Assembly (NCBI GenBank): GCA_027314025.1 | Contig: DAHVCP010000026.1 | Coordinates: 129,237 to 193,236 of the forward strand | DNA length: 64,000 nucleotides | From: Acidobacteriota bacterium | GTDB lineage: Bacteria > Acidobacteriota > Terriglobia > Terriglobales > SCQP01 | Direction: 5' to 3' | Shown here: positions 1 through 64,000 of the stretch, in pieces | Position numbering within the stretch: position 1 is the stretch's first letter | How the letters are laid out: each line of letters starts with the position of its first letter | The notes under the pieces: generated by a model | Told to the model about the DNA's origin: nothing | Seen by the model: only the letters and a program-made list of their open reading frames with translations | Database searches by the model: none | Position numbers and translations under genes: made by a program

Positions 1-477
1 GTGGAAGCTGCGCAGGTAGTATTCCCCCGCCAGCTTGGCCGCCGCATATGGGGACAACGGGTCGGGCAGCATGTCTTCCCGCTTGGGCAGCGTCGGCTGG
101 TTGCCGTAGGCGGAGGAAGACGCGGCGTAGACCACGCGCGCCACGCCGGCATCCCGCGCCGCGACCAGCAGCTCCACCGTGGCGGTCACGTTGGCGTGGT
201 GCGTGCCCGCTGGGTCGGCGACCGAGCGGGGCACGGAGGGAATCGCCGCTTCATGGAAGATGCAACGGACGCCGCCGCAAGCCGCCGCCGCGATTTTGGG
301 GTTCGCCAGGTCGCCTTCCATCAAGTCGAGGCCCTTCAAGCCCGCCAGGTTTTCCCGCCTTCCGGTGGCGAAGTTGTCCACGCCGCGCACGGCATGGCCC
401 TGCGCCAGCAAGGCGCGGGCGATGGCGGAGCCGATGAAGCCGGCGACGCCGGTGACCAAATAGCGGGGCTCACTCAT
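1..477 (-). CDS. NAD-dependent sugar-nucleotide epimerase/dehydratase (extended SDR). Only the N-terminal 159 codons are present; the 3' end runs off the left window edge.
   Basis: My own reverse-strand translation from the ATG at 477 reads MSEPRYLVTGVAGFIGSAIARALL...SPYAAAKLAGEYYLRSFH. It has a GxxGxxG Rossmann motif and a YxxxK catalytic motif. It is absent from the ORF track because the window edge truncates it. Confidence 0.8.
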   Translation of the reverse strand, partial: MSEPRYLVTGVAGFIGSAIARALLAQGHAVRGVDNFATGRRENLAGLKGLDLMEGDLANPKIAAAACGGVRCIFHEAAIPSVPRSVADPAGTHHANVTATVELLVAARDAGVARVVYAASSSAYGNQPTLPKREDMLPDPLSPYAAAKLAGEYYLRSFH

Positions 478-525
478 GGAAAAAGGGTAACAGGCGGACG
501 ACGCGGGTCGCGCGACCCCGGCGGG

Positions 526-2055
526 TCAGGGTCGGCGCCGCGGAACGTAGAGAAAACTGCGGCGGGAATGGAATGCGAGACGATAATGGCGGGCAATCGC
601 CGTGGCCAGGGAGGGAAAGATGGCCGGTCCAGTGACATTTTCGTAATACCTGACCGGCCGCATGAGTTCCACCGCGCTGAATTGCCGCCGGCGCACTTGC
701 CCCAGCAGCGGGCGGGGGTCGAGCTGGTGGGTCAGCACGCGTTCGCTGGCGTCGAAGGGATCGTAGACGTAGGGCTTGCCGGCGCGGGCGCAGTAGAGCA
801 GGTTTTCGCAGAGCGCCGCACCCGGGTGCTGGCGCAGAAAGCGCACCTGCGTTTGGAAGCGCGTTTGGCGGCCGGACAGTTTGAAGATGGCGGTGAAATG
901 AAACTGCTTATGGGGAAAGCGCGACGAGCGCCGGTACCACGCCGGACCCAGGGACAGCAGCAGCACCAGGGGCACCGCGACCTCCGCCCTACGGCCGGCC
1001 CGCGAGGTTGCCGCCCACCGCTGCCCCTCCATCAGCCAGGGAACGAACAAAGCGCTGATTGTGGCGGTTGCGAGGAACCAGTCAAAATAGGCGTTGAACC
1101 ACACCCCGTCGCCGCCGCCGAAGACAAAGCCCACCCCCAGCGCGCACCAAAACCACAGCGCAACCACCCGCGCCCGTCCAGGCCGCAGGTGAGCCAGGCT
1201 CCATAACGCGGCGGCGATCGCGGCGACTTCAATAGGCGCGAGGCTCCAGCGGAACAGCTTGAACCAGGCCTGCGCGAGGGAATATCGGCGTGCGGACAGC
1301 AGGTTGGCGACAAAGTAGGGGCCATTGGCCCAGATCTCCCAGCCGATCGAGACCGCCAAAAACGCCGCGCCCAGGACGATGAACTTGGCCGCCGCGCGGC
1401 GGCTCGTCAGCAGGAGGTCGAGCAGCACCGCCAGCGGAAAATCCACCAGGTTGTGCTTGATATTGCCGCCGATGAGGAACAGCGCCGTCACCGCCGCCAG
1501 CCGGCCCCAGTTTGGTTCGCCGCTGATGTAAACGTAGAATCCGGCGAGAAAGAACATCTGCGCCAGGATTTGCGGGTCATCCAGGCCGACGTAGGAACGG
1601 GCGGCGATGGCGAAGATGGCGAGGCAGAAGAGAGCGGCGAAGGCGGCGTGGCGGGCGCCCGCTCCCAACCGCCGCGCGACGCAGGCTACCAGTACGCAGG
1701 AAACCAGCAGCGCGCCAAGCGACAGGAAGCGGCCGGCGAACAGGGAGGAGGCGCCTAGGCCATGCAGCCAGGCGACGATGTGAAACGATAGCGCCGGGTA
1801 GTTGAAATCCGTCCAGGCGGGCGGATGGGCGTAGACCTTGCGCCCATGAAACACCATCCGCGCGGCATACACGTTCCAGCCTTCGTTAAAGCCGAAGCCC
1901 GTCAGGTAAAACGCCCGGGCGACCGGATAGGACGCGGCGAGCAGCGCAATGATTCCGGTCAGAATCGTGGGCAGCCACAGCCAGCCGCTCGGCCGCGCGG
2001 CGGGGGGTGCGGCAGGTGAGACCTCGGGTTGCGGCGGCGTGCTGGGGGCGGGCAT
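526..2055 (-). CDS. Polytopic membrane protein, probable GT-C-fold glycosyltransferase (ArnT/PMT-like). The family is unresolved.
   Basis: A 509-aa ORF with many hydrophobic segments and aromatic-rich loops. It starts 9 nt downstream of a GT2-GtrA polyprenyl-phosphate sugar synthase gene, which is the classic donor-synthase/GT-C pairing. Confidence 0.5.
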   Translation of the reverse strand: MPAPSTPPQPEVSPAAPPAARPSGWLWLPTILTGIIALLAASYPVARAFYLTGFGFNEGWNVYAARMVFHGRKVYAHPPAWTDFNYPALSFHIVAWLHGLGASSLFAGRFLSLGALLVSCVLVACVARRLGAGARHAAFAALFCLAIFAIAARSYVGLDDPQILAQMFFLAGFYVYISGEPNWGRLAAVTALFLIGGNIKHNLVDFPLAVLLDLLLTSRRAAAKFIVLGAAFLAVSIGWEIWANGPYFVANLLSARRYSLAQAWFKLFRWSLAPIEVAAIAAALWSLAHLRPGRARVVALWFWCALGVGFVFGGGDGVWFNAYFDWFLATATISALFVPWLMEGQRWAATSRAGRRAEVAVPLVLLLSLGPAWYRRSSRFPHKQFHFTAIFKLSGRQTRFQTQVRFLRQHPGAALCENLLYCARAGKPYVYDPFDASERVLTHQLDPRPLLGQVRRRQFSAVELMRPVRYYENVTGPAIFPSLATAIARHYRLAFHSRRSFLYVPRRRP

Positions 2056-2064
2056 GCGGCGGTT

Positions 2065-3213
2065 CTATTTTGCCGCCATGCGCAACGGTTCGGGCGCCAG
2101 GACCGCGGCGTTCCGGGGCTGAATCCGGGAGGAAGCCGGAGCCGGCCAGGTCAGGGTCGCGTTGGCAGCGAAGTTCCAACTGGAGGCCAGGCCAATCCCC
2201 AGCGTGAGCGCCGGCACCCAGCCGATCGCGGGCGTCAGCATCGCCACGGCAGCCGTGTTGAGCCCCAGGCCGATCAGGGAAAAGGCAAAAAAGCGAAAAA
2301 AGCGGCGGACCACGGCGCGGGCTCCGCGGTCGGCCTGGGCGGCGGCCCGGAAGGTGAAGGTTTCGTTTCCGGCGAAGTTGTTGGCGAGGGCCAGCGCCGC
2401 GGCCAGCGCCGCCGCGGGCGCCAGGGGGGCGTCCCAATGCCGCATGGCGGCGAAGGCGGCGAAGTTCACCACCACCCCGCTCAGCCCCACCAGGCCAAAA
2501 CGGAACATTTTGCGAAGTTCGCCGGTGGCGGCGGCCAGGGCCAGCAGTTGCCGCAAGAACTGGGTGGCGACGCCGGCTCCCGCCTTGCTGCGGCCCGCCT
2601 GCCGGCGGGCAAACGTAAACGGAACTTCGCTGACCCGCGGCGGCCGGCAGCGCGCCAGAATCTCAATCAGCAACTTATAGCCCCGCGGCCGCAGCGCGCT
2701 CAGGTCCACGGCGGAGCGGCGGAACAGGAAAAACCCGGACATCGGATCGGTCAGGCCGGTCAATACGCCGGGCAGCAGCAGCCCGGCGGCCGCCGAGGCG
2801 GCGCCCGTCAGCACGCGCCGCAGCGCCGCGGCGCCTGTGTGCGCGGCGCCGGCGTAGCGGCTGGCAACGACCACATCGGCGTCCGCATCCCGCTGCCAGC
2901 GCACCATGGCCGTCAGTGTGGCCGGCGGGTGCTGAAAGTCGGCATCCATGCAGGCCAGCAGATCACCGTGCGCTTGCCTCCAGCCGGTGACGACTGCGGT
3001 GGATAGATCCCGCGACCGCGAGATCAGGCGCAGCCATGCCCGGCCCTCGGCTTGCAGCCGCTGCACCTCGGCGCCCGTGCCGTCCGGACTGGAATCGTCC
3101 ACGACGATAATCTCGAAGCTTTCGCCGCTAGCGGTCAGCGCCGCCGCCGCCTGGTCTACCACCGCGGCGATACAAGGCCGCTCGTTGTATGTGGGAATGA
3201 TGAGGGAAATCAT
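2065..3213 (-). CDS. GT2 polyprenyl-phosphate glycosyltransferase (DPM1/ArnC-like) fused to a C-terminal GtrA-like membrane domain
   Basis: GT2 motifs are MISLIIPTYNE, VVDDSSPDGT and DADFQHPP. The C-terminal part (FRFGLVGLSGVVVNF...SSWNFAANATLTW) is GtrA-like. The start was moved to the ATG at 3213; the ORF-track N-terminal extension is low-complexity. Confidence 0.8.
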   Translation of the reverse strand: MISLIIPTYNERPCIAAVVDQAAAALTASGESFEIIVVDDSSPDGTGAEVQRLQAEGRAWLRLISRSRDLSTAVVTGWRQAHGDLLACMDADFQHPPATLTAMVRWQRDADADVVVASRYAGAAHTGAAALRRVLTGAASAAAGLLLPGVLTGLTDPMSGFFLFRRSAVDLSALRPRGYKLLIEILARCRPPRVSEVPFTFARRQAGRSKAGAGVATQFLRQLLALAAATGELRKMFRFGLVGLSGVVVNFAAFAAMRHWDAPLAPAAALAAALALANNFAGNETFTFRAAAQADRGARAVVRRFFRFFAFSLIGLGLNTAAVAMLTPAIGWVPALTLGIGLASSWNFAANATLTWPAPASSRIQPRNAAVLAPEPLRMAAK

Positions 3214-3249
3214 CTGGGCGGGCCTCGTGGGCGGCAAGCAGAGCTTGAG

Positions 3250-3264
3250 GCAATCCGCGGGCCA
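3250..3264 (-). promoter_or_regulatory. Candidate sigma-54 (-24/-12) promoter for the GT2-GtrA / GT-C / epimerase operon
   Basis: The minus strand reads TGGCCC-GCGGA-TTGC, with correct GG-N10-GC spacing. The -12 element lies about 37 nt upstream of the ATG at 3213. Confidence 0.4.
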
Positions 3265-3665
3265 CCTGCCGCAGCTCGGCAGCCGTGGATAAGATCCTTG
3301 CCAACAGTGAGTTGCGGCATTCGCCCCGGAGGCGTTCGCATGTTTTTGTCGCCCCCTTGCGGCCATGGCGGCCACAATTTGTCAGCCGCCGCCGTGGCCC
3401 CCCTGGGCGCATGCGCCGGGCCGCGTCGGCGCCCGGCCGGATGGCGGCGCGGTCAGGAATTGTCAAGCTAACTCTCTGCTGGGGAAAGCATTTTCCCGCG
3501 ACGGCAATGGCCTTCCCGCGCTCCTCTGCCGCTTGCCCGCCACCGGCCCTCGGGGAGCTCCACGATTGAGTCTGCAAACTCTTGCATTTGTTCATCTTGG
3601 GCACGCTTCCGCCGTCCCGCAGAGGGCCCGCGGATGTTTGGCCCACTAGCTGCTCTATCGGGAGA

Positions 3666-4706
3666 ATGATGGCCACGGAACCACTCATTGCCTCGGCGGT
3701 GGGCAACCCGCTCCCTCCGGAAGAGGTCGTGTTTGGCGTCTCTCCGGCAATGGCTCCGGTCCGGCAGTTAGTCGGCAAGGCCGCCGGCGCCAACATCCCG
3801 GTGCTCATCCGCGGGGAAAGCGGGACCGGCAAGGAGATCATTGCCACCCTGCTGCATGAACAATCCCCGTGGGCCGCGGGTCCGTTGGTGAAGGTGAACT
3901 GTCCGGCGATTCCTGGTTCCCTGGTGGAGAGCGAGCTGTTTGGCTATGAGAAAGGCGCGTTTACCGGCGCCCAGGTCGCCAAGCCCGGACGCGTCGAGGC
4001 GGCGCACGGCGGCACGCTGTTTTTGGACGAAATCGGCGATCTCGACCCGTCGCTCCAGGCGAAGCTGTTGCAGCTGTTGCAGGACGGGAACTTCACTCGC
4101 ATCGGCTCAGCCAGCGATAAACATGTCGAGGTGCGAGTGGTTTGCGCCACCAACCGTCCTCTCGAGGAGGAGATGGCCGCGGGTGGTTTTCGGCGCGATC
4201 TGTACTATCGCATCAACGCCATCACGATTCATCTCCCACCCTTGCGCGAGCGCAGCGCGGATATTCCCATGCTGGTGGAATACCTCCTCGAGTACTACAC
4301 GCGCAAGTATAATCGCCAGCCCGCGCCGTTGTCGGCCTTGATCATGGGTGAGATGTGCCGCAATTCCTGGCCGGGAAATATTCGCCAGTTGGAAAACCTG
4401 ATCCGCAGATACGTGATCGTGGGCTCCGAGGATGTGATCTTGGCGGAGTTATTGAGCCGCTCCGACGATTGGGCGCTGCCCGTGCCGAACGGGTCCTGCT
4501 CGCTCAAAACCGTGACGCGCGAAGTGGTCGCCAAGGTGGAGCGGAAATTCATCCTGCGAGCGCTACAAGCGGCCAATTGGAACCGGCGTCGCGCCGCGGG
4601 AGCGCTCAATATCAGTTATCGCTCCCTGTTGTACAAGATCAAGGAGGCGGGCATTCCGCCGCACCGCAGCCCGGTGCGCAACAACGTGCAGCGCGAAGAG
4701 GCGTAG
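3666..4706 (+). CDS. Sigma-54-dependent transcriptional activator (bacterial enhancer-binding protein): AAA+ domain plus Fis-type HTH, with no N-terminal receiver or sensor domain
   Basis: Motifs are Walker A GESGTGKE, GAFTGA, Walker B LFLDEIGDL and a C-terminal HTH (AAGALNISYRSLLYKIKEAGI). Only about 50 residues precede the AAA+ core. The start was set at ATGATG 3666. Confidence 0.85.
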   Translation: MMATEPLIASAVGNPLPPEEVVFGVSPAMAPVRQLVGKAAGANIPVLIRGESGTGKEIIATLLHEQSPWAAGPLVKVNCPAIPGSLVESELFGYEKGAFTGAQVAKPGRVEAAHGGTLFLDEIGDLDPSLQAKLLQLLQDGNFTRIGSASDKHVEVRVVCATNRPLEEEMAAGGFRRDLYYRINAITIHLPPLRERSADIPMLVEYLLEYYTRKYNRQPAPLSALIMGEMCRNSWPGNIRQLENLIRRYVIVGSEDVILAELLSRSDDWALPVPNGSCSLKTVTREVVAKVERKFILRALQAANWNRRRAAGALNISYRSLLYKIKEAGIPPHRSPVRNNVQREEA

Positions 4707-4736
4707 CTCCGGCCGCGCGGGGACGCGGTTGCGGGC

Positions 4737-4765
4737 AAAAAAAAGGGAGCACGCACGGCGCTCCC
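4737..4765 (-). terminator. Rho-independent terminator candidate for the minus-strand exosortase operon
   Basis: The minus strand reads GGGAGC-(9 nt)-GCTCCC followed by T8 (A8 at 4737-4744 on the plus strand). It lies about 175 nt downstream of the stop of the 4942-5328 gene. Confidence 0.45.
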
Positions 4766-4941
4766 TGAAGTGCAAATGTCTGGCGCGTTCGCGCCCTCGG
4801 CTAGTGCCCAAAAAAGTTCCGCGGGTTCGCCTCGTCGCGGTGGCGGTGGTGCGCAACACCTCCAATGCGCGCGTGCTGCTCTCCCCCTGGCGACCTCCGA
4901 GCGGCGGCAGCCTGGGCGATGCGAGGCGGCCGGCGCCGAAT

Positions 4942-5328
4942 CTACGGCACGACCGCGGTGGCTTGGTTGGAATAGGCGCTCTGGACGCCGCCCGAGGTCA
5001 CTGCCGCCGTCACGTAGTAGTAGGTGTTTTTCGCCTGCACCGTCTTGTCCGTGTAGGTCGTGTTCGTAATCGGCGAGCTGGTCAGCGCCTTGTAGGGTCC
5101 GCCCGACTTCGTGCTGCGGAACACCATGTAACCCGCCACGGAGGACGTGCTGGCGGCCCAGGACAGCGACACGGAATGGGTTGTCGTCGCGCCGCCGCCG
5201 TTACTGTTGCTGCTGGAAGAACTGCTGGAACTGGAGGCGAGTGACGCGGCGCCGCCGCATCCCGCCAAGCCGAGCAGCAGCGGGGCGGCAATCAGGGCAA
5301 CGGTGAGCGAACGAAGGATTCGGTTCAT
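4942..5328 (-). CDS. Small lipoprotein with a poly-Ser linker and one fibronectin type III-like domain
   Basis: The signal peptide plus lipobox is LLLGLAGC. A run SSSSSSSSSNSNGGG is followed by SVSLSWAAS...GYMVFRS...YYYVTAAV...SNQATA, an FN3-like pattern. Confidence 0.6.
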   Translation of the reverse strand: MNRILRSLTVALIAAPLLLGLAGCGGAASLASSSSSSSSSNSNGGGATTTHSVSLSWAASTSSVAGYMVFRSTKSGGPYKALTSSPITNTTYTDKTVQAKNTYYYVTAAVTSGGVQSAYSNQATAVVP

Positions 5329-5441
5329 AGGATCCCCCTACATTAGCTCCATGATGCGGTGTATGAGTCAATGACGCCATAAGGCGAAAGACCAGGATCG
5401 GGCCAGGTCAAAGCCAGGCTGTTCACAATTGAGACACGGCG

Positions 5442-6218
5442 TCAGCTAGGCGGCGGAGACCCGTCCGGCGCGTACCCCAGTTCGGCTTCCGTATCGGGCG
5501 TGGCATTCGACCACCGCAGCCACAGCCGATGATAGCGTTCGTCGCCGAGCACGGCCTGTAGGCTGCGGGCCGCCAGGCGCCGCAATCGCTGCCGGCCGAG
5601 CGCGGCGGGCTTGGCGGCAAGTCGCGCGGCGATATCAGCGGCGGTATCGTGCCGGCGGGCCATGTAGCGCCCCAGGACCTCCACTCCGGCCAGGACCCGG
5701 GGCTGGGCGCCTGCCTCCGAGGTGAACACTCGGGCATAGCCAGCCTCGGCGCACGCCGCCACGACGCTCCCGTTCCAGCGTCCGGCCGGCATGGAGATCT
5801 CGCTGACCTCCCGTCCGATCCGGTCTTCGATCACTTGCTTGGACCGGCGCAACTCCTCATGCAGCTGTCTGCGGTCGCAGGCGGGCAGAAACACATGCGA
5901 CCAACCATGCGATTGCACCGAGTGCCCGAGGTCGGCGAGTGCCGACAGCTGGCTCCAGCTGAGAAATCCGGCCCGCGCCCCGATCCATGCCGCGGTGATG
6001 AATAACGTGGCCTTGGCGCCGCGGGCTTCCAGCCGGGGCAAAGCGTATTCGAAAATGGAGGCGTCGCCGTCGTCGAATGAGATCGCGGCGTCCGGGGGCA
6101 GGCGCGCGGCGGCCGGCGCCAGCACCTCTAAATGCGCCGCAAACTGTTCCGGCGTGACGGAATACAGGTAGCGCGCGGACTCACTGGGCCGAATCTGATG
6201 ATAGGTGAGGTGGAACAT
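5442..6218 (-). CDS. Polysaccharide deacetylase (NodB / CE4 family)
   Basis: Motifs are ISFDDGDASIFEYALPRLEARGAKATLFI and HGWSH, the NodB-homology metal/catalytic motifs. Confidence 0.75.
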   Translation of the reverse strand: MFHLTYHQIRPSESARYLYSVTPEQFAAHLEVLAPAAARLPPDAAISFDDGDASIFEYALPRLEARGAKATLFITAAWIGARAGFLSWSQLSALADLGHSVQSHGWSHVFLPACDRRQLHEELRRSKQVIEDRIGREVSEISMPAGRWNGSVVAACAEAGYARVFTSEAGAQPRVLAGVEVLGRYMARRHDTAADIAARLAAKPAALGRQRLRRLAARSLQAVLGDERYHRLWLRWSNATPDTEAELGYAPDGSPPPS

Positions 6219-6364
6219 CCGCGGCGGTTTTCCCCATCTCCATCTTGCCGGAAGGAGCGCGCCCGCGCTAGCCGTCCGGGACGGGCGCCGCGTGCGGCAT
6301 GGAATGGGAAGCCGTGAGCGGATGGGGCGTGGTTCGGCCCGTGGCGGCGGGGAGAAATCCGCCT

Positions 6365-8629
6365 TCAGTGGGCGGCCAGAATGCGCTGCGCTTCCGGGCG
6401 TTGGCGGAGCGCTGCGTTCAGCCGCACTGCGGCGGAGAGCGCAACCCGCGCCTCCCGTTTGTGGCCGTCCGCGAACAGCGCCTCGGCTAAATGGAAATGG
6501 AACATCGCGTTTTGGGGTTGCTGCTCGACCGCCGGCCGCAGGAGCGCAATGGCGCTGGCGTTCAGGTGCATTTTGAGATAGACCGTAGCCAGCGTATCGG
6601 CGACCGTGGGCACGTTCGGCAGCGCATGCAGCGCCCGCTGCGCCAGCACCATCGCTTGCGGCAGGTCACGCCCCTGTTTCGCGTAGAGATAGGCAAGATT
6701 ATTGTTCGCCACCCCGGAATCGGGCGCGATGGCCAAGGCGCGCCGGTAGTCGCGTTGCGCCTGAGCCTCGTCGCCGTTCTGCTCGGCAATCATTCCGAGC
6801 ATGGTCCATAGGCCGGCATTGTGGGGATGGCGCCGGAGCGCGGCGGCGTATTCCGCCTCCGCTGCGGACAGCTTGTGGTCTTGGGCGTAGAGGCTGGCGA
6901 GGAGCAGATAGGGCGTCAGGCTCGCGGGAGACAGCCGCACCGCGCGTTGCAGCGTTTGCTCCGCGTCCTCGGTCCGGTGTTGCCGGGCATAGAGGCTGGC
7001 GAGCAGTTCATCGAGCGGCGCGGTTTCCTGCCGGCGGACCTGGCCGCGCACCAGCTGGAGAGCGGCGCCGGGATGGCCCTGGGCAAGCTGCACGTTGGCC
7101 AGCCCAGCCACCGCCGCGGGATCGCCCGGCGCCAGCCGAAGCGCTTGCTGAAACTGCTGCTCGGCGGCCGGATAGTCCCGTCCCCGCAAGTACGCGCCGC
7201 CGAGGCGTAGGTACGGTTGAGGAAGACGGGGAGCCAGTTGCTCCGCCTGACGCCAGTCCTTGGTGGCCGCGAAATTCTGGTGCAACTGGGCTTCCGCGTC
7301 ACCTCGCACCAACCATGTCCCGGCAAATTGCGGCTGCCATGCGCTGGCCTGGGTGGCGTAGTCGAGCGCTTGGTTCGGATGGCCTTGGGCCAGCAGCAGC
7401 CGCGCCAGTGCGGCGGCGGCCAGCGCATCGCGGGGGTGGGCGCGGAGCGATCGCTGATAGGATGCGACGGCCTTCATGGGTTGGTGCAACTGGGTGTAGG
7501 CCTGTCCCAGCAGGTCATCCACCGCGGGGAGACCGGAATTGAGTTGATGCGCGGCGGTTAAGTCTTGCAGCGCCGCTTGGCTCTGGCCCAAAGCCAATTC
7601 GATCCGCGCCCGCAGCAGGCGCACCGCCGCTTGGTGGGGATGTTCTTGCGCCAACGCGTCCGCTAAGCTCCGTGCGCGGGCGGTGCGTCCCTGCGCGAAG
7701 TCAATTTCGATCCGCTGCAGGCGCGCGGGCAGAAAATTCGGCGCCGCATGCGCCAGCGCGGCATCAATCGCTTTGGCCTGCTGAGGATGCCCCTGGCTTT
7801 CCAGGAAGCGGGCCAGGGCAAAGCGCGCCGCTGGGGCGCCATGTTCCAGACGCACCACGGCGCGCAGGGCGGCCTCGGCGCGCCGCGGGTGATGCTGCTC
7901 CGCGTAGAACATGGCCAGCGTGCCGCGGGCTTGGGCGGAGCGGGGATGGGCCTGGACCGCCGCCAGCAGCTCCCGCTCCGCGGCCCCGGGATGGTGCTCG
8001 CTCAGATCCAGTCCGGCGAGCTCCCGCCGCGCCTCCAATGAGCCGGAATTGATGGCGAGCACCTGGTTCCAGGTAGCGCGCGCCCCGGCCGAATCGCCCC
8101 CCGCCAGCTCCACCGCGCCCAGCGCCAATAGTCCCGGCTGGAACCGCGGTTGGCGGGCGACCAACGCCCGCAGCAACTTCCGCGCCTCCGGCGCCTTCCC
8201 TTGCCGCGCCAGCGCCGCGGCAAGCAGGATGGTGGCATTGCCATCGCCGGGGTGCTGGGCCAGCACCGCCTGGGCGTCGGCCTGGGCCTTGGCCGTTTGC
8301 CCCGCGGCCAGTTCGATCCGTCCGGCCGCGAGCCGGGCCGCGGCGTCAGCCGGGCGCAACTGGACCGCCTGGCGATATTCTCTCAGCGCTAAGCCGAACT
8401 GCTCCTCGCGGGCGTAGGCGCGGGCCAGGCGGACGTGCAGCGCCGCGGACTGCGGCGCAATCCGCAGTGCGTTGCGGAGTTCGATGACGGCGGCGGCATA
8501 CCGCCCGCTCCGCATGTCGGCGCGGGCTTGCGCCCGGAAGTGGGCTTCCCGCTGGGCGGGGCTGCTGCATCCGGCAGCGGCGGTGAGGAGAACCGCCGCC
8601 GCGGCGAGAAAAAGGAGATGGCGTTTCAT
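6365..8629 (-). CDS. prsT: PEP-CTERM-system TPR-repeat lipoprotein (PrsT-like)
   Basis: The start was reset to MKRHLLFLAAAAVLLTAAAGCSS (lipobox). The remaining roughly 730 aa are TPR repeats throughout. Its ATG overlaps the exosortase stop (ATGA at 8626-8629). Confidence 0.7.
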   Translation of the reverse strand: MKRHLLFLAAAAVLLTAAAGCSSPAQREAHFRAQARADMRSGRYAAAVIELRNALRIAPQSAALHVRLARAYAREEQFGLALREYRQAVQLRPADAAARLAAGRIELAAGQTAKAQADAQAVLAQHPGDGNATILLAAALARQGKAPEARKLLRALVARQPRFQPGLLALGAVELAGGDSAGARATWNQVLAINSGSLEARRELAGLDLSEHHPGAAERELLAAVQAHPRSAQARGTLAMFYAEQHHPRRAEAALRAVVRLEHGAPAARFALARFLESQGHPQQAKAIDAALAHAAPNFLPARLQRIEIDFAQGRTARARSLADALAQEHPHQAAVRLLRARIELALGQSQAALQDLTAAHQLNSGLPAVDDLLGQAYTQLHQPMKAVASYQRSLRAHPRDALAAAALARLLLAQGHPNQALDYATQASAWQPQFAGTWLVRGDAEAQLHQNFAATKDWRQAEQLAPRLPQPYLRLGGAYLRGRDYPAAEQQFQQALRLAPGDPAAVAGLANVQLAQGHPGAALQLVRGQVRRQETAPLDELLASLYARQHRTEDAEQTLQRAVRLSPASLTPYLLLASLYAQDHKLSAAEAEYAAALRRHPHNAGLWTMLGMIAEQNGDEAQAQRDYRRALAIAPDSGVANNNLAYLYAKQGRDLPQAMVLAQRALHALPNVPTVADTLATVYLKMHLNASAIALLRPAVEQQPQNAMFHFHLAEALFADGHKREARVALSAAVRLNAALRQRPEAQRILAAH

Positions 8630-9576
8630 ACGGGCTCGTGAGGTTCGAGGCGCGCGGCGCCCGGCGGCGGTTCCAGTGTGCGCCGCGATTGTTCTCCGCG
8701 CCGCAGCCAAAGCAAGAGCGGCCACAGCAGAACTAAGGCGATCAGGAAGAAGACAAAGCCGCCCTCCCGGTGCAACCGGCCGTAGAGAAAGCCGCGATTC
8801 ACATGCAAAGCCAGCAGGCAGAGGGTGCAGATGCGGATCGCGTTCTTCACCGCCGAAAAGGGAATCGCGACCAGCACCAGTACGGCGCGGCGCCAAGGCG
8901 AGCGCAAATAGAAATATCCAGCCAACAGGGCGGTGATGGCCAGGGCTTGGCTGGAGCGGATGCTGCTGCATTCCTTGGCGACGTGGATCGTAATGGTGGG
9001 AATAAAGAGGTCAAACCCTTGCCGGAAGACCGGCACGCCCAAGACGCCGAAGAACCAGGCGCACATGTGCGTCGAGCCCGCTTGTAGCCAAAAGATGGAA
9101 CGGTCGAGCAGAAATGGCGGAAACGGGATGATGAGCAGAAGAAACAGCCAGGCAAACAGCCCGGCCTGGAAGACCCGGCGGCCGTATATGGCGCAGACCC
9201 CGGCAAAAAGAAACAGCACCAGGCTGAGGGCGAGCAGGCTCAGGTGATCGGCATACGGCACCCGCCCCGCCCATCCCAGGGCCCAGCCCAGGCTCAGGGC
9301 GCCAACGGCGGCGAAACTCGCCGCCGCCAGCCGGTCGCGGCCAGGGTGCGCGAAGATGGATCGCCGCTCGGTCCACAGCAGGTAAATGGAGACGAACGGA
9401 ATCAGGGGAATGTAGGAACAAAAATCGTTGCCCAGGGCGAAGGCCAGCAGTTCGCGCAGGGGCTGCGCGAATAGGGCCAGCAGCGCCGCGAAATAAATTA
9501 TCAGGGCGCGGCGCCGCCGCGGGTCTGCGGCGGTGCTGGCGCGGGAGGCGGAAGGGGTTTCAGTGGCGGGGTTCAC
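8626..9576 (-). CDS. Exosortase (EpsH/Xrt family transpeptidase); subtype not assigned
   Basis: A polytopic membrane protein with the exosortase active-site region VAKECSSIRS and a downstream NAIRI...LHV. GTG at 9576 was chosen as the start; the ORF-track N-terminus is Arg/Pro-rich junk overlapping the upstream gene. Confidence 0.75.
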   Translation of the reverse strand: MNPATETPSASRASTAADPRRRRALIIYFAALLALFAQPLRELLAFALGNDFCSYIPLIPFVSIYLLWTERRSIFAHPGRDRLAAASFAAVGALSLGWALGWAGRVPYADHLSLLALSLVLFLFAGVCAIYGRRVFQAGLFAWLFLLLIIPFPPFLLDRSIFWLQAGSTHMCAWFFGVLGVPVFRQGFDLFIPTITIHVAKECSSIRSSQALAITALLAGYFYLRSPWRRAVLVLVAIPFSAVKNAIRICTLCLLALHVNRGFLYGRLHREGGFVFFLIALVLLWPLLLWLRRGEQSRRTLEPPPGAARLEPHEPV

Positions 9577-9619
9577 GGCGAGGGGCGGTCTCAATGCTGG
9601 GGCGGTGGTACTCGCGCAG

Positions 9620-10663
9620 CTAGCGCGGAGACGAAGCGCCGGAGCGGGCGTCCACCATCGGGGCGGATGCCAGAGCCGGGGTGGTCGCCATCGGCCGCGC
9701 CGCCAGATAGTCGAGCCAGTTCTGGTACAACCGTACCGCATCCACCGCCCAGTTGCATTCGAGCTGCGCGGCGATGGGGCCGTCCGGGAACTCGGCGAGC
9801 AGCGCGGGATCGGGGCGCGCCAGCGCCTGCCGCTCGAATGCCGCCAAGGACCGCGTGGATTCGGGATCAAAGTAGTTGTGCGGCAGCGACGGGTAGTCCG
9901 GGCGCTCGCCGCGCAGAAAGCGCCGCACGTCGCGCCGGTATTCCTTGAGCAGCGTGGCGGCGTGATATTCCGGATGGCCCTGGAGGTGGACGAACAAACT
10001 GCGGCCGCGCGGCTTGACGAACAGGCCCGTGCCGGCCCCCGGCGCGTGGGTCAGGACGGTGTAGCCATGGAGCGCGAGATCGGCTTGCCGCAGATCATTC
10101 CAGCGCGAGTGGGGAAAGTAGACGGTGGGACGGGCCCCGCGCGTCAGCGGGTGCGTCTGCGCCACCTGCTCGGCAAACACGCCGATGCGCTTCCGGGCCA
10201 GCGGCTGGCGCGGGATCCCGCTTTCCTGCAAGACGGCGGCATGGGCCGCCAGGCAGGACAAAACCGCCGAGTGCGTGTGGCTCTCGGCCCAGCGCAGCAG
10301 CTCCACGAGTTCCGGCCAATACGCCTCGGCCCGCAGATCTGGCTGCAAGGGCTCGGCGCCCGTGATGATCACGCCGTCATAGCTGCGGTTGAGCAGCTCG
10401 GCAAGGCTGAAATACGCGTGGTCCAGCCGGGCTCGCGCCTCCGGCCCGCGCGGCACCGCCGGCAGATAGTGAAACGCCAGCTGCACCGGCCGCTCCCCGG
10501 CCGCCGCCGTGAGCAGTGCGGTGAACTGCTCCTCGGTGTCGGCCAACGCGGCGTCCGGCATGTTATTGACCAGCGCAATGCGGAGGCCGGCGCGGGCCGG
10601 GCCAGTGGCCCGCCCACGCGGGGTGGGGCGCGACGATGGCGGATGCTCAATGGCGACGGGCAT
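9620..10663 (-). CDS. metA: Homoserine O-acyl(succinyl/acetyl)transferase, MetA family
   Basis: Motifs are LRIALVNNMPD, a catalytic-Cys region (SAVLSCLAAHAA) and LQGHPEY. The start was reset to MPVAIEH at 10663. Confidence 0.75.
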   Translation of the reverse strand: MPVAIEHPPSSRPTPRGRATGPARAGLRIALVNNMPDAALADTEEQFTALLTAAAGERPVQLAFHYLPAVPRGPEARARLDHAYFSLAELLNRSYDGVIITGAEPLQPDLRAEAYWPELVELLRWAESHTHSAVLSCLAAHAAVLQESGIPRQPLARKRIGVFAEQVAQTHPLTRGARPTVYFPHSRWNDLRQADLALHGYTVLTHAPGAGTGLFVKPRGRSLFVHLQGHPEYHAATLLKEYRRDVRRFLRGERPDYPSLPHNYFDPESTRSLAAFERQALARPDPALLAEFPDGPIAAQLECNWAVDAVRLYQNWLDYLAARPMATTPALASAPMVDARSGASSPR

Positions 10664-10767
10664 GGCAGACTCGCTGGCCCCCTGCGAGATGGGCGTATGG
10701 GTGGGGTCGTCAGCGCGGATCGGGAGACCCGCCGCATGCCGGGAGACCGGCGCCCGGCCCGCAATCG

Positions 10768-11757
10768 TTAGTAAGCGCCGGAGACGATGTTGTGCAGCGG
10801 AGCGGATTGCAGATAACGCCGGATCTGGGCGGCGGCAAAGCGCATGGCGCGGACCATGAACTCCGGGCTGGATGCGGCGACATGCGGCGTAATCAGCACG
10901 TTCGGCGCCCGCCACAGCGGATGATCCGCGGGAAGCGGTTCCGGATCCGTCACGTCCAGGGCGGCACGGATCCGGCCCTGGCGCAGCTCGGCGACCAGCG
11001 CTTCGGTGTCAACCACGGCGCCGCGTGCGGCGTTCACTAACAGCGCCCCGCTCCGCATCCGGGCCAGCTCCGGCGCGCCAAGTAGGTGTCTGGACTCCGG
11101 GGTGAGGGGCACGGTCAGGATGACCACATCCGCCAGCGGCAGTAATCGGCGCAGCTGCGTGGCGGGCCAAATGCCCGGGCGAGCGCGGCGCGCAACCCTT
11201 AGGATCCGGGTGCGAAATGGCGCCAGGAGGCGCTCAATCTCGGCGCCAATCGCCCCGTATCCCACGATCAGAACGGATTTTCCGCGCAACTCCTCAAGCC
11301 GCACGGGCGGATAGCAGGGCGGTGCGTCGGGAAGTAAAGTCCGAAACCGAGTATCCGATTCTCCCCGGCGTTTCCAGGCGGCGTCCCGCTGGATATCTCC
11401 ATAGAGCGGAAGATATTTCAGCGACGCCAGAATCGCGGTCAAAACCCATTCGGCTGTCGCCACGGTATGAACGCCCCGCGCGTCGCAGACGACAATCCCC
11501 GGGGGAGCCAGCGGCAGCAGCCAGTCCACGCCCGCGAGTACGGATTGAATGACCCGCAGGCCGCGCAGGCGCGGCAGGGTTATTTTGACGTCCTCGGCAT
11601 AGGGCGGGGCAATCCAAAACTCGACGCGGACTGCCGTCTGCGGCGGGCATCGCAGCCGCCGTAGCTGGATGCCTGACGGGAGGGCGCTCAGCAGCGCGGG
11701 CGTGACTGCCGCGGAAACCCCAACCGCGAGTTTGCTGCGCGATGGCACCTTCCCCAA
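10768..11757 (-). CDS. D-isomer-specific 2-hydroxyacid dehydrogenase
   Basis: An NAD-binding motif (VGYGAIGAEI) plus LLVNAARG, DVTDPEP and ITPHVAA signatures. Confidence 0.8.
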   Translation of the reverse strand: MGKVPSRSKLAVGVSAAVTPALLSALPSGIQLRRLRCPPQTAVRVEFWIAPPYAEDVKITLPRLRGLRVIQSVLAGVDWLLPLAPPGIVVCDARGVHTVATAEWVLTAILASLKYLPLYGDIQRDAAWKRRGESDTRFRTLLPDAPPCYPPVRLEELRGKSVLIVGYGAIGAEIERLLAPFRTRILRVARRARPGIWPATQLRRLLPLADVVILTVPLTPESRHLLGAPELARMRSGALLVNAARGAVVDTEALVAELRQGRIRAALDVTDPEPLPADHPLWRAPNVLITPHVAASSPEFMVRAMRFAAAQIRRYLQSAPLHNIVSGAY

Positions 11758-11762
11758 GCCGC

Positions 11763-13280
11763 CTAGCCTGCATGCGCCGCGGAAAGCAGCGCGCGCAGCG
11801 CCTCCTTGCGAATCTTGCCGGTCGGCGTCAACGGCAGGGCTTCGATCTCGATCATCCGCGTGGGCTGCTTGTAGTGGGCCAGGCGCGGCCGTAACCAGGC
11901 GGCGATTTCGGGCAGCGGTAAGGGGCTTTCAACGGGCTGGAGAAAGGCTAGAATTTCTTCCCCCCCCGCCGCGCCCGCCGTGGGTTCGGCCAGAACCGCG
12001 GCGCGCTGAATGGCAGGATGCTGCTCCAGCACGGCCTCAATTTCCGCCGGATAGACATTGAAGCCGAATCGGAGGATCAGTTCCTTGGTTCGGCCCAGCA
12101 AATACAGCAAGCCGTCTTGCCGGCTGCCCAGATCCCCGGTGTGAAACCAGCCGGCTTGGTCCACCACGGCGGCGGTTTCCGCCGGTGAGCGGTAATACCC
12201 CAGCATGAGGTTGGGACCGCGGACCCAGATCTCGCCGGCTTCCCCCTCCGGCAGCGCCCGTCCGGCCGAATCCGTGATCTGGACCTCGACGCCAGGGTAG
12301 GGCCGGCCAACCGAGGTGTCTTGGCGAGGCGTGTCCAGCCGCGTCGCGGAGATGCCCGGTGAGCATTCCGTGATGCCGTAGCCGTTATGGAGCACACGTT
12401 CGAGCAAGGCCTCGGTTTGCCGCTTGGTTTCGATCGGGAGCGGGGCCGAGCAGGAGGACAGCAAGCGCAGCCGCGGCGCTTCCACCCGTTCCAGACCGCG
12501 GTATCGCGCATATTCCACCAGTTGGGCGAACATCGCGGGCGCGCCGATCCAGACCGTAATGGCGCGTTGGCGCAGCCACTCGAGGGTGGTCACTGGCTCC
12601 GTGCGCGGGGGGATGTCCACGCAGGCTCCGGCTGCAAGCCCCGCCAGCAGCACCAGCGACAGACCGCTCGAATGGGTCAGGGGCAGGCCGCCCAGCAGAC
12701 GATCCTCGGATTGAAAGCTCCGGATTTCGGCTGCCGCGCGCGCCGCGAAGATCAATCCGCCGTGCGAGAGCATGACGCCGCGCGGCGTTCCCGTGGTTCC
12801 CGACGTATAGAGGACCGCGCCCACGCGACTGCTGGGGTCCGCGGCCACCGGTTCGGGCGCGGCCGCCGGATCAAGCGGGCTGGCTGCGACCTCGCCCAGG
12901 GTTGCGACCGGATCATAGCGCGCATGGAAATGCTGGGCGTGCATCTCCGCGCGGCGGGAACGGGTGAAGACCATGCGCCGCGGACGGGCGTGCTGGGCGA
13001 CGGCTTCGATTTCCGCCGTGGCCAGCCGGGCGTTGACCAATACCGGCCAGGCGTCGAGCCGCGCGGCGGAGAAGAGCAGGGCCACGTAGGCGCGGCAATT
13101 GTCACTGACCAGCAGCACCCGGTCGCCGGGCCGCACGCCCAACTCCGCCAGCCATGCCGCCGCGGCGTTCACGGCGGCGTGCAACTCGCCGTAACTCCAT
13201 GCGCCGGCCGCGTCCGCTAGGGCGGGGGAGTCCGGGGCCGAATGCACCCAGGGATCAATGAGATCAGAGATGCGGTTCAT
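11763..13280 (-). CDS. Adenylate-forming (AMP-dependent) acyl/aminoacyl ligase
   Basis: Motifs are YTSGTTGTPRGV, GYGITE, HTGDLG and PTGKIRK. Its ATG overlaps the stop of the upstream MetY-like gene (ATGA at 13277-13280). Confidence 0.85.
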   Translation of the reverse strand: MNRISDLIDPWVHSAPDSPALADAAGAWSYGELHAAVNAAAAWLAELGVRPGDRVLLVSDNCRAYVALLFSAARLDAWPVLVNARLATAEIEAVAQHARPRRMVFTRSRRAEMHAQHFHARYDPVATLGEVAASPLDPAAAPEPVAADPSSRVGAVLYTSGTTGTPRGVMLSHGGLIFAARAAAEIRSFQSEDRLLGGLPLTHSSGLSLVLLAGLAAGACVDIPPRTEPVTTLEWLRQRAITVWIGAPAMFAQLVEYARYRGLERVEAPRLRLLSSCSAPLPIETKRQTEALLERVLHNGYGITECSPGISATRLDTPRQDTSVGRPYPGVEVQITDSAGRALPEGEAGEIWVRGPNLMLGYYRSPAETAAVVDQAGWFHTGDLGSRQDGLLYLLGRTKELILRFGFNVYPAEIEAVLEQHPAIQRAAVLAEPTAGAAGGEEILAFLQPVESPLPLPEIAAWLRPRLAHYKQPTRMIEIEALPLTPTGKIRKEALRALLSAAHAG

Positions 13281-14605
13281 GCCGGTGGGTTCGCCGCGGC
13301 GAGGGCCTGCTCCAAGTCCGCCCGGAGATCGTCAATATGCTCGATGCCCACGCTCAAGCGCAGCATCTCCGGCGTGACGCCCGCCTGGGCTTGCTCCGCG
13401 GGGGTCATTTGCCGATGCGTGGTCGAGGCGGGATGGCAGGCCAGCGACTTGGCGTCGCCGAGGTTGACCATTTGCCGGAACAGGCGCAGGGCATTGACGC
13501 ATTTCTTGCCGGTCGCAAAGCCGCCCTTCACGCCGAAGGTCAGCAAGGAGCAGTCGCGGTCGCCAAGGTAGCGCCGCGCCAAGGCGTAGCTTGGGTGTTC
13601 GCGGAACCCCGTGTAGCTGACCCAGGCGACTTGGGGATGGCTCGCCAGGAACTCCGCTACCTGCCGGGCGTTGGCGACATGGCGCTCCATGCGCAGGGCC
13701 AGGGTTTCGATGCCCTGTAGGATCAAGAACGCGTTGAACGGCGCCAGCACCGCGCCGCCGTTGCCCAGGCCGACGGTACGGCAGCGGGCGGCGAAGGCCG
13801 CCTCGCCAAAGTGGTCGGTGTAGACCACGCCGTGATAGGCCGGATCCGGCCGACTGAACTGGGGAAACCGATCCGCGTGCGCCCGCCAGTCAAAGCGCCC
13901 GCCGTCCACGATCAAGCCGCCGAGCGTGGTGCCATGGCCGCAGAGAAACTTGGTTGCCGCATGCAGGACGATATCGGCGCCATGCTCGATCGGCCGCAGC
14001 AAAATGGGCGTGGCCACGGTGTTGTCCACGATCAGCGGTACCCCATGGCGGTGGGCAACCGCGGCCAAGGCGGCAAGATCGGCGACGTTGCCGGCTGGAT
14101 TGCCGACGCTTTCGCAGAACACGGCGCGGGTACGGGCGTCCATCCGCCGCTCGACCTCCGCGGCGGCATCGCTTGCGGCGAAGCGCGCCTCGATGCCCTG
14201 TTGGGAGAAGACGTGCGCGAACAGCGTATAGGTGCGGCCGTAGAGCTGCGGCAAGGAGACGAAGTTGTCTCCCGCCGCGACCAGATTGGCGAGGGCGTAT
14301 TGCACGGCGGTCATGCCTGAGCTGACCGCCACCGCGGCGACGCCGCCCTCGAGCGCCGCGACGCGCTCCTCCAGCACCGCATTCGTGGGATTGCCCAGCC
14401 GGCTGTAGATGTGGCCCTCGACCTCCAGGTTGAACAGTGCGGCCCCGTGCTCGGCGCTGTCAAAGCCGTAGGCGACGGTTTGGTAGATGGGTACGGCGAC
14501 GGCATGGGTCGCCGGATCGCCGCCAAACCCGGCGTGCAGGGCGATGGTCTCGGGGTGGAGCTCGCCTGGTTTCCGCCCGGGCGCGTTGTCAGGATTTAGG
14601 GCCAA
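13277..14605 (-). CDS. metY: PLP-dependent O-acetylhomoserine (thiol)-lyase / gamma-replacement enzyme (MetY / Cys-Met-metabolism family)
   Basis: Motifs are ETIALHAG, AVPIYQTVAYGF, SSGMTA, VDNTVATP and ATKFLCGHG (PLP lysine). The start is uncertain: TTG 14605 was chosen, and GTG 14638 is an alternative. The ORF-track N-terminus overlaps the upstream gene and is junk. Confidence 0.75.
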   Translation of the reverse strand: MALNPDNAPGRKPGELHPETIALHAGFGGDPATHAVAVPIYQTVAYGFDSAEHGAALFNLEVEGHIYSRLGNPTNAVLEERVAALEGGVAAVAVSSGMTAVQYALANLVAAGDNFVSLPQLYGRTYTLFAHVFSQQGIEARFAASDAAAEVERRMDARTRAVFCESVGNPAGNVADLAALAAVAHRHGVPLIVDNTVATPILLRPIEHGADIVLHAATKFLCGHGTTLGGLIVDGGRFDWRAHADRFPQFSRPDPAYHGVVYTDHFGEAAFAARCRTVGLGNGGAVLAPFNAFLILQGIETLALRMERHVANARQVAEFLASHPQVAWVSYTGFREHPSYALARRYLGDRDCSLLTFGVKGGFATGKKCVNALRLFRQMVNLGDAKSLACHPASTTHRQMTPAEQAQAGVTPEMLRLSVGIEHIDDLRADLEQALAAANPPA

Positions 14606-14612
14606 GGGATTG

Positions 14613-15734
14613 TTACCGTGCGGCAATTTGGACGTCACGAGGCCGGATCTGGCGCGCCCGTTCGAGTTCCAGCCGCAGGGCGGCGGCGGTTTCGGCGACG
14701 TACGGCTCCACCAACATCGTGGCGGGATAGAGCGGCAGAATGCAGGATTCGGCGCCACCACCAGCCAACTGCTGCCAATCCGCGGCGGCCTGCCGCAGAC
14801 TGCGGTATTGCCATTTGGGCCGAAATTCGGTGATCCGTCCCGGATAGGGCAGGGCCCGGTACTCGGCGCAGGCGCGGTCGTTGGCTGCCCACACGGCAGG
14901 GAGCGGCGCGCGCGGGGCCTTCGATCCGGGAGCCCGCAGCCGGTCCCGCCACACCGGAACGCGGGCACGAAGGATCTTGACTTTTTCGCGCCACAGACGC
15001 CGCCGGTCCGAGGCATTGAGGCGGGCGAAGGCCTGCGCGTGAAAGCTCAACCGCTCCAGCTGCTTGCGGAGACGGCTCCAGGCCGTCGCTGGCGGGAGCG
15101 CGTTCCAGTTTCTGGTGTCGAGCAATCCGAGGAAAGCCACGGACTCGCCCGCGCGGGCGAGTTGCTGGGCCACTTCGTAGGCGATGGTGCCGCCGCCGCA
15201 GTAGCCAGCCAGATAATACGGCCCTGTGGGCGCGACGGAGCGTATCGCCGGGAGATATGCAGCCGCCATCGCCTCCACGCTTTGAGCCGGCTCGACTTCG
15301 CCGTCGAGGCCCGAGGCGCGGACGCCGTACACCGGCTGGTCGGGGCCCAGTCGCTGCGCGAGATGGCGGTAGCCGAAGACGTCGCCGCTCGCGTCGTGCA
15401 GCAGGAACAGGGGCGGCCAGGCGCCCGCCGCTTGTAGCGGAACGATGCGCGGAGGTAGGGCGGGGGCGCGATCCGCTAGCAGCGCGGCAAGCGAACTGAC
15501 CGTTGGCGCCTCGAACAGAACCACCAAAGGCAGCCTACGCCCGAACTCCCGTTCGATGCGGGAAAACAAGGCCACCGCTAGCGAGGAATCGCCGCCCAGG
15601 TCAAAGTAGTTGTCATCGGGGCCGACGCTGTCCAGGCCCAGCACCTCGCGCCAAATGGCGGCGAGCCGGGTCGCGGCGTCCCCAGGCGCGCCGGTGGGCG
15701 TGGCCGGCGTCGAGCGCTCGAGGTTTGCGGGCAT
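14613..15734 (-). CDS. Carrier protein (PCP/ACP) fused to an alpha/beta-hydrolase thioesterase domain
   Basis: The phosphopantetheine motif is FDLGGDSSLA (Ser50). The TE-type domain has LFLLHDASGD and the nucleophile elbow LAGYCGGG, where Cys179 (TGC at 15198-15200) replaces the usual Ser. Confidence 0.75.
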   Translation of the reverse strand: MPANLERSTPATPTGAPGDAATRLAAIWREVLGLDSVGPDDNYFDLGGDSSLAVALFSRIEREFGRRLPLVVLFEAPTVSSLAALLADRAPALPPRIVPLQAAGAWPPLFLLHDASGDVFGYRHLAQRLGPDQPVYGVRASGLDGEVEPAQSVEAMAAAYLPAIRSVAPTGPYYLAGYCGGGTIAYEVAQQLARAGESVAFLGLLDTRNWNALPPATAWSRLRKQLERLSFHAQAFARLNASDRRRLWREKVKILRARVPVWRDRLRAPGSKAPRAPLPAVWAANDRACAEYRALPYPGRITEFRPKWQYRSLRQAAADWQQLAGGGAESCILPLYPATMLVEPYVAETAAALRLELERARQIRPRDVQIAAR

Positions 15735-15737
15735 ACG

Positions 15738-17225
15738 CTACGAATTTTGTCGGGCCGTTCCCGCCGGCTGGTGCGTGGCGCCCGCGGCGGGAACGACGTA
15801 ACGCAACTGGTCGTCGTGGATCTCCGCGTACGCGATTCGGGCGCGCTCGGCCCCATCGCCCGCGATGCGCCAAGCGGCGCCGTCGTGGTGCAAGGTCATG
15901 GCGCGCCGCTGGCGCCACCAATGGCTGATTTCTCGCGGCAGGGCGAACCAGCGCTCGCCCTGGCGATGTTCCGCAGCCAGCATCTCCCCAAGACGTTGGA
16001 AGATATCCCGCGCCCGTTGCTCGATGATGTAGTCGGGATGGATCGAGAAACACATCACGCCGTGGGCGGCGGCGGTGGCGGCTAGCTGCTGTTCCCAGAT
16101 TTGGGTGGAATAGTCGCCGAGCATGTGGAACAGGATGTAATCCTGCGCCGCCGTCCCCGGGATCTCGACCATGTCGCCCAGGAAGTATGGGCGAACCGCG
16201 CAGCATCCTCCCGCTTGGGGATGAAAATGCGCGCCGTTGGGCAGGGACATGTCGTAATCGAAGCGCAAGGCGCCGAACCAGTCCAAATTCCGGTAGAGCA
16301 CCGCGGAACGAAAGCCCTGGGCCCCCCATTGGCGGCCATAGGCGTTGATGCGCTCGGCGCGGCGCAAAAACTCGTCGCGGCTGCTGAACAGGCGGCCGTC
16401 GTGGTTCAGGTCATGAACATTGATTTCAAAGCCGCGGTCGCGGATGCTCGCCAGCCACACCTCCGGGACGTCATACCGATGCTCGGGAATGATCTGGAAC
16501 GAGGCTTTCATGCCGTAGCGTTCATCCAGATCCATGAGGGTTGGGGTGAAGTCGCGGCCGGCGGCGGTCTCCACGTCGTGGGTCATGGCGACCGCCGAGG
16601 AATGGCCATCGGGCCAAAACCAAATGAACGGAATCCGGTCCACGCCGCGGGCGCGCATGGCCAGCAGCAGCAGCGCTTCGAGCGTATGCTCGACCGTCGC
16701 ATCAATCGGCCAGGCTGGGAAACTCGGCGCCGCATTCCGCTTGCGGCCCACCACAGAGCGCTGCAGATGCTTGCGGATGCCGACGGGCATTAGTGGCCGG
16801 AGGGTGTAGTAGGCCTGGGCCGCGGCCCGCTTCCAGACGGGGCCGGAGCCGGCGGGCTGTCCGGCGCCAGGATAGCGTTCGAAGAGCAGATTGCTGATGG
16901 CCTCGGCGGGATCGAACGGCAGACGGCATTCGCCGTCGCCGATCGCCACTGCTTTAAGCGCGTCCACGCGTGCGTCCTCGGGCCGCGGCGCCGCGCCGCC
17001 CGAAGCCAAGCCACCAAACAAGGTAATGTCCGGCCCGAGCCGGAAAAACCCCGCCTCGCCGGCGTCACCGGCGGGCGGGCGCAGGACGCCCATGTCATCG
17101 GGACATCGGAAGTGTTCTTGCAAAAGCCCCTTCATCGTAAGTGCAGGCCCTTCTTTAGCGGCATTGATCGCCGCCGGCGGTAAGTCCAACTGAAGCGGTG
17201 TTCCGTTGCTGATCGGCTTTGGCAT
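15738..17225 (-). CDS. Large polysaccharide-deacetylase-like (CE4-related) protein with an N-terminal domain of unknown function
   Basis: The central region (AVAMTHDVE...ASFQIIPEH...INVHDLNHDG) resembles the deacetylase fold. The roughly 180-aa N-terminal part was not recognised. Confidence 0.45.
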   Translation of the reverse strand: MPKPISNGTPLQLDLPPAAINAAKEGPALTMKGLLQEHFRCPDDMGVLRPPAGDAGEAGFFRLGPDITLFGGLASGGAAPRPEDARVDALKAVAIGDGECRLPFDPAEAISNLLFERYPGAGQPAGSGPVWKRAAAQAYYTLRPLMPVGIRKHLQRSVVGRKRNAAPSFPAWPIDATVEHTLEALLLLAMRARGVDRIPFIWFWPDGHSSAVAMTHDVETAAGRDFTPTLMDLDERYGMKASFQIIPEHRYDVPEVWLASIRDRGFEINVHDLNHDGRLFSSRDEFLRRAERINAYGRQWGAQGFRSAVLYRNLDWFGALRFDYDMSLPNGAHFHPQAGGCCAVRPYFLGDMVEIPGTAAQDYILFHMLGDYSTQIWEQQLAATAAAHGVMCFSIHPDYIIEQRARDIFQRLGEMLAAEHRQGERWFALPREISHWWRQRRAMTLHHDGAAWRIAGDGAERARIAYAEIHDDQLRYVVPAAGATHQPAGTARQNS

Positions 17226-17243
17226 GCCGGCTGTGCGCCGGCG

Positions 17244-18401
17244 TTAGGCAATATGCCGGTACAATAGTTCGCCGGCGGCAATCAATAACGGCTGCGGCAA
17301 ATAGCTGGCTAACGCCAGTGCCGGTTTCCGCGCCAGCCGGCGCCAACGGGCGCGGTGCGGCGTGGCGAGGCCCGAACTCGGGAAGCGGAAATAGGTCAGC
17401 TGCTGCGGTTGGGCGTTCCAGTGCTGCTTAAACGCCAGCAACCCGGTGTTGTCCGTGGCCGAACGGCCCAGTTCCAGCGTGCGGGCGCCGCGCCGCCGGC
17501 CCTCTTCGATGGCCCGCCACATCAGCAGCGGCATGGCGCCCAGGGCATGCCAGGCCGCATCCGATGCCCCGTACTTGTAGGTCAGGCGCTCGCGGAATTG
17601 CAAGGTCACGATCGCCGCGATGGCCCTTCCCTGCTTGCGCGCGACATATACCGTCAGCGCGTCGCCACACGCCTCCGCCAAGTGGCGAAACCAGGCCCGC
17701 GGCTGGGGTGGCAGTCCGTGCCGCCGGCGGGTGAGCGCGTGGAGAGCAAAAAAGGCATCCAGCAACGCCGGCGACCGGCCCATCTCGACATCCAGCTGTT
17801 CCCGCTCCGCCCGGCGAATGCGGCGCTGCACGCAGTCCTTGTGGAAGCTGCGCAGCAGGGGCTCGCGTGCGCCGGCGATGGGCGCGATGTGCAGCGCATA
17901 CTCCGCCGAAGGGCTCCATTCCCTATCGCCCGCGTCGTCCCCTGGCGCGCGCAAAGGACGAATCTCGATGTAGCCACGCCGGTCGCGGCACGCGGCGGCG
18001 ATGAGCCGCTGCCAGCTGTTGCCTGCGTCGTTCGGGGCGCATGCCAGCAACGGCTGGCAATGGTCGGCGAAGGGAACGGAAACCATCCGCTCCCGCGTAA
18101 GCCAGGTGCGGACGCGGCAGAAGACCAGCCCATCGGACAACGGCTCGCCCGGACTGGCGGAGGTATAGGCGATGGGTTCATATCCATAGCAGGCGCGCAG
18201 CGCGCGCAACCACGCCGTGGTGTGGAAGACGCCGGCGTCGGGATGCCACGCCAGCAGTTGCTCCCAGCGCGGGTCGCTGAGAGGATCGATTTGCCGCGCC
18301 TCCCCGGCCGACGCCGCCCTGGCGACGGCGATGGGCGCCGCGCTGGGGGCTCCGGCGGCGGCGGGATTTCCGCTCAGGCTGGGGGTGGCCATCGCATCCA
18401 T
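17244..18401 (-). CDS. FemAB-like / GNAT-fold aminoacyl- or acyl-transferase (PEP-CTERM-locus type)
   Basis: The start was reset to MDAMATPS at 18401. The size is about 385 aa. The pattern FHTTAWLRAL...VSVPFADHC...YVARKQGRAIAAIVTLQF...YKYGASD...LLMWRAIEEGRRRG...LELGRS resembles the FemAB-related proteins found beside exosortases. The call is by resemblance only. Confidence 0.5.
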   Translation of the reverse strand: MDAMATPSLSGNPAAAGAPSAAPIAVARAASAGEARQIDPLSDPRWEQLLAWHPDAGVFHTTAWLRALRACYGYEPIAYTSASPGEPLSDGLVFCRVRTWLTRERMVSVPFADHCQPLLACAPNDAGNSWQRLIAAACRDRRGYIEIRPLRAPGDDAGDREWSPSAEYALHIAPIAGAREPLLRSFHKDCVQRRIRRAEREQLDVEMGRSPALLDAFFALHALTRRRHGLPPQPRAWFRHLAEACGDALTVYVARKQGRAIAAIVTLQFRERLTYKYGASDAAWHALGAMPLLMWRAIEEGRRRGARTLELGRSATDNTGLLAFKQHWNAQPQQLTYFRFPSSGLATPHRARWRRLARKPALALASYLPQPLLIAAGELLYRHIA

Positions 18402-18432
18402 CGCTGGTGACTGCTTGCAAACGTCCTCGCGC

Positions 18433-19683
18433 TTAAAATCCGCGCTTGGCGAACAGATACGGCAGCAGGAAAATCTCGACCAAGCCCGGCCATGGATCGC
18501 GGCGGGAAAAGACGGCTTCAGTGTTGGCCCGGCGCAGGGAGCGCCAATAGGCGCTCCAGCGCTGCCGGCCGGCCCAGGCATCCAGCAGGCCGACGGGCAG
18601 ATCGGTGGCCAGGCGCACCCAGCGGACGCCGGCGCGAGCGCGGCCCTGGGTGGTGGGCAGGCCGAGTTGATCGGCGAACAGCAGATAGGGAAAGTCCACG
18701 CCCGCCGCCGCTCCAAGGCTGTGATACCCCCACGTGCGGCCGTTCACGTCCAGCAATTTATAGCGGCCATCACGGGGATCCAGCTTGTACTCCATCTCCA
18801 CCAGGCCGTAGTAGCCGATGGCGCGCAGGAACCGCTCGGAGACTTCCTCCAGGTGCGGTGCTTCCACGGTTTCCACATAGGTGCTGGCGCGGCCGAACTC
18901 GGGGGGATGCTGGCGCAGGCGGCAGACGGTCATGCTGCCCAGCGCGCGGCCATCCTTGAACATGGCGCAGTAGGCGAATTGCTGGCGGCCGTCACCGGGA
19001 ATCAATTCCTGAATCATGACCTCTTCGGCGCCGACCTGCGCGGAGGCCCGGCGGAAGGCGTGGCGGAGTTCCTGGCGCGAGTTGGCGCGCCACGCCTTGA
19101 CCCGGGTGGCGTAAAAGAAATGCTCCTTGATGGCGGGCTTGACCACATATGGCGGGTCGGCGGTGACGGCTTCCAGGTCGTCCTCGCTCCGCACCAGCCA
19201 CGTGGCGGGGGCGGCGATATCGAGCTCGCGGGCGCGGGCGTAGGTGTTGCGCTTGTCCCAGATCCATTGGACCGCGTCCCACTCCGGCGTGGCCACCCGA
19301 AACCACGGCGCCAGTTCGGCGCGATGGCGGGACAGCGCCGCCACGGTTTCATCGCGGGTGGGAAACAAGACCCAACCGTCGAGGCCGCGGCGCCGGCCGA
19401 GTTCGAGGAGGCAGGCAATGGTGGCGGCTTCATCGCGCAAATTGGCGACATGGACGGCGCCCGAGGCGTAGCGGGAGTAGCGGGCGACGGAATGCTCATT
19501 GTCGAGGACCAGCACCGGCACGCCCCGGCGACCGAGGCTGCGGACAATGCCCAAACCCTGGTAATCGCCGCCGATCACCACCGCGCCGGTAACGCCCACC
19601 CCACCGGAGTTGGGTGAAGGCGCCGGCGCGGCGGCGGAGGGGCGGACCGGGGGTTCGGACACAGCGATCAGGCGCATTGCCAT
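18433..19683 (-). CDS. ATP-grasp carboxylate-amine ligase
   Basis: Motifs are PYVVKPAI, VMIQELIPG and GLVEMEYKLDPRDGRYKLLDVNGR (ATP-grasp Mg/ATP motifs). The 5' end overlaps the upstream gene by 16 nt. Confidence 0.7.
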   Translation of the reverse strand: MAMRLIAVSEPPVRPSAAAPAPSPNSGGVGVTGAVVIGGDYQGLGIVRSLGRRGVPVLVLDNEHSVARYSRYASGAVHVANLRDEAATIACLLELGRRRGLDGWVLFPTRDETVAALSRHRAELAPWFRVATPEWDAVQWIWDKRNTYARARELDIAAPATWLVRSEDDLEAVTADPPYVVKPAIKEHFFYATRVKAWRANSRQELRHAFRRASAQVGAEEVMIQELIPGDGRQQFAYCAMFKDGRALGSMTVCRLRQHPPEFGRASTYVETVEAPHLEEVSERFLRAIGYYGLVEMEYKLDPRDGRYKLLDVNGRTWGYHSLGAAAGVDFPYLLFADQLGLPTTQGRARAGVRWVRLATDLPVGLLDAWAGRQRWSAYWRSLRRANTEAVFSRRDPWPGLVEIFLLPYLFAKRGF

Positions 19684-20882
19684 TGGGGCGCCAGCCGGGC
19701 GCGGTAGCGAGGCGCGAAATACGCCAACAGCGCCGGTCCGGCGTACCGGGTTCCGGAGACAAACTGCATGATGGGGCCCACCGTGCGCGCGGCGGGGGCG
19801 CCGAGGATGTGCAGACCGGGAACCGAGGTTTCAAAACCCGGACCCAGCACCGGATAGCCCTGGACGCGGCGAATCCGGCTGACGAGCTCCGGGGCAAGAA
19901 ACGCGTAACGGGCGATGTCCACCTGGTAGCCGGTGCCGAGCAGCAGGTGATCCACCTGGCGATCGGTTCCGTCGCTGAGCCGCAGGGCGACGCGGCCGCC
20001 TTTCTCAGCGACCGAGGTTACCTCGTAGCCCAAGCGCAGGGGAACCTCGCGCAGGCGGTCCACCAGCCAGCGGGCGCCGGCGGGACGCACGGCGCGGCGC
20101 CAAAGGCGGTCGCGCAGGCCGCGCGGCAGGGTATTGAACAGGGCGGGGCGGGCCAGCAGTTGGCTGAGGCCGGCGGGGCCGACATCGGTGGGGGCATAGA
20201 GCAGCTTCGGCACCAGGGATCCCATTTGGTGATGAAACAGCTTGGAGGCGCGGCCTTGCAACCAGTGGATGACGCGGTCGCGGGCAATGACCTCGACTTG
20301 GGCGCCGGATTCATGCAGCAGCGCGGCCGATTCCAGCGCACTCTGGCCGCCGCCGACGATCAGCACGCTGCGGCCGGCGAAACGGCCCAAATCGGGATGC
20401 TCGGCGGTGTGCGAAACCAAATCGGGAGGGAGTTGGGTAAACCGCTCCGGGCGGCGCTCGAAGCCGCGAATGCCGGCGGCGACGATGACGCGCTCGGCTT
20501 CCGCCACTTCGCCGTCGGCGAGGCGGAGGCGGAAACCTTTCGGCGCGGCCTCGACGCTGGCAACCTGGCGCCGGTCCACGCTGGGTACGGCGCGGCGCTG
20601 GAACCACTCGCCATAGGCGATGAAGCGATCGAGCGGAACGGGAGAGGGCACCGCGCCCTCATCGGCGGCGAAAGCGTCTAGGCCCAAGCGCGCGGCTTGC
20701 GCGGCCGGCGCGGCGATATGCGTCGCGGGCCAATTGGAGCGCAGGAGCATGCCGCGCGGCATGCTGCGCCAAAACGACATGGGCTCGCCAAAAATGCGAA
20801 CCTGCAACCCGGGAATAGCGGCCAAATGGGCCGCCGTGGACAGGCCGTAAGGGCCAGCGCCAACAATGGCAATTTCGCTCAT
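19668..20882 (-). CDS. FAD/NAD(P)-binding oxidoreductase, class-B flavoprotein-monooxygenase-like
   Basis: There are two dinucleotide-binding motifs: IVGAGPYG at the N-terminus and LIVGGGQSA at mid-protein. Confidence 0.6.
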   Translation of the reverse strand: MSEIAIVGAGPYGLSTAAHLAAIPGLQVRIFGEPMSFWRSMPRGMLLRSNWPATHIAAPAAQAARLGLDAFAADEGAVPSPVPLDRFIAYGEWFQRRAVPSVDRRQVASVEAAPKGFRLRLADGEVAEAERVIVAAGIRGFERRPERFTQLPPDLVSHTAEHPDLGRFAGRSVLIVGGGQSALESAALLHESGAQVEVIARDRVIHWLQGRASKLFHHQMGSLVPKLLYAPTDVGPAGLSQLLARPALFNTLPRGLRDRLWRRAVRPAGARWLVDRLREVPLRLGYEVTSVAEKGGRVALRLSDGTDRQVDHLLLGTGYQVDIARYAFLAPELVSRIRRVQGYPVLGPGFETSVPGLHILGAPAARTVGPIMQFVSGTRYAGPALLAYFAPRYRARLAPQWQCA

Positions 20883-20993
20883 GGGAAAATCACCCGGACA
20901 GGCGATGTAGCTCCGCCCTGTCAGTTCAGGCGGCGGGATCCAACTGCGGCAACGGATCCTCCGGGGGCGCGCGCCGGAAGCGGAATAGGGCTT

Positions 20994-21008
20994 GCAAGTG
21001 GTTGACCA
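20994..21008 (-). promoter_or_regulatory. Candidate sigma-54 (-24/-12) promoter of the 16-kb modification/exosortase operon
   Basis: The minus strand reads TGGTCA-ACCAC-TTGCAA. It lies about 110 nt upstream of the ATG at 20882, in an 818-nt non-coding gap. Confidence 0.6.
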
Positions 21009-21103
21009 ACGGGATAGTTGCGGCGAACTCTTTGAAAATGCTTATCCTTTGGGCCGGGCCGTTGGGCCTGGGGGTGATGCGAGGTAACACCCGTGCTGTA
21101 GCG

Positions 21104-21119
21104 GGGAAAATGATTTCCC
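21104..21119. promoter_or_regulatory. Perfect inverted repeat GGGAAA-ATGA-TTTCCC about 100 nt upstream of the 20994-21008 promoter; possible activator/UAS site
   Basis: Seen directly in the sequence. The position relative to the -24 element is typical for enhancer sites. No shared motif with the other promoters was found. Confidence 0.25.
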
Positions 21120-21700
21120 TTTACGGCATCGCGTAGACAAAAAATGGCAACGGCGCGGCGGTCACATTAAGCCGCTGGGCGTGGCGGAAGCGGAGAGCAC
21201 AGGGGCCCGGGGACGGGGGGAACTTGGGAAGTACATGTAACATGTCCGATCCCTTGTTTTCAGTGGCTTGCAGACAAAAATGTTACGTTTTCGCATTCCG
21301 TGACACCGGGGTGGACCCGCAATCAACCGCTGCATAGCCGCGGGGTGACGCGCGGTGGATCAATGGAGCCGGCGTCTGCTGTGAGCGGCGGCTGTAGTGG
21401 TGGCGGTGCCGTGGTGGAAGCTTTTGGCATGCAGAAACGGCGTTCGGGGCCGTCGCCCCTAGCGGTCGTGCCCTGGATCTCGCCCCCGGGGCTAGCCGTA
21501 GGCGGGCGAAACGGCGCGGAGCATGCGTGGCCGGTTGGGCATCGTCGGTTAGGCATGGCCGGATGGGGCGCGCGGCGTAGCCGTGCTGGGGCAATAATTA
21601 GCGGCATAACGCGGGCGGGGCTGGGGGCATCGCGGGCGGTGGCAAGAGCCCAGACCGAGCTAATCACAGACAAGCGGGCGCAGGCGGGCGCGGGCCGGGG

Positions 21701-23074
21701 CTAACGGTCAATGCGTTCGTGGGCGGAATGGGAACCAGAGGCATTGCCGGACCCGACGCCAACCCCGACCGCCACGGCATAGGCCTGCGAGGCCGGGCGG
21801 CTGGAACGCCCGGTAAAGGCGCGATCGTAGGCGGCGAGCAGGTGCGGCACGGAATATTTCCACGCCAGGCTATCGTCGAGGCGGCGGCGGCCAATTGCGC
21901 CCATGCGCAGCCGCTCCTCGGGATGGTCGAGCAGCCATGCGATCTGGTCGGCGAAATCCTCGACGCCGCGGGCGGGGTCGGCATAGAGCGAGGCCTCGCC
22001 GGCGCTGACGCGGCCCTCGGTGGACTGAAATTGCACGATCGGCTTGCCCAGCGCCATATACTCCATGATCTTGATCATGGTCGAAATGTCGTTCATGCGG
22101 CAGGGCTTGTCGGGATTGGCGCAGATGTCGGCGGTGGACAGAACTTCCAGCATTTCGCGGTCGGGCAGGCGGCCTGCGAAGGTGACCAAATCGCCCAGGC
22201 CGGCGGCGGCTACCGTGGCCTTGAGCGCGGGCAGCGTGCGGCCGCCGCCGACCAAGGTGAAGTGCGTGTCCAGGCGGCCCCGAGCCTTGAACCGGGCGGC
22301 GACTTGCAGCAGCAGATCGAGGCCATCCTGCTCGCCCATGGAGCCGACATAGCCAACCATGAAGCGTTTGCCGAAGCGCCAGGCGGGGTTTTCGGGAACG
22401 GGAAAGACGCGGCGGGGGTCGGGGGCGTTGCGGACGACGAAGACCTGGTCCGGCGCGCGATGGCCGCGCGTGATCGCCAGTTGGCGGTAACTCTCATTGG
22501 TGGCCATGACCACGTCGCTGAGGCGGTAGGTGAGCCGCTCCAGGGCCACTTGGATGCGATAGGCGAAGCCGCGTTTGTTGTATTTGGCTTCGTACAGCTC
22601 CGGGGCGGCATCGTGGTGGTCGAAGATGTAGCGGACGCCGAATAGCTTGAAGGGCGCGGCGACCAGGCAGATGGTGTCGGGTGGGTTGCAGCCCTGAATG
22701 GCGCGGAAGCCGTGGCGGAGGAAGATCCAACCGGCGAGCGCGAGCTCGAGCGCCAGGGCGACGAGGTACTCCAGCATGTAGCCGCCACGGCCGCTATCGG
22801 CGGAAGGAGTCCAGTGATGGTAGACGCGAACACCCTCAGGCACGCAAACCCGCGGCGCGCGGGAATCGCGCGGGCAGATCACCGTGACCTGATAACCGGC
22901 GGCGGCGAGGGCGGCGACCTCGTTTTGCACGCGGGGGTCCAGTTCGAAGGCGGCGTTCTCGACGATGAGCAGAACCTTGCGCCGAGGGGCAGGCTTCGCC
23001 GGATGCGCGCGCGGCAGCACCGCTGCGGGGGCGCCGGCCTGGGGGTTACCAGCAGAAGCCGTCGTATTGGCCAT
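21701..23074 (-). CDS. GT4 (group 1) glycosyltransferase
   Basis: A C-terminal GT-B signature (GRLPDREMLEVLSTADICANP...MIKIMEYMALGKPIV, EX7E-like). The start was set at MANTTAS (23074) and overlaps the upstream stop by 29 nt; it is uncertain. Confidence 0.75.
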   Translation of the reverse strand: MANTTASAGNPQAGAPAAVLPRAHPAKPAPRRKVLLIVENAAFELDPRVQNEVAALAAAGYQVTVICPRDSRAPRVCVPEGVRVYHHWTPSADSGRGGYMLEYLVALALELALAGWIFLRHGFRAIQGCNPPDTICLVAAPFKLFGVRYIFDHHDAAPELYEAKYNKRGFAYRIQVALERLTYRLSDVVMATNESYRQLAITRGHRAPDQVFVVRNAPDPRRVFPVPENPAWRFGKRFMVGYVGSMGEQDGLDLLLQVAARFKARGRLDTHFTLVGGGRTLPALKATVAAAGLGDLVTFAGRLPDREMLEVLSTADICANPDKPCRMNDISTMIKIMEYMALGKPIVQFQSTEGRVSAGEASLYADPARGVEDFADQIAWLLDHPEERLRMGAIGRRRLDDSLAWKYSVPHLLAAYDRAFTGRSSRPASQAYAVAVGVGVGSGNASGSHSAHERIDR

Positions 23075-24359
23075 TGAGGCTGCCTCGGTCGGCGATGCGA
23101 ACGAAATCGAGCAAACGCTGGCCCGGCCGTAGCCGGCCGGGAACGCGCTCAAAGTCGGGGTCGCGGTTGGCGATGACCACGGTTTCGGCGTGGCCGAGAA
23201 CTTCGTCCACGCTCGCGACCATCAGCTTGGAAATGTGGGGAATGCGGTTGAGGATGAAATCGCGATTGGCGCCGACCAGGCTGGCCAGGCGCACGTTGCG
23301 GTCGTAGAGGCGGAGGTCAAAACCCTTGCCGAGCAGGCGCTCGATGACCTCGATCACGGGGCTTTCGCGCAGATCGTCGGTGCCGCCCTTGAAGCTGAAT
23401 CCCAGAATGCCGACCTTGCGATTGCCCTGGTCGGCGATCATGCGCACGCCGCGGGCCACCTGGAGTTCGTTGCTGGGGAGGATGGAACCCAGGATGGGCA
23501 GTTCCAGATCGCGGCTCTTGGCGGCGTAGGACAAGGCGCGCAGATCCTTGGGCAGGCAGGAACCGCCGAAGGCGAAACCGGGCTGGAGGTAGGCGGGGGA
23601 GATGTTTAGCTTGCGGTCCTGGCAAAAAATGTCCATCACGCGGTGGGAGTCGAGCTCCAGGCGCTTGCAGAGGACGCCGATTTCGTTGGCGAAGCCGACC
23701 TTGAGCGCATGCCAGACATTATCCACGTATTTGATCATCTCCGCCGTGGCTAGGTCGGTGCGAATCAGCGGGCCGGGCAGGCGGGCGTAGATCTCGGCCA
23801 CCATATCCCCGCTGGCGGCGTCGAGGGCGCCGATGACGGTCTTGGGGGGATGGTGGAAGTCGTGGACGGCGGTGCCCTCGCGCAGGAACTCGGGATTATT
23901 GGCCACGCCGAAGTCCGCGCCGGCGCGCTTGCCGGAGAACTCCTCGAGCATGGGGACGACGATCTCCCGCATGGTGCCGGGCAGGACGGTGCTGCGGATG
24001 ACCACGGTATGGCGGGCGGATTTGGCTTTGAGGGCGGCGCCGATCTCCTCGCAGGCATGGCGGACGTAGCGCAGGTCGAGGTTGCCGTTGGGCTGGCTGG
24101 GGGTGCCGACGCAGACCAGGGACAGATCGGTGGCAGCGATGGCGGCGCCGGCGTCGGCAGTGGCGCGGAGGCGGCCGGCGGCGGCGGCGGTGGAGAGGAT
24201 GGGACCGATCTCCGCCTCGATAATCGGGGACTGGCCGCGGTTGATGAGGTCCACCTTGGTGGCGACGGGATCCACGCCGACGACTTCATGGCCGTCATGG
24301 GCCAAGCAGCCGGCGGAAACGACGCCGACATAGCCGAGGCCGAGGATGCTGATCTTCAT
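23046..24359 (-). CDS. algD: GDP-mannose 6-dehydrogenase-like nucleotide-sugar dehydrogenase
   Basis: [34 protein letters not shown] and GFAFGGSCLPKD. By eye it is close to Pseudomonas AlgD along its whole length. Its ATG overlaps the aspartate kinase stop (ATGA at 24356-24359). Confidence 0.7.
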   Translation of the reverse strand: MKISILGLGYVGVVSAGCLAHDGHEVVGVDPVATKVDLINRGQSPIIEAEIGPILSTAAAAGRLRATADAGAAIAATDLSLVCVGTPSQPNGNLDLRYVRHACEEIGAALKAKSARHTVVIRSTVLPGTMREIVVPMLEEFSGKRAGADFGVANNPEFLREGTAVHDFHHPPKTVIGALDAASGDMVAEIYARLPGPLIRTDLATAEMIKYVDNVWHALKVGFANEIGVLCKRLELDSHRVMDIFCQDRKLNISPAYLQPGFAFGGSCLPKDLRALSYAAKSRDLELPILGSILPSNELQVARGVRMIADQGNRKVGILGFSFKGGTDDLRESPVIEVIERLLGKGFDLRLYDRNVRLASLVGANRDFILNRIPHISKLMVASVDEVLGHAETVVIANRDPDFERVPGRLRPGQRLLDFVRIADRGSLNGQYDGFCW

Positions 24360-25927
24360 GCTTCTCTCCAATTGTCTCCCGCCAGGGTCTCGGCAGGAAT
24401 CCGGGGGTGAGCCGCCGCGTCGCCGCCGGCAGCGGCGGCGGCCGGCGCGGCCCGGGCGTCCCGCGGGAGCGAGGGCGGCGGCAGCAAGCGGCGATGCAAG
24501 GCGGCCAGGGCGCCGGGCAGGTCCGATTGCTGCACGGCAATGCCGATGACGCGCGGTTCGGCGGAGACGCCGGAGGCGAGGTAGGCGACGCCGGCATCGC
24601 GCAGGGCGGCGATGGCGCGGGCATGAATGTCCTCGACGGCGGGACCGCCGACCCCCGCGACCAACGCCACGCCGGGGACCAGGCGCAAGCGCGGATCGCC
24701 GGGCGGCAGGCGCAGCGCCCAGCGCCAAACGGCGAGAACCGCCGCGGCCTGCGCATCGGGCACGGCGATTTGGAGGATGCCCTCCCGCGGGAGGAAGCGA
24801 AAGGCGACGGCGTCATTGGCCAGGGCGGGCCAGGCCCGCGCCTGGAGCCGAGCGCGTGCGTCGCCGGTGGGATCGCGATAGGCCACGATGGCAAGATTGG
24901 AACGCGCGGCCAGGGCGAATGGGCCCGCCACCGCACCGGGGCGGGGCGATGCGGTCGCGGCGGCGGCGACTTGGGTGCCCGGGCGCTCGGGGCGAAAGGT
25001 GTTGCGAATCGAGAGCGGGATGCCGGCGGCGCGGGCGGGCTCCAGGCAGTTCGGGTGCAGGACCTTGGCTCCGGCCCGGGCCAGGAGGGCGGCGTCCTGA
25101 TAGGACAACGCGGGGAGGACCTGGGCGGCGGGAACCAGGCGGGGATCGGCGTCGTGGACGCCATCCACATCGGTCCAGATGACGGCTTCGCGGGCGTGCA
25201 TGCAGGCGGCGATGAGGGTGGCGGAATAATCCGATCCGCCGCGGCCCAAGGTGGCGGGGGCGGCGTCGTGGCGGCGGCAGATGAAGCCGGTGACCACGGG
25301 CAAGACGCCGCGTTGGAGCAGGGGGCGGAGGCGGGCGCGGCAACGGGCGGTGGAATGCGCCATGTCGGGCTCGCCCGCGGGGTTCAGGCTGATGAGTTCG
25401 GTGGCGGCGATGGCCTGGCTCCGGCGGCCGGAGGCGGCCAGTGCGGAGGCCAGCAATGGGGCGGCGAGGCGCTCGCCGAGGCCCGTGATTTCGTCGGACG
25501 CTCCCGGGGAGGAACGGGAACCGGCGAGATCGCGGCAGAGCGCCTCGGCTTCCGCCACCAGGGCGGCGGCGTGGGCGGCGTAGGCGCGATGGACGGGCGG
25601 GGGCAACAGCTCGGCGGCGACGGCGTCATGCCGGGCGCGCAACGCCTGCAGAATCTTCACGGCTGACCTGGTTTGGCCGCGGGCGGCGTCGGCGGCGCAG
25701 GCCACCAGCTGGTCGGTGGCGCCGGCGAGGGCGGAAACCACCACGATCAGTGGGGCGGGGTCATCCGTGCCGGTGACGATGGCGACCACGTGGCGGAGAC
25801 AGGCGGCGTCGGCGACCGATGTGCCACCGAACTTCATGACGACGGGGCTGGCGGTGAGGCGAGGAAGGGCAAAGGACCGCCGGGACAGGGGTACCTTTTC
25901 GCCCGAATTGTTCCCGTTCTGCTGCAT
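24356..25927 (-). CDS. Aspartate kinase with C-terminal ACT-like region
   Basis: Motifs are KFGGTSV, TLGRGGSDYSA, IWTDVDGV and AKVLHP. The start is uncertain: ATG 25927 (MQQNGNN) or ATG 25837 (MKFGGTSV). Confidence 0.8.
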   Translation of the reverse strand: MQQNGNNSGEKVPLSRRSFALPRLTASPVVMKFGGTSVADAACLRHVVAIVTGTDDPAPLIVVVSALAGATDQLVACAADAARGQTRSAVKILQALRARHDAVAAELLPPPVHRAYAAHAAALVAEAEALCRDLAGSRSSPGASDEITGLGERLAAPLLASALAASGRRSQAIAATELISLNPAGEPDMAHSTARCRARLRPLLQRGVLPVVTGFICRRHDAAPATLGRGGSDYSATLIAACMHAREAVIWTDVDGVHDADPRLVPAAQVLPALSYQDAALLARAGAKVLHPNCLEPARAAGIPLSIRNTFRPERPGTQVAAAATASPRPGAVAGPFALAARSNLAIVAYRDPTGDARARLQARAWPALANDAVAFRFLPREGILQIAVPDAQAAAVLAVWRWALRLPPGDPRLRLVPGVALVAGVGGPAVEDIHARAIAALRDAGVAYLASGVSAEPRVIGIAVQQSDLPGALAALHRRLLPPPSLPRDARAAPAAAAAGGDAAAHPRIPAETLAGDNWREA

Positions 25928-25944
25928 GTGCCGCGGCCGCGAAA

Positions 25945-25959
25945 GCAAAGCGCCCCCCA
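25945..25959 (-). promoter_or_regulatory. Weak sigma-54 promoter candidate upstream of the aspartate kinase gene
   Basis: The minus strand reads TGGGGG-GCGCT-TTGCT with correct spacing. It is only compatible with the downstream start (25837), because it sits about 18 nt from the ATG at 25927. Confidence 0.3.
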
Positions 25960-26121
25960 TGGTTCGCCCCTTGGCGCGGCCAAGGGGTGGCATGGGCAAG
26001 CGATTTCTAATCTTGGGCTTTGGGAAGCACATCAAGGGCCAAATGGCCAGGTCTTGGCCGGGGCGGCGCGCGGGCGGGGCCTGGGGGGCGGACCGGGCCC
26101 CGGTCCCGCCCACGCGCCCAG

Positions 26122-26140
26122 CGGGGCTGGGGCCCGCGCC
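26122..26140 (+). repeat. REP-like GC-rich repeat, partial copy A
   Basis: CGGGGCTGGGGCCCGCGCC, identical to the 3' 19 nt of copies B and C. Confidence 0.6.
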
Positions 26141-26156
26141 AGGGAAAAGCCGGACG

Positions 26157-26187
26157 CCCCGCCGCAGGCGGGGCTGGGGCCCGCGCC
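26157..26187 (+). repeat. REP-like GC-rich palindromic repeat, copy B
   Basis: CCCCGCC-GCAG-GCGGGG-CTGGGGCCCGCGCC (31 nt), a hairpin plus tail. It is identical to copy C. Confidence 0.65.
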
Positions 26188-26363
26188 AGGAAATTTTCAG
26201 GCTCGGCTACCGATGGGCGGCGGTGCGGCGCGGCGAGGTGCTGCAAGGTTTTGCAGACAGCGGGAAGGCATTGGGCCACCCAACGGGGGCGGGAAAGCCG
26301 GGGGCCGCAGGCCCAGCCCGGCGCGTAAGCGGCGCTCCGCGCCGCGCCAATTAAAGCGGGACA

Positions 26364-26394
26364 CCCCGCCGCAGGCGGGGCTGGGGCCCGCGCC
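26364..26394 (+). repeat. REP-like GC-rich palindromic repeat, copy C
   Basis: A 31/31 match to copy B, located 207 nt away in the same intergenic region. Confidence 0.65.
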
Positions 26395-26426
26395 CATCAG
26401 TGAATCCAGGGCCATTGCCGCATGGT

Positions 26427-27707
26427 TTAGGGTTTGGCCGAACCGTCGAGCAGGGCGAGATACAAGGCGGCGAGGGCGGAGAGCATGGTCGCCTGGCCCC
26501 AATGGAGCGTGGGGGTGCGGTTGACGATGCGTCGGGAATAGCGGCGGTAATAGAAATAGCCGGAGCGGTCCTGCATGTTGGCGATGGTCCAGCGGGCGAC
26601 GCGGAGGGCGAGATCCAGGGCCTGCGGGTCACGGTCGGAGAAATACACCAGCGTGTCTATGGCCTGCGAGGCGCATTGGATGTCGAGGGGCAGCGTCTTG
26701 TTGTGGTAATAACGCGGCGTTCCGTCGGGCAGGAAAAATGTTGCCTTCCAATATGCGTAGCCGCGCTCGAGCTGGGGAGCGAAGGATGGGTCGCCGGTGG
26801 CGTCGGCGTAATGGCGCAGGGAATCCAGGACGTAGGCGGTGTGGAAGCTGTCAATCCAGTGGACGATTTCCGCTTCGCCGTAGTACCAGGCGCCGTCGGG
26901 AAGCTGGCGCTCGGCGGAGTACATGGCGGCGCGGCGGGCCAGATCGCGCAGCGCTTCCTCGCCGGTTTCGCGATAGGTTTCGGCGAGCAGGGCGGCGCCG
27001 AGGACGTTGGCGTTATGCACCTGGCATTCCGTGCCGACGATGTAGTTGATGCAGACCGCCTCGCCATGGGGATGGCGGGCGAGGTCGAGCTGGATGTGGC
27101 GGCAGGCGCTGACGGCGGCGTCGAGGTAACGGCGGTCGCCCAACTGGCGGTAGCCATCGAGGAAGGACAGGCCGATGAGCGAGGTCCAGACGATGGTGGG
27201 CGCGCCCTTGGGGAGATAGAAGCCGCGCGACTGATAGTCGAAGTGGTTGCCCCAGCAGACGCCGGAGTAGCCGGGGGAGGGATGGTCGAGGAGCCAGTCC
27301 AGGGCGGCGCGGGCTTCGGATTCCCAAGCTTCCCGTTCCGCGGCCTCGTGGGCGGCGGCGGCGAGGCGGAGATAGCCGCGCGCGATGAAGGCCTGGCCCT
27401 TGGTGGAACGGCTTTTGGGGATGCCGAGGAGAGGGCGAATGTTGAGGGGGAAGCGGCGGACGGCCTGCTGCAAGATCTGGCGGGGCAGCTTGCGCTCGAA
27501 GGTCAGCGGCCGCAGGTACCAGGCGCTGAGGCCGTCAAAGGTATCGTAGGCGGCGTAGTCGTGGGCGCGGAGCCAGGCGATGAGGCGGTCCAGGGACGCC
27601 CGGATTTCGGGCGCGGCGGACGTTCCGGCGGATTGGGGGCCGGGGGCTGCGGCGTGGGCCGGCGCCGCCGGCGCGGGCCGCGCGGTGGTATCCGTATTTT
27701 GCGTCAT
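26427..27707 (-). CDS. Probable (alpha/alpha)6-barrel protein of unknown function (glycoside-hydrolase or epimerase-like)
   Basis: A soluble protein of about 425 aa, rich in W/Y/H repeats (CWGNHFDYQSRGFY, DGAWYYGE, HWIDSFHTAYV, SGYFYYRRY), which is typical of six-hairpin folds. The family was not recognised. The start is ATG 27707, with TTG 27806 as an alternative. Confidence 0.35.
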   Translation of the reverse strand: MTQNTDTTARPAPAAPAHAAAPGPQSAGTSAAPEIRASLDRLIAWLRAHDYAAYDTFDGLSAWYLRPLTFERKLPRQILQQAVRRFPLNIRPLLGIPKSRSTKGQAFIARGYLRLAAAAHEAAEREAWESEARAALDWLLDHPSPGYSGVCWGNHFDYQSRGFYLPKGAPTIVWTSLIGLSFLDGYRQLGDRRYLDAAVSACRHIQLDLARHPHGEAVCINYIVGTECQVHNANVLGAALLAETYRETGEEALRDLARRAAMYSAERQLPDGAWYYGEAEIVHWIDSFHTAYVLDSLRHYADATGDPSFAPQLERGYAYWKATFFLPDGTPRYYHNKTLPLDIQCASQAIDTLVYFSDRDPQALDLALRVARWTIANMQDRSGYFYYRRYSRRIVNRTPTLHWGQATMLSALAALYLALLDGSAKP

Positions 27708-27802
27708 ATGAGAATTTTGCCCTCCGGGCTCCGCAGTCCCACAATGATGGGAACTCTCTCCGCCTGGGAGCGCCGGCGTCCCGCCGGCCTGCTCCGCCTC
27801 TC

Positions 27803-28768
27803 TCAACTCCGCCCGTCCTCCTCCGTCCCGGCCGCCAATCCTAGCTTGGCACGCAGGCGGGCCATGTCCTCCCGGCGGCGAAAGGCGACAAGCTCCCGCG
27901 AGATAGGCCGCGGGGCGCGGCTGAGGGCGCCGCCCAGATATCCGGCACCGATGGCCAGCCCGCCGAGGCCGAACGGCGGCTTGGTCATCTGGTAGGCGAC
28001 ACGAAACGCCTCCCAGAGGGGATGACAGCCGAGGGCATGGTCTTTCTTGCCCATGCGGTAGCGCGCCTGGAGGCGGCGGCTTTCCGCCGTGCCCATGCGG
28101 CGGTGATGAATGACGCGAACGTCCTCGAAGGTGCGGGTTTTCCAGCCGGCGGCACGGGCCTTGAGCACGGCGACGTAGTCAATGCCGCCGCCGGCGATGG
28201 GCTCGTATCCGCCGATTTGCTCGAAGCAGTCGCGGCGGAAGAGCTGGCAGCCGCCCCAGACTCCGGCGGCGCTGGTATAGCGGTAATCGTAGAGCTGGCG
28301 GCCGCCCTCGCTGAAGGCCGGGCCGGCGACACCAAGGGCGGGGTCGGCGGCAAAACGGGCCAGCAGCGCGGCCAGGTCGCCGGGGGCGAGGGAGACGTCG
28401 GCGTCCAGGTTGCCGATGACGTCGTACTCCAAGCCCCGCACGCGCTCCATGCCGGCGTCGAAGGCCCGCACCTTGGCGGCGAAGTCGCGGCCCTGGCGGG
28501 ACGGCATTTGCGCCACCTCGATCCACGGATAGCGGGCGGCGTAACGGGAGGCAAGTTCGGCGGTGCCGTCGGTCGAGGCGTCGTCCACGACGATCCATTT
28601 CAAGGGCGGGACGGCCTGGCGGGACATGGACTCCAGGGTCTTTTCGATCTGCGCCGCCTCATTGCGGGCGGGGGTCACGAGGACGTACTGGGGCATTTTG
28701 GTCTGAGAGGGAACTTTTGGGGCAACCCCGCTGGGGTCGGGTGACATCTTAGTGCTCGTGATTGCCAT
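27803..28768 (-). CDS. GT2 glycosyltransferase
   Basis: Motifs are VLVTPARNE, WIVVDDASTDGT and IGNLDADV. Several in-frame ATGs exist (28768, 28747, 28696). Confidence 0.8.
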   Translation of the reverse strand: MAITSTKMSPDPSGVAPKVPSQTKMPQYVLVTPARNEAAQIEKTLESMSRQAVPPLKWIVVDDASTDGTAELASRYAARYPWIEVAQMPSRQGRDFAAKVRAFDAGMERVRGLEYDVIGNLDADVSLAPGDLAALLARFAADPALGVAGPAFSEGGRQLYDYRYTSAAGVWGGCQLFRRDCFEQIGGYEPIAGGGIDYVAVLKARAAGWKTRTFEDVRVIHHRRMGTAESRRLQARYRMGKKDHALGCHPLWEAFRVAYQMTKPPFGLGGLAIGAGYLGGALSRAPRPISRELVAFRRREDMARLRAKLGLAAGTEEDGRS

Positions 28769-28823
28769 TGTCGTCAGTGGCGGGTCAGGCGCGGGCTGAT
28801 CGGGTCCGACTCTCCGGATTCAC

Positions 28824-28838
28824 GCAATTTTTGTGCCA
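28824..28838 (-). promoter_or_regulatory. Sigma-54 (-24/-12) promoter, consensus match, driving the GT2 operon
   Basis: The minus strand reads TGGCAC-AAAAA-TTGCG, a perfect TGGCAC-N5-TTGC. It lies 56 nt upstream of the ATG at 28768. Confidence 0.7.
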
Positions 28839-29071
28839 AATTGGGACGGGGTTGGCGCCGGTCTGGCGCGGGCCCCGGCGCAGTTGCGCCACGCGCTCCT
28901 CCCTGTGGGCAGGCTTTCCGCAGCCTGGGGCCGCATCTGGGCTGCGGATTGGAACGAGAGTTGGGGACGGGTTGGTGTGCGGATGCTGACGGTCGAACTT
29001 GGGTTAGAGCCCCCACATTTTCAGCGGTTTGGCTGTCCCGGCGGGCAAAGGCCTGGCCAATTGGGCAGAAA

Positions 29072-29092
29072 CATGCCAGCCCGGGCGGCATG
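29072..29092. promoter_or_regulatory. Near-perfect 21-nt palindrome CATGCC-A-GCCCGGGC-G-GCATG about 90-110 nt upstream of the 29181 promoter; possible UAS
   Basis: Seen directly in the sequence. A T8 tract (29121-29128) lies between it and the promoter. Confidence 0.25.
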
Positions 29093-29180
29093 ACTCCGAG
29101 AAGACCATCGCACCAGGCGATTTTTTTTGCTGCGTAGTGCAATCCTCTGGCTGTAGGGGGGACTCATGTTGGTAAAGTAT

Positions 29181-29195
29181 TGGCAATCAGTTTGC
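29181..29195 (+). promoter_or_regulatory. Sigma-54 (-24/-12) promoter driving the secreted beta-helix protein gene
   Basis: TGGCAA-TCAGT-TTGCG on the plus strand, about 115 nt upstream of the ATG at 29310. It is divergent from the 28824-28838 promoter. Confidence 0.65.
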
Positions 29196-29309
29196 GCCCA
29201 GGCCCTGGACAGCAATGGGGCCGCGCTCGCGCCGCTTGCAAGAAATGCGCACCGGCAGGGGGAGTTGGGGGCCGGAGTGCGCCGCGGTTGGAGAGGGGAG
29301 AAGAAACTG

Positions 29310-31235
29310 ATGAAACAGCGTGCCGTTCCGCCACTGATCTTTTGCCTTGCCGCCGTGCTTGCGCTGGCCGCCAGCGCCCCCGTGCGGGCCCATGCCCAGA
29401 CCACGCCCCCTTGGACCGGCATTCTCGCGCCCAGCCGGGCGATTGACTGGTCGCAGGCGGGGGTGCCGGGCGGCATTCCGGCGCGGACCACCGTTTGCGC
29501 TTCGATCGCGCCGGAGGGCTCCTCCACGGCGCCGGTGGCGCCGGCGGACGTCAACGCCGCGATCGCGAGCTGCCCCGCGGGCGAAGTCGTGTATCTCCAG
29601 CCGGGGAATTTCTACTTTTCCAGCGGCATTGATTTCGCCAACCACAGCGACGTGACGCTGCGTGGGGCGGGCGCGGATCAGACGTTTCTTTACTTTTACG
29701 GTGATGCGTCCTGCGACGGCATGCAGGCGGACGTCTGCATCGAGAACGGGACGAACACCTGGGGCGGCAACAACGCGACCATCGCGAACTGGACGGCGGG
29801 CTATGCTCCGGGGACGACGCAGATCACGCTGGACAACACATCCGGCATCGTGCCTGGCAAAACGCTGCTAATCCTGGATCAGTTGAACGACTCGAACACC
29901 GACAACGGCGGCCTTTGGATCAACGATACCAACGGCGTCGCCGAGGACGACAACCCGAGCAACGGATATCGCCCCGGCCGGGCGCAGGGACAGGTCGTGC
30001 TGGCCACCGCCGTCAGCGGGAGCACGGTGACGATCTCGCCGGGGATTTACATGCCGAACTGGAGATCCTCGCAATCCCCACAGGCCTGGTGGTCCACGCC
30101 AGCGGTCACCGGGGACGGGGTCGAGGACCTGTCCATGGACAACAGCCACAGCAATGGGAATGCGATTGTCGTCGACAGCGGCTACAGCGATTGGGTCAGC
30201 GGGGTCCGGAGCTATCAGGAGGGCGGCATCCAGCACGTCCTGCTTTACCAATCTGCCCACTGCACCATCCAGAGCTCCTACTTTTATGGGACACCGAACG
30301 CGATCACGGAGAGCTACGGGTATGACGAGGTGATAAGCTCCGATGACCTCATTGCGAACAACATTTTCCAGCACATTGCCAGCCCCATTGTCGTCGACGG
30401 CTCCAGCAGCGGTACTGTCGCCGCCTACAATTACGCCCTAGACGATTATTTCGGCGGGGCCTCCTCGAATTGGATGGCGATAGCGTTCGAGCCCCACTCG
30501 GCGGGGATCGATTTCGAGCTGTTCGAGGGCAACGTCGGGGACGGCTTTGGCGCCGACGACATTCACGGGACGGGTAATCTCTGGACGCTCTTCCGGAACC
30601 GCCTTTATGGCTTTGATCCGCCCGACCCGGGCCGTACCAACGACACCATCGCGGTAACGGTGGACAGCTTTCACCGCTTCATGAACGTGGTCGGAAACGT
30701 CCTTGGCGATTCAGGGGTGACGACGACTTACCAGATCGTGGCGCCCGCCGGTGGTAACCAGGACATGATGGACGAGGCCTACAACCTGGGCTGGAGCAAT
30801 TGGGCGGGTTGGCCCACGCAGGATTCGGTGACCGCCTCGACGCTGTTCCGATGGGGCAACTACGACGTGGTGAACAACGCAGCGGAATGGAATCCGCTGG
30901 AGGTTCCCAGCAGCCTTGCCCAGTTGGCGAACCCGGTCCCGACGACGGAGGCTTTGCCCGCATCCTTCTTTCTTGCTTCGAAGCCGGCTTGGTGGATAAC
31001 GCCTTGGGGCACGCCGCCGTGGCCGGCGATTGGGCCCGACGTGACCGGCGGGACGGACGCCTCTGCGAATGGCCATGCGAACGCGATCCCAGCGCAGCTT
31101 TGCTACGAAAACAGCCCGGATGACCAGAACTATCCGCAGGACCAGTCAGGTCTGTACGTGAAGGTATTCAATGCCGGCGGCTGCTATGGCAAGCCGCCAG
31201 CGGCGCCGACGGGCCTAACGGCGACAGTGCAATAA
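29310..31235 (+). CDS. Secreted protein, probably a right-handed beta-helix polysaccharide lyase/hydrolase-like enzyme
   Basis: The start was reset to MKQRAVPPLIFCLAAVLALAASAPVRAHA (signal peptide; RBS GGAGAGGGGAG upstream). The body has repetitive N/G/D/T-rich beta-strand-like segments. The fold call is tentative. Confidence 0.4.
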   Translation: MKQRAVPPLIFCLAAVLALAASAPVRAHAQTTPPWTGILAPSRAIDWSQAGVPGGIPARTTVCASIAPEGSSTAPVAPADVNAAIASCPAGEVVYLQPGNFYFSSGIDFANHSDVTLRGAGADQTFLYFYGDASCDGMQADVCIENGTNTWGGNNATIANWTAGYAPGTTQITLDNTSGIVPGKTLLILDQLNDSNTDNGGLWINDTNGVAEDDNPSNGYRPGRAQGQVVLATAVSGSTVTISPGIYMPNWRSSQSPQAWWSTPAVTGDGVEDLSMDNSHSNGNAIVVDSGYSDWVSGVRSYQEGGIQHVLLYQSAHCTIQSSYFYGTPNAITESYGYDEVISSDDLIANNIFQHIASPIVVDGSSSGTVAAYNYALDDYFGGASSNWMAIAFEPHSAGIDFELFEGNVGDGFGADDIHGTGNLWTLFRNRLYGFDPPDPGRTNDTIAVTVDSFHRFMNVVGNVLGDSGVTTTYQIVAPAGGNQDMMDEAYNLGWSNWAGWPTQDSVTASTLFRWGNYDVVNNAAEWNPLEVPSSLAQLANPVPTTEALPASFFLASKPAWWITPWGTPPWPAIGPDVTGGTDASANGHANAIPAQLCYENSPDDQNYPQDQSGLYVKVFNAGGCYGKPPAAPTGLTATVQ

Positions 31236-32615
31236 GGCTGCTGGGCGGCGGGCGGCTGCAGCCCTTTCGGCGGCGGCGTCCGTCGCTGTTTGCGTCGCTC
31301 CGGTGTCGGTCGGGCGCCGGGCGGGCCGCCACGGTTTGGGAGGCGGAAAGCTGGGCTTCGGCCCGTGGCCGGTGGCCCAGTCCAAGATTGCGCTCGTTTG
31401 CCGCGCTTTTGCCTCCCAGGTCAGTCGCTCGAGGGCGTAGGCGATGCCGCCATCCCGCAGGCGCTGAAGCAGATCCCTGTCGCCGGCCAAGCGCTGCAGG
31501 ATCGCGCCCATTTGCGCCGCCACATCGTGCGGGTTCGTAAGGGGCACCTTGAATCCGGTGCCCTCCCGGACGATGTCGGCGGGGCCCCCGAAATCGGCGA
31601 CGATTGGCACGGCGCCTGACGCCAGCGCCTCGAAGACAGCGCCGCCGCCGAAGTCGCGAATGGAAGGAAAAAGCAAGACGTCGGCGCGGCGCAGCCGCGC
31701 CAGGACCTGCGCGTGGGGAACCCAGCCCGCGAACTCCACGCGCTCCGCGATTCCTAGCGATCGGGAGAGGCCCTCCAGCCGGCTTCTCTCCGGTCCGTCG
31801 CCGAGAATTGCGAGGCGCGCCCTCCCCTGCCGGGCGAGGGGCGCGACGGCGCGCAGGGCGATATCGCCGCCCTTAATTGGAACGAGCCCCGCGACAAATA
31901 TCGCATTGATCTCCCCGTTCGCCGCGCCCGTTTCGAGCGGGCGGTGACATGCCGCGGCTTCGACGCCGTTCTCCGGGACGAAGAATAGCTTCTCTGAGTA
32001 TCTTTCGAACTCGCTGCAGGTCCGGGAGGAGCCAGCTAGGATCGCCTTTGCGTGCTTGTAGGTCGAATGCGCAAATGGGGCGATCCGGCGCAGATTCCTG
32101 AGCCGTGAGATGCGCTCCCTCTGGGCCGCCGCTTGGGGGAACCCGGCGGGCCAGGGCAGGCCGCCGTTGACCGGCCCGATTAGGAACGGGATCGGCCCGT
32201 TCCGGAGGAGCCACGCGAACGGGCTCGGCACGGCAGCCGAGACCGGGGCCACGCGGAGCACGGCGTCGAACTCGCCTCCGCGGATTCGCGCGCGGTAGGT
32301 TCCCCATGCGTGGAATTCGAATGCGATGGCGCGGGGATAGCCGAGCAGGGTCCTCCACTGGCTGCTGTAATTGTTCTTGAGGACGCGCTGGAACCACCAG
32401 CGATAGGGGCGATCGAGCCAGGGCGTCCGGATCCCCCTCACTTCCGCAAACGGGGCGCCGGCGTTCCTTACGGACGGTTCGGCATCGCTCCGGACCGCGA
32501 TGGTCACGTCGTGGTGCCTTGCCAACGCTGCGGCGTGGGAGAAGCTAACCAGGGCGGTGCTGATTCCGCCCGGATTGCAGTCGGGGCCGAGCACTAGGAG
32601 CTTGAGGCGCCTCAC
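31215..32615 (-). CDS. GT4 (group 1) glycosyltransferase
   Basis: The GTG start at 32615 overlaps the upstream stop (GTGA). The GT-B C-terminal signature is LAILGDGPERSRLE...LLFPSIRDFGGGAVFEALASGAVPIV. Confidence 0.75.
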   Translation of the reverse strand: MRRLKLLVLGPDCNPGGISTALVSFSHAAALARHHDVTIAVRSDAEPSVRNAGAPFAEVRGIRTPWLDRPYRWWFQRVLKNNYSSQWRTLLGYPRAIAFEFHAWGTYRARIRGGEFDAVLRVAPVSAAVPSPFAWLLRNGPIPFLIGPVNGGLPWPAGFPQAAAQRERISRLRNLRRIAPFAHSTYKHAKAILAGSSRTCSEFERYSEKLFFVPENGVEAAACHRPLETGAANGEINAIFVAGLVPIKGGDIALRAVAPLARQGRARLAILGDGPERSRLEGLSRSLGIAERVEFAGWVPHAQVLARLRRADVLLFPSIRDFGGGAVFEALASGAVPIVADFGGPADIVREGTGFKVPLTNPHDVAAQMGAILQRLAGDRDLLQRLRDGGIAYALERLTWEAKARQTSAILDWATGHGPKPSFPPPKPWRPARRPTDTGATQTATDAAAERAAAARRPAALLHCRR

Positions 32616-33913
32616 GCTACACCCCTCCCCGCTCCGCGGCGTGGTGGGGTGGCTGGTGCGATTTGGGGAAGGTCCGCGGTGAGCTCGGCGTAGCCGGCTG
32701 AGGCGGCGGCAGCTGCCGCGCCCCATCCGTACCGGCGCCCTGCCCAGTCCTCGATTGCCCGGCGGCGTTGCTGGCAATTCCCAGCGGCGCCGCCGGCGAA
32801 GCAGCGCTCGATGTCGGCGGCCAGGGCATTTGGATCGCGGGGCGGGCAGACGAAGCCGGTTTCGCCCGCGAGGATTTCCTCGCGCAATGCGCCGACGTCC
32901 GTTACGACCGCCGGGAGGCCGAAGGTGTAGCCGAGGATGAGGACGCCGCTCCAGGAGATGTCGTTGTAGGGGAGGACCATCAAATCGGCGGCCTTGCAGT
33001 AGATTTCGGTTTCTTCATCGGGAATGAACTTGAAGCGGGAAATGATGCGGCTCGCGAAGCCCGATTCTTGGATTGCAGTCTTGATGTCCGCGAGGTATTG
33101 CTCGTCGCCAAAGTGGGGTGAACCGGCGATGAGGAGGCGATAACGCGGGTCGCTGGGGGCCAGGAGGGCGAAGGCGCGGATCAGGTTTTCCAGGCCCTTG
33201 TAGGGGCGGATGTTGCCGAAAAAAAGAAGGGCGCGGTCGCCCGGGGCGAGGCCGAGGCGGGCGCGCGCGTCCTCGCGGGTCAGATCGGTATTGGGGACGT
33301 CGTTGTTGATGCCGAAGGGAATGACGGCGACTTTGGCTGGCCGGGTGCCGAACTGGCGGCAGAGCCTTTCCTTCATGCCGTCGTTATGAACGAAGACGCG
33401 GTCGGCGAGGCGGTATTGGATTCCGAGCGTAAGGCGGTTCCAGGCGGAGTCGTGGCCGTCGCGGGCGGCTTGGTTGATGTTGTGGGCGGTGACGACCAGC
33501 TTTTTCCCCAGCGTCTTGTAATAAAGCATCAGCAGCGTGCGGTCGAAGGCTTGGAACTTGTTGTTCCAGAGGACGTGGAAGATTTTCGGCCGCGCGGCCG
33601 CCGCGTAGCGCAGAAGGCGGAGGTAATAGAGGAGGACGCGACGGATTTTTGTGGCGGCGCTGGCGCGGGCGGCTTGGTCGCCGCGGAAATTCAGGAACCG
33701 GATGCGGGGATTGGCGTGGTATTCGGGGCAATCGAGGCGGTCGCCGCCGACGATCTCCACGAAAATACCCGCCGCGGCTAGCGCCGTCGCCAGGCCGAAG
33801 GTGTAGGGCTTGTCGAAGCCGCCGGTCAGGAGCGTGACGGAGGGAGCCGCCAGCGTCTGGTCGGTGGCTCGCGCGGGGGCCGGGGCGGCGGTCTGGGGCG
33901 CGGCGGGGGTCAT
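32612..33913 (-). CDS. GT4 (group 1) glycosyltransferase
   Basis: LLIAGSPHFGDEQY...MVLPYNDISWSGVLILGYTFGLPAVV. Its ATG overlaps the methyltransferase stop (ATGA at 33910-33913). Confidence 0.75.
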   Translation of the reverse strand: MTPAAPQTAAPAPARATDQTLAAPSVTLLTGGFDKPYTFGLATALAAAGIFVEIVGGDRLDCPEYHANPRIRFLNFRGDQAARASAATKIRRVLLYYLRLLRYAAAARPKIFHVLWNNKFQAFDRTLLMLYYKTLGKKLVVTAHNINQAARDGHDSAWNRLTLGIQYRLADRVFVHNDGMKERLCRQFGTRPAKVAVIPFGINNDVPNTDLTREDARARLGLAPGDRALLFFGNIRPYKGLENLIRAFALLAPSDPRYRLLIAGSPHFGDEQYLADIKTAIQESGFASRIISRFKFIPDEETEIYCKAADLMVLPYNDISWSGVLILGYTFGLPAVVTDVGALREEILAGETGFVCPPRDPNALAADIERCFAGGAAGNCQQRRRAIEDWAGRRYGWGAAAAAASAGYAELTADLPQIAPATPPRRGAGRGVA

Positions 33914-34674
33914 GCGTGGCAGACGGGGACGTAATCGCTGTGGCGCTCGCCGGACATTGGCGTGCGCAGGGGGCAGTCCGGGGTGGGCCAGCGGGTGCGG
34001 TCCTCGTAAACGAATGGCTGGTGGATGGCGGGGAAGTCGGCCGAACCGAAGACGTCCACGCGGCTGAAGACGGCGCGGTATTTCTCGAAGTAATCCACGC
34101 CAGGGGCGCGGACATGGCCGGATTCCCGGGGATTCGGCGCGGGATATTCCACGGTTTTCGCGCAGACGACCGGCACGGGCAGGACCGCCATGCCGCCGGG
34201 CCTGAGCACGCGGCGGATCTCAGCGATGGCCCTGCGATCGTCCGGGACGTGTTCCAGGACGTGCGAGGCGAAGACGAAATCGTAGGTTGCGTCGGGAAAC
34301 GGCAGGTTTTGGATGTCGGCGCGGTGGTCCACGTCCTTCATCCCGATGTCGGCGGTCTCATAGCGGCCGAAGCGGGCCGAGAGCCTGCGGCGAAAGAATT
34401 TCTCCGGGGCGAAATGAAGCATGCGCATGCTCTTGGTGTCGCGGCCGTCAAGGGAGCGGGCCAGGGCGAGATGCTGCAACCGATGCCGTTCCAGCGCGCC
34501 ACAGCGGGGGCATTGCGCGTGCCAGCGGCGGCCGGCGAAATGTTCGAAATCGGCGAACGGTCCGCGATAGGCGCAGATCGGGCATTGGAAGCGCGGTTTC
34601 CGCGGGTGGAGCAGGCGGAACACCGGCGCCGGGGGCTTCGCCCGTTCTTTTATTATCCTAAGCGCTCGTGGCAT
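33910..34674 (-). CDS. Class I SAM-dependent methyltransferase
   Basis: FDFVFASHVLEHVPDDRRAIAEIRRVLRPGGMAVLPVP. An N-terminal Cys pair region (CPICAY...CPRCG) is zinc-ribbon-like. Confidence 0.7.
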   Translation of the reverse strand: MPRALRIIKERAKPPAPVFRLLHPRKPRFQCPICAYRGPFADFEHFAGRRWHAQCPRCGALERHRLQHLALARSLDGRDTKSMRMLHFAPEKFFRRRLSARFGRYETADIGMKDVDHRADIQNLPFPDATYDFVFASHVLEHVPDDRRAIAEIRRVLRPGGMAVLPVPVVCAKTVEYPAPNPRESGHVRAPGVDYFEKYRAVFSRVDVFGSADFPAIHQPFVYEDRTRWPTPDCPLRTPMSGERHSDYVPVCHA

Positions 34675-34828
34675 TGCGGCGATCTCCTTGTCGTGGTTCG
34701 GCGGCTCGCGTGGCGTGGGCGGCTGGCGCGTGCGCCGCGGGCTTCGGCACTGGGCCCGGGCGGGTCGCCGGTGTTAGCGCCGGGGGCGATGGCGGCGCGG
34801 CTCGCAGGGGCGAGGTGGTATGCATTGG

Positions 34829-36409
34829 TCACGCGGTACCCGGCTGGGTGAGGCCCGTCTCCCGAGGGTTGCTGGCGTTCATGGCGCGCGGGGCGGTGCG
34901 GAACTCGGCGGCTAGGGAGCGCAGCTGGCGGAAGGGACCCAGGCCGCGGTGCAAGGCGATTACGGCTGAGGCGTAGAGCGCCGCGAACACCGCCGTGCCC
35001 CAAACCGCTCTTTCTAGGGCGCCGAATGCGCCGGGGGCGGCTGCGAACAGCGGGAAGCTCTTCAGCACGGAATATGAGGCGCCGAATGCGACGGCGGAGG
35101 CGGCGATATAACGCCAGACGGCGGCCGCCACCGTTCCGACGCCCAACTGAATGGGCTTGCCGGCATACCAGAAGCCGGGGATAGCCAGGAGGAAATAGGC
35201 GGTGGTCCAGGCGGCGGCGACGCCGCGGGGGCCGAAGGGCAGGGCGGCGACGAAGAGCCCGGTGGTCAAGAGCAGCTCCACGACGCCCCAGCGCAGCCAA
35301 CGGTCTGCGCGGCCGATGGAGACGTGGATCCAGCCGGTTGCCGCGTAGAGGAGCATGACGCCGATGCCGGGACCGAAGAGCTGGAAAATGCGGCCGGCCT
35401 CGGCCCATTGCGGTCCCAATAAAAACCGGACCAAATCCCGGCCGACCAGGGTGAAATCGGCGGCGATGCCCATGCCGGCGAAGGCGACGACGGCGATCGC
35501 GCCCAGCAAATAGCGGCGGTATTGGGCCATTTCCTGCCGCACGCGGCTGAGCGTCGCGATGACGACCGACCAAATCGGGGCGGTCAACTGGTTGGCGGGC
35601 AGAACGAACATGTCATAGGCCTTTTTGTAAAAGCCCAGGGCCGAGGCGCTGAAGCGCCAGCCTACGAGCAGGTTGTCGGTGTTGTTCACCCCGTAGCCCA
35701 TGGCGTAGCGGCCGTAGATCTTTAGACCGAAGGCCAGGCTATCGCGCGTTCCGGCTGCTCGCCCGGGCAGCCCCGGCAGCCAGCCGCAGGCGGCGAGCGA
35801 ACCCGCCGCTCGTGTGATGCGATGGGCGAAATAGCCGGCCACGATGGCCCAATATCCCCAGCCCGCGAGCGCCAGCGCGATGGCGACGACGCCCCGGGCG
35901 GTTTGCGCCGCGACGCCGATGGTCGAGGCCCTGCCGAACCGCATACCACGCTGGAGGAGGGCCAGAGGCACGGTTGCGAGGCTATTGATGAGGATGACCC
36001 CGGCCATGGCCTCCGCGGCGCCGCGGACCAGGGCGTCATGGTAGAAGCCGGCGAGGAGGCCGCCCGCGCCGGCAAATACGGCTGCAAGGGCGATGGCCAC
36101 GGTGACGTTGATCCAAAACAGGTTGCTGGCCAGGCCATGGGTGACGTCCTCACGCTGAAGGATGGCTTCGGTGAAGCCGGCCATGCCGAAGGCCTCCAAC
36201 AGCAGGCTGAACGTCGCGACCATGGCGACGACGCCAAAATCGGCGGGGGTAAGCAGCCGGGCCAGGACGACCATGGCGCCGAGCTGGACGGTGAAGGAGA
36301 TTCCGGCGGCGAATACGGTGGCGCCGGCGCCGCGGACGGCGGATCGGCGGAGACCGGCGCCGGGCTGGGCTTCCAGCCGGAAGCGGCCGTCGGCATCAAA
36401 TGGCCCCAC
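34829..36409 (-). CDS. wzx: Polysaccharide flippase (Wzx / MOP superfamily)
   Basis: 526 aa with about 12-14 TM segments. The N-terminal pattern (GISFTVQLGAMVVLARLLTPADFGVVAM) is typical of Wzx-type polysaccharide biosynthesis proteins. Confidence 0.7.
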   Translation of the reverse strand: MGPFDADGRFRLEAQPGAGLRRSAVRGAGATVFAAGISFTVQLGAMVVLARLLTPADFGVVAMVATFSLLLEAFGMAGFTEAILQREDVTHGLASNLFWINVTVAIALAAVFAGAGGLLAGFYHDALVRGAAEAMAGVILINSLATVPLALLQRGMRFGRASTIGVAAQTARGVVAIALALAGWGYWAIVAGYFAHRITRAAGSLAACGWLPGLPGRAAGTRDSLAFGLKIYGRYAMGYGVNNTDNLLVGWRFSASALGFYKKAYDMFVLPANQLTAPIWSVVIATLSRVRQEMAQYRRYLLGAIAVVAFAGMGIAADFTLVGRDLVRFLLGPQWAEAGRIFQLFGPGIGVMLLYAATGWIHVSIGRADRWLRWGVVELLLTTGLFVAALPFGPRGVAAAWTTAYFLLAIPGFWYAGKPIQLGVGTVAAAVWRYIAASAVAFGASYSVLKSFPLFAAAPGAFGALERAVWGTAVFAALYASAVIALHRGLGPFRQLRSLAAEFRTAPRAMNASNPRETGLTQPGTA

Positions 36410-37808
36410 GCCATCTCTCCCCCGCCATCATTTCCGCCGGCGCCGACGTGGGCGCCACGGCTGGCGCCGATTCCGCGCTTTGTGCTTGAGTCGTGATGAT
36501 TTGCGCCGAAGCGACGAACGCGAACAGCAAGAAGATCCACGCGGGGTCAATCATCCGGAAGCCGGCCTCGGTGATGTTGTAGATGACTACGGAGACAGCG
36601 TAGCCGACCAACAGCGCTCCCAGAGCCGGGTCGCGGCGGAAAGCGGCCACGGCGCGGCGATAGGCGGTCATCAGCAATAGGGCGATGAGGGCGACGCCGA
36701 CCCAGCCGATTTCGGCGTAGACCTCGATGTAGCCGTCGTGGGACTCGTTGACCGACATGCCCGTTGGGAGGTGCCTCCAGACGCGGTAGATATTGCCGCC
36801 GGTCCAGAAGCTTTCGAAACCGACGCCGAGGATGGGGTGCGCCGCCGCCGTTTCCAGCACGCCTTTCCAGATCTCCGTTCTGCCCGACAGGCTCGTCCCG
36901 CGCCCCATTGCGTGCGTCACGTCCGCCTCGCCGCCCAACCAATAAACCGCGGCGCCCCCCAGGAGGACAGCGCAGGCGAGGAGGTGGACGGCGGCGGGTT
37001 TGCGCAGGACCGGGAGTGCGGTCAGGAGGAGGAAAAAGGTGCCGAGGGCCAGCGCGGCCATGGAGGTGTCGGAGTCGCAAAGCAGCAAAACCCAGATCCC
37101 GGCGCCTAGGAGCGCGAACTGGGCGACGAGGTGACGACCGCGGTGGGGCCAGGCCTTGTCGCGCAGAATGGCCATGAGGTGCCACACCACACCGAGCAAG
37201 ATGACGAATGTGATCACGCCCATGGTGTTTTTGGTGCCGCTGACGCCGACATTCTGGCCCGCACCCCACACGTCGTAACCCCGTCCGATGCCAGGCATGT
37301 ATCTGATGAGCACCACCGAGAGGGGCAGGAGTAGGAAGCCGACCCGGGAGAACAGGCGGCGCAGGGCTGCGCTGACGTCCGGCTCGGTGGCGATGATCAA
37401 GACGGCGAGGAGGTCGCCCCAGGATTTGAGCCAGCGCTTGACGGAGGCCTCGGTGTACAACGACCACAGTGTGCTCATTCCGCAGTAGGCGAAATAGAGC
37501 AGGACTGGCCAGGCGAGCTTGAGGATGGGCTTGACCTGCTCGCGGCGACGCCAGACGACGCGGAGAGCCGCGAGGATCAGCAGGCTAAACACGGCGGCGT
37601 CCGCAGGGCTGCCGGCCGTGATCTGCTGCTGACTTGGGTTTGCCGGGCCGACGCCGAGCCAGTAGGATACTGGCTTTGATCCGGCGATCGCGATCCAGAG
37701 CGCCGGGATCCAGAGCGCCCGCGTTACGCCCTTGGAGTCGCCGCGGTCGAGGTAGAACAGCCCAGCGACTCCCACCGCACATGCCAGCAATGCGAGCTGG
37801 GGGTTCAT
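36396..37808 (-). CDS. O-antigen ligase/polymerase-like membrane protein (Wzy_C domain)
   Basis: The start was reset to MNPQLALLACAV at 37808. It is polytopic, with a periplasmic loop GRTEIW...HPILGVGFESFW...ESHDGYIEVYAEIGWVG matching the Wzy/O-antigen-ligase signature. Confidence 0.65.
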   Translation of the reverse strand: MNPQLALLACAVGVAGLFYLDRGDSKGVTRALWIPALWIAIAGSKPVSYWLGVGPANPSQQQITAGSPADAAVFSLLILAALRVVWRRREQVKPILKLAWPVLLYFAYCGMSTLWSLYTEASVKRWLKSWGDLLAVLIIATEPDVSAALRRLFSRVGFLLLPLSVVLIRYMPGIGRGYDVWGAGQNVGVSGTKNTMGVITFVILLGVVWHLMAILRDKAWPHRGRHLVAQFALLGAGIWVLLLCDSDTSMAALALGTFFLLLTALPVLRKPAAVHLLACAVLLGGAAVYWLGGEADVTHAMGRGTSLSGRTEIWKGVLETAAAHPILGVGFESFWTGGNIYRVWRHLPTGMSVNESHDGYIEVYAEIGWVGVALIALLLMTAYRRAVAAFRRDPALGALLVGYAVSVVIYNITEAGFRMIDPAWIFLLFAFVASAQIITTQAQSAESAPAVAPTSAPAEMMAGERWRGAI

Positions 37809-37822
37809 GGCTCGTGCCTCGG

Positions 37823-39694
37823 CTAGGCTTCGGTTCCGACGGGTTGCGCGGCGGGGTTGGCGCGGGGCATCGTCGGGCCCCCGTCCACGAAGGCGCGGTG
37901 CAGCAGCTCGAGGGACAAGAGGCGATGGATTTCTTCGGTGTAGTTGCGGTCGCCCTTCAGATGGCGGCGGACGATTTGCTCGACGGCGGAGCGGTTGAGG
38001 TAGCGGCGGGCGAGGGAGCGGGGATCGAGCAGGATCTCCTGAACGTAGCTCGCCAGCGCGGTACGGAACCAGATGCGGAAGTGGTAGACCTTGTGGCGGC
38101 CGAGCCAGATGCGTTCGAGATGCAAGGGGGCGAAGAGGTGATCTGCCGCGGCGACCCATTGCGGCATGCCGTAGTCGTAGGCGTATTCGGCTTTGAAGGT
38201 GAACTCCAGATAGGCGCGCTGAATGGTGGCCGCCAAGCCCCTCCCGCCGATGCCGCGGTCGTTGCGCAAGCGGCCGAGGGCAGGGTTGGCCTCCCTAGCG
38301 AGGCGGGGCCTGGGATCGAAATCGGAATCCGGCGCGCGAAACGCCACTTGCGCCGCCGCGTTGTCTAAAAACGGCGAGCGGATGGCCAACTGGGTTTGTT
38401 CCAGCCCCAGCACGCCGTAATGGTGCCAGGGGGACTGGCGAAAGGCGACGAAGCCGGCAGTGTTGCCTTCGCGGGCGCGGCGGTAGGCCGCCGCAGCCGC
38501 CGCGACGTGGGCCATGGCTTCGGGGGCAAATACGCCAGGTTCCGGCTCCTGCGGCTTGAACATGACGGCGCGGTTGATGATTTCGCTGCCATAGGTGCCA
38601 ACCATGCGCACCGGAGCGATCCGGCGAGCCTGCTCGCTGACGTAAAGGTCCGGCACGCGGCGAGTGTCCACGCCGCCTTCGGTCAGGTACATCGTCCGTT
38701 CCGCGTAATCGGAAAAGCGGGAGAGAAATTCCTCGCCCACCGGAATGACCTGGTGGGTCTGGCCGCAGAGCTGCGCGACGCGACGGGCCAGTTTGACGTC
38801 CTGGTTGTCGCGGTAGGCGGAGCCGTAGGTGTAGCAGGGGAGCGCGCCGGGGGCGGCCAGCGAAGAGCGCATGGCTTGGGCCATGATGACGCGCGTGTCC
38901 CAGCCGCCGGTGAGGGAAACGCCGATTTTTTCCGGGCCTTGAAAATATTTGGGCAGGGCGGCGGCGAAGGCGTCGCGAAGCTGGCGGTAATATTCCTCCT
39001 CGGGCAGCGGTTCTTGGTCTTCCCATTCCCGCGGCTGGAAATAGTTGCCTTGCTCGACCAGGGGGCCGGCGCGGAAACGCCAGGCCGAGCCGGGGGGCAG
39101 GGCATGGATGCCAGGGAACAAGGTGCGGCCTTCGAGGACGCAGCCGCAGGTGATAAACTCGCCAAGGGCGCGGGGATCGAAGGCGCGCAGCTCGGGGCGG
39201 ACCGCCAAGATGGCCTTGGCCTCGCAGGCGAAATAGAAGCCGTCCTGCGCCTGGTGGAAATAAATGGGCTGAAGGCCGAAGCGGTCATTGAAGAGGAGGG
39301 CGGTTTGGGTGCGGCGGTCCACGGCCAGGCCGTGAATGCGGCCGTTGAGCTGGCGGGGGAAGTCGGGCTCTTCTTCGCAGCGGTGGACGAGATAATCCGG
39401 GCCGTCGTCGGAGACGGCATGGCCGCGGCGGCGGAGCTGGGCGCGGAGGCCGGGGTCGGGATATTCCTCGCCGCCGACGAGGAGCGTAACGTCGCCGGTT
39501 TCATTGCGCAAGGGCATGCCATCGGCGAATGAGCCCTCGCGGGCGACCCAACCGACGTAGATGCCGAGGCCAGTGTCTTCCCAAATCCCGGAGCGGTAAG
39601 ACGGCTCATGCAGCAGCGCGCGGCGCATGGCCTCCGCTTCGGCGCGGGCGGCGGAAGCGGGGCGGCGGGTGATGAGGCCGAAGATTCCGGGCAT
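37823..39694 (-). CDS. Asparagine synthetase (AsnB) family amidotransferase homologue lacking the N-terminal catalytic Cys
   Basis: There is an Ntn-amidotransferase-like N-domain and a PP-loop-like SLTGGWDTRV in the synthetase domain. The protein begins MPGIFG (codon 2 is CCC at 39689-39691) instead of the canonical MCGI. Confidence 0.7.
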   Translation of the reverse strand: MPGIFGLITRRPASAARAEAEAMRRALLHEPSYRSGIWEDTGLGIYVGWVAREGSFADGMPLRNETGDVTLLVGGEEYPDPGLRAQLRRRGHAVSDDGPDYLVHRCEEEPDFPRQLNGRIHGLAVDRRTQTALLFNDRFGLQPIYFHQAQDGFYFACEAKAILAVRPELRAFDPRALGEFITCGCVLEGRTLFPGIHALPPGSAWRFRAGPLVEQGNYFQPREWEDQEPLPEEEYYRQLRDAFAAALPKYFQGPEKIGVSLTGGWDTRVIMAQAMRSSLAAPGALPCYTYGSAYRDNQDVKLARRVAQLCGQTHQVIPVGEEFLSRFSDYAERTMYLTEGGVDTRRVPDLYVSEQARRIAPVRMVGTYGSEIINRAVMFKPQEPEPGVFAPEAMAHVAAAAAAYRRAREGNTAGFVAFRQSPWHHYGVLGLEQTQLAIRSPFLDNAAAQVAFRAPDSDFDPRPRLAREANPALGRLRNDRGIGGRGLAATIQRAYLEFTFKAEYAYDYGMPQWVAAADHLFAPLHLERIWLGRHKVYHFRIWFRTALASYVQEILLDPRSLARRYLNRSAVEQIVRRHLKGDRNYTEEIHRLLSLELLHRAFVDGGPTMPRANPAAQPVGTEA

Positions 39695-39708
39695 GGGGAG
39701 GGAACGGG

Positions 39709-40830
39709 CTAGGCGAAGACGGCGCGGTAGAGGCGGTCCAGGAACGGTGACGCAGCTCGCAGGCGGTCAGTCACCCAGACAGCAATATAGGTGCCGACGG
39801 CGGCGGCCAGGAACGTGGCGACGTGTCCGGCGAGGCCGAGGCCGGCGCGGTTCCAGAAGTGGGCCAGTACTTGAAGCGCTCCGATCTGGACGATGTAGGC
39901 GACCAGGGAGTAGCGGCCGAAGAAGGCAATGGGATTGGCGGGGCGCCAGTTGCGGACGAAGCGGGCGAGGGCGTAGATGAGCAGCAGGCTAAGCGGCACG
40001 CCGACGACCTGGAGAATATATGGCACTCCCCAATGGTTGATGGCGAGGGCATACGCGCCGTAGGCGACAACGATTGCCGGCCAGGCCTTCGCGACAAAGC
40101 GATCAATGCGCTCGGTGGGGATTGCGCCGAGCACGCCGCCGAGCAAGCCGATGGCGAGCAGCTCGAGGGTGTAGCTGTAGGTGCCGGCCAAGCCCAGGCC
40201 CACTACCCCCGCCCAGCACACCGCCAGCGCCGCAACGATCGGTTTGCGCCCGAGGCGCTTCGCCAGCACCAGGGGCGCAAGGGCAATCAGTAGGTACCCG
40301 ATGGGCACCAGGATTCCGAAAGCGGCGACCTTATCGTTTCCTCCACCCACGCCGTGGCCGGTGAGCCAGATGCCGGCCATGGTGCGGGCGTCGAGGCGGC
40401 GGATGGGGAGGTGCAGCCAGAGGTCAGAGACGGCGACGCGGGCGACGTTGAGCGCGACGAAGACGCCGAGCAGCTTGAGGCCCCGGACCACGAGCCGCCG
40501 GGCCATGGCGCCGCGAATCGCGCCGTATTTGGAGAAATAGACGCCGGAGACGATGAAGCCGGAGATGCAGATGAAAGAGGGGGTCAGGAACCGGAGGTAG
40601 AGGAAAATTGCGCCGAAGTGCGAAATGAACGCGTCCCACCAGTGGTACACCACCATGAGCAGGACTAATGATCCCTTGGTGAAGTCCAACTCCCAAAGGC
40701 GTTTGGCCTTGTCGGCGGGCGGCCGCGCAACGGGTACAGCTAGGGCCGCGGGAGCGGCGTAGCTTGTGGGCCCGGGTGTCAGCGGGGCGGGGGCGGGCCG
40801 TGGGCCCGGTGGGCTGTCGCTCGTTGGCAC
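39709..40830 (-). CDS. Integral membrane acyltransferase (acyltransferase-3 / DUF1624-like)
   Basis: RLWELDFTKGSLVLLMVVYHW fits the RxxxLDxxRG...H start of AT3-type O-acyltransferases. There are about 10 TM segments. The start is GTG. Confidence 0.5.
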   Translation of the reverse strand: MPTSDSPPGPRPAPAPLTPGPTSYAAPAALAVPVARPPADKAKRLWELDFTKGSLVLLMVVYHWWDAFISHFGAIFLYLRFLTPSFICISGFIVSGVYFSKYGAIRGAMARRLVVRGLKLLGVFVALNVARVAVSDLWLHLPIRRLDARTMAGIWLTGHGVGGGNDKVAAFGILVPIGYLLIALAPLVLAKRLGRKPIVAALAVCWAGVVGLGLAGTYSYTLELLAIGLLGGVLGAIPTERIDRFVAKAWPAIVVAYGAYALAINHWGVPYILQVVGVPLSLLLIYALARFVRNWRPANPIAFFGRYSLVAYIVQIGALQVLAHFWNRAGLGLAGHVATFLAAAVGTYIAVWVTDRLRAASPFLDRLYRAVFA

Positions 40831-40840
40831 CAGCGTTTTC

Positions 40841-41827
40841 CTAGCCCGTGGTCGCGGCGGCGTCGTACTTGCGCCGGTACCAGGCGGCGCGGGCGTCGCG
40901 GAGGCGGCCGGCGATGGATTCGGGGAGGCGGTCCTTCAAGCCGTGGTGGAGGCCGAGGCGGTAGGCGGCGGCGCCCCAGCGGGTGAGGGGCACGTAAAAG
41001 CGAGGGACGTCGATGCGCTGGAAGCCGTTGCGACGCTTGAACTCGCTGAGGCTGCTTTCCGCCTTCTTGCCGTAGGTATAGCTGCAATAGGTGAGGAAAG
41101 GGATCCGACGGCGCTCGCAGGCGCGGACGGCGTGGGCCAACAGGCCGTTAGTGGGCGCCTTGTCGCGGTGCGCCTCCAGGGAGAGGATGTGCATGATCCC
41201 AGCCTGGGTTCCGGCCTGGTTGGCGACGAGCTTGATGAAGCCAATCATGCGGCCCTGAAAAAAGGCGCCGATGAAGACGCTCAGATCCGGGAAGGTTGCG
41301 CTCATGCGCCGGACGGTTTCCAGGTCCTTGCCGTAGTGCGGGAAGCGGCGGCCCTGGCGAACGGGGGTCTCGTTATAGATTTCCCAGATGCCGCGGGCCT
41401 CAGCGTCCTCAAACGGGACCTCGCAGATCTCCACGCCGCGCCGCTCGGCCTGCCTGGTCTGGGTTCGTATTCGCGGGCTGAGTCCCCTTACCCACTCGTC
41501 GTGGCTGGTGACGCGCAGCGCGGCGAAGTTGTCCATTTCGAAGGGATAGGGAAACCTGGGCGCGGCGCCGGGGAGGGCCTGGATAAAGGTGAGGAGGTCG
41601 GCGGCCGGGCCGTGGGAGTGGAGGTGCTGGATGGCCTGCTCGGGCTTCCCGATGAACAGGAACCCGTCGCCTTCGGGCTGCGCGATGCGAACGAGGCGGC
41701 CGCTGGCGCGGAATCCGGGGAGTCCGCCCATGGCGGACGTGGAGAAGGCGGGTTGCGGGTCGCCGCGGCCCGTAGGCCCGATGTCCGCCGGAGACGAGCT
41801 GGCACTGGTGTTATCCATTGTGATCAT
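40841..41827 (-). CDS. Second FemAB-like / GNAT-fold acyl- or aminoacyl-transferase
   Basis: The start was reset to MITMDN at 41827. The C-terminal half (IGAFFQGRMIGFIKLVANQAGTQAGIMHILSLEAHRDKAPTNGLLAHAVRAC) is GNAT-like. The call is by resemblance only. Confidence 0.45.
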   Translation of the reverse strand: MITMDNTSASSSPADIGPTGRGDPQPAFSTSAMGGLPGFRASGRLVRIAQPEGDGFLFIGKPEQAIQHLHSHGPAADLLTFIQALPGAAPRFPYPFEMDNFAALRVTSHDEWVRGLSPRIRTQTRQAERRGVEICEVPFEDAEARGIWEIYNETPVRQGRRFPHYGKDLETVRRMSATFPDLSVFIGAFFQGRMIGFIKLVANQAGTQAGIMHILSLEAHRDKAPTNGLLAHAVRACERRRIPFLTYCSYTYGKKAESSLSEFKRRNGFQRIDVPRFYVPLTRWGAAAYRLGLHHGLKDRLPESIAGRLRDARAAWYRRKYDAAATTG

Positions 41828-41876
41828 TAGTGAGGTCGGCTCTGCCACGGGTATTGGCTCGGCGTCGGCGCTCGGG

Positions 41877-43130
41877 CTAGGCGCCGGCGCCGGCGGGGAC
41901 GGCGCGCTCGGGTTCGGCGGTCTCGGGGGCGTGCTTGGCCGGCGAGCCGAGGTGGGCGGCGATGGCCGCGACGGTGGCGGTGATTTGGCTGTCGGTGAGC
42001 TGGGGGAACATGGGCAGGGAAAGGATGCGCTGGGCGGCCTGCTCGGTGCGGGGGAGATCGCCGGGGCGGTAGCCGAGGCCGGCGTAGGCGCGCTGCAAAT
42101 GGAGCGGCACGGGATAATGCAGGCCGGTGGCGATGCCGGCGGCGGCGAGGGCGGATTGCAGGCCGTCGCGGTCCGGGACCTGGACGACAAAGAGATGGAA
42201 GACGGGGCGGCTGGCGGCGGGGACGTGGGGGGGGATCACGGACGGGGCCAGGGGGCGGAGGAGTTCGGTGTAGCGGGCGGCGTGGCGGCGGCGGGCGTCG
42301 TTCCAGGCGGCCAGGCGGCGAAGCTTGGCGGAGAGGAAGCCGGCTTGCAGGGCGTCGAGGCGGCCGTTGTAGCCCTCAAAGTCATGGAAATACTTTTTGG
42401 ACTGGCCGTGGTCGCGGAGCATGCGGACGCAGCGGGCCAATTCGTCGTCGTCGGTGGTGACGGCGCCGCCTTCGCCGCAGGCGCCGAGGTTTTTGCCGGG
42501 ATAGAAGCTGAAGGCGGCGAGGCGGCCCATGGAGCCGGCGGTGCGCCAGCGGCCGTCACGCGAGGAGTGGTATTCGGCGCCATGGGCCTGGCAGGCGTCC
42601 TCGATGACGGTGAGGTTGTATTCCTCGGCGAGCGCGAGGATGGGGTTCATATCGGCGCATTGGCCGAACAGGTGCACGGGGACGATGGCGGTGACCGGCC
42701 GGTTCGTCCGGCGATGGATGGTGCGGCGCAGGCGCTGATCCAGGACGCACTCGCGCTGGAGGAAGTCGCGCAGCAGCTCGGGGTCCAGGTTGAAGGTGCG
42801 GGGATCAATGTCCACGAAGAGGGGACGCGCGCCGGTTTGGCTGATGGCCTCGCCGGTGGCGATGAAGGTGTTGGCGACGGTGATGACCGCCTCGCCCGGG
42901 GCGACGCCGGCGGCGATGAGGGCGAAGCGCAGGGCGTCGGTGCCGCTGTTGACGGCGATGGCGTGGGATGCGCCGCAGAAGGCGGCGAATTCGCGCTCGA
43001 AGTCCTCGACCAAAGGTCCGCCGATGAAGGATGCGCCGCGGAGGACGGCGCGGGTAACGGCCAGGAGTTCTTCTTCCATTTCCAGATGGGGGGCGACGAG
43101 ATCCACGAAGGGGACGCGGGCGGCTTCCAT
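41877..43130 (-). CDS. DegT/DnrJ/EryC1/StrS-family PLP sugar aminotransferase (WbpE-like)
   Basis: Motifs are AVNSGTDAL, PVHLFGQCADM, EDACQAHG and FSFYPGKNLGACGEGG (PLP lysine). Confidence 0.85.
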   Translation of the reverse strand: MEAARVPFVDLVAPHLEMEEELLAVTRAVLRGASFIGGPLVEDFEREFAAFCGASHAIAVNSGTDALRFALIAAGVAPGEAVITVANTFIATGEAISQTGARPLFVDIDPRTFNLDPELLRDFLQRECVLDQRLRRTIHRRTNRPVTAIVPVHLFGQCADMNPILALAEEYNLTVIEDACQAHGAEYHSSRDGRWRTAGSMGRLAAFSFYPGKNLGACGEGGAVTTDDDELARCVRMLRDHGQSKKYFHDFEGYNGRLDALQAGFLSAKLRRLAAWNDARRRHAARYTELLRPLAPSVIPPHVPAASRPVFHLFVVQVPDRDGLQSALAAAGIATGLHYPVPLHLQRAYAGLGYRPGDLPRTEQAAQRILSLPMFPQLTDSQITATVAAIAAHLGSPAKHAPETAEPERAVPAGAGA

Positions 43131-43193
43131 TGTTTTCTTTCTCCTTGGGGCGGCGGGCGACAGGCGGGAACGCGACAGGCGAAGACGCTTATC

Positions 43194-43868
43194 CTACTTT
43201 CGTTGGTTGACAGGCGAGGACGCCCGTCCTACTGCTTGGGGCGGGTCCAGGAAGCGCAGAAGCTTGGCGGGGTTGCCGGCGACGATGGCGCGGGGCGGGA
43301 CGTCGCGGGTGACGACGCTGCCGGCGCCGACGATGGATTGCTCGCCGATGGTGACATTGGCCAGGATGGTGGCGCCGGAGCCGATGGAAGCGCCGGCCTT
43401 GACGAGGGTTTTCTCGACCTTCCAGTCGGCTTCGGTTTGCAAGGCGCCGTCGGGATTGACGGCGCGGGGATAGCTGTCATTGATGAAGACGACGCCGTGG
43501 CCGACGAAGACGCCGTCCTCGATGGTGACGCCCTCGCAGACGAAGGTGTGGCTGCTGATTTTGCAGTTGGCGCCGATGGCGGCGTTCTTCTGGATCTCGA
43601 CGAAGGCGCCGATCTTGGTGTTGGCGCCGATGGAGCAGCCGTAGAGGTTGATGAACTTGGAGAGCTTGACGCCGGGGGCGAGGCGGACGTCGGGGGCGAT
43701 GGCCAGCCATTGATTGGCGCGGGCCCCAGCGCGGCTGCGCCGCGCGTCCCGCTCCGAGTGATGGGCGCGGGCCCCAGCCCCGCCGGGGGCGGGGCGTCCG
43801 GCGCGCCCCAGGCGCTGGGCGGTGCGCGGGCGCGCTGGGCGTTGCGCTGGTTTTGCGTGGCGCTTCAT
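43194..43868 (-). CDS. Left-handed beta-helix (hexapeptide) sugar N-acetyltransferase (WbpD/WlbB-like). The N-terminal roughly 55 aa are encoded by REP-like repeats.
   Basis: Hexapeptide repeats: IGANTKIGAFVEIQKNAAIGANCKISSHTFVCEGVTIEDGVFVGHGVVFIND. The only canonical in-frame start is the ATG at 43868, which puts two REP-like copies inside the ORF. Confidence 0.7.
   Translation of the reverse strand: MKRHAKPAQRPARPRTAQRLGRAGRPAPGGAGARAHHSERDARRSRAGARANQWLAIAPDVRLAPGVKLSKFINLYGCSIGANTKIGAFVEIQKNAAIGANCKISSHTFVCEGVTIEDGVFVGHGVVFINDSYPRAVNPDGALQTEADWKVEKTLVKAGASIGSGATILANVTIGEQSIVGAGSVVTRDVPPRAIVAGNPAKLLRFLDPPQAVGRASSPVNQRK
43716..43730 (-). repeat. REP-like repeat, partial copy D (inverted orientation)
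   Basis: GGCGCGGGCCCCAGC on the plus strand, the reverse complement of the tail of copies B and C. Confidence 0.5.
43764..43794 (-). repeat. REP-like GC-rich palindromic repeat, copy E (inverted orientation)
   Basis: GGCGCGGGCCCCAGCCCCGCCGGGGGCGGGG matches the reverse complement of copy B at 29/31 positions. Both mismatches are in the hairpin loop. Confidence 0.6.
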
Positions 43869-43894
43869 TGGCGAAGTGCGTCGTGGCGCAAGGA

Positions 43895-44899
43895 CTAGAG
43901 TTCGATGAGGCGGCCGCGCTGGCAGAGGGACTGATCTGCGGCGGCGAGCATGCGGACTACTTCCAGGCCAGCTTCGCCGCCGTTGTGCGGGGCTTCGTCG
44001 CGCTCCAGGCAGTCGAGGAAGTAGTTGAGCTCGTTGGTGAGGGCCTCGCCGGGCTCGACGCGCGGCGCCCACATGTCGCCGGAGCGGTAGCTGACGAGGA
44101 GCTGGTAGATGCCCTGGCGGCTGCCGACGTCCACGCCCTTGTCGTAGACCTTGACCTTTTCATCGGCCTCGAGGTCATTCCAGACGACCATTTTTTTTTC
44201 GCCGCCGATCAGCGTGGTGCGGACCTTCACCGGGGAGAGCCAGTTGACGTTGATGTGGGCGATGACGTTGTCGGGATAGTAGGCGGTGAGGTAGGCGACG
44301 TCGGCGTGGCCGTTGAGATGGTGCTGGCCAGTGGCGACGACAGCCTGCGGCGGACGGCCGATCAAGTGGGCCATGATCGAGAGATCGTGGGGGGCCAGAT
44401 CCCAGAGGACGTTGACGTCATGCTGGAACAGGCCGAGGTTGACGCGGGTGGAGTCGTAGTAAAACAGCCGGCCGAGGGTGCCGTCGCGGAGCAGCTCGCT
44501 GATTTTGCGCACCGCGCCGGTGAACAAGAAGGTGTGGTCCACCATGATGTGGCGGCGCTGGCGCGCGGCCAGCTCGATCAGCTGCTGGCCCTGCTCGACG
44601 GTGGAGGTGAAGGGCTTTTCGACGAAGACGTGCTTGCCGGCCTCGAGCGCCGCCTGGGCCAGCTCGAAGTGAGTCCAGACCGGGGTGATGACCGCGACCA
44701 CGTCCACGTCGGGGGAGGCGATCAGCTCCGCGGCGTCGGAGAGCAGGCGGACGCCGGGGTTGTCCTGCGCGGCCCGGCGGCGCGCCTTTTCGCTGCCGTC
44801 GCAGATGGCGACGACGCGGGAACGGTCCAGCTTCTGCAAATTGCGGACCACGTTTGGTCCCCAATAGCCGTAGCCGATGATGCCAAATCCAATTTTCAC
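43895..44899 (-). CDS. Gfo/Idh/MocA-family NAD-dependent sugar oxidoreductase (WbpB-like)
   Basis: The GTG start at 44899 gives VKIGFGIIGYGYWG (Rossmann). Also KHVFVEKP. It contains an A9 tract (44191-44199). Confidence 0.75.
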   Translation of the reverse strand: MKIGFGIIGYGYWGPNVVRNLQKLDRSRVVAICDGSEKARRRAAQDNPGVRLLSDAAELIASPDVDVVAVITPVWTHFELAQAALEAGKHVFVEKPFTSTVEQGQQLIELAARQRRHIMVDHTFLFTGAVRKISELLRDGTLGRLFYYDSTRVNLGLFQHDVNVLWDLAPHDLSIMAHLIGRPPQAVVATGQHHLNGHADVAYLTAYYPDNVIAHINVNWLSPVKVRTTLIGGEKKMVVWNDLEADEKVKVYDKGVDVGSRQGIYQLLVSYRSGDMWAPRVEPGEALTNELNYFLDCLERDEAPHNGGEAGLEVVRMLAAADQSLCQRGRLIEL

Positions 44900-44990
44900 G
44901 ATATCTCGCTCCGACCCCCGGATGCGCACGCTTGCGCCGTGCCGCGCTGGCCACGATGGTGATTTGCCCGGGCGAACAGGGCTGGGGACT

Positions 44991-46040
44991 TCATGCCCGC
45001 TCCATTTCCGGTCCGCAGCCGGTCCCGGGGGGCAACTCCGGGCGGCCCTGGAGCCGCCAGAGGATGCCATCCACCCGGCGGCGGGCGGCCAGCTTGGCCC
45101 CCGGCAGCGCCACCTGCGCCCGCTTCACGGCGGCCGCGCCGAGCGGCTTTAGCCACGCATATTTCCAGGACGCCCGCGGCAGTCGCAGGTCAGCGCCCAG
45201 CTCACGCGCCAACGCTTGCGCCTGCTCCACCAGATCCATGCGGTCCGGATAGAACGCGCCCAGCCAGTTCTGCAAATACGTGCGGCAGGCGGCGCGGGCC
45301 CGCGGGCCATCGTCCAGCGAGCGGACGTAGCCGATGGTGAGCTGCATGGAGCGCCACTGCGCCTCCATCTTGCGTTCCGAGCGGCCGATATACGCCAGAC
45401 TGGCCGGGGCGATCCGATAATAGACCCTAGAGCCAGGGACGAAGCGCACGCCATCGCTGGCCAGCAGGACACGGGCGAAATACTCGCCGTCATCGTCGCC
45501 CAGCAGAGCGGTGTTCCAGGGGCCGGCCGCGGCGGTCAGCTCGCGGCTGACCAGCCAGCAAGCGGTCTGGAGGTAGGTGTTGTTCTCCAGCTTGCGGAGG
45601 ATCCATTCGGCCCGGTCCAGGTCTTGGTAGAGCGGGTTGGGGAGGAAACGGGCCGCGGCGGGGCGGTAGAGAAACCGGCCCCAAGCGCAGGAGAAGAGGG
45701 CGCGGGGATTTGCCAGGCGCTGGGCCTCCCGCATCTGGCGCTCGATTTTGTCGGGCGAAAGCAGGTCGTCGGCATCCAGCCACTGGACGTAGTCGCCCTG
45801 GCAGAGGGTGAACAGGCGGTTTCGGGTGGCGGCGGCGCCCTGGTTTTCCTGCGTGAGGATGCGGACGCCGCGGGGCTCGAAGCCGCGGGCGAGGGCGAGG
45901 GTGCCGTCGCGCGAGCCGTCGTCAAGGACGATGATTTCCTTGCGCGGCCAGATCTGGGCAAGAGCCGACTCCAGCGTGGCCGGGAGCCATTCACCCGCGT
46001 TGTAGGCAGGAATGAGGATGGAAACCAGAGGCTGGCTCAT
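44991..46040 (-). CDS. GT2 glycosyltransferase
   Basis: Motifs are [23 protein letters not shown] and VQWLDADD. Confidence 0.85.
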
Positions 46041-47023
46041 GCGCGGCCTCCGAGGGCGGCGGCGACCGGGGCGGCGGCGGCCAACTCCGCGCGGAAAAAG
46101 GCGATGGTCCGCTCCAGGCCGTCGCGGGCGGCTACCTGGGGGGTCCAGCCGAGCAGACGCTGGGCGCGGCGAATGTCCGGGCAGCGGCGCTTAGGGTCGT
46201 CTTCCGGCAGCGGGCGGCGGACGATGCGGCTGCGGCCGCCAGCTAGCTCAAGGACCAGGCGGGCGATGGCCTCGACGGTCATCTCCACGGGGTTGCCGAG
46301 GTTGATTGGGCCGGACGCGCCGGGCGCCTCGGGCGCCTGCTCCAGGACCGCGATAATTCCGGCGACCAGGTCGCTGACATAACAGAGGCTGCGGGTCTGG
46401 CTGCCGTCGCCGTAGACGGTGAGGTCTTCCCCGCTGAGGGCCTGGACGATGAAGTTGGAGACGACGCGGCCGTCGTTGGGCCGCATGCGGGGGCCATAGG
46501 TATTGAAAATGCGCACGACGCGGGTGTCCACGGCCTGGCTGCGGCGGTAGGCGAAGGTGATGGCCTCGGCGAAGCGCTTGGCTTCGTCGTAGACCGAGCG
46601 CGGGCCGATGGGGTTCACCTGGCCCCAATACGATTCCGGCTGGGGGCTGACCTCGGGATCGCCGTAGACCTCCGAGGTGCTGGCGAGGAGGAATCGCGCT
46701 TGTTTTTGCCGCGCCAGCTCGAGGGCGTTCTCGGTGCCGCGGCTGCCGACGCGAAGGGTAGCGAGGGGATGGCGGAGGTAATCCACGGGGCTGGCGGGGG
46801 AGGCGAAATGGAGGACTGCGTCCACGGGTCCGATGACGTCGCAGCGCTCGCTGACGTCCACCTGCTCGAAGGCAAAGCCGGACTGGCGGGAGAGCGCGGA
46901 GACGTTCTCGGCGCGGCCACTCAGCAAGTTGTCCAGGCAGTGGACCTGGTGGCCAGCGGCGAGCAGGCGCTCACAGAGATGGCTGCCGACAAACCCCGCT
47001 CCGCCGGTGACGACGACTCGCAT
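46037..47023 (-). CDS. uxs: UDP-glucuronate decarboxylase (UDP-xylose synthase)
   Basis: Motifs are [45 protein letters not shown] and [10 protein letters not shown]...DGRVVSNFI. Confidence 0.8.
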
Positions 47024-47035
47024 AGGATTCCTTGG

Positions 47036-48517
47036 TTAGCGAACGGCCTCGGCGAGCGCGGCCCGAGGATGGGCCGGGGCGGCGGCTTGAACGGGTGCGG
47101 CCGTCGGCGCGGCCGTCGTTGCGACCCCTGAGATGGCTGTACTTGGCGCCGCCTTCCTTGACGCGGCCGCTTTGGCGGCTTTGCCGATGCCGACGCATTG
47201 GATGCCGTGGGCGGCGAGGCCGGCGGCGGGAAGGGCGTTGCGGCCGTCGAAGATCAGCGGGCGGGCCATGGCGGCGGCGACGCGGGCCCAATCCAGATGC
47301 TGGAACTCCTTCCATTCGGTCAGGAGCAGGGCGGCGTCAGTCTGCTCGGCCGCCGCGTAGGCGTCAGCATGAAGGTGGATGGCGGGCAGCTCGCGCTGGG
47401 CCTTTTCCATGGCCTGCGGGTCGTAGGCATGGACTTCCGCGCCCTCGGCCAGCAACTGGCGGACGATGGCGATGGCGGGGGCGAAACGGACGTCGTCGGT
47501 CTCCGGCTTGAACGCCAGGCCCCAGACGGCGATCTTTTTGCCGGAGAGCGTCCACAGCTCGTCACGAAGCCGTGCGATGAAGCGGTCCACGCGGGCGAGG
47601 TTGATGGCCTCGACCTGCTTGAGGAGCCCGAAGTCGCAGCCGAAGTTCTCGGCGATTCGCACGAAGGCCTGAAGGTCCTTGGGGAAGCAGAAGCCGCCGA
47701 AGCCGATGCCGGGGCGCAGGAATGCGGCGCCGATGCGGCGGTCGCCGCCGATGCCCTGGACGACGCTGTCCACGTCCGCGCCAGCGGCTTCGCAGAGGTC
47801 CGAGACCATGTTGATGTAGGAGATCTTCATGGCCAAGAAGGAATTGGACGCGTGCTTGATGAGTTCCGCGCTGTTTGTGTCGGTGACGATGAAGGCGGCC
47901 CGGGCGCGGCCCGGCGGGCAGGCGGCGTGGACGGGGCAGGCGAAGGACTGCTCAAGCACGGGGCGGTAGATTTCCTCCATCAGGCGGCGGGCGCGGTCGG
48001 ATTCGGCGCCGACGACGATGCGGTCGGGGTGGAAGAAGTCCTCGACGGCGGAGCCTTCGCGCAGGAACTCGGGGTTGGAGACAACGTCGTATTCCAGGCT
48101 GCCGCGGCCGTAGATTTCCAGGTGGCGGCGGAGGCGCTGGCCGGTTTGGACGGGGACGGTGCTTTTCTCGACGATGAGGCGGTAGCCCTGGGCGTGGCGG
48201 GCGATCTCGCGGGCGACGGACTCGATGGCGGAAAGGTCGGCATCGCCGGTGGCGAGGGGCGGAGTGCCGACGCAGATGAACAGAGCGTCGCCGTGCTCGA
48301 AGGCTTGGCCCGCGTCCACGAAACGCAGGCGGCCGTTGGCGCGGGCGGTTGAGACGATGCCGTCCAGGCCGGGCTCGTAAAACGGCATGCGACCGGATTC
48401 CAAGACGACAAGCTTGCCGCGGTCACTGTCGGTGCAGCGCACGTCGTGCCCGATGTGCGCCAGGCAGGCTGCGGTGGTCAGCCCAACATAACCCGCTCCG
48501 ATGACGCTGATCTTCAT
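47036..48517 (-). CDS. ugd: UDP-glucose 6-dehydrogenase
   Basis: The start was reset to [12 protein letters not shown] at 48517. Motifs are [14 protein letters not shown] and [10 protein letters not shown]. There is an Ala/Pro-rich C-terminal tail. Confidence 0.8.
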
Positions 48518-48587
48518 GGCGATTTTCCTTCCGGTTTGCTGCTCGTTATGTTTTGAATCGCGCGCCGCGATCTTCCCGTGCGGCGGC

Positions 48588-49730
48588 TTAGTAGGCGCCG
48601 CTGCCGAAGAAGACGGCGCCGGGGGTGCGGAGCAGAATCTTGAGATCCAGCCACAGCGACCAGCCGCGGACGTAGCGCAGGTCGAGGCGGACCATGTCAT
48701 CGAAGGCGGTGCGGCTGCGGCCCTCGACCTGCCAGAGGCCGGTGATGCCGGGCTTGGCTTCGAAGATGCGGCGGCGGTGCCAGGTTTGGTAGCTGGCGGC
48801 TTCATAGGCGATGGGCGGGCGCGGCCCGACCAGGGACATGTCGCCGCGGAGGACGTTCCAGAACTGCGGGACCTCATCCAAGCTGGTCGTCCGCAGCCAG
48901 CGGCCGACGCGGGTGACGCGGGGATCGTTTTGGATTTTGAAGACCTTGGGGCCGCCGTTGCGCGCCGGCTGGGCGGCGGCGGGGGCCTGGCCGGCGATGA
49001 ACTGCTTGACGAACTCCTCATGCACGCGGGAGTCGCTGGCGACGTGCATGGAGCGGAACTTGAGCAGGGTGAAGGGGACGCCGAAGCGGCCCAGGCGGCG
49101 CTGGCGGTAGAAGACCGGGCCGGGCGAGGTGAACTTGATGGCAAGCGCGGCCAGGGCAAAGACGGGCGAGAGCAGGGCCAGGGCGGCGAGGCTGCCGGCG
49201 ATGTCCATGCCGCGCTTCATGGCGCGGGCCAGACGGCGGCCGGCGCGGCGGGGCTCGAGGTCGGGATAGAGGGCGGGTTCGGGGGGCAGGGCCTCGGCGC
49301 CAGGGGTTTCCGGGAACCAATGGAAGGCGAACTCGACCTTGGCCCACTGCGCCGCGTTGAGGCAGCCGCCCCAGGCGGCCTTGACCCGCTCCCGCACCGC
49401 GGTGCGGAGGGCGGCGGGATCGGCGCCGTCAATGTCGGTGTAGACCAGGCCCAAGAGGCGGCCGGTTTCATACCAGCCGCAGAAATCGGTTTCCCGCTTG
49501 ATGGCGGCCAGCGCCGCGCCGAGCTGGTCGCAGTCCCCGGGCGCGAGGTACAGCCCTTCGTCCGCGAGGGCGATCAAGGTCAGCAGAAAGGAGCGGCCGC
49601 TGCGCTCGGCGCGCTTGCGCTCCAAGCAGAGCATGGGCACGAAGGCGGATTCCGGCAGGGCCACTGCGGTGCGTCCGGGCGCCGAGAACTGGCTATCGCT
49701 TGGCGGCAGCATTTGTTCCATGGTGGACAT
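48588..49730 (-). CDS. Priming sugar-phosphate transferase (bacterial sugar transferase / WbaP-EpsL type) with an extra roughly 160-aa N-terminal domain
   Basis: Motifs are SPGPVFYRQRRLGRFG, KFRSM and DPRVTRVGRWLRTTSLDEVPQFWNVLRGDMSLVGPRP. The N-terminal domain was not recognised. Confidence 0.85.
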   Translation of the reverse strand: MSTMEQMLPPSDSQFSAPGRTAVALPESAFVPMLCLERKRAERSGRSFLLTLIALADEGLYLAPGDCDQLGAALAAIKRETDFCGWYETGRLLGLVYTDIDGADPAALRTAVRERVKAAWGGCLNAAQWAKVEFAFHWFPETPGAEALPPEPALYPDLEPRRAGRRLARAMKRGMDIAGSLAALALLSPVFALAALAIKFTSPGPVFYRQRRLGRFGVPFTLLKFRSMHVASDSRVHEEFVKQFIAGQAPAAAQPARNGGPKVFKIQNDPRVTRVGRWLRTTSLDEVPQFWNVLRGDMSLVGPRPPIAYEAASYQTWHRRRIFEAKPGITGLWQVEGRSRTAFDDMVRLDLRYVRGWSLWLDLKILLRTPGAVFFGSGAY

Positions 49731-50205
49731 GTGACTCCCCTCTCATTGCTCCAGCAGGCTGCCGGCGGCCGCGGGCGCGGCTGGGCAGCGTGATCGGCGC
49801 AGTGGCTTCATTCGACGGCGAGCTTAGCGAGCCGTCGGCGGCCACCGCGCGAACCACGTAGTAGTAGGTGTGATCGCGCTGGACGGCGCGGTCTTCATAA
49901 CAGGTTGCGGGAATGGGCGTCGGGTTGAGCAGCTGCTTGGCGCCGGTGGGCGATTCCGCCCGGTAGACGTTGTAGCCCATCAAATTTGGCGAGTGACTGG
50001 GTTGCCAGGTCAGCTCGACATGGGGCTTGGACGGATGCGCCGAGGGAGCCGGCTGGGTTCCGGGCGCGGGGCAGGGCGGATGGGCCGGGGCCGCGGCAAC
50101 GGCCGGTCGCGGCGAAGCGCCGGGGTTATCCGCGCGGAGATTGGCTGATCCAGTCATAGTCATGAGCACCACACCCACGCACGCCCATTGGCACCGGTTC
50201 CGCAT
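49693..50205 (-). CDS. Small fibronectin type III-like domain protein, paralogue of the 4942-5328 product
   Basis: VELTWQPS...GYNVYRA...YYYVVRAVAADGSLSSPSNEATA is the same pattern as 4942-5328. The signal peptide is weak and the start is uncertain. The 3' end overlaps the next gene by 38 nt. Confidence 0.5.
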   Translation of the reverse strand: MRNRCQWACVGVVLMTMTGSANLRADNPGASPRPAVAAAPAHPPCPAPGTQPAPSAHPSKPHVELTWQPSHSPNLMGYNVYRAESPTGAKQLLNPTPIPATCYEDRAVQRDHTYYYVVRAVAADGSLSSPSNEATAPITLPSRARGRRQPAGAMRGESHVHHGTNAAAKR

Positions 50206-50218
50206 CGCGCCGCGCGCC

Positions 50219-50821
50219 TCAGCGGCCTCCCGCGGCGCCCGCCGCGAAGAGCGGCGCGGGCGTTGGCGCCGGCGCCGGCAGGGGCTCGACATCGCAGGCC
50301 TCGACGTGCAGGGCGACGGAGCGCTGAATCATGTCCACGGAGACGATCAGGCGGCTCTGCCCATGCTTGCGCAGCAGCACGCCCTCGAGATCCGCCAGGG
50401 GGCCGCGGCGCACGCGCACGCGGCTGCCGACGGCGAGATAAGGATGCGGTTCGGCGAGAACGCCAGAGGCCAGGCGATCGCGCAGGGTCAGGAGCTGCTC
50501 CTCGGGCACCGGCAGGGGCCGGCCGGCCGAGGCGACCAGATACGCTACGCCGGGCACGGTCAAGACCTGGAGGCGCTGCTCAAGCGGGATGCGGACGAAG
50601 ACATAGCCGGGGAACAAGGGGAGGTCCACCTCCGCCATGCGGCTTTGCCAGCGCCGCACCGTGTGGCCGAGGGGCAGGAAGAACTCCACGCCCTTGCCGC
50701 GCAGCTGTTCCGCCACCATTTTTTCGTGCCGGGAGCGGGTGCAGGCGGCAAACCACTGCGCCGCCGCCATATCCGATCCCCACGCTGGGTTGGTTGCCAT
50801 CGCCATGTTTTGTGTCGCCAT
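50219..50821 (-). CDS. NusG paralogue (RfaH/UpxY-like operon-specific antiterminator)
   Basis: The NGN region is WFAACTRSRHEKMV...LPLFPGYVFVR and the KOW region is GSRVRVRRGPLADLEGVLL. The true start may be the ATG at 50770. Confidence 0.75.
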   Translation of the reverse strand: MATQNMAMATNPAWGSDMAAAQWFAACTRSRHEKMVAEQLRGKGVEFFLPLGHTVRRWQSRMAEVDLPLFPGYVFVRIPLEQRLQVLTVPGVAYLVASAGRPLPVPEEQLLTLRDRLASGVLAEPHPYLAVGSRVRVRRGPLADLEGVLLRKHGQSRLIVSVDMIQRSVALHVEACDVEPLPAPAPTPAPLFAAGAAGGR

Positions 50822-50978
50822 ATATAGCTCCGCCCTGTCACTTCAGCGGCCTAGTGACCCTCACCGCGGCGGTGGCGCCCAACCGCGGCGCTCCGCCAAA
50901 ATTTGTCGGGACCGGCGGCTTATGCCGCCACGGAACGACGAGTGGCGCAACCCCGCCCGTTCGTTCCCCTCCCGGCGA

Positions 50979-51024
50979 GCGATCCCGTGCCCGGCGCACA
51001 CCGCGCGCCGGACGGCGGGATCGC
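50979..51024. other. Strong 16-bp two-tier hairpin in the leader upstream of the NusG-paralogue gene
   Basis: GCGATCCCG (50979-50987) pairs with CGGGATCGC (51016-51024), and CCGGCGC (50991-50997) pairs with GCGCCGG (51005-51011). There is no U-tract on either strand. Confidence 0.5.
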
Positions 51025-51141
51025 CCGCTTACAGCCCGTACACCTTCTCGCTCCGCATCGCGCCGAGCGCGTTGCGGGTGTCCACGATGCGCGGCGCCAG
51101 CGCCGCTGCACTCGGGACCTGCAAAACCTTGCGGCGAGGAC

Positions 51142-51930
51142 TCATCGCGTGCCGTCCTCTTGGTAGCGCGGCGCGTAGTAGCCGTAGGCGTAGTCGTGCC
51201 GCGTGACGCGCTCGACGCCGTTCAGGACGACACCAAGCAATTTGGGTTCCAGCAGCGCCGCCGACTGCCGCGCCAGCGGATAGGGGGCGACGCCGGCGCG
51301 GACCACCAGGATGGCGGCGTCCACCAGGCGCACCAGGACCTGGGTGTCGGCGATGGGGCTAAGCGGCGCGGAATCCACGACGACCAGGTCGTAGGCGGCG
51401 GCGGCTTCCTCCATCAGGTCCTTCATGCGGCGGCGGTTGAGCAGCTCCACCGACTGCTCCGCCGCGGGGCGGCAGGGCAGGTAATCCAGGCGGGGATGCA
51501 GCGGAATGACGGCCTGCGACCAGCGCGGGCCGCCGGCCAGCAGGTCGCCCAGGCCGAGCTCGACGGAGCGGCCGAAGACGTGGTGCAGGCTGGGGCGGCG
51601 CAGGTCGGCGTCCACCAGCAGGACGCGCTTATCCTCCAGCTGGCTGAGGCTGAGGGCCAGGTTGGCGGAGAGCAGCGTCTTGCCCTCGCCGACGACGGAA
51701 CTGGTGACCAGGAAGCGGCGCAGGTCGCGGTCGCGCGCGGCCTCGACGACGCGGGTGCGCAGCACGCGCAGCTGCTCCCAGGCGGTGAGGCGGGGAACGG
51801 TGGCACCGGGGGCGGCGGGCAGGGCCAAAAGCTTGTCCTGCTGCCGCGCGGGGGCCAGCTGGAGTTCCGGCGCCAGCGCCTCGTCGCCGTTGGCGGGGAT
51901 CAAGCCCAGGCTGTTGATTTCCGGTTTCAT
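51142..51930 (-). CDS. Polysaccharide co-polymerase tyrosine autokinase / ATPase domain protein (Wzc C-terminal, CpsD/CapB-like)
   Basis: Walker A is VVGEGKT, Walker A' is LLVDADLRRP and Walker B is VVVDSAP. The C-terminal tail is Tyr-rich (YAYGYYAPRY). The start was set at MKPEINS (51930). Confidence 0.75.
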   Translation of the reverse strand: MKPEINSLGLIPANGDEALAPELQLAPARQQDKLLALPAAPGATVPRLTAWEQLRVLRTRVVEAARDRDLRRFLVTSSVVGEGKTLLSANLALSLSQLEDKRVLLVDADLRRPSLHHVFGRSVELGLGDLLAGGPRWSQAVIPLHPRLDYLPCRPAAEQSVELLNRRRMKDLMEEAAAAYDLVVVDSAPLSPIADTQVLVRLVDAAILVVRAGVAPYPLARQSAALLEPKLLGVVLNGVERVTRHDYAYGYYAPRYQEDGTR

Positions 51931-51935
51931 GGCGG

Positions 51936-53498
51936 CTACCAACCCATCCGGGCCAGCCATGTGGCCCCGTGCAAATACGCCACCATCGCGGCGCCGGCGA
52001 CCAGCGCCAGCGCCAGGGCGCCGATCAGCATTTGGCGGTGCAGCTGCCGCCGCCGCTCCGGCGCGGCGAGCACCAGCGGCACCTGGGCCAGCACCGGGGT
52101 CCCCAGGTAATACTCGACGTCGCGCTCGTTGCGCACGACCGGATCCGCATACTCCCGCGCCAGGCCCAGGCCCACGCCGACCAGCAGGCCGAAGACCACG
52201 GCCAGCAGGCTGAGCTTGGCGACGGCCGGCTTATCGGGGCGCTGCGGCAGGCTGGGCGGGTCCACGACGCGAAACTCCTCGCCGTCGGCCTGCGCCTCCA
52301 TGGCCGCGGCCATCTGCGCGGCGTCGCGCTTCTTGAGCAGCGATTCGTAGTTGTCGGTGGCGATCTTGTAATTGCGCTCGACCGCCGCCAGCCGCTCCTG
52401 GACGGCGGGGGCCATGGCCACGCGGGCCCGCAGCTGGGCGATGTTGGCGGAGATGCGCCGCTGCTGCCGCTGCTGCCAGCGCGCGTCCTGATCGAGGGTC
52501 GCCAACTCGCCGCGGATTTGCTGTTCGGACATGCCCGCCGGACCGGGGGCGGTCTTGGGCGCCGGGTCGGCGGCCAGCGCCTTGCTGAGCGCGCCGATCT
52601 CACGCTTCAGCCGCTGGACATCGGGATTGGCGGGCGTGTCCACCTGCTCATCCATGGCCAGCTTCACCTTGTCGGCCTGGAGCTGCGCGTCCAGCGGGGA
52701 GGTGGGCGCGGCGGTGGCCAGCGCCGGGGCGTTTTGCAGCGCGGCCAACAGCGACTGCAAGTAGGTCTTCTGCTGCTGGTCCCGCGCGGCTTGCTGCTCG
52801 GCCGCCTCCAGCGCGGTCTGCTCGGAGCCCAACTGCTGCAAGTTGCTGGCTTCCTGCTCCGGCAGCGCGCCCATGTACTGCTTCTCGAGCGCCTCTTGCT
52901 GCGCCGACTCGCGCTGCAGGCGGCGCTTCGCGCGCTGCAACTCCGAATTGATGAACTGCACCGTGCCCTGCGCCTGCTGCTGGCGCACGGCCAGATTCTC
53001 CGTGATGAACAGGCCGGCGAGATCCTGCGTGACCTCCTGCGCCTGGCGCGGCGTGGTGCCTTGGTAGGCGATCTGGAAGGCGCCGCCGTTGCGGGTCTGG
53101 TTGGGGTCGTTCGGATCGGTGATGTTCTTGACGGTGATGTCCTGGCGCATCCGCGCCGCCAGCTGCCGCTCGGTGAGCACGCCGTTGAGCTTGGGGTAGA
53201 GGCCGTATTTGTGGATGATCGCCAACAGGTGCGTGCGGCTGAGGATCTCCTCGCTGATCTCCTGAAGCAGTTCGTCGGTGTTCTCGTTGACGGTCGACTG
53301 CACGAAACTGGTCGGAACCTTCTGCGCCTCGACCAGGATCATGGTTTCCGACTGGTAGAGCTTGGGCAGGTGGCGGATGGCCATGATGCCGCCGCCGGCG
53401 ATCAGCAGCGCCGGAAGCACCACCCACGGCCAGCGGCGGCGCACGATGTCTCGGTAGTCGGCCAGCCCGCTGGGCGGCCGGTGGCGGATGGCGTTCAC
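51936..53498 (-). CDS. Polysaccharide chain-length determinant (Wzz/GumC, PCP family)
   Basis: An N-terminal TM segment is followed by YQSETMILVE. There is a long coiled-coil Q/A/L-rich periplasmic region and a C-terminal TM segment. Confidence 0.75.
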   Translation of the reverse strand: MNAIRHRPPSGLADYRDIVRRRWPWVVLPALLIAGGGIMAIRHLPKLYQSETMILVEAQKVPTSFVQSTVNENTDELLQEISEEILSRTHLLAIIHKYGLYPKLNGVLTERQLAARMRQDITVKNITDPNDPNQTRNGGAFQIAYQGTTPRQAQEVTQDLAGLFITENLAVRQQQAQGTVQFINSELQRAKRRLQRESAQQEALEKQYMGALPEQEASNLQQLGSEQTALEAAEQQAARDQQQKTYLQSLLAALQNAPALATAAPTSPLDAQLQADKVKLAMDEQVDTPANPDVQRLKREIGALSKALAADPAPKTAPGPAGMSEQQIRGELATLDQDARWQQRQQRRISANIAQLRARVAMAPAVQERLAAVERNYKIATDNYESLLKKRDAAQMAAAMEAQADGEEFRVVDPPSLPQRPDKPAVAKLSLLAVVFGLLVGVGLGLAREYADPVVRNERDVEYYLGTPVLAQVPLVLAAPERRRQLHRQMLIGALALALVAGAAMVAYLHGATWLARMGW

Positions 53499-54092
53499 AG
53501 CGCGATCTCCCTGCCCCGCAATGGGCTCGCAGGGTGTTTTGCGGGCTCAGCCATGGTTCGGGCGGCGTAGGCGGAAACACCCACCGCCGGCCGTTCCCAT
53601 GCGAACTGGGGTCTCCAAATGGGCAGCGCAACCATGCGGTTACTGCGAATGCACCTGGCGGGCCAAATCTGCCGCGGGCGCCGCGCCTGCTCCCAAGTCT
53701 TAGCAAACGCTAACGTTGGTGAGGAGGCCCCTGGGGGGGTGGCGCCGGACCGCCGATTTCCTAAGGAACGCTAGTGCCCTCTGCGGAAAACAATTTCCCG
53801 ATGTGGGCTGGGCATTTTCTGTCCATTTCCGGCTGCGTACAACAACCGGTCCGACCGTGCGGCCAGGCAGGTCGGGGATGGTCGCGAATGCCAGGGTTGC
53901 GGCCAGTTTTTTGAGGCCGGGGCCGACCGGATCTTCTCCCCCTCCTCGCCCGCGGTATGATCCCCGCCGCGCCTGCGGATGAGCCGTTTGATTCGAAAAA
54001 TGGCGCGCCACGATAAGGCGCGGATTCGATCCGCCGGGGAAACGGCGCGCTGGCCGGAGCGGCGGCTGTCCGCGCATGGGGGCGGCGCTTTT

Positions 54093-54108
54093 GTGCAAGT
54101 GTTTGCAC
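54093..54108. promoter_or_regulatory. Perfect inverted repeat GTGCAA-GTGT-TTGCAC about 110-125 nt upstream of the 54217 promoter; candidate enhancer (UAS)
   Basis: Seen directly in the sequence. An AT-rich stretch (54150-54180) lies between it and the promoter, as expected for a bend or IHF region. Confidence 0.35.
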
Positions 54109-54216
54109 TCTTTCGGTGCCGCACGCGGTTTCGCCACCCAGGGAATAGGGGCATCATTCGCTATTAACTCATTCGTTATCAGCGCGCCGATGAATTGCGC
54201 ATCGCGATTGCCGATT

Positions 54217-54232
54217 TGGTACTGTACTTGCA
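54217..54232 (+). promoter_or_regulatory. Sigma-54 (-24/-12) promoter driving the PEP-CTERM protein gene
   Basis: TGGTAC-TGTAC-TTGCAT on the plus strand, about 60 nt upstream of the ATG at 54292. Confidence 0.7.
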
Positions 54233-54291
54233 TTACCGAAGCTGTCCCTCCGACCAGGGGGTAGCCCCAATACTCGGGAGCCAATGATCCA

Positions 54292-54642
54292 ATGCTCAAA
54301 CGTTTCCCCCCCTTTACCCAAGCCGTTGCCCTCGCTGCTTTCTTGGCCCTTGCGATGGGGTTGAGCGCTCGTCCGGCTTGGGCGGGCACGATTACCAGTC
54401 CGACACAGGTGAGCTTCAGCCAGACGAACGCCTATGGCATGGGCAACTTCAACCTGTATTCGGGCAGCTTGTATCAAACGGGCACGGATCTTAGCTCGAA
54501 TACCTTCAGCGTCACCGATGGCGCGTACAGCCCGGCGGCGCAGCCGGTGTCGGCTCCGGAGCCGGCGAGTTGGCTGCTGTTGGCGGCAGGACTTGGCGCG
54601 CTGGGATTGGCCGCGCGGCGCCGCCGCGTTTCCTGGCCCTGA
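54292..54642 (+). CDS. Small secreted PEP-CTERM-anchored protein (exosortase substrate)
   Basis: The signal peptide ends ARPAWA. A mature region of about 57 aa is Ser/Thr/Gly/Asn-rich. The C-terminal sorting signal is VSAPEPASWLLLAAGLGALGLAARRRR (PEP motif, TM helix, Arg cluster). RBS GGGAG lies 12 nt upstream. Confidence 0.85.
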   Translation: MLKRFPPFTQAVALAAFLALAMGLSARPAWAGTITSPTQVSFSQTNAYGMGNFNLYSGSLYQTGTDLSSNTFSVTDGAYSPAAQPVSAPEPASWLLLAAGLGALGLAARRRRVSWP

Positions 54643-54950
54643 TCCCGGTCGCGAGGCACGCACCGTAATCTAAATGGCTCGCGGCTGCACAACGGTTCGG
54701 CGCATTTCAGTCGGCTTGGCATCGGCCCTGTTGGCGGTCGCGCCAGTTGTGCGGGGAGTGACTTAGGGAGCGACCGACCTAAAGGTCCCCGCAGCCCCGG
54801 CGTTTTCAGTTGCGGCGCAGCGCCCTCATAAGCCCAAGCTCCCGATTCTGCCCGGACTCGGTGTCTAGCTCGGTTCCCCTTGGGGCGTACCACACGTTGA
54901 AGCCTGCCTTGCGCGGCCTACTGCATAGGCTCTCGCAGCCGTGGTGGTAT

Positions 54951-55697
54951 TCAATAAAATATCGGCGAAACCGCCGCAATTCCACGTCGGGCTTCCAGCA
55001 GCAGGGGATACTCGCCGCCCTCGCAGTCAATCCTTGCGACGGCGTCAGCCCACTGCCCCAGCTTGAGCAGCGCCTCAAGTGAGTACGTCGGCACTTCCAC
55101 CCCGCGGGTGCTTTCTCGGAGCTCGGCGCTAATTGAAGCCGTGTCCGCTGACACGGTCATGCTTCCATCGCGACCGCCGCCGGCGCACAGCGGAGTGATC
55201 ACGTCCCCTAGCTGGTTGGCCGCGACGTTTGCGCGCAGCACAGAAAACGAGCCTGGGTAGGGCTCAAGGACCAATACCCGCCGCGCCCCGTTCAGCGCAA
55301 AATACACAGCGCTATCCCCGATCGACCCGCCGATGTCGAGCACCTCGCATCCGCGGACGTCGAGCCACCGGTACAGCTCGTCAACGAACTGTTCCTTGAG
55401 CACGATGTAAGATTCCCGCACGCGCCCTGACTCGAAACGAATGTGTCTCCCGCGGTACCGAAAGCTAAGCCCCCCGTTCTCGATGGTCAGGGGGCGGCAA
55501 AACTCGGCAAGGAGGGCCAGATTCCACGTTTCCCCGTTGAGCGCAGCGGGCAACTGCGAACGGTCCGTCAGGCGGAGCGTGGGCCCGGAGCGGAACCTGA
55601 CCTCTACGCTGCGTCGACAATGCGCGCGGAGGGCGGCGACCTGAATCCAGTTTCGGCAGCTCCTTCTCAGCCTGTCGAGCGCCGCCAGCTTGCGCAC
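54951..55697 (-). CDS. FkbM-family methyltransferase
   Basis: Motifs are VLDIGGSIGDSAVYFAL, VLVLEPYPGSF and RIDCEGGEYPLL. The start is GTG. Confidence 0.65.
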   Translation of the reverse strand: MRKLAALDRLRRSCRNWIQVAALRAHCRRSVEVRFRSGPTLRLTDRSQLPAALNGETWNLALLAEFCRPLTIENGGLSFRYRGRHIRFESGRVRESYIVLKEQFVDELYRWLDVRGCEVLDIGGSIGDSAVYFALNGARRVLVLEPYPGSFSVLRANVAANQLGDVITPLCAGGGRDGSMTVSADTASISAELRESTRGVEVPTYSLEALLKLGQWADAVARIDCEGGEYPLLLEARRGIAAVSPIFY

Positions 55698-55822
55698 CGG
55701 CCAATAAGCGGCATTCGCCCACCGCCCCAGGCCGCGGTCCCCAAAACGCTTTCATTGCAGCGTGTCCATCCCGCCTCCTCTGCGCGACGAAGCAAGAGCG
55801 TATTGTACGGCAGCCGGGCCCG

Positions 55823-55832
55823 CCCCCCCCCC
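55823..55832. repeat. C10 homopolymer (G10 on the coding strand of the flanking genes) in the FkbM upstream region
   Basis: Counted directly: g-CCCCCCCCCC-ggg. It is flanked by short GC hairpins (GCCCG/CGGGC and GGGCAC-CCCT-GTGCCC). Confidence 0.8.
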
Positions 55833-56023
55833 GGGCGACACGGGCACCCCTGTGCCCCCGCCTCGCATCGTGAGCCGGGGGTCGGGCCGAGCCGGGCAAG
55901 CGGGCAATTGCGGCCCTGCCCTGCTGCTGGCGGGAACAGGTAGGGGACACCGGCCATAGCGTAATCTCCGGCAAAATACGCGCGAGACGCGGGTGGCGTC
56001 CCCAGCAGCGCGCCCAACCCCAA

Positions 56024-57521
56024 TCACAGCCAGGGCGCGGGTTCTGCAGCGTCGGCGATCCCTCGTCTTGCGTTCAGCGTCGCCGGGCCGAAAATCAGAT
56101 GGTTCGGCTGATATTTCCGCAGCGCCGCCGTCACGATTTGAAAGAATTTCTGCACGTACTGCGCCATGAAGGCGTTGAGATCCGCGCGCACGGCGGGCGT
56201 CGCCGTGCTGAGGCTGATGTCGTCGTCGCCCACCCACGAATCCCGCCCGTCTTCATCCAGCAGGCCCGTGCCCGTGCCGAATCCACCGGCATCCCCGAAC
56301 GTCGTGTAATCCGCTCCCCATGCCGCGTCCAGGGCCGCGATGCTGTTGTTGTATTTCTGCTCCAGGAACGCCTGCAGCGCGTATTTCGTGTATACCTTCG
56401 TGTCCGTGTACGCCTCGCCATACTTGGTGTTGGCGATTTGCTGGAAATTCGTGCACAGCACGATCCATCCCAGGTTCGAGGTGGCATGCCCGGCCGGCAA
56501 GGTGGGCTGGTCGGGGCCGGGACCGAAGCCCCACAGATCGTCCGCGTCCTCGACCGTGGTGCCGATGATCCATGGCGAGTTGGCCACCGCCGGCGGCGAC
56601 ATCGCCGCCACTGAGCCATCCACGTACGCCGTGTAATTGGGGTCGTAGATGTCGGCGACAGGATCGCCCGCATAGTTGTGGTAGTTGCCGTCCAGACCGT
56701 TCATCAGATCCTTGACCGGTCCGGGCGCGTAATTGCCGCTGTCAATCAGCGAATAGTAGTTCGGACGGATCATTCCGATGGATGGAATCGGCGCGGTCGT
56801 GTTGCGCGTGGCGAACTGGTCCACCGCGCCCACGTAGGCCGATGAATATTCGCCCGCGGTGTTGAATCCCCACGCCTTCAGCCGCCGCGCCGCCTGCACC
56901 CCCCACTCCGCGATGCCGCCATATTTCGCCAAAACACGGTCGTAGTAGGAGGTTCCCGGCAGTCCGTCCGGCGCGTTCGAGGCGTCAACGTCGTAGACGC
57001 CCAGCATCCAAAACTCGTTCCCCAGCGGATCCACGAACACCCAACGCGAGCCGACCTTGGCTACCCGGAAATATCCCGTCGCGCCGCCCGGCGCCGCCAA
57101 ACCCACGACGCCGCCATAGGTATCCAGCGTGGGCGGCGGCGTTTGGGATGCCTGCGTTTGCGCCACCGAGACGCTCAACGTCCGTTGCGCCTTCGCCCCC
57201 GCTGCGTCTTTCACCGCGGCTTGGAACGCATACGTTCCGGCTTGCTGCGGGCTGCCGGTCAATGCCCCGCTGCTGCTCAAGCTGACGCCCGCCGGCAGTT
57301 GGCCGGCAGCCACGCTCCATTGGTAGGGCGCGCGGCCGCCGCTGGCCGCCAGCGCCGCGCTGTAGCTCTTGGCCACCGCCCCCAGGTAGCTTGGCGGTGC
57401 TGACCTCCAACCCCGCCGAAGCCTTGGCCGTCGCGTTCAATCCCGCTTGACCGCCACAACCCGCCGCGACGACTGCGGCGCCAACAATCGCCGCGAGAAA
57501 CCAAAACCTGTGCAATCCCAC
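56024..57521 (-). pseudogene. Lipoprotein with an Ig-like repeat and a glycoside-hydrolase-like domain, interrupted by a frameshift in a G5 run
   Basis: The frame from GTG 57521 encodes the lipoprotein signal MGLHRFWFLAAIVGAAVVAAGCGG...STAKLPGG and then becomes nonsense. The homologous body (VAKSYSAALAASGGRAPYQWSVAAGQLPAGVSL...) continues in another frame from 57376. The junction is the C5/G5 run at 57379-57383. A sequencing error cannot be excluded. Confidence 0.6.
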
Positions 57522-58282
57522 CCTGCCTCCAAAACTGTGCGCCGGCGGGCTGGCCTGCCGGCCATCTTGCCGGCGCCGGCATTCTCCGTACGTCTATTGA
57601 GCATCTCCACCGCCAACGCTACCCGTTCTTCTGTAGCGCCAACTACCGCATATCTCGGCGCGGTGCCGCTCCCCTGCCGCCGTTTCTCTTGGTGCCAGAA
57701 TTACCGCCCGCCGAAACACGCCTAGCGGCCAGCGAAGCAATGTTGCGCATCCCTGCCCCCTCCCTTTTCGGCCTCGGGCGCACCGCCCACCCCGGCTGGC
57801 GCGACCGGCTTAGGACGGAATGCAGCGCGCCTCGCAGGCGAGGTCCTCCGCGCCCATTCCGGTCCCCGATTCTTTTCGCAAGATACCCGGATCGCCTATA
57901 GCGCGCGCTACGGCGCTTACCCGGTTAGTGGCCGCAATTTCCCCTACAGGCAATCATCAGCCGCTGCGGTCAGTCACTGCGGCGCTCCCGGCTAACCCCG
58001 CCAGCGGGAATCGCGGCGGCGCGCGCAAGGCCCGGCCGCGGGCCGCGGGCCCGACTCCCGCGGCAGCTTAGGGCCGGCGGCCCGCAGCCTGCCGCGCGGC
58101 CTCGCGGGCGCCGGCCAACGCCGGAATGCTTCTTCGCCAACGTGCAGGAATCTTGCGACTCACTTCGCGAGGTGAGTGAGTAATCTCAGCAGAATTCTTG
58201 GTGACCACGTTGGAAGTGCAAATGCACTGGCCGCGGGGGAACAGAATCATCCCCGCCGCAATCACCAATCTTCCTGCCACGG

Positions 58283-59256
58283 GTGGTAACTGGCCGGGGG
58301 CGATTGGGCGCGGGAGAAGGAACCCCGCCATGGACCGCCCCCCCGGCCATCTCCGTTGTGCTGCCCACATACAACCGGGCGTACATTGTCGGCGAGGCGA
58401 TCCAAAGCGTACTCGCCCAGAGCTTCACTGATTGCGAGCTCATCGTGGTGGACGATGCGTCCAGCGACTAGTCGCGCCACATCATCGAGTCGTTCCGGGA
58501 CCGCCGCATCCGGTACCTGCGTCATCCGGTGAATCGCGGCTGCAGCGCCGCCTACAATACCGGCTTCCACGCCTGCCGCGCGCCCCTGGTGGCCATTCTC
58601 GACTCGGACGACCTCTGGAGCGTGGACAAGCTGGCGCGTTGCGCGGACTTCCTTTCCCGCTACCCCGCCGCCGCCGCGGTGTTTTCTGATACCGCGAAAA
58701 CCGACGGCGGCCAGCGGCTGGAATCCTTCATCCGCGCCACGCCGGTCCTGGGCCCCTCGCTCGCGAGCCGCGGATTTCCATCTGACGCCGCGAACTATAC
58801 CTGTGCCTGCGGCAAGAGGTGCCGATCAAGCCGCCCACGCTCGTGCTGCGCCGGGCCGCCCTCTTCCAGACCGGACTGTTCCGCGAGGACTGGCCCTCGG
58901 GCAGCGACTGGGAATTTCTCCTCCGCTTTGCCAAGCGCTTCCGCTTTGGCTACCTCGACGCGCCGCTGGTCACCATGCGGGTTCAGGCAGACGCCACGCA
59001 CCGAGTGCACGAGGGAAAGGACCGCGCCCTGATCCTCGCCATGCTCACCCAAGAGGCCGAAGCACTGCGCCGCGCGGGGGATCGCCAGGCTGTGCGCGCC
59101 GCCTGCGACGGCATCGTGTCCATGAGCAAGCACCTGGGCTGGTTCTACCAGGTGCAGGGGCGCAAACTGCGCGCCGCCCGGGCCTTTGCCGCGGGATTCG
59201 CGCATACCGGATCGTTCGGCCTGCTGCTGCGCGCGCCTGCGGCCGTCGTCCGCTAG
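58283..59256 (+). pseudogene. GT2 glycosyltransferase pseudogene (in-frame TAG plus at least one frameshift)
   Basis: ISVVLPTYNRAYIVGEAIQSVLAQSFTDCELIVVDDASSD is followed by TAG (58469-58471). The same frame then continues SRHIIESFRDRRIRYLRHPVNRGCSAAYNTGF...ILDSDDLW. The C-terminal part (RRELYLCLRQEVPIKPPTLVLRRAAL...) is in a different frame from about 58786. A possible original ATG at 58330 with RBS GGGAGAAGG is out of frame across a C7 tract (58338-58344). Confidence 0.7.
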
Positions 59257-59345
59257 CCGCGCCCACCTGCGGGCCTGCCTCCTCACCCCGGACCGCAACG
59301 GGTCCGGAACCCAAACCCCCAGTGCGATCCTGCTGCACCTTTCCC

Positions 59346-59374
59346 TTGACGCAGCAGGCCTGCCCCGTTATCAT
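59346..59374 (+). promoter_or_regulatory. rRNA operon promoter P1 candidate (sigma-70 type)
   Basis: TTGACG, 17 nt, TATCAT. Confidence 0.55.
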
Positions 59375-59449
59375 CATTTGAGCCTTGGTGCGCACGTCGC
59401 GGTTTCCGGCGATCGGCAACCGCAGGGGTGGTGTCGGCCGGAAAATCGG

Positions 59450-59478
59450 TTGACAGGCTGGCCAAGGCGCGCTAAGGT
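59450..59478 (+). promoter_or_regulatory. rRNA operon promoter P2 candidate (sigma-70 type)
   Basis: TTGACA, 17 nt, TAAGGT, located 104 nt downstream of P1. Confidence 0.5.
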
Positions 59479-59707
59479 AACAAGAGGCTCGATTGGCGCT
59501 ACTCGGCGCCGTTGTCGTGCCCGGGCGGTGCAAACGCCCGGCTTCGCGCAGCCGCAGTGCTCGCTGCAAGCCCCTTAGGAACCGAGACCGTGGGTCCGCG
59601 GTATGGGATCTCGGAGCGGTCGCGGCTTAAAGTTCGAGGACGGTTTTGCCTTCGGTAAAACCGGTTGGCCCCCCAGGGGGCCCCCTTCGCCTCCGGGCGC
59701 GGGGATC

Positions 59708-59719
59708 GCTGTTTGACAA
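59708..59719 (+). promoter_or_regulatory. rrn leader boxA-like antitermination element
   Basis: GCTGTTTGACAA compared with the E. coli boxA GCTCTTTAACAA. The same 12-mer recurs in the 16S-23S spacer. Confidence 0.55.
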
Positions 59720-59822
59720 CTGGATGGAACACGCCAGAAGTAAAGTCATTCCGGGTTATCAGCCGGGGCGGCCACTCAAAAGCTAAACTCGGCGGGCAGC
59801 TCGATCGCCCGCTGGGGAGTTC

Positions 59823-61346
<1,524 letters not shown>

Positions 61347-61498
61347 AGAGAACGTGGCGCGATCTCCGCCTCGGCGGAGAACGTTCGCGTCCACACCGTC
61401 CCGGCCTCTCTGGGCCCGGACCATGGCTTACTTTCACCCCTCCGCCCTCGGCGGAGCGGCGTGTTCCTCCATCCTCGAATCCTTTTGTGGCCGCCCGC

Positions 61499-61574
61499 GG
61501 GGCTGTAGCTCAGTTGGGAGAGCGCCTGATTTGCATTCAGGAGGCCGTCGGTTCGATCCCGATCAGCTCCACCA
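61499..61574 (+). tRNA. tRNA-Ala (anticodon UGC), CCA encoded
   Basis: Cloverleaf folded by hand. The acceptor stem GGGGCUG/CAGCUCC carries the G3:U70 identity pair. The anticodon loop is UUUGCAU and the T-loop is UUCGAUC. Confidence 0.9.
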
Positions 61575-61614
61575 GTTTGGCGCCGGGATCTCCGCTCCAC
61601 CCGCCCGCGCCCGC

Positions 61615-61691
61615 GGGCCTGTAGCTCAGATGGCTAGAGCGCACCCCTGATAAGGGTGAGGTCGGTAGTTCGATTCTACCCAGGCCCACCA
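61615..61691 (+). tRNA. tRNA-Ile (anticodon GAU), CCA encoded
   Basis: Cloverleaf folded by hand. The acceptor stem is GGGCCUG/CAGGCCC, the anticodon loop is CUGAUAA and the T-loop is UUCGAUU. Confidence 0.9.
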
Positions 61692-61766
61692 CCCGCGCTT
61701 CGCCGCCACCCACCGGATTCGTCCCGCCCTCGGCGGGACCGCTCGCGCCCCAGGGCGCGGCGCATC

Positions 61767-61778
61767 GCTGTTTGACAA
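61767..61778 (+). promoter_or_regulatory. Spacer boxA-like antitermination element upstream of 23S
   Basis: GCTGTTTGACAA, identical to the leader copy at 59708-59719. Confidence 0.55.
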
Positions 61779-61901
61779 CCGAATGATTGCAAGTGATTGG
61801 GCAAAACCAAGTTCCCTTCCGGCCGAAAACCGCCGGAAGGAAAGCGCGAATGGATGAAGGATCCAAATCCCCGGAACCGATGAGGCCCCGGGTGAATTTG
61901 T

Positions 61902-64000
<2,099 letters not shown>

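Follow-up and report, generated by a model that had tools for sequence, protein, structure and literature searches.

The stretch of DNA analysed here, 64,000 nt long and referred to below as the window, is a PEP-CTERM-type exopolysaccharide (EPS) locus of an Acidobacteriota (Terriglobales-like) bacterium. Within it, a short predicted operon headed by a GT2 glycosyltransferase gene and a gene encoding a secreted right-handed beta-helix protein diverge from a common spacer (Table 1). A preliminary description saw in this spacer two back-to-back sigma-54 promoters that share one enhancer region and place EPS synthesis and a putative EPS-cleaving enzyme under the same activator. All its motifs are found where it placed them; the sole correction is one base added to the minus-strand 16-mer, TGGCACAAAAATTGCG, which spans 28823-28838.

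The GT2 gene starts at ATG 28768: the MAIT... start of the protein is kept in L001 (L numbers denote lineages compared), in which the internal ATG is TTG. Because of this start, the -12 element of the minus-strand site lies ~55 nt upstream; the beta-helix start at 29310 is ~115 nt from the plus-strand TTGC. The second operon gene, a 459-aa ORF, encodes a soluble protein with no hydrophobic segments and with no match in Pfam or NCBIfam; L091, L093 and L094 each have a gene without a Pfam match at the corresponding position. A Wzy-like identity is ruled out by the lack of transmembrane segments.

The beta-helix protein belongs to a group of homologs with PF13229 in 13 of 24 and PF12708 in 10 of 24. 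Its AF2 model is of moderate confidence (pTM 0.73), and Foldseek places the K1 capsule lyase 7w1c (E 9e-12) together with phage tailspike depolymerases at the top of its PDB matches and RbmB further down the list; the probability is 1.0 to 7w1c, 4ru4 and 8bke, yet the TM-scores are only 0.3-0.4, and neither the sequence nor its profile has a meaningful match in the PDB. The predicted fold is closest to capsule/EPS depolymerases, in line with the EPS-cleaving role proposed earlier, and the protein is a probable polysaccharide depolymerase. Matrix-polysaccharide depolymerases encoded inside biosynthesis clusters include PslG, PelA and AlgL. As with RbmB of Vibrio cholerae, the secreted beta-helix protein is encoded inside an EPS cluster, and its modelled fold resembles capsule/EPS lyases and phage depolymerases most; it differs from RbmB-type depolymerases in that no similarity to proteins of solved structure could be detected in its sequence.

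Table 1. Features of the divergent spacer and of the wider locus.
Feature	Position	Strand	Remarks
EBP gene	3666..4706	+	PF00158 at 7e-65, PF02954
Sigma-54-like site TGGCCC-TTGAT-GTGCT	26026-41	-	before aspartokinase-like gene
Palindrome CTGCAA-N4-TTGCAG	26241-56	-	upstream of the aspartokinase-like gene's sigma-54 site
Second operon gene, soluble protein	26427..27806	-	start overlaps GT2 stop by 4 nt
GT2 glycosyltransferase gene	27803..28768	-	first in operon; Pfam PF00535, 9.6e-21
Divergent spacer, GT2/beta-helix gene			541 bp
Probable sigma-54 (-24/-12) promoter of GT2 operon, TGGCAC-AAAAA-TTGCG	28823..28838	-	top PWM score in window; conserved
Direct repeats and inverted repeat	28841..28975	+	TTGGGACGGGGTTGG (28841-55), TTGGGGACGGGTTGG (28961-75); inverted repeat 28918-47
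Dispersed REP-like element	28857..28895	+	CTGGCGCGGGCCCC and hairpin; includes palindrome 28877-90
Conserved island	29030..29083		palindrome CTGGCC-AATT-GGGCAG (29053-29068); third half-site TGCCAG (29074-79)
Near-palindrome	29072-92		not conserved
Highly conserved non-coding block	29114..29309	+	~200 nt; T-tract, then ~125-nt leader
T8 tract	29121..29128	+	T-rich in all close relatives; ~45 nt upstream of -10-like element
Extended -10-like element TGGTAAAGT (TGnTAnnnT)	29170..29178	+	invariant as TGGTAnAGT
Sigma-54-like site TGGCAA-TCAGT-TTGCG (TGGCAATCAGTTTGC)	29181..29196	+	6th by PWM in window; lineage-specific
Beta-helix protein gene	29310..31235	+	secreted; signal-peptide-like N-terminus
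Palindrome GTGCAA-GTGT-TTGCAC	54093-54108	+	~110 nt upstream of PEP-CTERM sigma-54 site
Sigma-54 promoter of PEP-CTERM gene, TGGTAC-TGTAC-TTGCA (TGGTACTGTACTTGCA)	54217-54232	+	textbook comparator
PEP-CTERM gene	54292-54642	+	TGGTACTGTACTTGCA 60 nt upstream

The minus-strand site is intergenic and points at the GT2 gene; its GG and GC doublets are exactly 10 nt apart, and it matches TGGCACNNNNNTTGC with 0 mismatches. Sites were scored with our own approximate position weight matrix (PWM), and scores were compared, strand by strand, to simulated 541-nt regions of the same composition, 0.6% of which reach the score of the minus site on the given strand. A PWM scan of the 64-kb window ranks this site first and the plus-strand site sixth. 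Among the matches set aside, a high-scoring one at 60303-60318 falls within 16S rRNA, those at 34509, 44835 and 3249 are located within genes, and the one at 50189 is on the wrong strand. In five of the six lineages compared (TTTGGCACAAAAATTGCG, TTTGGCATCCAACTTGCT, TTTGGCATAAAAATTGCT, TTTGGCACCCAAATTGCG and TTTGGCTGTTGGATTGCA), the site reads TTTGGCA and TTGC around an N5 spacer; L094 (TTTAGCACGCCAATTGCA) has TAGCAC and a longer leader, and TTGC is present in all six. The distance to the GT2 start is 53-57 nt in five lineages, L091, L093, L001 and L097 among them. Between the two elements the spacer is variable, and identity in the alignment around the site averages ~38%, making the site a clear phylogenetic footprint.

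These features are those of known sigma-54 (RpoN) -24/-12 promoters that work with enhancer-binding proteins (EBPs): GG-N10-GC, an extended TGGCAC-N5-TTGC core, an operon downstream and a GAFTGA-type EBP encoded nearby. The perfect core, the right orientation and distance, and a -24/-12 pair kept over a variable spacer and flanks uphold the minus-strand half of the original proposal, and the site is probably a sigma-54 promoter for the GT2 operon, with a predicted start near 28812 and a 5' UTR of ~44 nt. Sigma-54 RNA polymerase would wait as a closed complex at the conserved TGGCA(C/T)-N5-TTGC and would fire only upon DNA-looping contact by an upstream-bound, ATP-hydrolysing EBP, driving the short leftward operon of the GT2 glycosyltransferase and a soluble protein of unknown family.

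The plus-strand site has the same exact 10-nt spacing of GG and GC and one mismatch to TGGCAC-N5-TTGC; its score is reached in 2.8% of the simulated regions on the given strand and, taken alone, would not survive correction for multiple testing. Among the aligned relatives, its -24 dinucleotide is GG only in L094/95 and L003/L099, as in the window; it is CC in the four closest lineages (L091/92, L093, L001 and L098), CT in L096/97 and CG in L101. Six of the 11 aligned relatives lack GG; their spacer (AATCAG), TTGC, upstream TGGTAnAGT and C-1/A+1 are nevertheless all invariant. In this the spacer contrasts with that of the minus-strand site. Since the spacer and TTGC are invariant also where GG is lacking, their conservation cannot be credited to sigma-54 and would have other reasons; the TGGCAA-N5-TTGC match is present in the window because its lineage has GG where its closest relatives have CC. 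Identity through and upstream of the site (83-98%) is more than a -24/-12 promoter needs. Lineages without GG have no alternative sigma-54 site upstream of the beta-helix gene, and must still express it. The plus-strand site differs from known sigma-54 (RpoN) promoters in that it is not conserved as one, and its function is doubtful.

The extended -10-like element is invariant in every one of the 11 sequences aligned, including those with as little as 61% protein identity. It can be read as a promoter with a predicted start near A29185 (the C-1/A+1 position); a search for a -35 partner gave no match, and the T8 tract may be an UP-like or bending element. A terminator-like hairpin at 29107-29128 was rejected, its stem not being conserved. 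The element and the T8 tract belong to a block (29114-29309) whose sliding identity in five relatives is mostly 0.7-0.98, with 0.83-0.98 across the sigma-54-like site and the DNA preceding it, compared to 0.2-0.5 in the rest of the spacer. The block is specific to the region upstream of the beta-helix gene. One database entry starts the beta-helix protein at the in-frame ATG 29166, a start that was rejected because the ORF between it and 29310 does not look coding. By our own count from the alignment of relatives, substitutions downstream of this ATG fall 3/9/6 on codon positions 1/2/3, each changed codon alters the residue, with no synonymous changes, and third-position GC is low; the signal peptide and the Shine-Dalgarno sequence belong to the 29310 start instead.

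On balance, we lean towards reading the 541-bp spacer as an asymmetric divergent control region, with a sigma-54 promoter on the left and, on the right, a promoter that in most relatives would not depend on sigma-54. In most relatives, the depolymerase-like beta-helix gene would be expressed from a conserved non-sigma-54 promoter, most likely TGGTAAAGT; the ~125-nt leader downstream of it is conserved too, and its 5' end could pair across the start codon. Motifs, gene content and conservation patterns are directly observed; from them we infer where transcription starts, which sigma factor and which activator are at work, and what the leader does.

The DNA between the two sites, earlier described as structured, is mostly lineage-specific or made of a dispersed repeat: relatives keep the T-tract but none of the palindromes at 28877-90, 28918-47 and 29072-92. 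L091 retains the direct repeats and the inverted repeat 28918-47 only in part, and in L093 and L001 they have been lost or altered; as regulatory elements they are weak candidates at best. The REP-like 14-mer has 4 copies in the window versus 0.42 expected, and other REP-like copies, at 26129, 26176 and ~26385, are missing from the homologous L001 spacer. The sole conserved stretch of the central spacer is the island 29030-29083 (identity 0.57-0.73), a candidate regulator or enhancer site: its CTGGCC-N4-GGGCAG is kept in L091, L094 and L093, and L001 carries a symmetric change (CTGTCC-GGTG-GGACAG). Measured from the centre of this palindrome, the plus-strand GG is ~120 nt away and the minus-strand GG ~225 nt. 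For the minus promoter it would be the best candidate activator site, though rather far. A second minus-strand site, TGGCCAGGCCTTTGCC (29044-59), has its spacing broken in L094, L093 and L097, and is therefore probably a by-product of the conserved palindrome.

The EBP gene that the preliminary description singled out does encode a GAFTGA-bearing sigma-54 activator, the only such gene in the window. The protein consists of an AAA+ domain and a Fis-type HTH and has no N-terminal regulatory domain; the AAA+ domain begins after about 20, at most about 50 residues, so the EBP cannot be switched by a sensor domain of its own. EBPs of the PspF and HrpR/HrpS class likewise do without a regulatory domain. 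No paralog of the EBP was found. Its orthologs are located in EPS/exosortase loci, and a small FN3-like lipoprotein gene is the constant neighbour of the EBP gene.

Elsewhere in the locus, sigma-54 sites come with a palindrome of the form TGCAA-N4-TTGCA. At the PEP-CTERM gene, the -24/-12 elements and the palindrome are kept in L106, L104 and L105, the last with a symmetric compensatory change; at the aspartokinase-like gene, site and palindrome are both kept in L001, where the palindrome's spacer differs. TGCAA-N4-TTGCA also precedes the EBP gene itself, at 3572, and a UpxY-like gene. Because this palindrome is absent from the GT2/beta-helix spacer, the link drawn earlier between the region and the 3666-4706 EBP is not supported, if still conceivable; the orthologous spacers lack it too, and a half-site, GTGCAA at 29138-43, is all that is conserved.

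Alternatively, both sites could be functional sigma-54 promoters in the window strain, with the 29030-29083 island as a shared enhancer and one activator for the GT2 operon and the depolymerase, the CC relatives having lost sigma-54 control of the latter. We regard this as unlikely, if still a serious possibility. At each site the GG-N10-GC spacing, the orientation and the distance to the start codon are right, and the joint probability of finding both by chance within one 541-nt region is ~2e-4. With its centre ~120 nt before the plus-strand GG and the T-tract in between, the island palindrome reproduces the geometry of the conserved PEP-CTERM promoter. The plus site of L094/95 is even better (TGGCAATCAGTTTGCA in L094), and, the window lineage being nested within the CC clade, GG appears to be ancestral and to have been regained through a pair of neighbouring substitutions in a stretch that is otherwise invariant, which hints at selection for a sigma-54 site in this lineage. 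Forward-strand sigma-54-like sites are also seen upstream of some distant acidobacterial homologs; at a PWM score of at least 10.5 there are 6 in the forward and 0 in the reverse orientation, with one of the six archaeal and two mutually related. Against all this stand the -24 GG absent from more than half of the aligned relatives while the spacer and TTGC stay invariant, the invariant -10-like element just upstream, the frequency with which the plus-site score arises by chance in comparable regions, and the missing locus-typical palindrome.

It is also conceivable, at a low probability, that the 29114-29309 block serves chiefly as a structured RNA leader with a cis-regulatory function, riboswitch-like or protein-binding, in which TTGC and the spacer are kept as RNA and transcription starts further upstream. 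The very high conservation of this non-coding block, with no indels among close relatives, would fit such a leader, as would a predicted hairpin (GCGCACCGGC...GCCGGAGUGCGC) and the capacity of AUCAGUUU (29186-93) to form an invariant 8-bp pairing with AAACUGAU (29304-11) over the start codon. However, Rfam yielded no match for the region at E up to 1, compensatory changes were seen in 0 of 32 predicted pairs, the folding energy of the leader is no better than that of shuffled sequence (z = -0.24), and homologs at 51% protein identity or less lack the block upstream. Similarly improbable is that neither site is used and that the GC-rich spacer matches the motif twice by chance, the two genes being under other promoters: TGGCAC-N5-TTGC with at most one mismatch is not significantly enriched in the whole window (9 matches versus 5.8 expected) and strong matches occur within genes and even 16S rRNA, but the minus-strand -24/-12 elements are conserved across lineages (GG in 5/6, TTGC in 6/6) amid divergent flanks and at a constant distance to the ATG, and the locus holds an EBP and other conserved sigma-54 promoters.

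Thus, of the divergent sigma-54 pair originally proposed, the minus-strand half is kept in relatives, while the plus-strand -24 GG is CC, CT or CG in most of them. Divergent transcription is also a feature of the hyc and hyp operons. These adjacent operons are tabulated as FhlA-dependent, and zraP/zraSR is a divergent sigma-54 promoter pair under ZraR (PMC4987338), so back-to-back sigma-54 promoters, earlier called uncommon, are already known. As at zraP/zraSR, a pair of candidate -24/-12 sites is arranged back to back here, with ~340 bp and a conserved palindrome separating them; the differences are that only one of the two sites is conserved and that the shared enhancer is putative. The earlier observation is partly supported and, as a kind, ordinary: because the divergent-pair idea is not new in kind and only half of it is supported, it makes a useful annotation rather than a surprise.

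The closest parallel to the locus as a whole is the proteobacterial Prs regulon, in which PrsK, PrsR and PrsT accompany a sigma-54 motif upstream of PEP-CTERM genes; its DNA motif was found in Proteobacteria only, and motif 1, which contains TTTACA, precedes the sigma-54 motif by 30-90 nt (Haft et al., 2006; PMC1569441). In Aquincola, the regulon has experimental support, and EPS biosynthesis genes are seemingly not RpoN-regulated (PMC9850573). The locus described here resembles Prs in that its EPS genes include a PrsT TPR lipoprotein (TIGR02917; 6365-8971; score 325.3 versus a cut-off of 312.2), its activator gene lies near prsT, and the large spacer ahead of its PEP-CTERM gene carries a conserved sigma-54 promoter preceded by a palindrome. 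By contrast, it is found in an Acidobacteriota, no PrsK was detected among the ORFs scanned, and its EBP has no receiver domain, scoring 290 against the PrsR model (TIGR02915; cut-off 502.6) and aligning only from model position 141. The upstream motif is TGCAA-N4-TTGCA, ~110 nt upstream at the PEP-CTERM gene, rather than the TTTACA-containing motif 1 and, unlike in Aquincola, the glycosyltransferase operon too would have a sigma-54 promoter.

A tentative and rather speculative extension is that Terriglobales EPS/PEP-CTERM loci have a sigma-54 regulon of their own, with a receiver-less activator that would recognise TGCAA-N4-TTGCA and a depolymerase promoter that would toggle between sigma-54-competent GG and sigma-54-blind CC among close strains, the window strain having regained sigma-54 input atop a constitutive-type promoter. 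Acidobacteria are abundant soil bacteria and, to our knowledge, there is almost no experimental knowledge of their transcription regulation or matrix production. The conserved sigma-54 promoters predicted at the GT2 operon, the PEP-CTERM gene and the aspartokinase-like gene offer concrete entry points into acidobacterial regulation. These sites would give the link between sigma-54 and PEP-CTERM, described only for Proteobacteria, a counterpart in another phylum, built of different parts; if the Terriglobales regulon is real, Prs-type control would not be confined to Proteobacteria and would reach biosynthetic operons as well.

All the elements that the preliminary description placed in the 541-bp spacer between the GT2 gene and the secreted beta-helix gene are present in the sequence: two candidate sigma-54 sites, two 15-nt direct repeats, an 8-bp-arm inverted repeat, two further palindromes and a T8 tract. 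A sigma-54 motif match alone is not decisive; TGGCAC-N5-TTGC with at most one mismatch occurs nine times in the whole window versus 5.8 expected. Ranked with an approximate position weight matrix of our own, written from the published consensus and not itself a published matrix, the minus site (facing GT2) is first across the window and the plus site (facing the beta-helix gene) sixth; other strong matches lie inside genes, and one in 16S rRNA outscores the plus site. The match at 60303-60318, among the best, is inside the conserved stretch of 16S near position 515, a reminder of the false-positive rate of the motif. In simulated 541-nt regions of the same composition, the minus-site score was reached in 0.6% and the plus-site score, on a given strand, in 2.8%. 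Two correctly oriented sites are unlikely to share one spacer by chance; the plus site taken alone is not compelling.

Features of the window discussed in the text
Feature	Position	Strand	Remarks
TGCAA-N4-TTGCA copies	3573-3586, 26242-26255, 51120-51133, 54094-54107		
Sigma-54 activator gene	3666-4706	plus	single in window; GAFTGA motif, Fis-type HTH
Small lipoprotein gene	4942-5328		FN3-like repeat
Amino-acid and acyl-handling genes	9620-20882		homoserine O-succinyltransferase, Cys/Met PLP enzyme, AMP-ligase, carrier-protein/thioesterase-like ORF, ATP-grasp enzyme, FemAB-like protein, flavin oxidoreductase
Sigma-54-like TGGCCC-TTGAT-GTGCT region	25832-26256	minus	counterpart in relative L001, 740-1044
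REP-like copies	26129-26142, 26176-26189, ~26385, 28863-28876		
GT2 glycosyltransferase gene	27803-28768	minus	PF00535, 9.6e-21
Minus site	28823-28838	minus	TGGCACAAAAATTGCG
Palindrome	28877-28890		
Inverted repeat	28918-28947		
Near-palindrome	29072-29092		
T8 tract	29121-29128		
Plus site	29181-29196	plus	TGGCAATCAGTTTGCG
Secreted protein gene	from 29310	plus	641 aa
PEP-CTERM promoter region	54093-54232		
Small PEP-CTERM protein gene	54292-54642		
rRNA operon	59822-64000		16S 59822-61341, two tRNAs 61499-61688, 23S 61902 to window end

Orthologous spacers were gathered via the beta-helix protein, from relatives at 94, 83, 82, 76, 76, 74, 64, 62 and 61% protein identity, and the divergent GT2/beta-helix arrangement is common to the homologous loci L091, L093, L001, L094/95 and L097 (paired loci are written with a slash). 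With the GT2 start set at ATG 28768, whose N-terminal MAIT... is kept in L001 (which has TTG in place of the internal ATG), the -12 element lies ~55 nt upstream of the gene, which bears out the distance originally described. The minus site reads TTTGGCACAAAAATTGCG in the window, TTTGGCATCCAACTTGCT in L091, TTTGGCATAAAAATTGCT in L093, TTTGGCACCCAAATTGCG in L001, TTTGGCTGTTGGATTGCA in L097 and TTTAGCACGCCAATTGCA in L094. In five lineages, 53-57 nt separate it from the GT2 ATG; its 5-nt spacer is freely variable and the flanking alignment ~38% identical on average, as expected for a functional -24/-12 promoter. The alignments indicate that the minus site is probably a real sigma-54 promoter facing GT2.

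The DNA between the two sites is mostly poorly conserved, with indels, and its portrayal as structured does not hold up in relatives, where neither the inverted repeat nor the two further palindromes are kept; the direct repeats, although present in the window, are only partially conserved. The stretch 28857-28895 belongs to a dispersed REP-like element, in which CTGGCGCGGGCCCC precedes a hairpin rich in GC and, in some copies, a T-run; the 14-mer occurs four times in the window versus 0.42 expected. The sole conserved island, 29030-29083, contains CTGGCC-AATT-GGGCAG, which in L001 is changed at symmetric positions to CTGTCC-GGTG-GGACAG. If a regulator or enhancer site exists here, this island is the likeliest candidate.

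Of the proposed divergent sigma-54 pair, both sequences exist and the minus site is conserved, but the GG of the plus site is not. The plus site lies in a block (29114-29309) with identity mostly of 0.7-0.98 across five relatives (0.83-0.98 across the site and upstream of it); the remainder of the spacer is at 0.2-0.5. TGGTAnAGT (29170-78), C 29184, A 29186, TTGC and the CC after it are invariant in the block, as is the site's spacer AATCAG among close relatives. The window, L094/95 and L003/L099 have GG as the -24 dinucleotide; it is CC in L091/92, L093, L001 and L098, CT in L096/97 and CG in L101. This variation, at 29182-29183, is surrounded by an otherwise invariant ~60-nt stretch in the orthologs L001 and L091-L101. 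Sequencing error was ruled out for CC, which is found in four independent assemblies. Because the protein tree places the window within the CC clade, GG is probably an ancestral state that was lost and then regained in the window lineage.

GG is indispensable to a sigma-54 promoter. No other sigma-54-like site was found in the spacers of the CC lineages, which must nonetheless express the beta-helix gene; TTGC and the 5-nt spacer must be conserved for a cause other than sigma-54. The plus site would then be a lineage-specific match overlapping a promoter/leader block whose conservation has other reasons. TGGTAnAGT fits an extended -10 element (TGnTAnnnT); transcription would begin at C-1/A+1, near 29185, and the conserved T-tract would fall at ~-60. 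A functional sigma-54 promoter at the plus site of the window strain is possible but rather doubtful: GG is absent from the CC, CT and CG lineages while TTGC and TGGTAnAGT stay invariant, yet the match is good (that of L094 is even better), a conserved palindrome is centred ~120 nt upstream with the T-tract between, the layout repeats that of the PEP-CTERM gene's sigma-54 promoter, whose conservation is clear, and exactly GG was apparently regained, by changes at two neighbouring positions where the sequence is otherwise fixed, which is a hint of selection. One candidate cause of the conservation of TTGC and the 5-nt spacer would be RNA pairing through the invariant 8-bp complementarity of 29186-93 to 29304-11, which overlaps the start codon; this is a weak explanation, since no predicted leader pair shows a compensatory change and the leader folds no better than shuffled sequence. 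An in-frame ORF from 29166 was rejected as coding on its substitution pattern. Two changes in the leader are unique to the window; one of them gives rise to CTTGCAAG, inside gcttgcaag (29226-29234).

The secreted protein has no match in Pfam, NCBIfam or PDB sequence searches; 13 of 24 homologs match the beta-helix Pfam family. The best structural matches of its AlphaFold model (pLDDT 61, pTM 0.73) are the Klebsiella K1 capsule lyase and phage tailspike depolymerases, with the Vibrio matrix lyase RbmB a weaker match lower in the list, making a putative EPS-cleaving enzyme a fair description at the fold level. Homologs with ~42% identity on contigs assigned to Thermoplasmata/Methanobacteriota archaea (L004-L009, L013, L014 and many metagenome loci) suggest transfer of the gene between soil bacteria and archaea.

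The window (68% GC; closest protein relatives, MAGs labelled Acidobacteria or Terriglobales) contains a large exopolysaccharide locus with a Wzx flippase, several GT4/GT2 enzymes, a chain-length determinant and tyrosine kinase of the XrtA-associated type, an UpxY/NusG-like antiterminator, a priming transferase, a PrsT-type TPR protein (325.3 bits; cut-off 312.2), a FemAB-like protein and a small PEP-CTERM protein. Its amino-acid and acyl-handling genes are a hint that the polysaccharide is decorated with amino acids or acyl groups. The PEP-CTERM gene follows a ~790-bp spacer that carries TGGTAC-TGTAC-TTGCA, a textbook sigma-54 promoter, and, ~110 nt upstream of it, GTGCAA-N4-TTGCAC; both are kept in three relatives (L104, L105, L106), with a symmetric compensatory change in one. 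Inside the EPS cluster, the conserved TGGCCC-TTGAT-GTGCT is separated from an aspartokinase-like gene (MKFGGTSV...) by a highly conserved ~190-nt leader, a possible regulatory RNA for which Rfam gave no match.

The palindrome TGCAA-N4-TTGCA has four matches in the window versus 1.08 expected, all intergenic: 80 nt upstream of the activator gene (it also precedes the orthologs in L102 and L103), upstream of the PEP-CTERM promoter, upstream of the sigma-54-like site ahead of the aspartokinase-like gene, where two REP-like copies (26129-26190), missing from the same spacer in L001, lie between palindrome and promoter, and upstream of the UpxY-like gene. The activator is devoid of an N-terminal regulatory domain and scores 290 for PrsR, below the cut-off of 502.6. 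Its orthologs are located in EPS loci; in L103, the gene adjoins an exosortase gene (PF09721) and heads a chain-length/kinase/priming-transferase operon. Given this distribution, the activator plausibly regulates the EPS locus by way of TGCAA-N4-TTGCA, which is probably the operator or enhancer of the locus regulator. This receiver-less protein belongs to a very large Terriglobales family (~350 aa), and the small lipoprotein gene adjoins it in three of three contexts (window, L102, L103). Neither the GT2/beta-helix spacer nor its orthologs contain the palindrome, so the suggested link of this activator to the GT2/beta-helix fragment is not supported.

Divergent sigma-54 pairs are a kind already known, from zraP/zraSR. 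The hyc/hyp operons are another such pair under one activator. ZraR drives both zraP and zraSR, and the adjacent hyc and hyp operons are FhlA-dependent (PMC4987338). For Proteobacteria alone, Haft et al. 2006 predicted that PEP-CTERM genes are under sigma-54 control via PrsK/PrsR/PrsT, and they reported such promoters in no other group (PMC1569441); in Aquincola, this control was confirmed for one gene, and EPS biosynthesis genes are seemingly not RpoN-regulated (PMC9850573). The window differs from the Proteobacterial system in phylum, activator architecture and upstream motif. The earlier interpretation is half supported, its second promoter, toward the beta-helix gene, being doubtful; comparative sequence evidence gives good support to one sigma-54 promoter, facing GT2, and here, in contrast to the Prs system and Aquincola, it is a glycosyltransferase operon that would carry the promoter.

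Follow-up and report, generated by a model that had tools for sequence, protein, structure and literature searches.

The window, by which we mean the whole 64,000-nt stretch of DNA that was analysed (G000:C3:129237-193236), belongs to an assembly of 3.8 Mb (75 contigs, 67% G+C, 97% complete) and holds, according to ORF scans, one long polysaccharide locus on the minus strand. This EPS locus includes a chain-length determinant gene nearest to the XrtA-system type (51936-53498, minus strand), together with genes for a tyrosine autokinase, an UpxY-family antiterminator, a priming transferase, sugar-modifying enzymes, a flippase and an O-antigen-ligase-like protein; further left in the window lie genes for an exosortase, a PrsT-type TPR protein and a sigma-54 activator. 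The exosortase gene (8626-9870, minus strand, start uncertain) is the sole one of the genome, with a single genome-wide match to PF09721 (at 8707-9489) and a TIGR02602 score of 109 bits against a cut-off of 105.55, and it adjoins the gene for the PrsT-type TPR lipoprotein (6365-8971, minus strand, start uncertain; TIGR02917, 325.3 bits against 312.2). The nearest homologues of the activator come from Terriglobales/Acidobacteriaceae MAGs and the 5' end of the 16S gene (GATCCTGGCTCAGAATC) carries what we take to be a match to the Acidobacteria-directed primer Acid31F, which together point to a host within the Acidobacteriota (Terriglobia).

The EPS locus is bordered on its right by a small gene (54292-54642, plus strand) that encodes a PEP-CTERM protein of 116 aa and is divergent from the chain-length gene (start 53498), from which 793 nt separate it. 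Its codons fall into a putative signal peptide (54292-54384; MLKR, then AVALAAFLALAMGL, then AWA before a G, with the cleavage site judged by eye), a mature part of 57 aa (54385-54555, residues 32-88), the PEP motif (54556-54564) and a membrane helix with an RRRR tail (54565-54639). The C-terminus thus reads SAPEP-ASWLLLAAGLGALGLAA-RRRR-VSWP, that is, a PEP motif, a hydrophobic helix and a basic cluster at the extreme end, and in profile searches the protein scored 22.7 bits with TIGR02595 (cut-off 16) and 30.9 bits with PF07589 (cut-off 20.7), which bears out the PEP-CTERM tail that the first-pass annotation had recognised by eye. That annotation had also called the protein the only exosortase substrate in the window, and HMM and regular-expression scans each returned this one ORF in the window, against 8 PEP-CTERM ORFs in the genome as a whole. 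By these family scores the 116-aa protein qualifies as a genuine substrate of the genome's sole exosortase, which would presumably remove its tail and sort it; the same enzyme (8626-9870) is presumed to process all 8 PEP-CTERM proteins.

Homologues of the 116-aa protein are confined to a few close lineages: only 5 clusters were found among 5.8 billion proteins, all of them 116-120 aa long. The orthologous genes always lie at the edge of the EPS locus, beside the same chain-length and kinase genes and divergent from them, and this holds also where the opposite flank is different. Most of the differences between orthologues are at third codon positions (30 versus 20 and 12; 24 versus 10 and 5), and the mature part keeps a core of GTITxPxQVxFxQ, GMGNFN and SGSLxQ, within which AWAGTIT (reaching back into the signal peptide), QV.F.Q, GMGNFN and SGSL.Q are invariant in the orthologue alignment. 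The third-position bias and the invariant core indicate a real coding gene that is under selection, and argue against a free linker. The suggestion that the short mature part serves mainly as a handle is accordingly doubtful, this conserved core being unlike a low-complexity linker. AlphaFold2 reached a pLDDT of 48 for the mature part of the protein (6 sequences), a value too low to predict its fold.

Upstream of the small gene, positions 54217-54232 (plus strand) hold a predicted sigma-54 promoter of the GG-N10-GC type (TGGTACTGTACTTGCA), identified by weight matrix and by conservation. The full string TGGTAC-TGTAC-TTGCAT (TGGTACTGTACTTGCAT) spans 54217-54233 and not 54217-54232 as first annotated; the coordinates of the elements given at that stage were right to within one base. 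Sites were scored with an approximate weight matrix of our own construction, in which the site at 54217 reached 16.1 against 18.1 for the consensus and ranked 11th genome-wide on both strands. By itself the promoter pattern does not reach significance in the window, occurring once where 0.17 would be expected and being present in 17 of 100 shuffles. The genome encodes rpoN and about 15 sigma-54 activators.

To the single-locus evidence we added an upstream alignment of 7 loci drawn from 3 same-genus genomes and 4 metagenome contigs, in which the protein identities are 95, 95, 79, 59, 57 and 53% and 4 diverged lineages are represented. In upstream DNA that is mostly unalignable, four islands are conserved: a dyad (hereafter the box), an AT-rich element, the promoter and a leader hairpin. 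The promoter is kept as T(T/G)GGTAYnGTAnTTGCW in all 7 loci, and its distance to the ATG is 58-60 nt in every locus (59 nt here), in agreement with the earlier proposal that the gene has its own sigma-54 promoter. Sigma-54-dependent transcription would, judging from the position of the -12 GC, start at about 54243, giving a 49-nt leader with a 5'-terminal hairpin (54243-54261, plus strand; CCCU..GGGG). The stem of this hairpin (CCCC-N7-GGGG) is kept in all 6 loci that were folded, and in L004 the stem sequence differs and the pairing is retained. A Shine-Dalgarno-like GGGAG follows at 54276-54280 (plus strand), 11 nt 5' of the ATG, and is GGGAG or GGAG in the orthologues. A search of 53.4-59.8 kb, leader included, against Rfam returned no known RNA family.

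The box, a perfect dyad GTGCAA-GTGT-TTGCAC at 54093-54108, sits 109 nt upstream of the promoter and is conserved in the 7 orthologous loci as a putative upstream activator site, with the consensus TTTTG(T/C)GCAA-N4-TTGC(A/G)C. The two half-sites change together, being GTGCAA..TTGCAC here and GCGCAA..TTGCGC in L023, and the central 4 nt vary freely (GTGT, GCGT, TGAA, AATC, AACT). Such symmetrical co-variation would be expected where a protein dimer binds. Measured from the 14-nt core, the distance to the promoter is 109 nt in 5 of the 7 loci, among them L004, which retains it although the intervening DNA has diverged; L023 and L026 have 96-97 nt. The dyad had been described as lying at enhancer distance, and its conservation and spacing are in keeping with that description. 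The AT-rich stretch noted between dyad and promoter is likewise present (54109-54216, 54.6% G+C against 67% for the window), and midway within it the 7-locus alignment picks out a conserved element at 54160-54181 (GCTATTAACTCATTCGTTATCA; across loci GCTATTA(A/T)CTC...T(T/A)ATCA). This element may be a bending site or the site of a second regulator; compared by eye with the E. coli IHF consensus, it gave no convincing match. Because both the promoter and the dyad are conserved in relatives, we regard the pair as more than a chance occurrence.

Exact copies of the box are rare in the genome and concentrated in the window. TGCAA-N4-TTGCA occurs 6 times in 3.8 Mb and 3 times in the window, where 0.04 would be expected and where none of 100 shuffles reaches 3. 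By our own reading, 5 of the 6 exact boxes are intergenic; for 4 of these 5 a sigma-54-type site lies no more than about 225 nt away. Besides the copy before the small gene (core at 54094), the window contains TGCAAACTCTTGCA at 3573-3586, 93 nt 5' of the start codon of the regulator gene discussed below, and TGCAAGGTTTTGCA at 26242-26255, which is intergenic within the EPS locus, upstream of an aspartokinase-like gene. A TGGCCCTTGATGTGCT site with a weak score of 9.3 (26041-26026, minus strand) follows the last of these at 200 nt; REP-like repeats are found between the two. Outside the window, an exact box at C40:38697 precedes a PilZ gene (C40:38986-39400) with a TGGCCACTAGCGTGCA site of its own, and an exact core box at C51:46655 is followed after 191 nt by a sigma-54-type site and by a degenerate activator-like ORF. 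The full 16-mer of the dyad has 2 copies in the genome, and the one at C71:57712, located at the end of an ORF, is probably a chance occurrence. The same probably applies to C64:24967, where a box and a site scoring 15 apparently lie inside a kinase ORF. A one-mismatch box in the UpxY leader (51120-51133) was also set aside, being downstream of the only good sigma-54 site there (51251-51236, minus strand).

Among the other PEP-CTERM genes of the genome, two (on C62 and C45) carry a one-mismatch box upstream, in each case exactly 51 nt before a GG-N10-GC site (TGGAATTAAAATTGCT, with a score of 15.1, and CGGCCCTTGAGTTGCA, respectively), and the arrangement on C62 is kept in 2 same-genus genomes. 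The box and promoter of the regulator gene share this geometry, with a spacing of 52 nt. Control dyads with other gap lengths showed no comparable pairing with strong sigma-54 sites. The box therefore probably defines a small regulon made up of 3 of the 8 PEP-CTERM genes, the PilZ gene, the gene of an activator that has no receiver domain and, probably, an EPS sub-operon. As 3 of the 8 PEP-CTERM genes carry it, the small gene is not uniquely controlled. The first-pass annotation had read the 116-aa protein as a dedicated, activator-dependent component of the EPS system: the conserved promoter and dyad and the position of the gene at the EPS edge favour, on sequence grounds, an activator-dependent gene of that system, and it is the word dedicated that has to be given up. 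In three genomes of Terriglobales, just 1 of 23 PEP-CTERM genes is preceded by the box, and the link between box and PEP-CTERM genes is thus not general in the order.

The regulator gene at the left of the window (3666-4706, plus strand) encodes an enhancer-binding protein of 346 aa without a receiver domain. Its Pfam domains begin at residue 23 and comprise an AAA+ sigma-54 interaction domain with GAFTGA, a lid and a Fis-type HTH, with no sensor domain; against the PrsR model the protein scores 290 bits, below the cut-off of 502.6. A sigma-54-type site (TGGCCCACTAGCTGCT, 3639-3654, plus strand) lies between box and ATG, at 52 nt from the former and 11 nt from the latter, which is so near that the mRNA would be nearly leaderless; the site scores only 10.7. 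We compared orthologues of the activator from the same genus and from a second genus of the family (99, 78, 74 and 70% identity). Across the two genera they keep the box at -93 to -96, a TTTGGCCC-N5-CTGC promoter 12-16 nt before the ATG (conserved in L139, L140, L141 and L144) and a second, distal dyad of the GGAAA-N4-TTTCC type. A second gene for a receiver-less activator, on L028, was considered as a further orthologue and rejected, since it matches instead a paralogue that is missing from this assembly. Because its own conserved promoter carries the box, we regard the 3666-4706 protein as the obvious candidate for binding it and as its most likely reader.

More distant orthologues of the activator (50-64% identity) all come from Terriglobales/Acidobacteriaceae MAGs, and in about half of the closest Terriglobales/Acidobacteriaceae loci the activator gene is preceded by a PilZ gene (PF07238, 33 bits against 22.5). 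The PilZ-activator operon of Terriglobales has a TTTGGCCC-N5-GTGC promoter with GCAA-N4-TTGCAC about 95-175 nt upstream; PilZ and activator genes would be co-transcribed there and lie apart in the present genome, with the same box before both. One tentative reading, which we rate as rather unlikely, is that the sensorless activator and the small PilZ protein form a pair in which PilZ gates the activator, so that c-di-GMP would switch on exosortase substrates and EPS genes as one sigma-54 regulon, in place of the PrsK/PrsR two-component input of Proteobacteria. If true, this would be a c-di-GMP input through a new kind of activator-partner pair.

Taken as a whole, the observations are best explained, and we think fairly probably so, by a sigma-54 unit whose box is read by the 3666-4706 activator and whose product is an exosortase substrate linked to the EPS. 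The single-gene unit would be silent unless an enhancer-binding protein activates the sigma-54 RNA polymerase. A dimer-type activator would bind the dyad GTGCAA-N4-TTGCAC (54093-54108), and 109 nt of looped DNA with the AT-rich element would bring it to the polymerase at TGGTAC-N5-TTGCA (54217-54232). Transcription would then begin near 54243 and yield the 49-nt leader with its 5' hairpin. The 3666-4706 activator, reading the box, would also control its own synthesis. The 116-aa protein would be exported, its PEP tail cut, and it would most likely stay with the exopolysaccharide of the neighbouring locus. The features and their conservation are direct observations on DNA and protein sequences, from which we infer the transcription of the gene, the binding of the box, the identity of the activator and the role of the protein.

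Some observations sit less easily with this account. At 109 nt the spacing exceeds the 51-52 nt of other regulon members by about 5.5 helical turns. The promoter of the activator gene, scoring 10.7, is so near the ATG that almost no leader remains. The box precedes only the 1 of 23 PEP-CTERM genes in the three Terriglobales genomes. In relatives (G001-G003, L028), moreover, a paralogous receiver-less activator could be the true reader of the box, and this leads to the alternative to which we give the most weight, namely that promoter and box are real and the box is read by another of the roughly 15 enhancer-binding proteins, whether that paralogue, the degenerate one on C51 or a PrsK/PrsR-like pair on C75. 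The small gene of G003 is followed at 3.4 kb by the paralogue (52% identical), its counterpart likewise lies 3.4 kb beyond the small gene on the L028 contig, and G001 and G002 carry a similar one; at C51:46655 the exact core box precedes an activator-like ORF, as described above, and on C75 a long histidine kinase weakly similar to the N-terminal part of PrsK adjoins an activator. The paralogue, however, has no copy in this 97%-complete assembly, where box and promoter are nevertheless intact, and the surroundings of the paralogue genes in L028 and L146 yielded no box, whereas the 3666-4706 gene has it at a constant position in two genera. We therefore consider control by another regulator possible and on balance unlikely.

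A different reading of the dyad assigns it to the divergent chain-length gene (start 53498), for instance as a site for a repressor or a sigma-70 activator, with the proximity of the sigma-54 promoter a coincidence. The 793-nt region is indeed common to the two divergent genes, and the distance from box to chain-length gene is roughly constant (565-595 nt) in four lineages; a classical operator would, however, not be expected as far away as about 580 nt, the sigma-54 promoter stays at exactly 109 nt despite divergence of the DNA between, and the same box stands 51-52 nt before sigma-54-type sites at 3 unrelated loci that have no chain-length gene, all of which makes this assignment improbable. 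Least credible of all is that the promoter-like and palindromic sequences arose by chance in an AT-richer spacer and that the gene is read from an ordinary sigma-70 promoter. The frequency of the promoter pattern in shuffled windows (17 of 100) would allow for this, but loci with as little as 53-59% protein identity still share both elements and their spacing, in surroundings that cannot be aligned, and the box is enriched in the window to a count that no shuffle reached. We return to control by the 3666-4706 activator as the preferred explanation.

Soil and sludge bacteria commonly carry PEP-CTERM proteins and exosortases, which are tied to holding cells and slime together. To our knowledge, how PEP-CTERM genes are switched on is known for Proteobacteria only. 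The present locus is a clean, conserved example from an uncultured acidobacterium, with a defined box, a defined spacing, a promoter and a candidate activator, and the PilZ partner points to c-di-GMP as a possible input. Enhancer-binding proteins of the PspF type have no regulatory domain, and the candidate activator resembles them in consisting of an AAA+ domain with GAFTGA and a Fis-type HTH only and in having its own upstream site. It differs from PspF in scoring far below the PspF cut-off and in that no PspA-like partner was seen, the partner gene in Terriglobales encoding a PilZ protein instead.

An RpoN-dependent PEP-CTERM gene has been described in Aquincola tertiaricarbonis RN12, where the start of pepA was mapped behind a -24/-12 promoter, an upstream enhancer was predicted, and the gene was tied to keeping exopolysaccharide cell-bound and to floc formation (PMC9850573). 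The small gene shares with pepA a PEP-CTERM product, a -24/-12 promoter and an upstream site, all predicted here from sequence. The proteins differ, since the PepA model NF033554 matches only the tail of the 116-aa protein (20 bits against a cut-off of 80), and so do the regulators: A. tertiaricarbonis RN12 has PrsK and PrsR (PMC9850573), neither of which is found above cut-off here.

The closest precedent for the control layout is the survey by Haft, Paulsen, Ward and Selengut (2006, PMC1569441), which the first-pass annotation does not mention and in which most PEP-CTERM genes were found to stand alone as transcription units, each preceded by an extended stretch of non-coding DNA. Of 167 such genes in Proteobacteria, 99 have a motif 1 of 17 nt with TTTACA at its 3' end, separated from a sigma-54 motif by a spacer of 62.8 +/- 10.6 nt (range 32-92), and the sigma-54 motif lies on average 71 nt (range 23-221) from the start codon (PMC1569441). 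Both motifs share their phylogenetic profile with PrsK, PrsR and PrsT; they were seen in Proteobacteria only, and the authors expected other regulators elsewhere (PMC1569441). Our locus agrees with that description in being a single-gene PEP-CTERM unit behind a long non-coding region, with an activator site followed by a sigma-54 -24/-12 motif, in a promoter 59 nt from the start codon, which is within the range of the paper, in a PrsT-type gene beside the exosortase, and in the presence of the site before a few genes that do not encode PEP-CTERM proteins as well. It departs from it in the sequence of the site, here GTGCAA-N4-TTGCAC (TTTACA, the quoted hexamer through which alone motif 1 was compared, is absent within 1.5 kb either side), and in the spacer, which at 109 nt is outside 32-92 nt, the other two box-bearing PEP-CTERM genes having 51 nt. 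It departs from it also in the regulators: no protein in the genome scores above cut-off for PrsR (TIGR02915; best 442 bits against 502.6) or PrsK (TIGR02916; best 103.5 bits against 300, over the kinase domain only), and the candidate activator has no receiver domain. The control layout was thus already described in 2006; what differs here is the sequence of the box, the lack of a PrsK or PrsR above cut-off, and the host, which appears to be acidobacterial.

The activator gene (3666-4706, plus strand), which encodes the candidate reader of the box, is preceded by a conserved sigma-54-type site, TTTGGCCC-N5-CTGC (within 3639-3668), which also occurs near position 1480-1503 in the orthologous loci L140, L141 and L144. 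The distance from the end of this site to the ATG of the activator is 11-16 nt; the mRNA is predicted from this spacing to carry a leader of just 1-5 nt, and the GGGAG ahead of the ATG would fall 5' of the predicted transcript start. A second dyad, GGGAAAGCATTTTCCC (3482-3497), conserved in the family, lies ~175 nt before the gene. Its half-sites are similar to those of the main box (xGxAA-N4-TTxCx), and GTGAAAA-N2-TTTTCAC was found at a similar position in Terriglobales activator orthologues.

Elsewhere in the genome assembly (G000), a solitary PilZ-domain gene (C40:38697-39400) shares 51% identity with the PilZ ORF located ahead of the activator gene in Terriglobales, and retains an exact box and the site TGGCCACTAGCGTGCA upstream. 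Another contig (C51:46655-47829) carries an activator-like ORF that is receiver-less and whose sigma-54 interaction domain is degenerate. This ORF is preceded by an exact core box (TGCAA-N4-TTGCA), followed 191 nt on by a sigma-54-type site, and a full-length activator gene is divergent from the ORF.

Within the exosortase/EPS locus, the tyrosine-kinase gene contains a good sigma-54-type site, TGGAACCCAAATTGCT (51236-51251, minus strand; score 14), in its 3' end, 430 nt upstream of the UpxY gene. A one-mismatch box (51120-51133) is present in the UpxY leader; it lies downstream of this site, whereas an enhancer should lie upstream. Between the third box (26242-26255) and its candidate promoter (26041-26026, minus strand), the intergenic DNA is occupied by multiple copies of a REP-like, G+C-rich repeat, ggcgcgggccccagccccgcctgcggcgggg... 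(26100-26420). The locus also contains genes for aspartokinase, homoserine O-succinyltransferase, O-acetylhomoserine sulfhydrylase, an acyl-CoA ligase and a 2-hydroxyacid dehydrogenase (9620-26113), and this gene set may provide the polymer with a substituent derived from an amino acid.

The predicted mature start was A|G(T/S/P)(I/L) in all 8 PEP-CTERM ORFs of the genome (for example AWA-GTIT, ARA-GSIT, AVA-GTIQ and LLA-GPIN), a shared N-terminal motif for which signal-peptidase rules alone are an insufficient explanation.

The flank downstream of the small PEP-CTERM gene (54951-59800) was compared with those of a relative's contig (L028, 10647-15375) and a same-genus genome (G003:C111:71169-75537). 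In these relatives the gene is succeeded by a GerE-type response regulator, 1-2 receiver-less activators and Wza/GNVR export genes, whereas this genome lacks the segment and carries in its place damaged glycosyl-hydrolase and GT2 genes, continuing into the rRNA operon.
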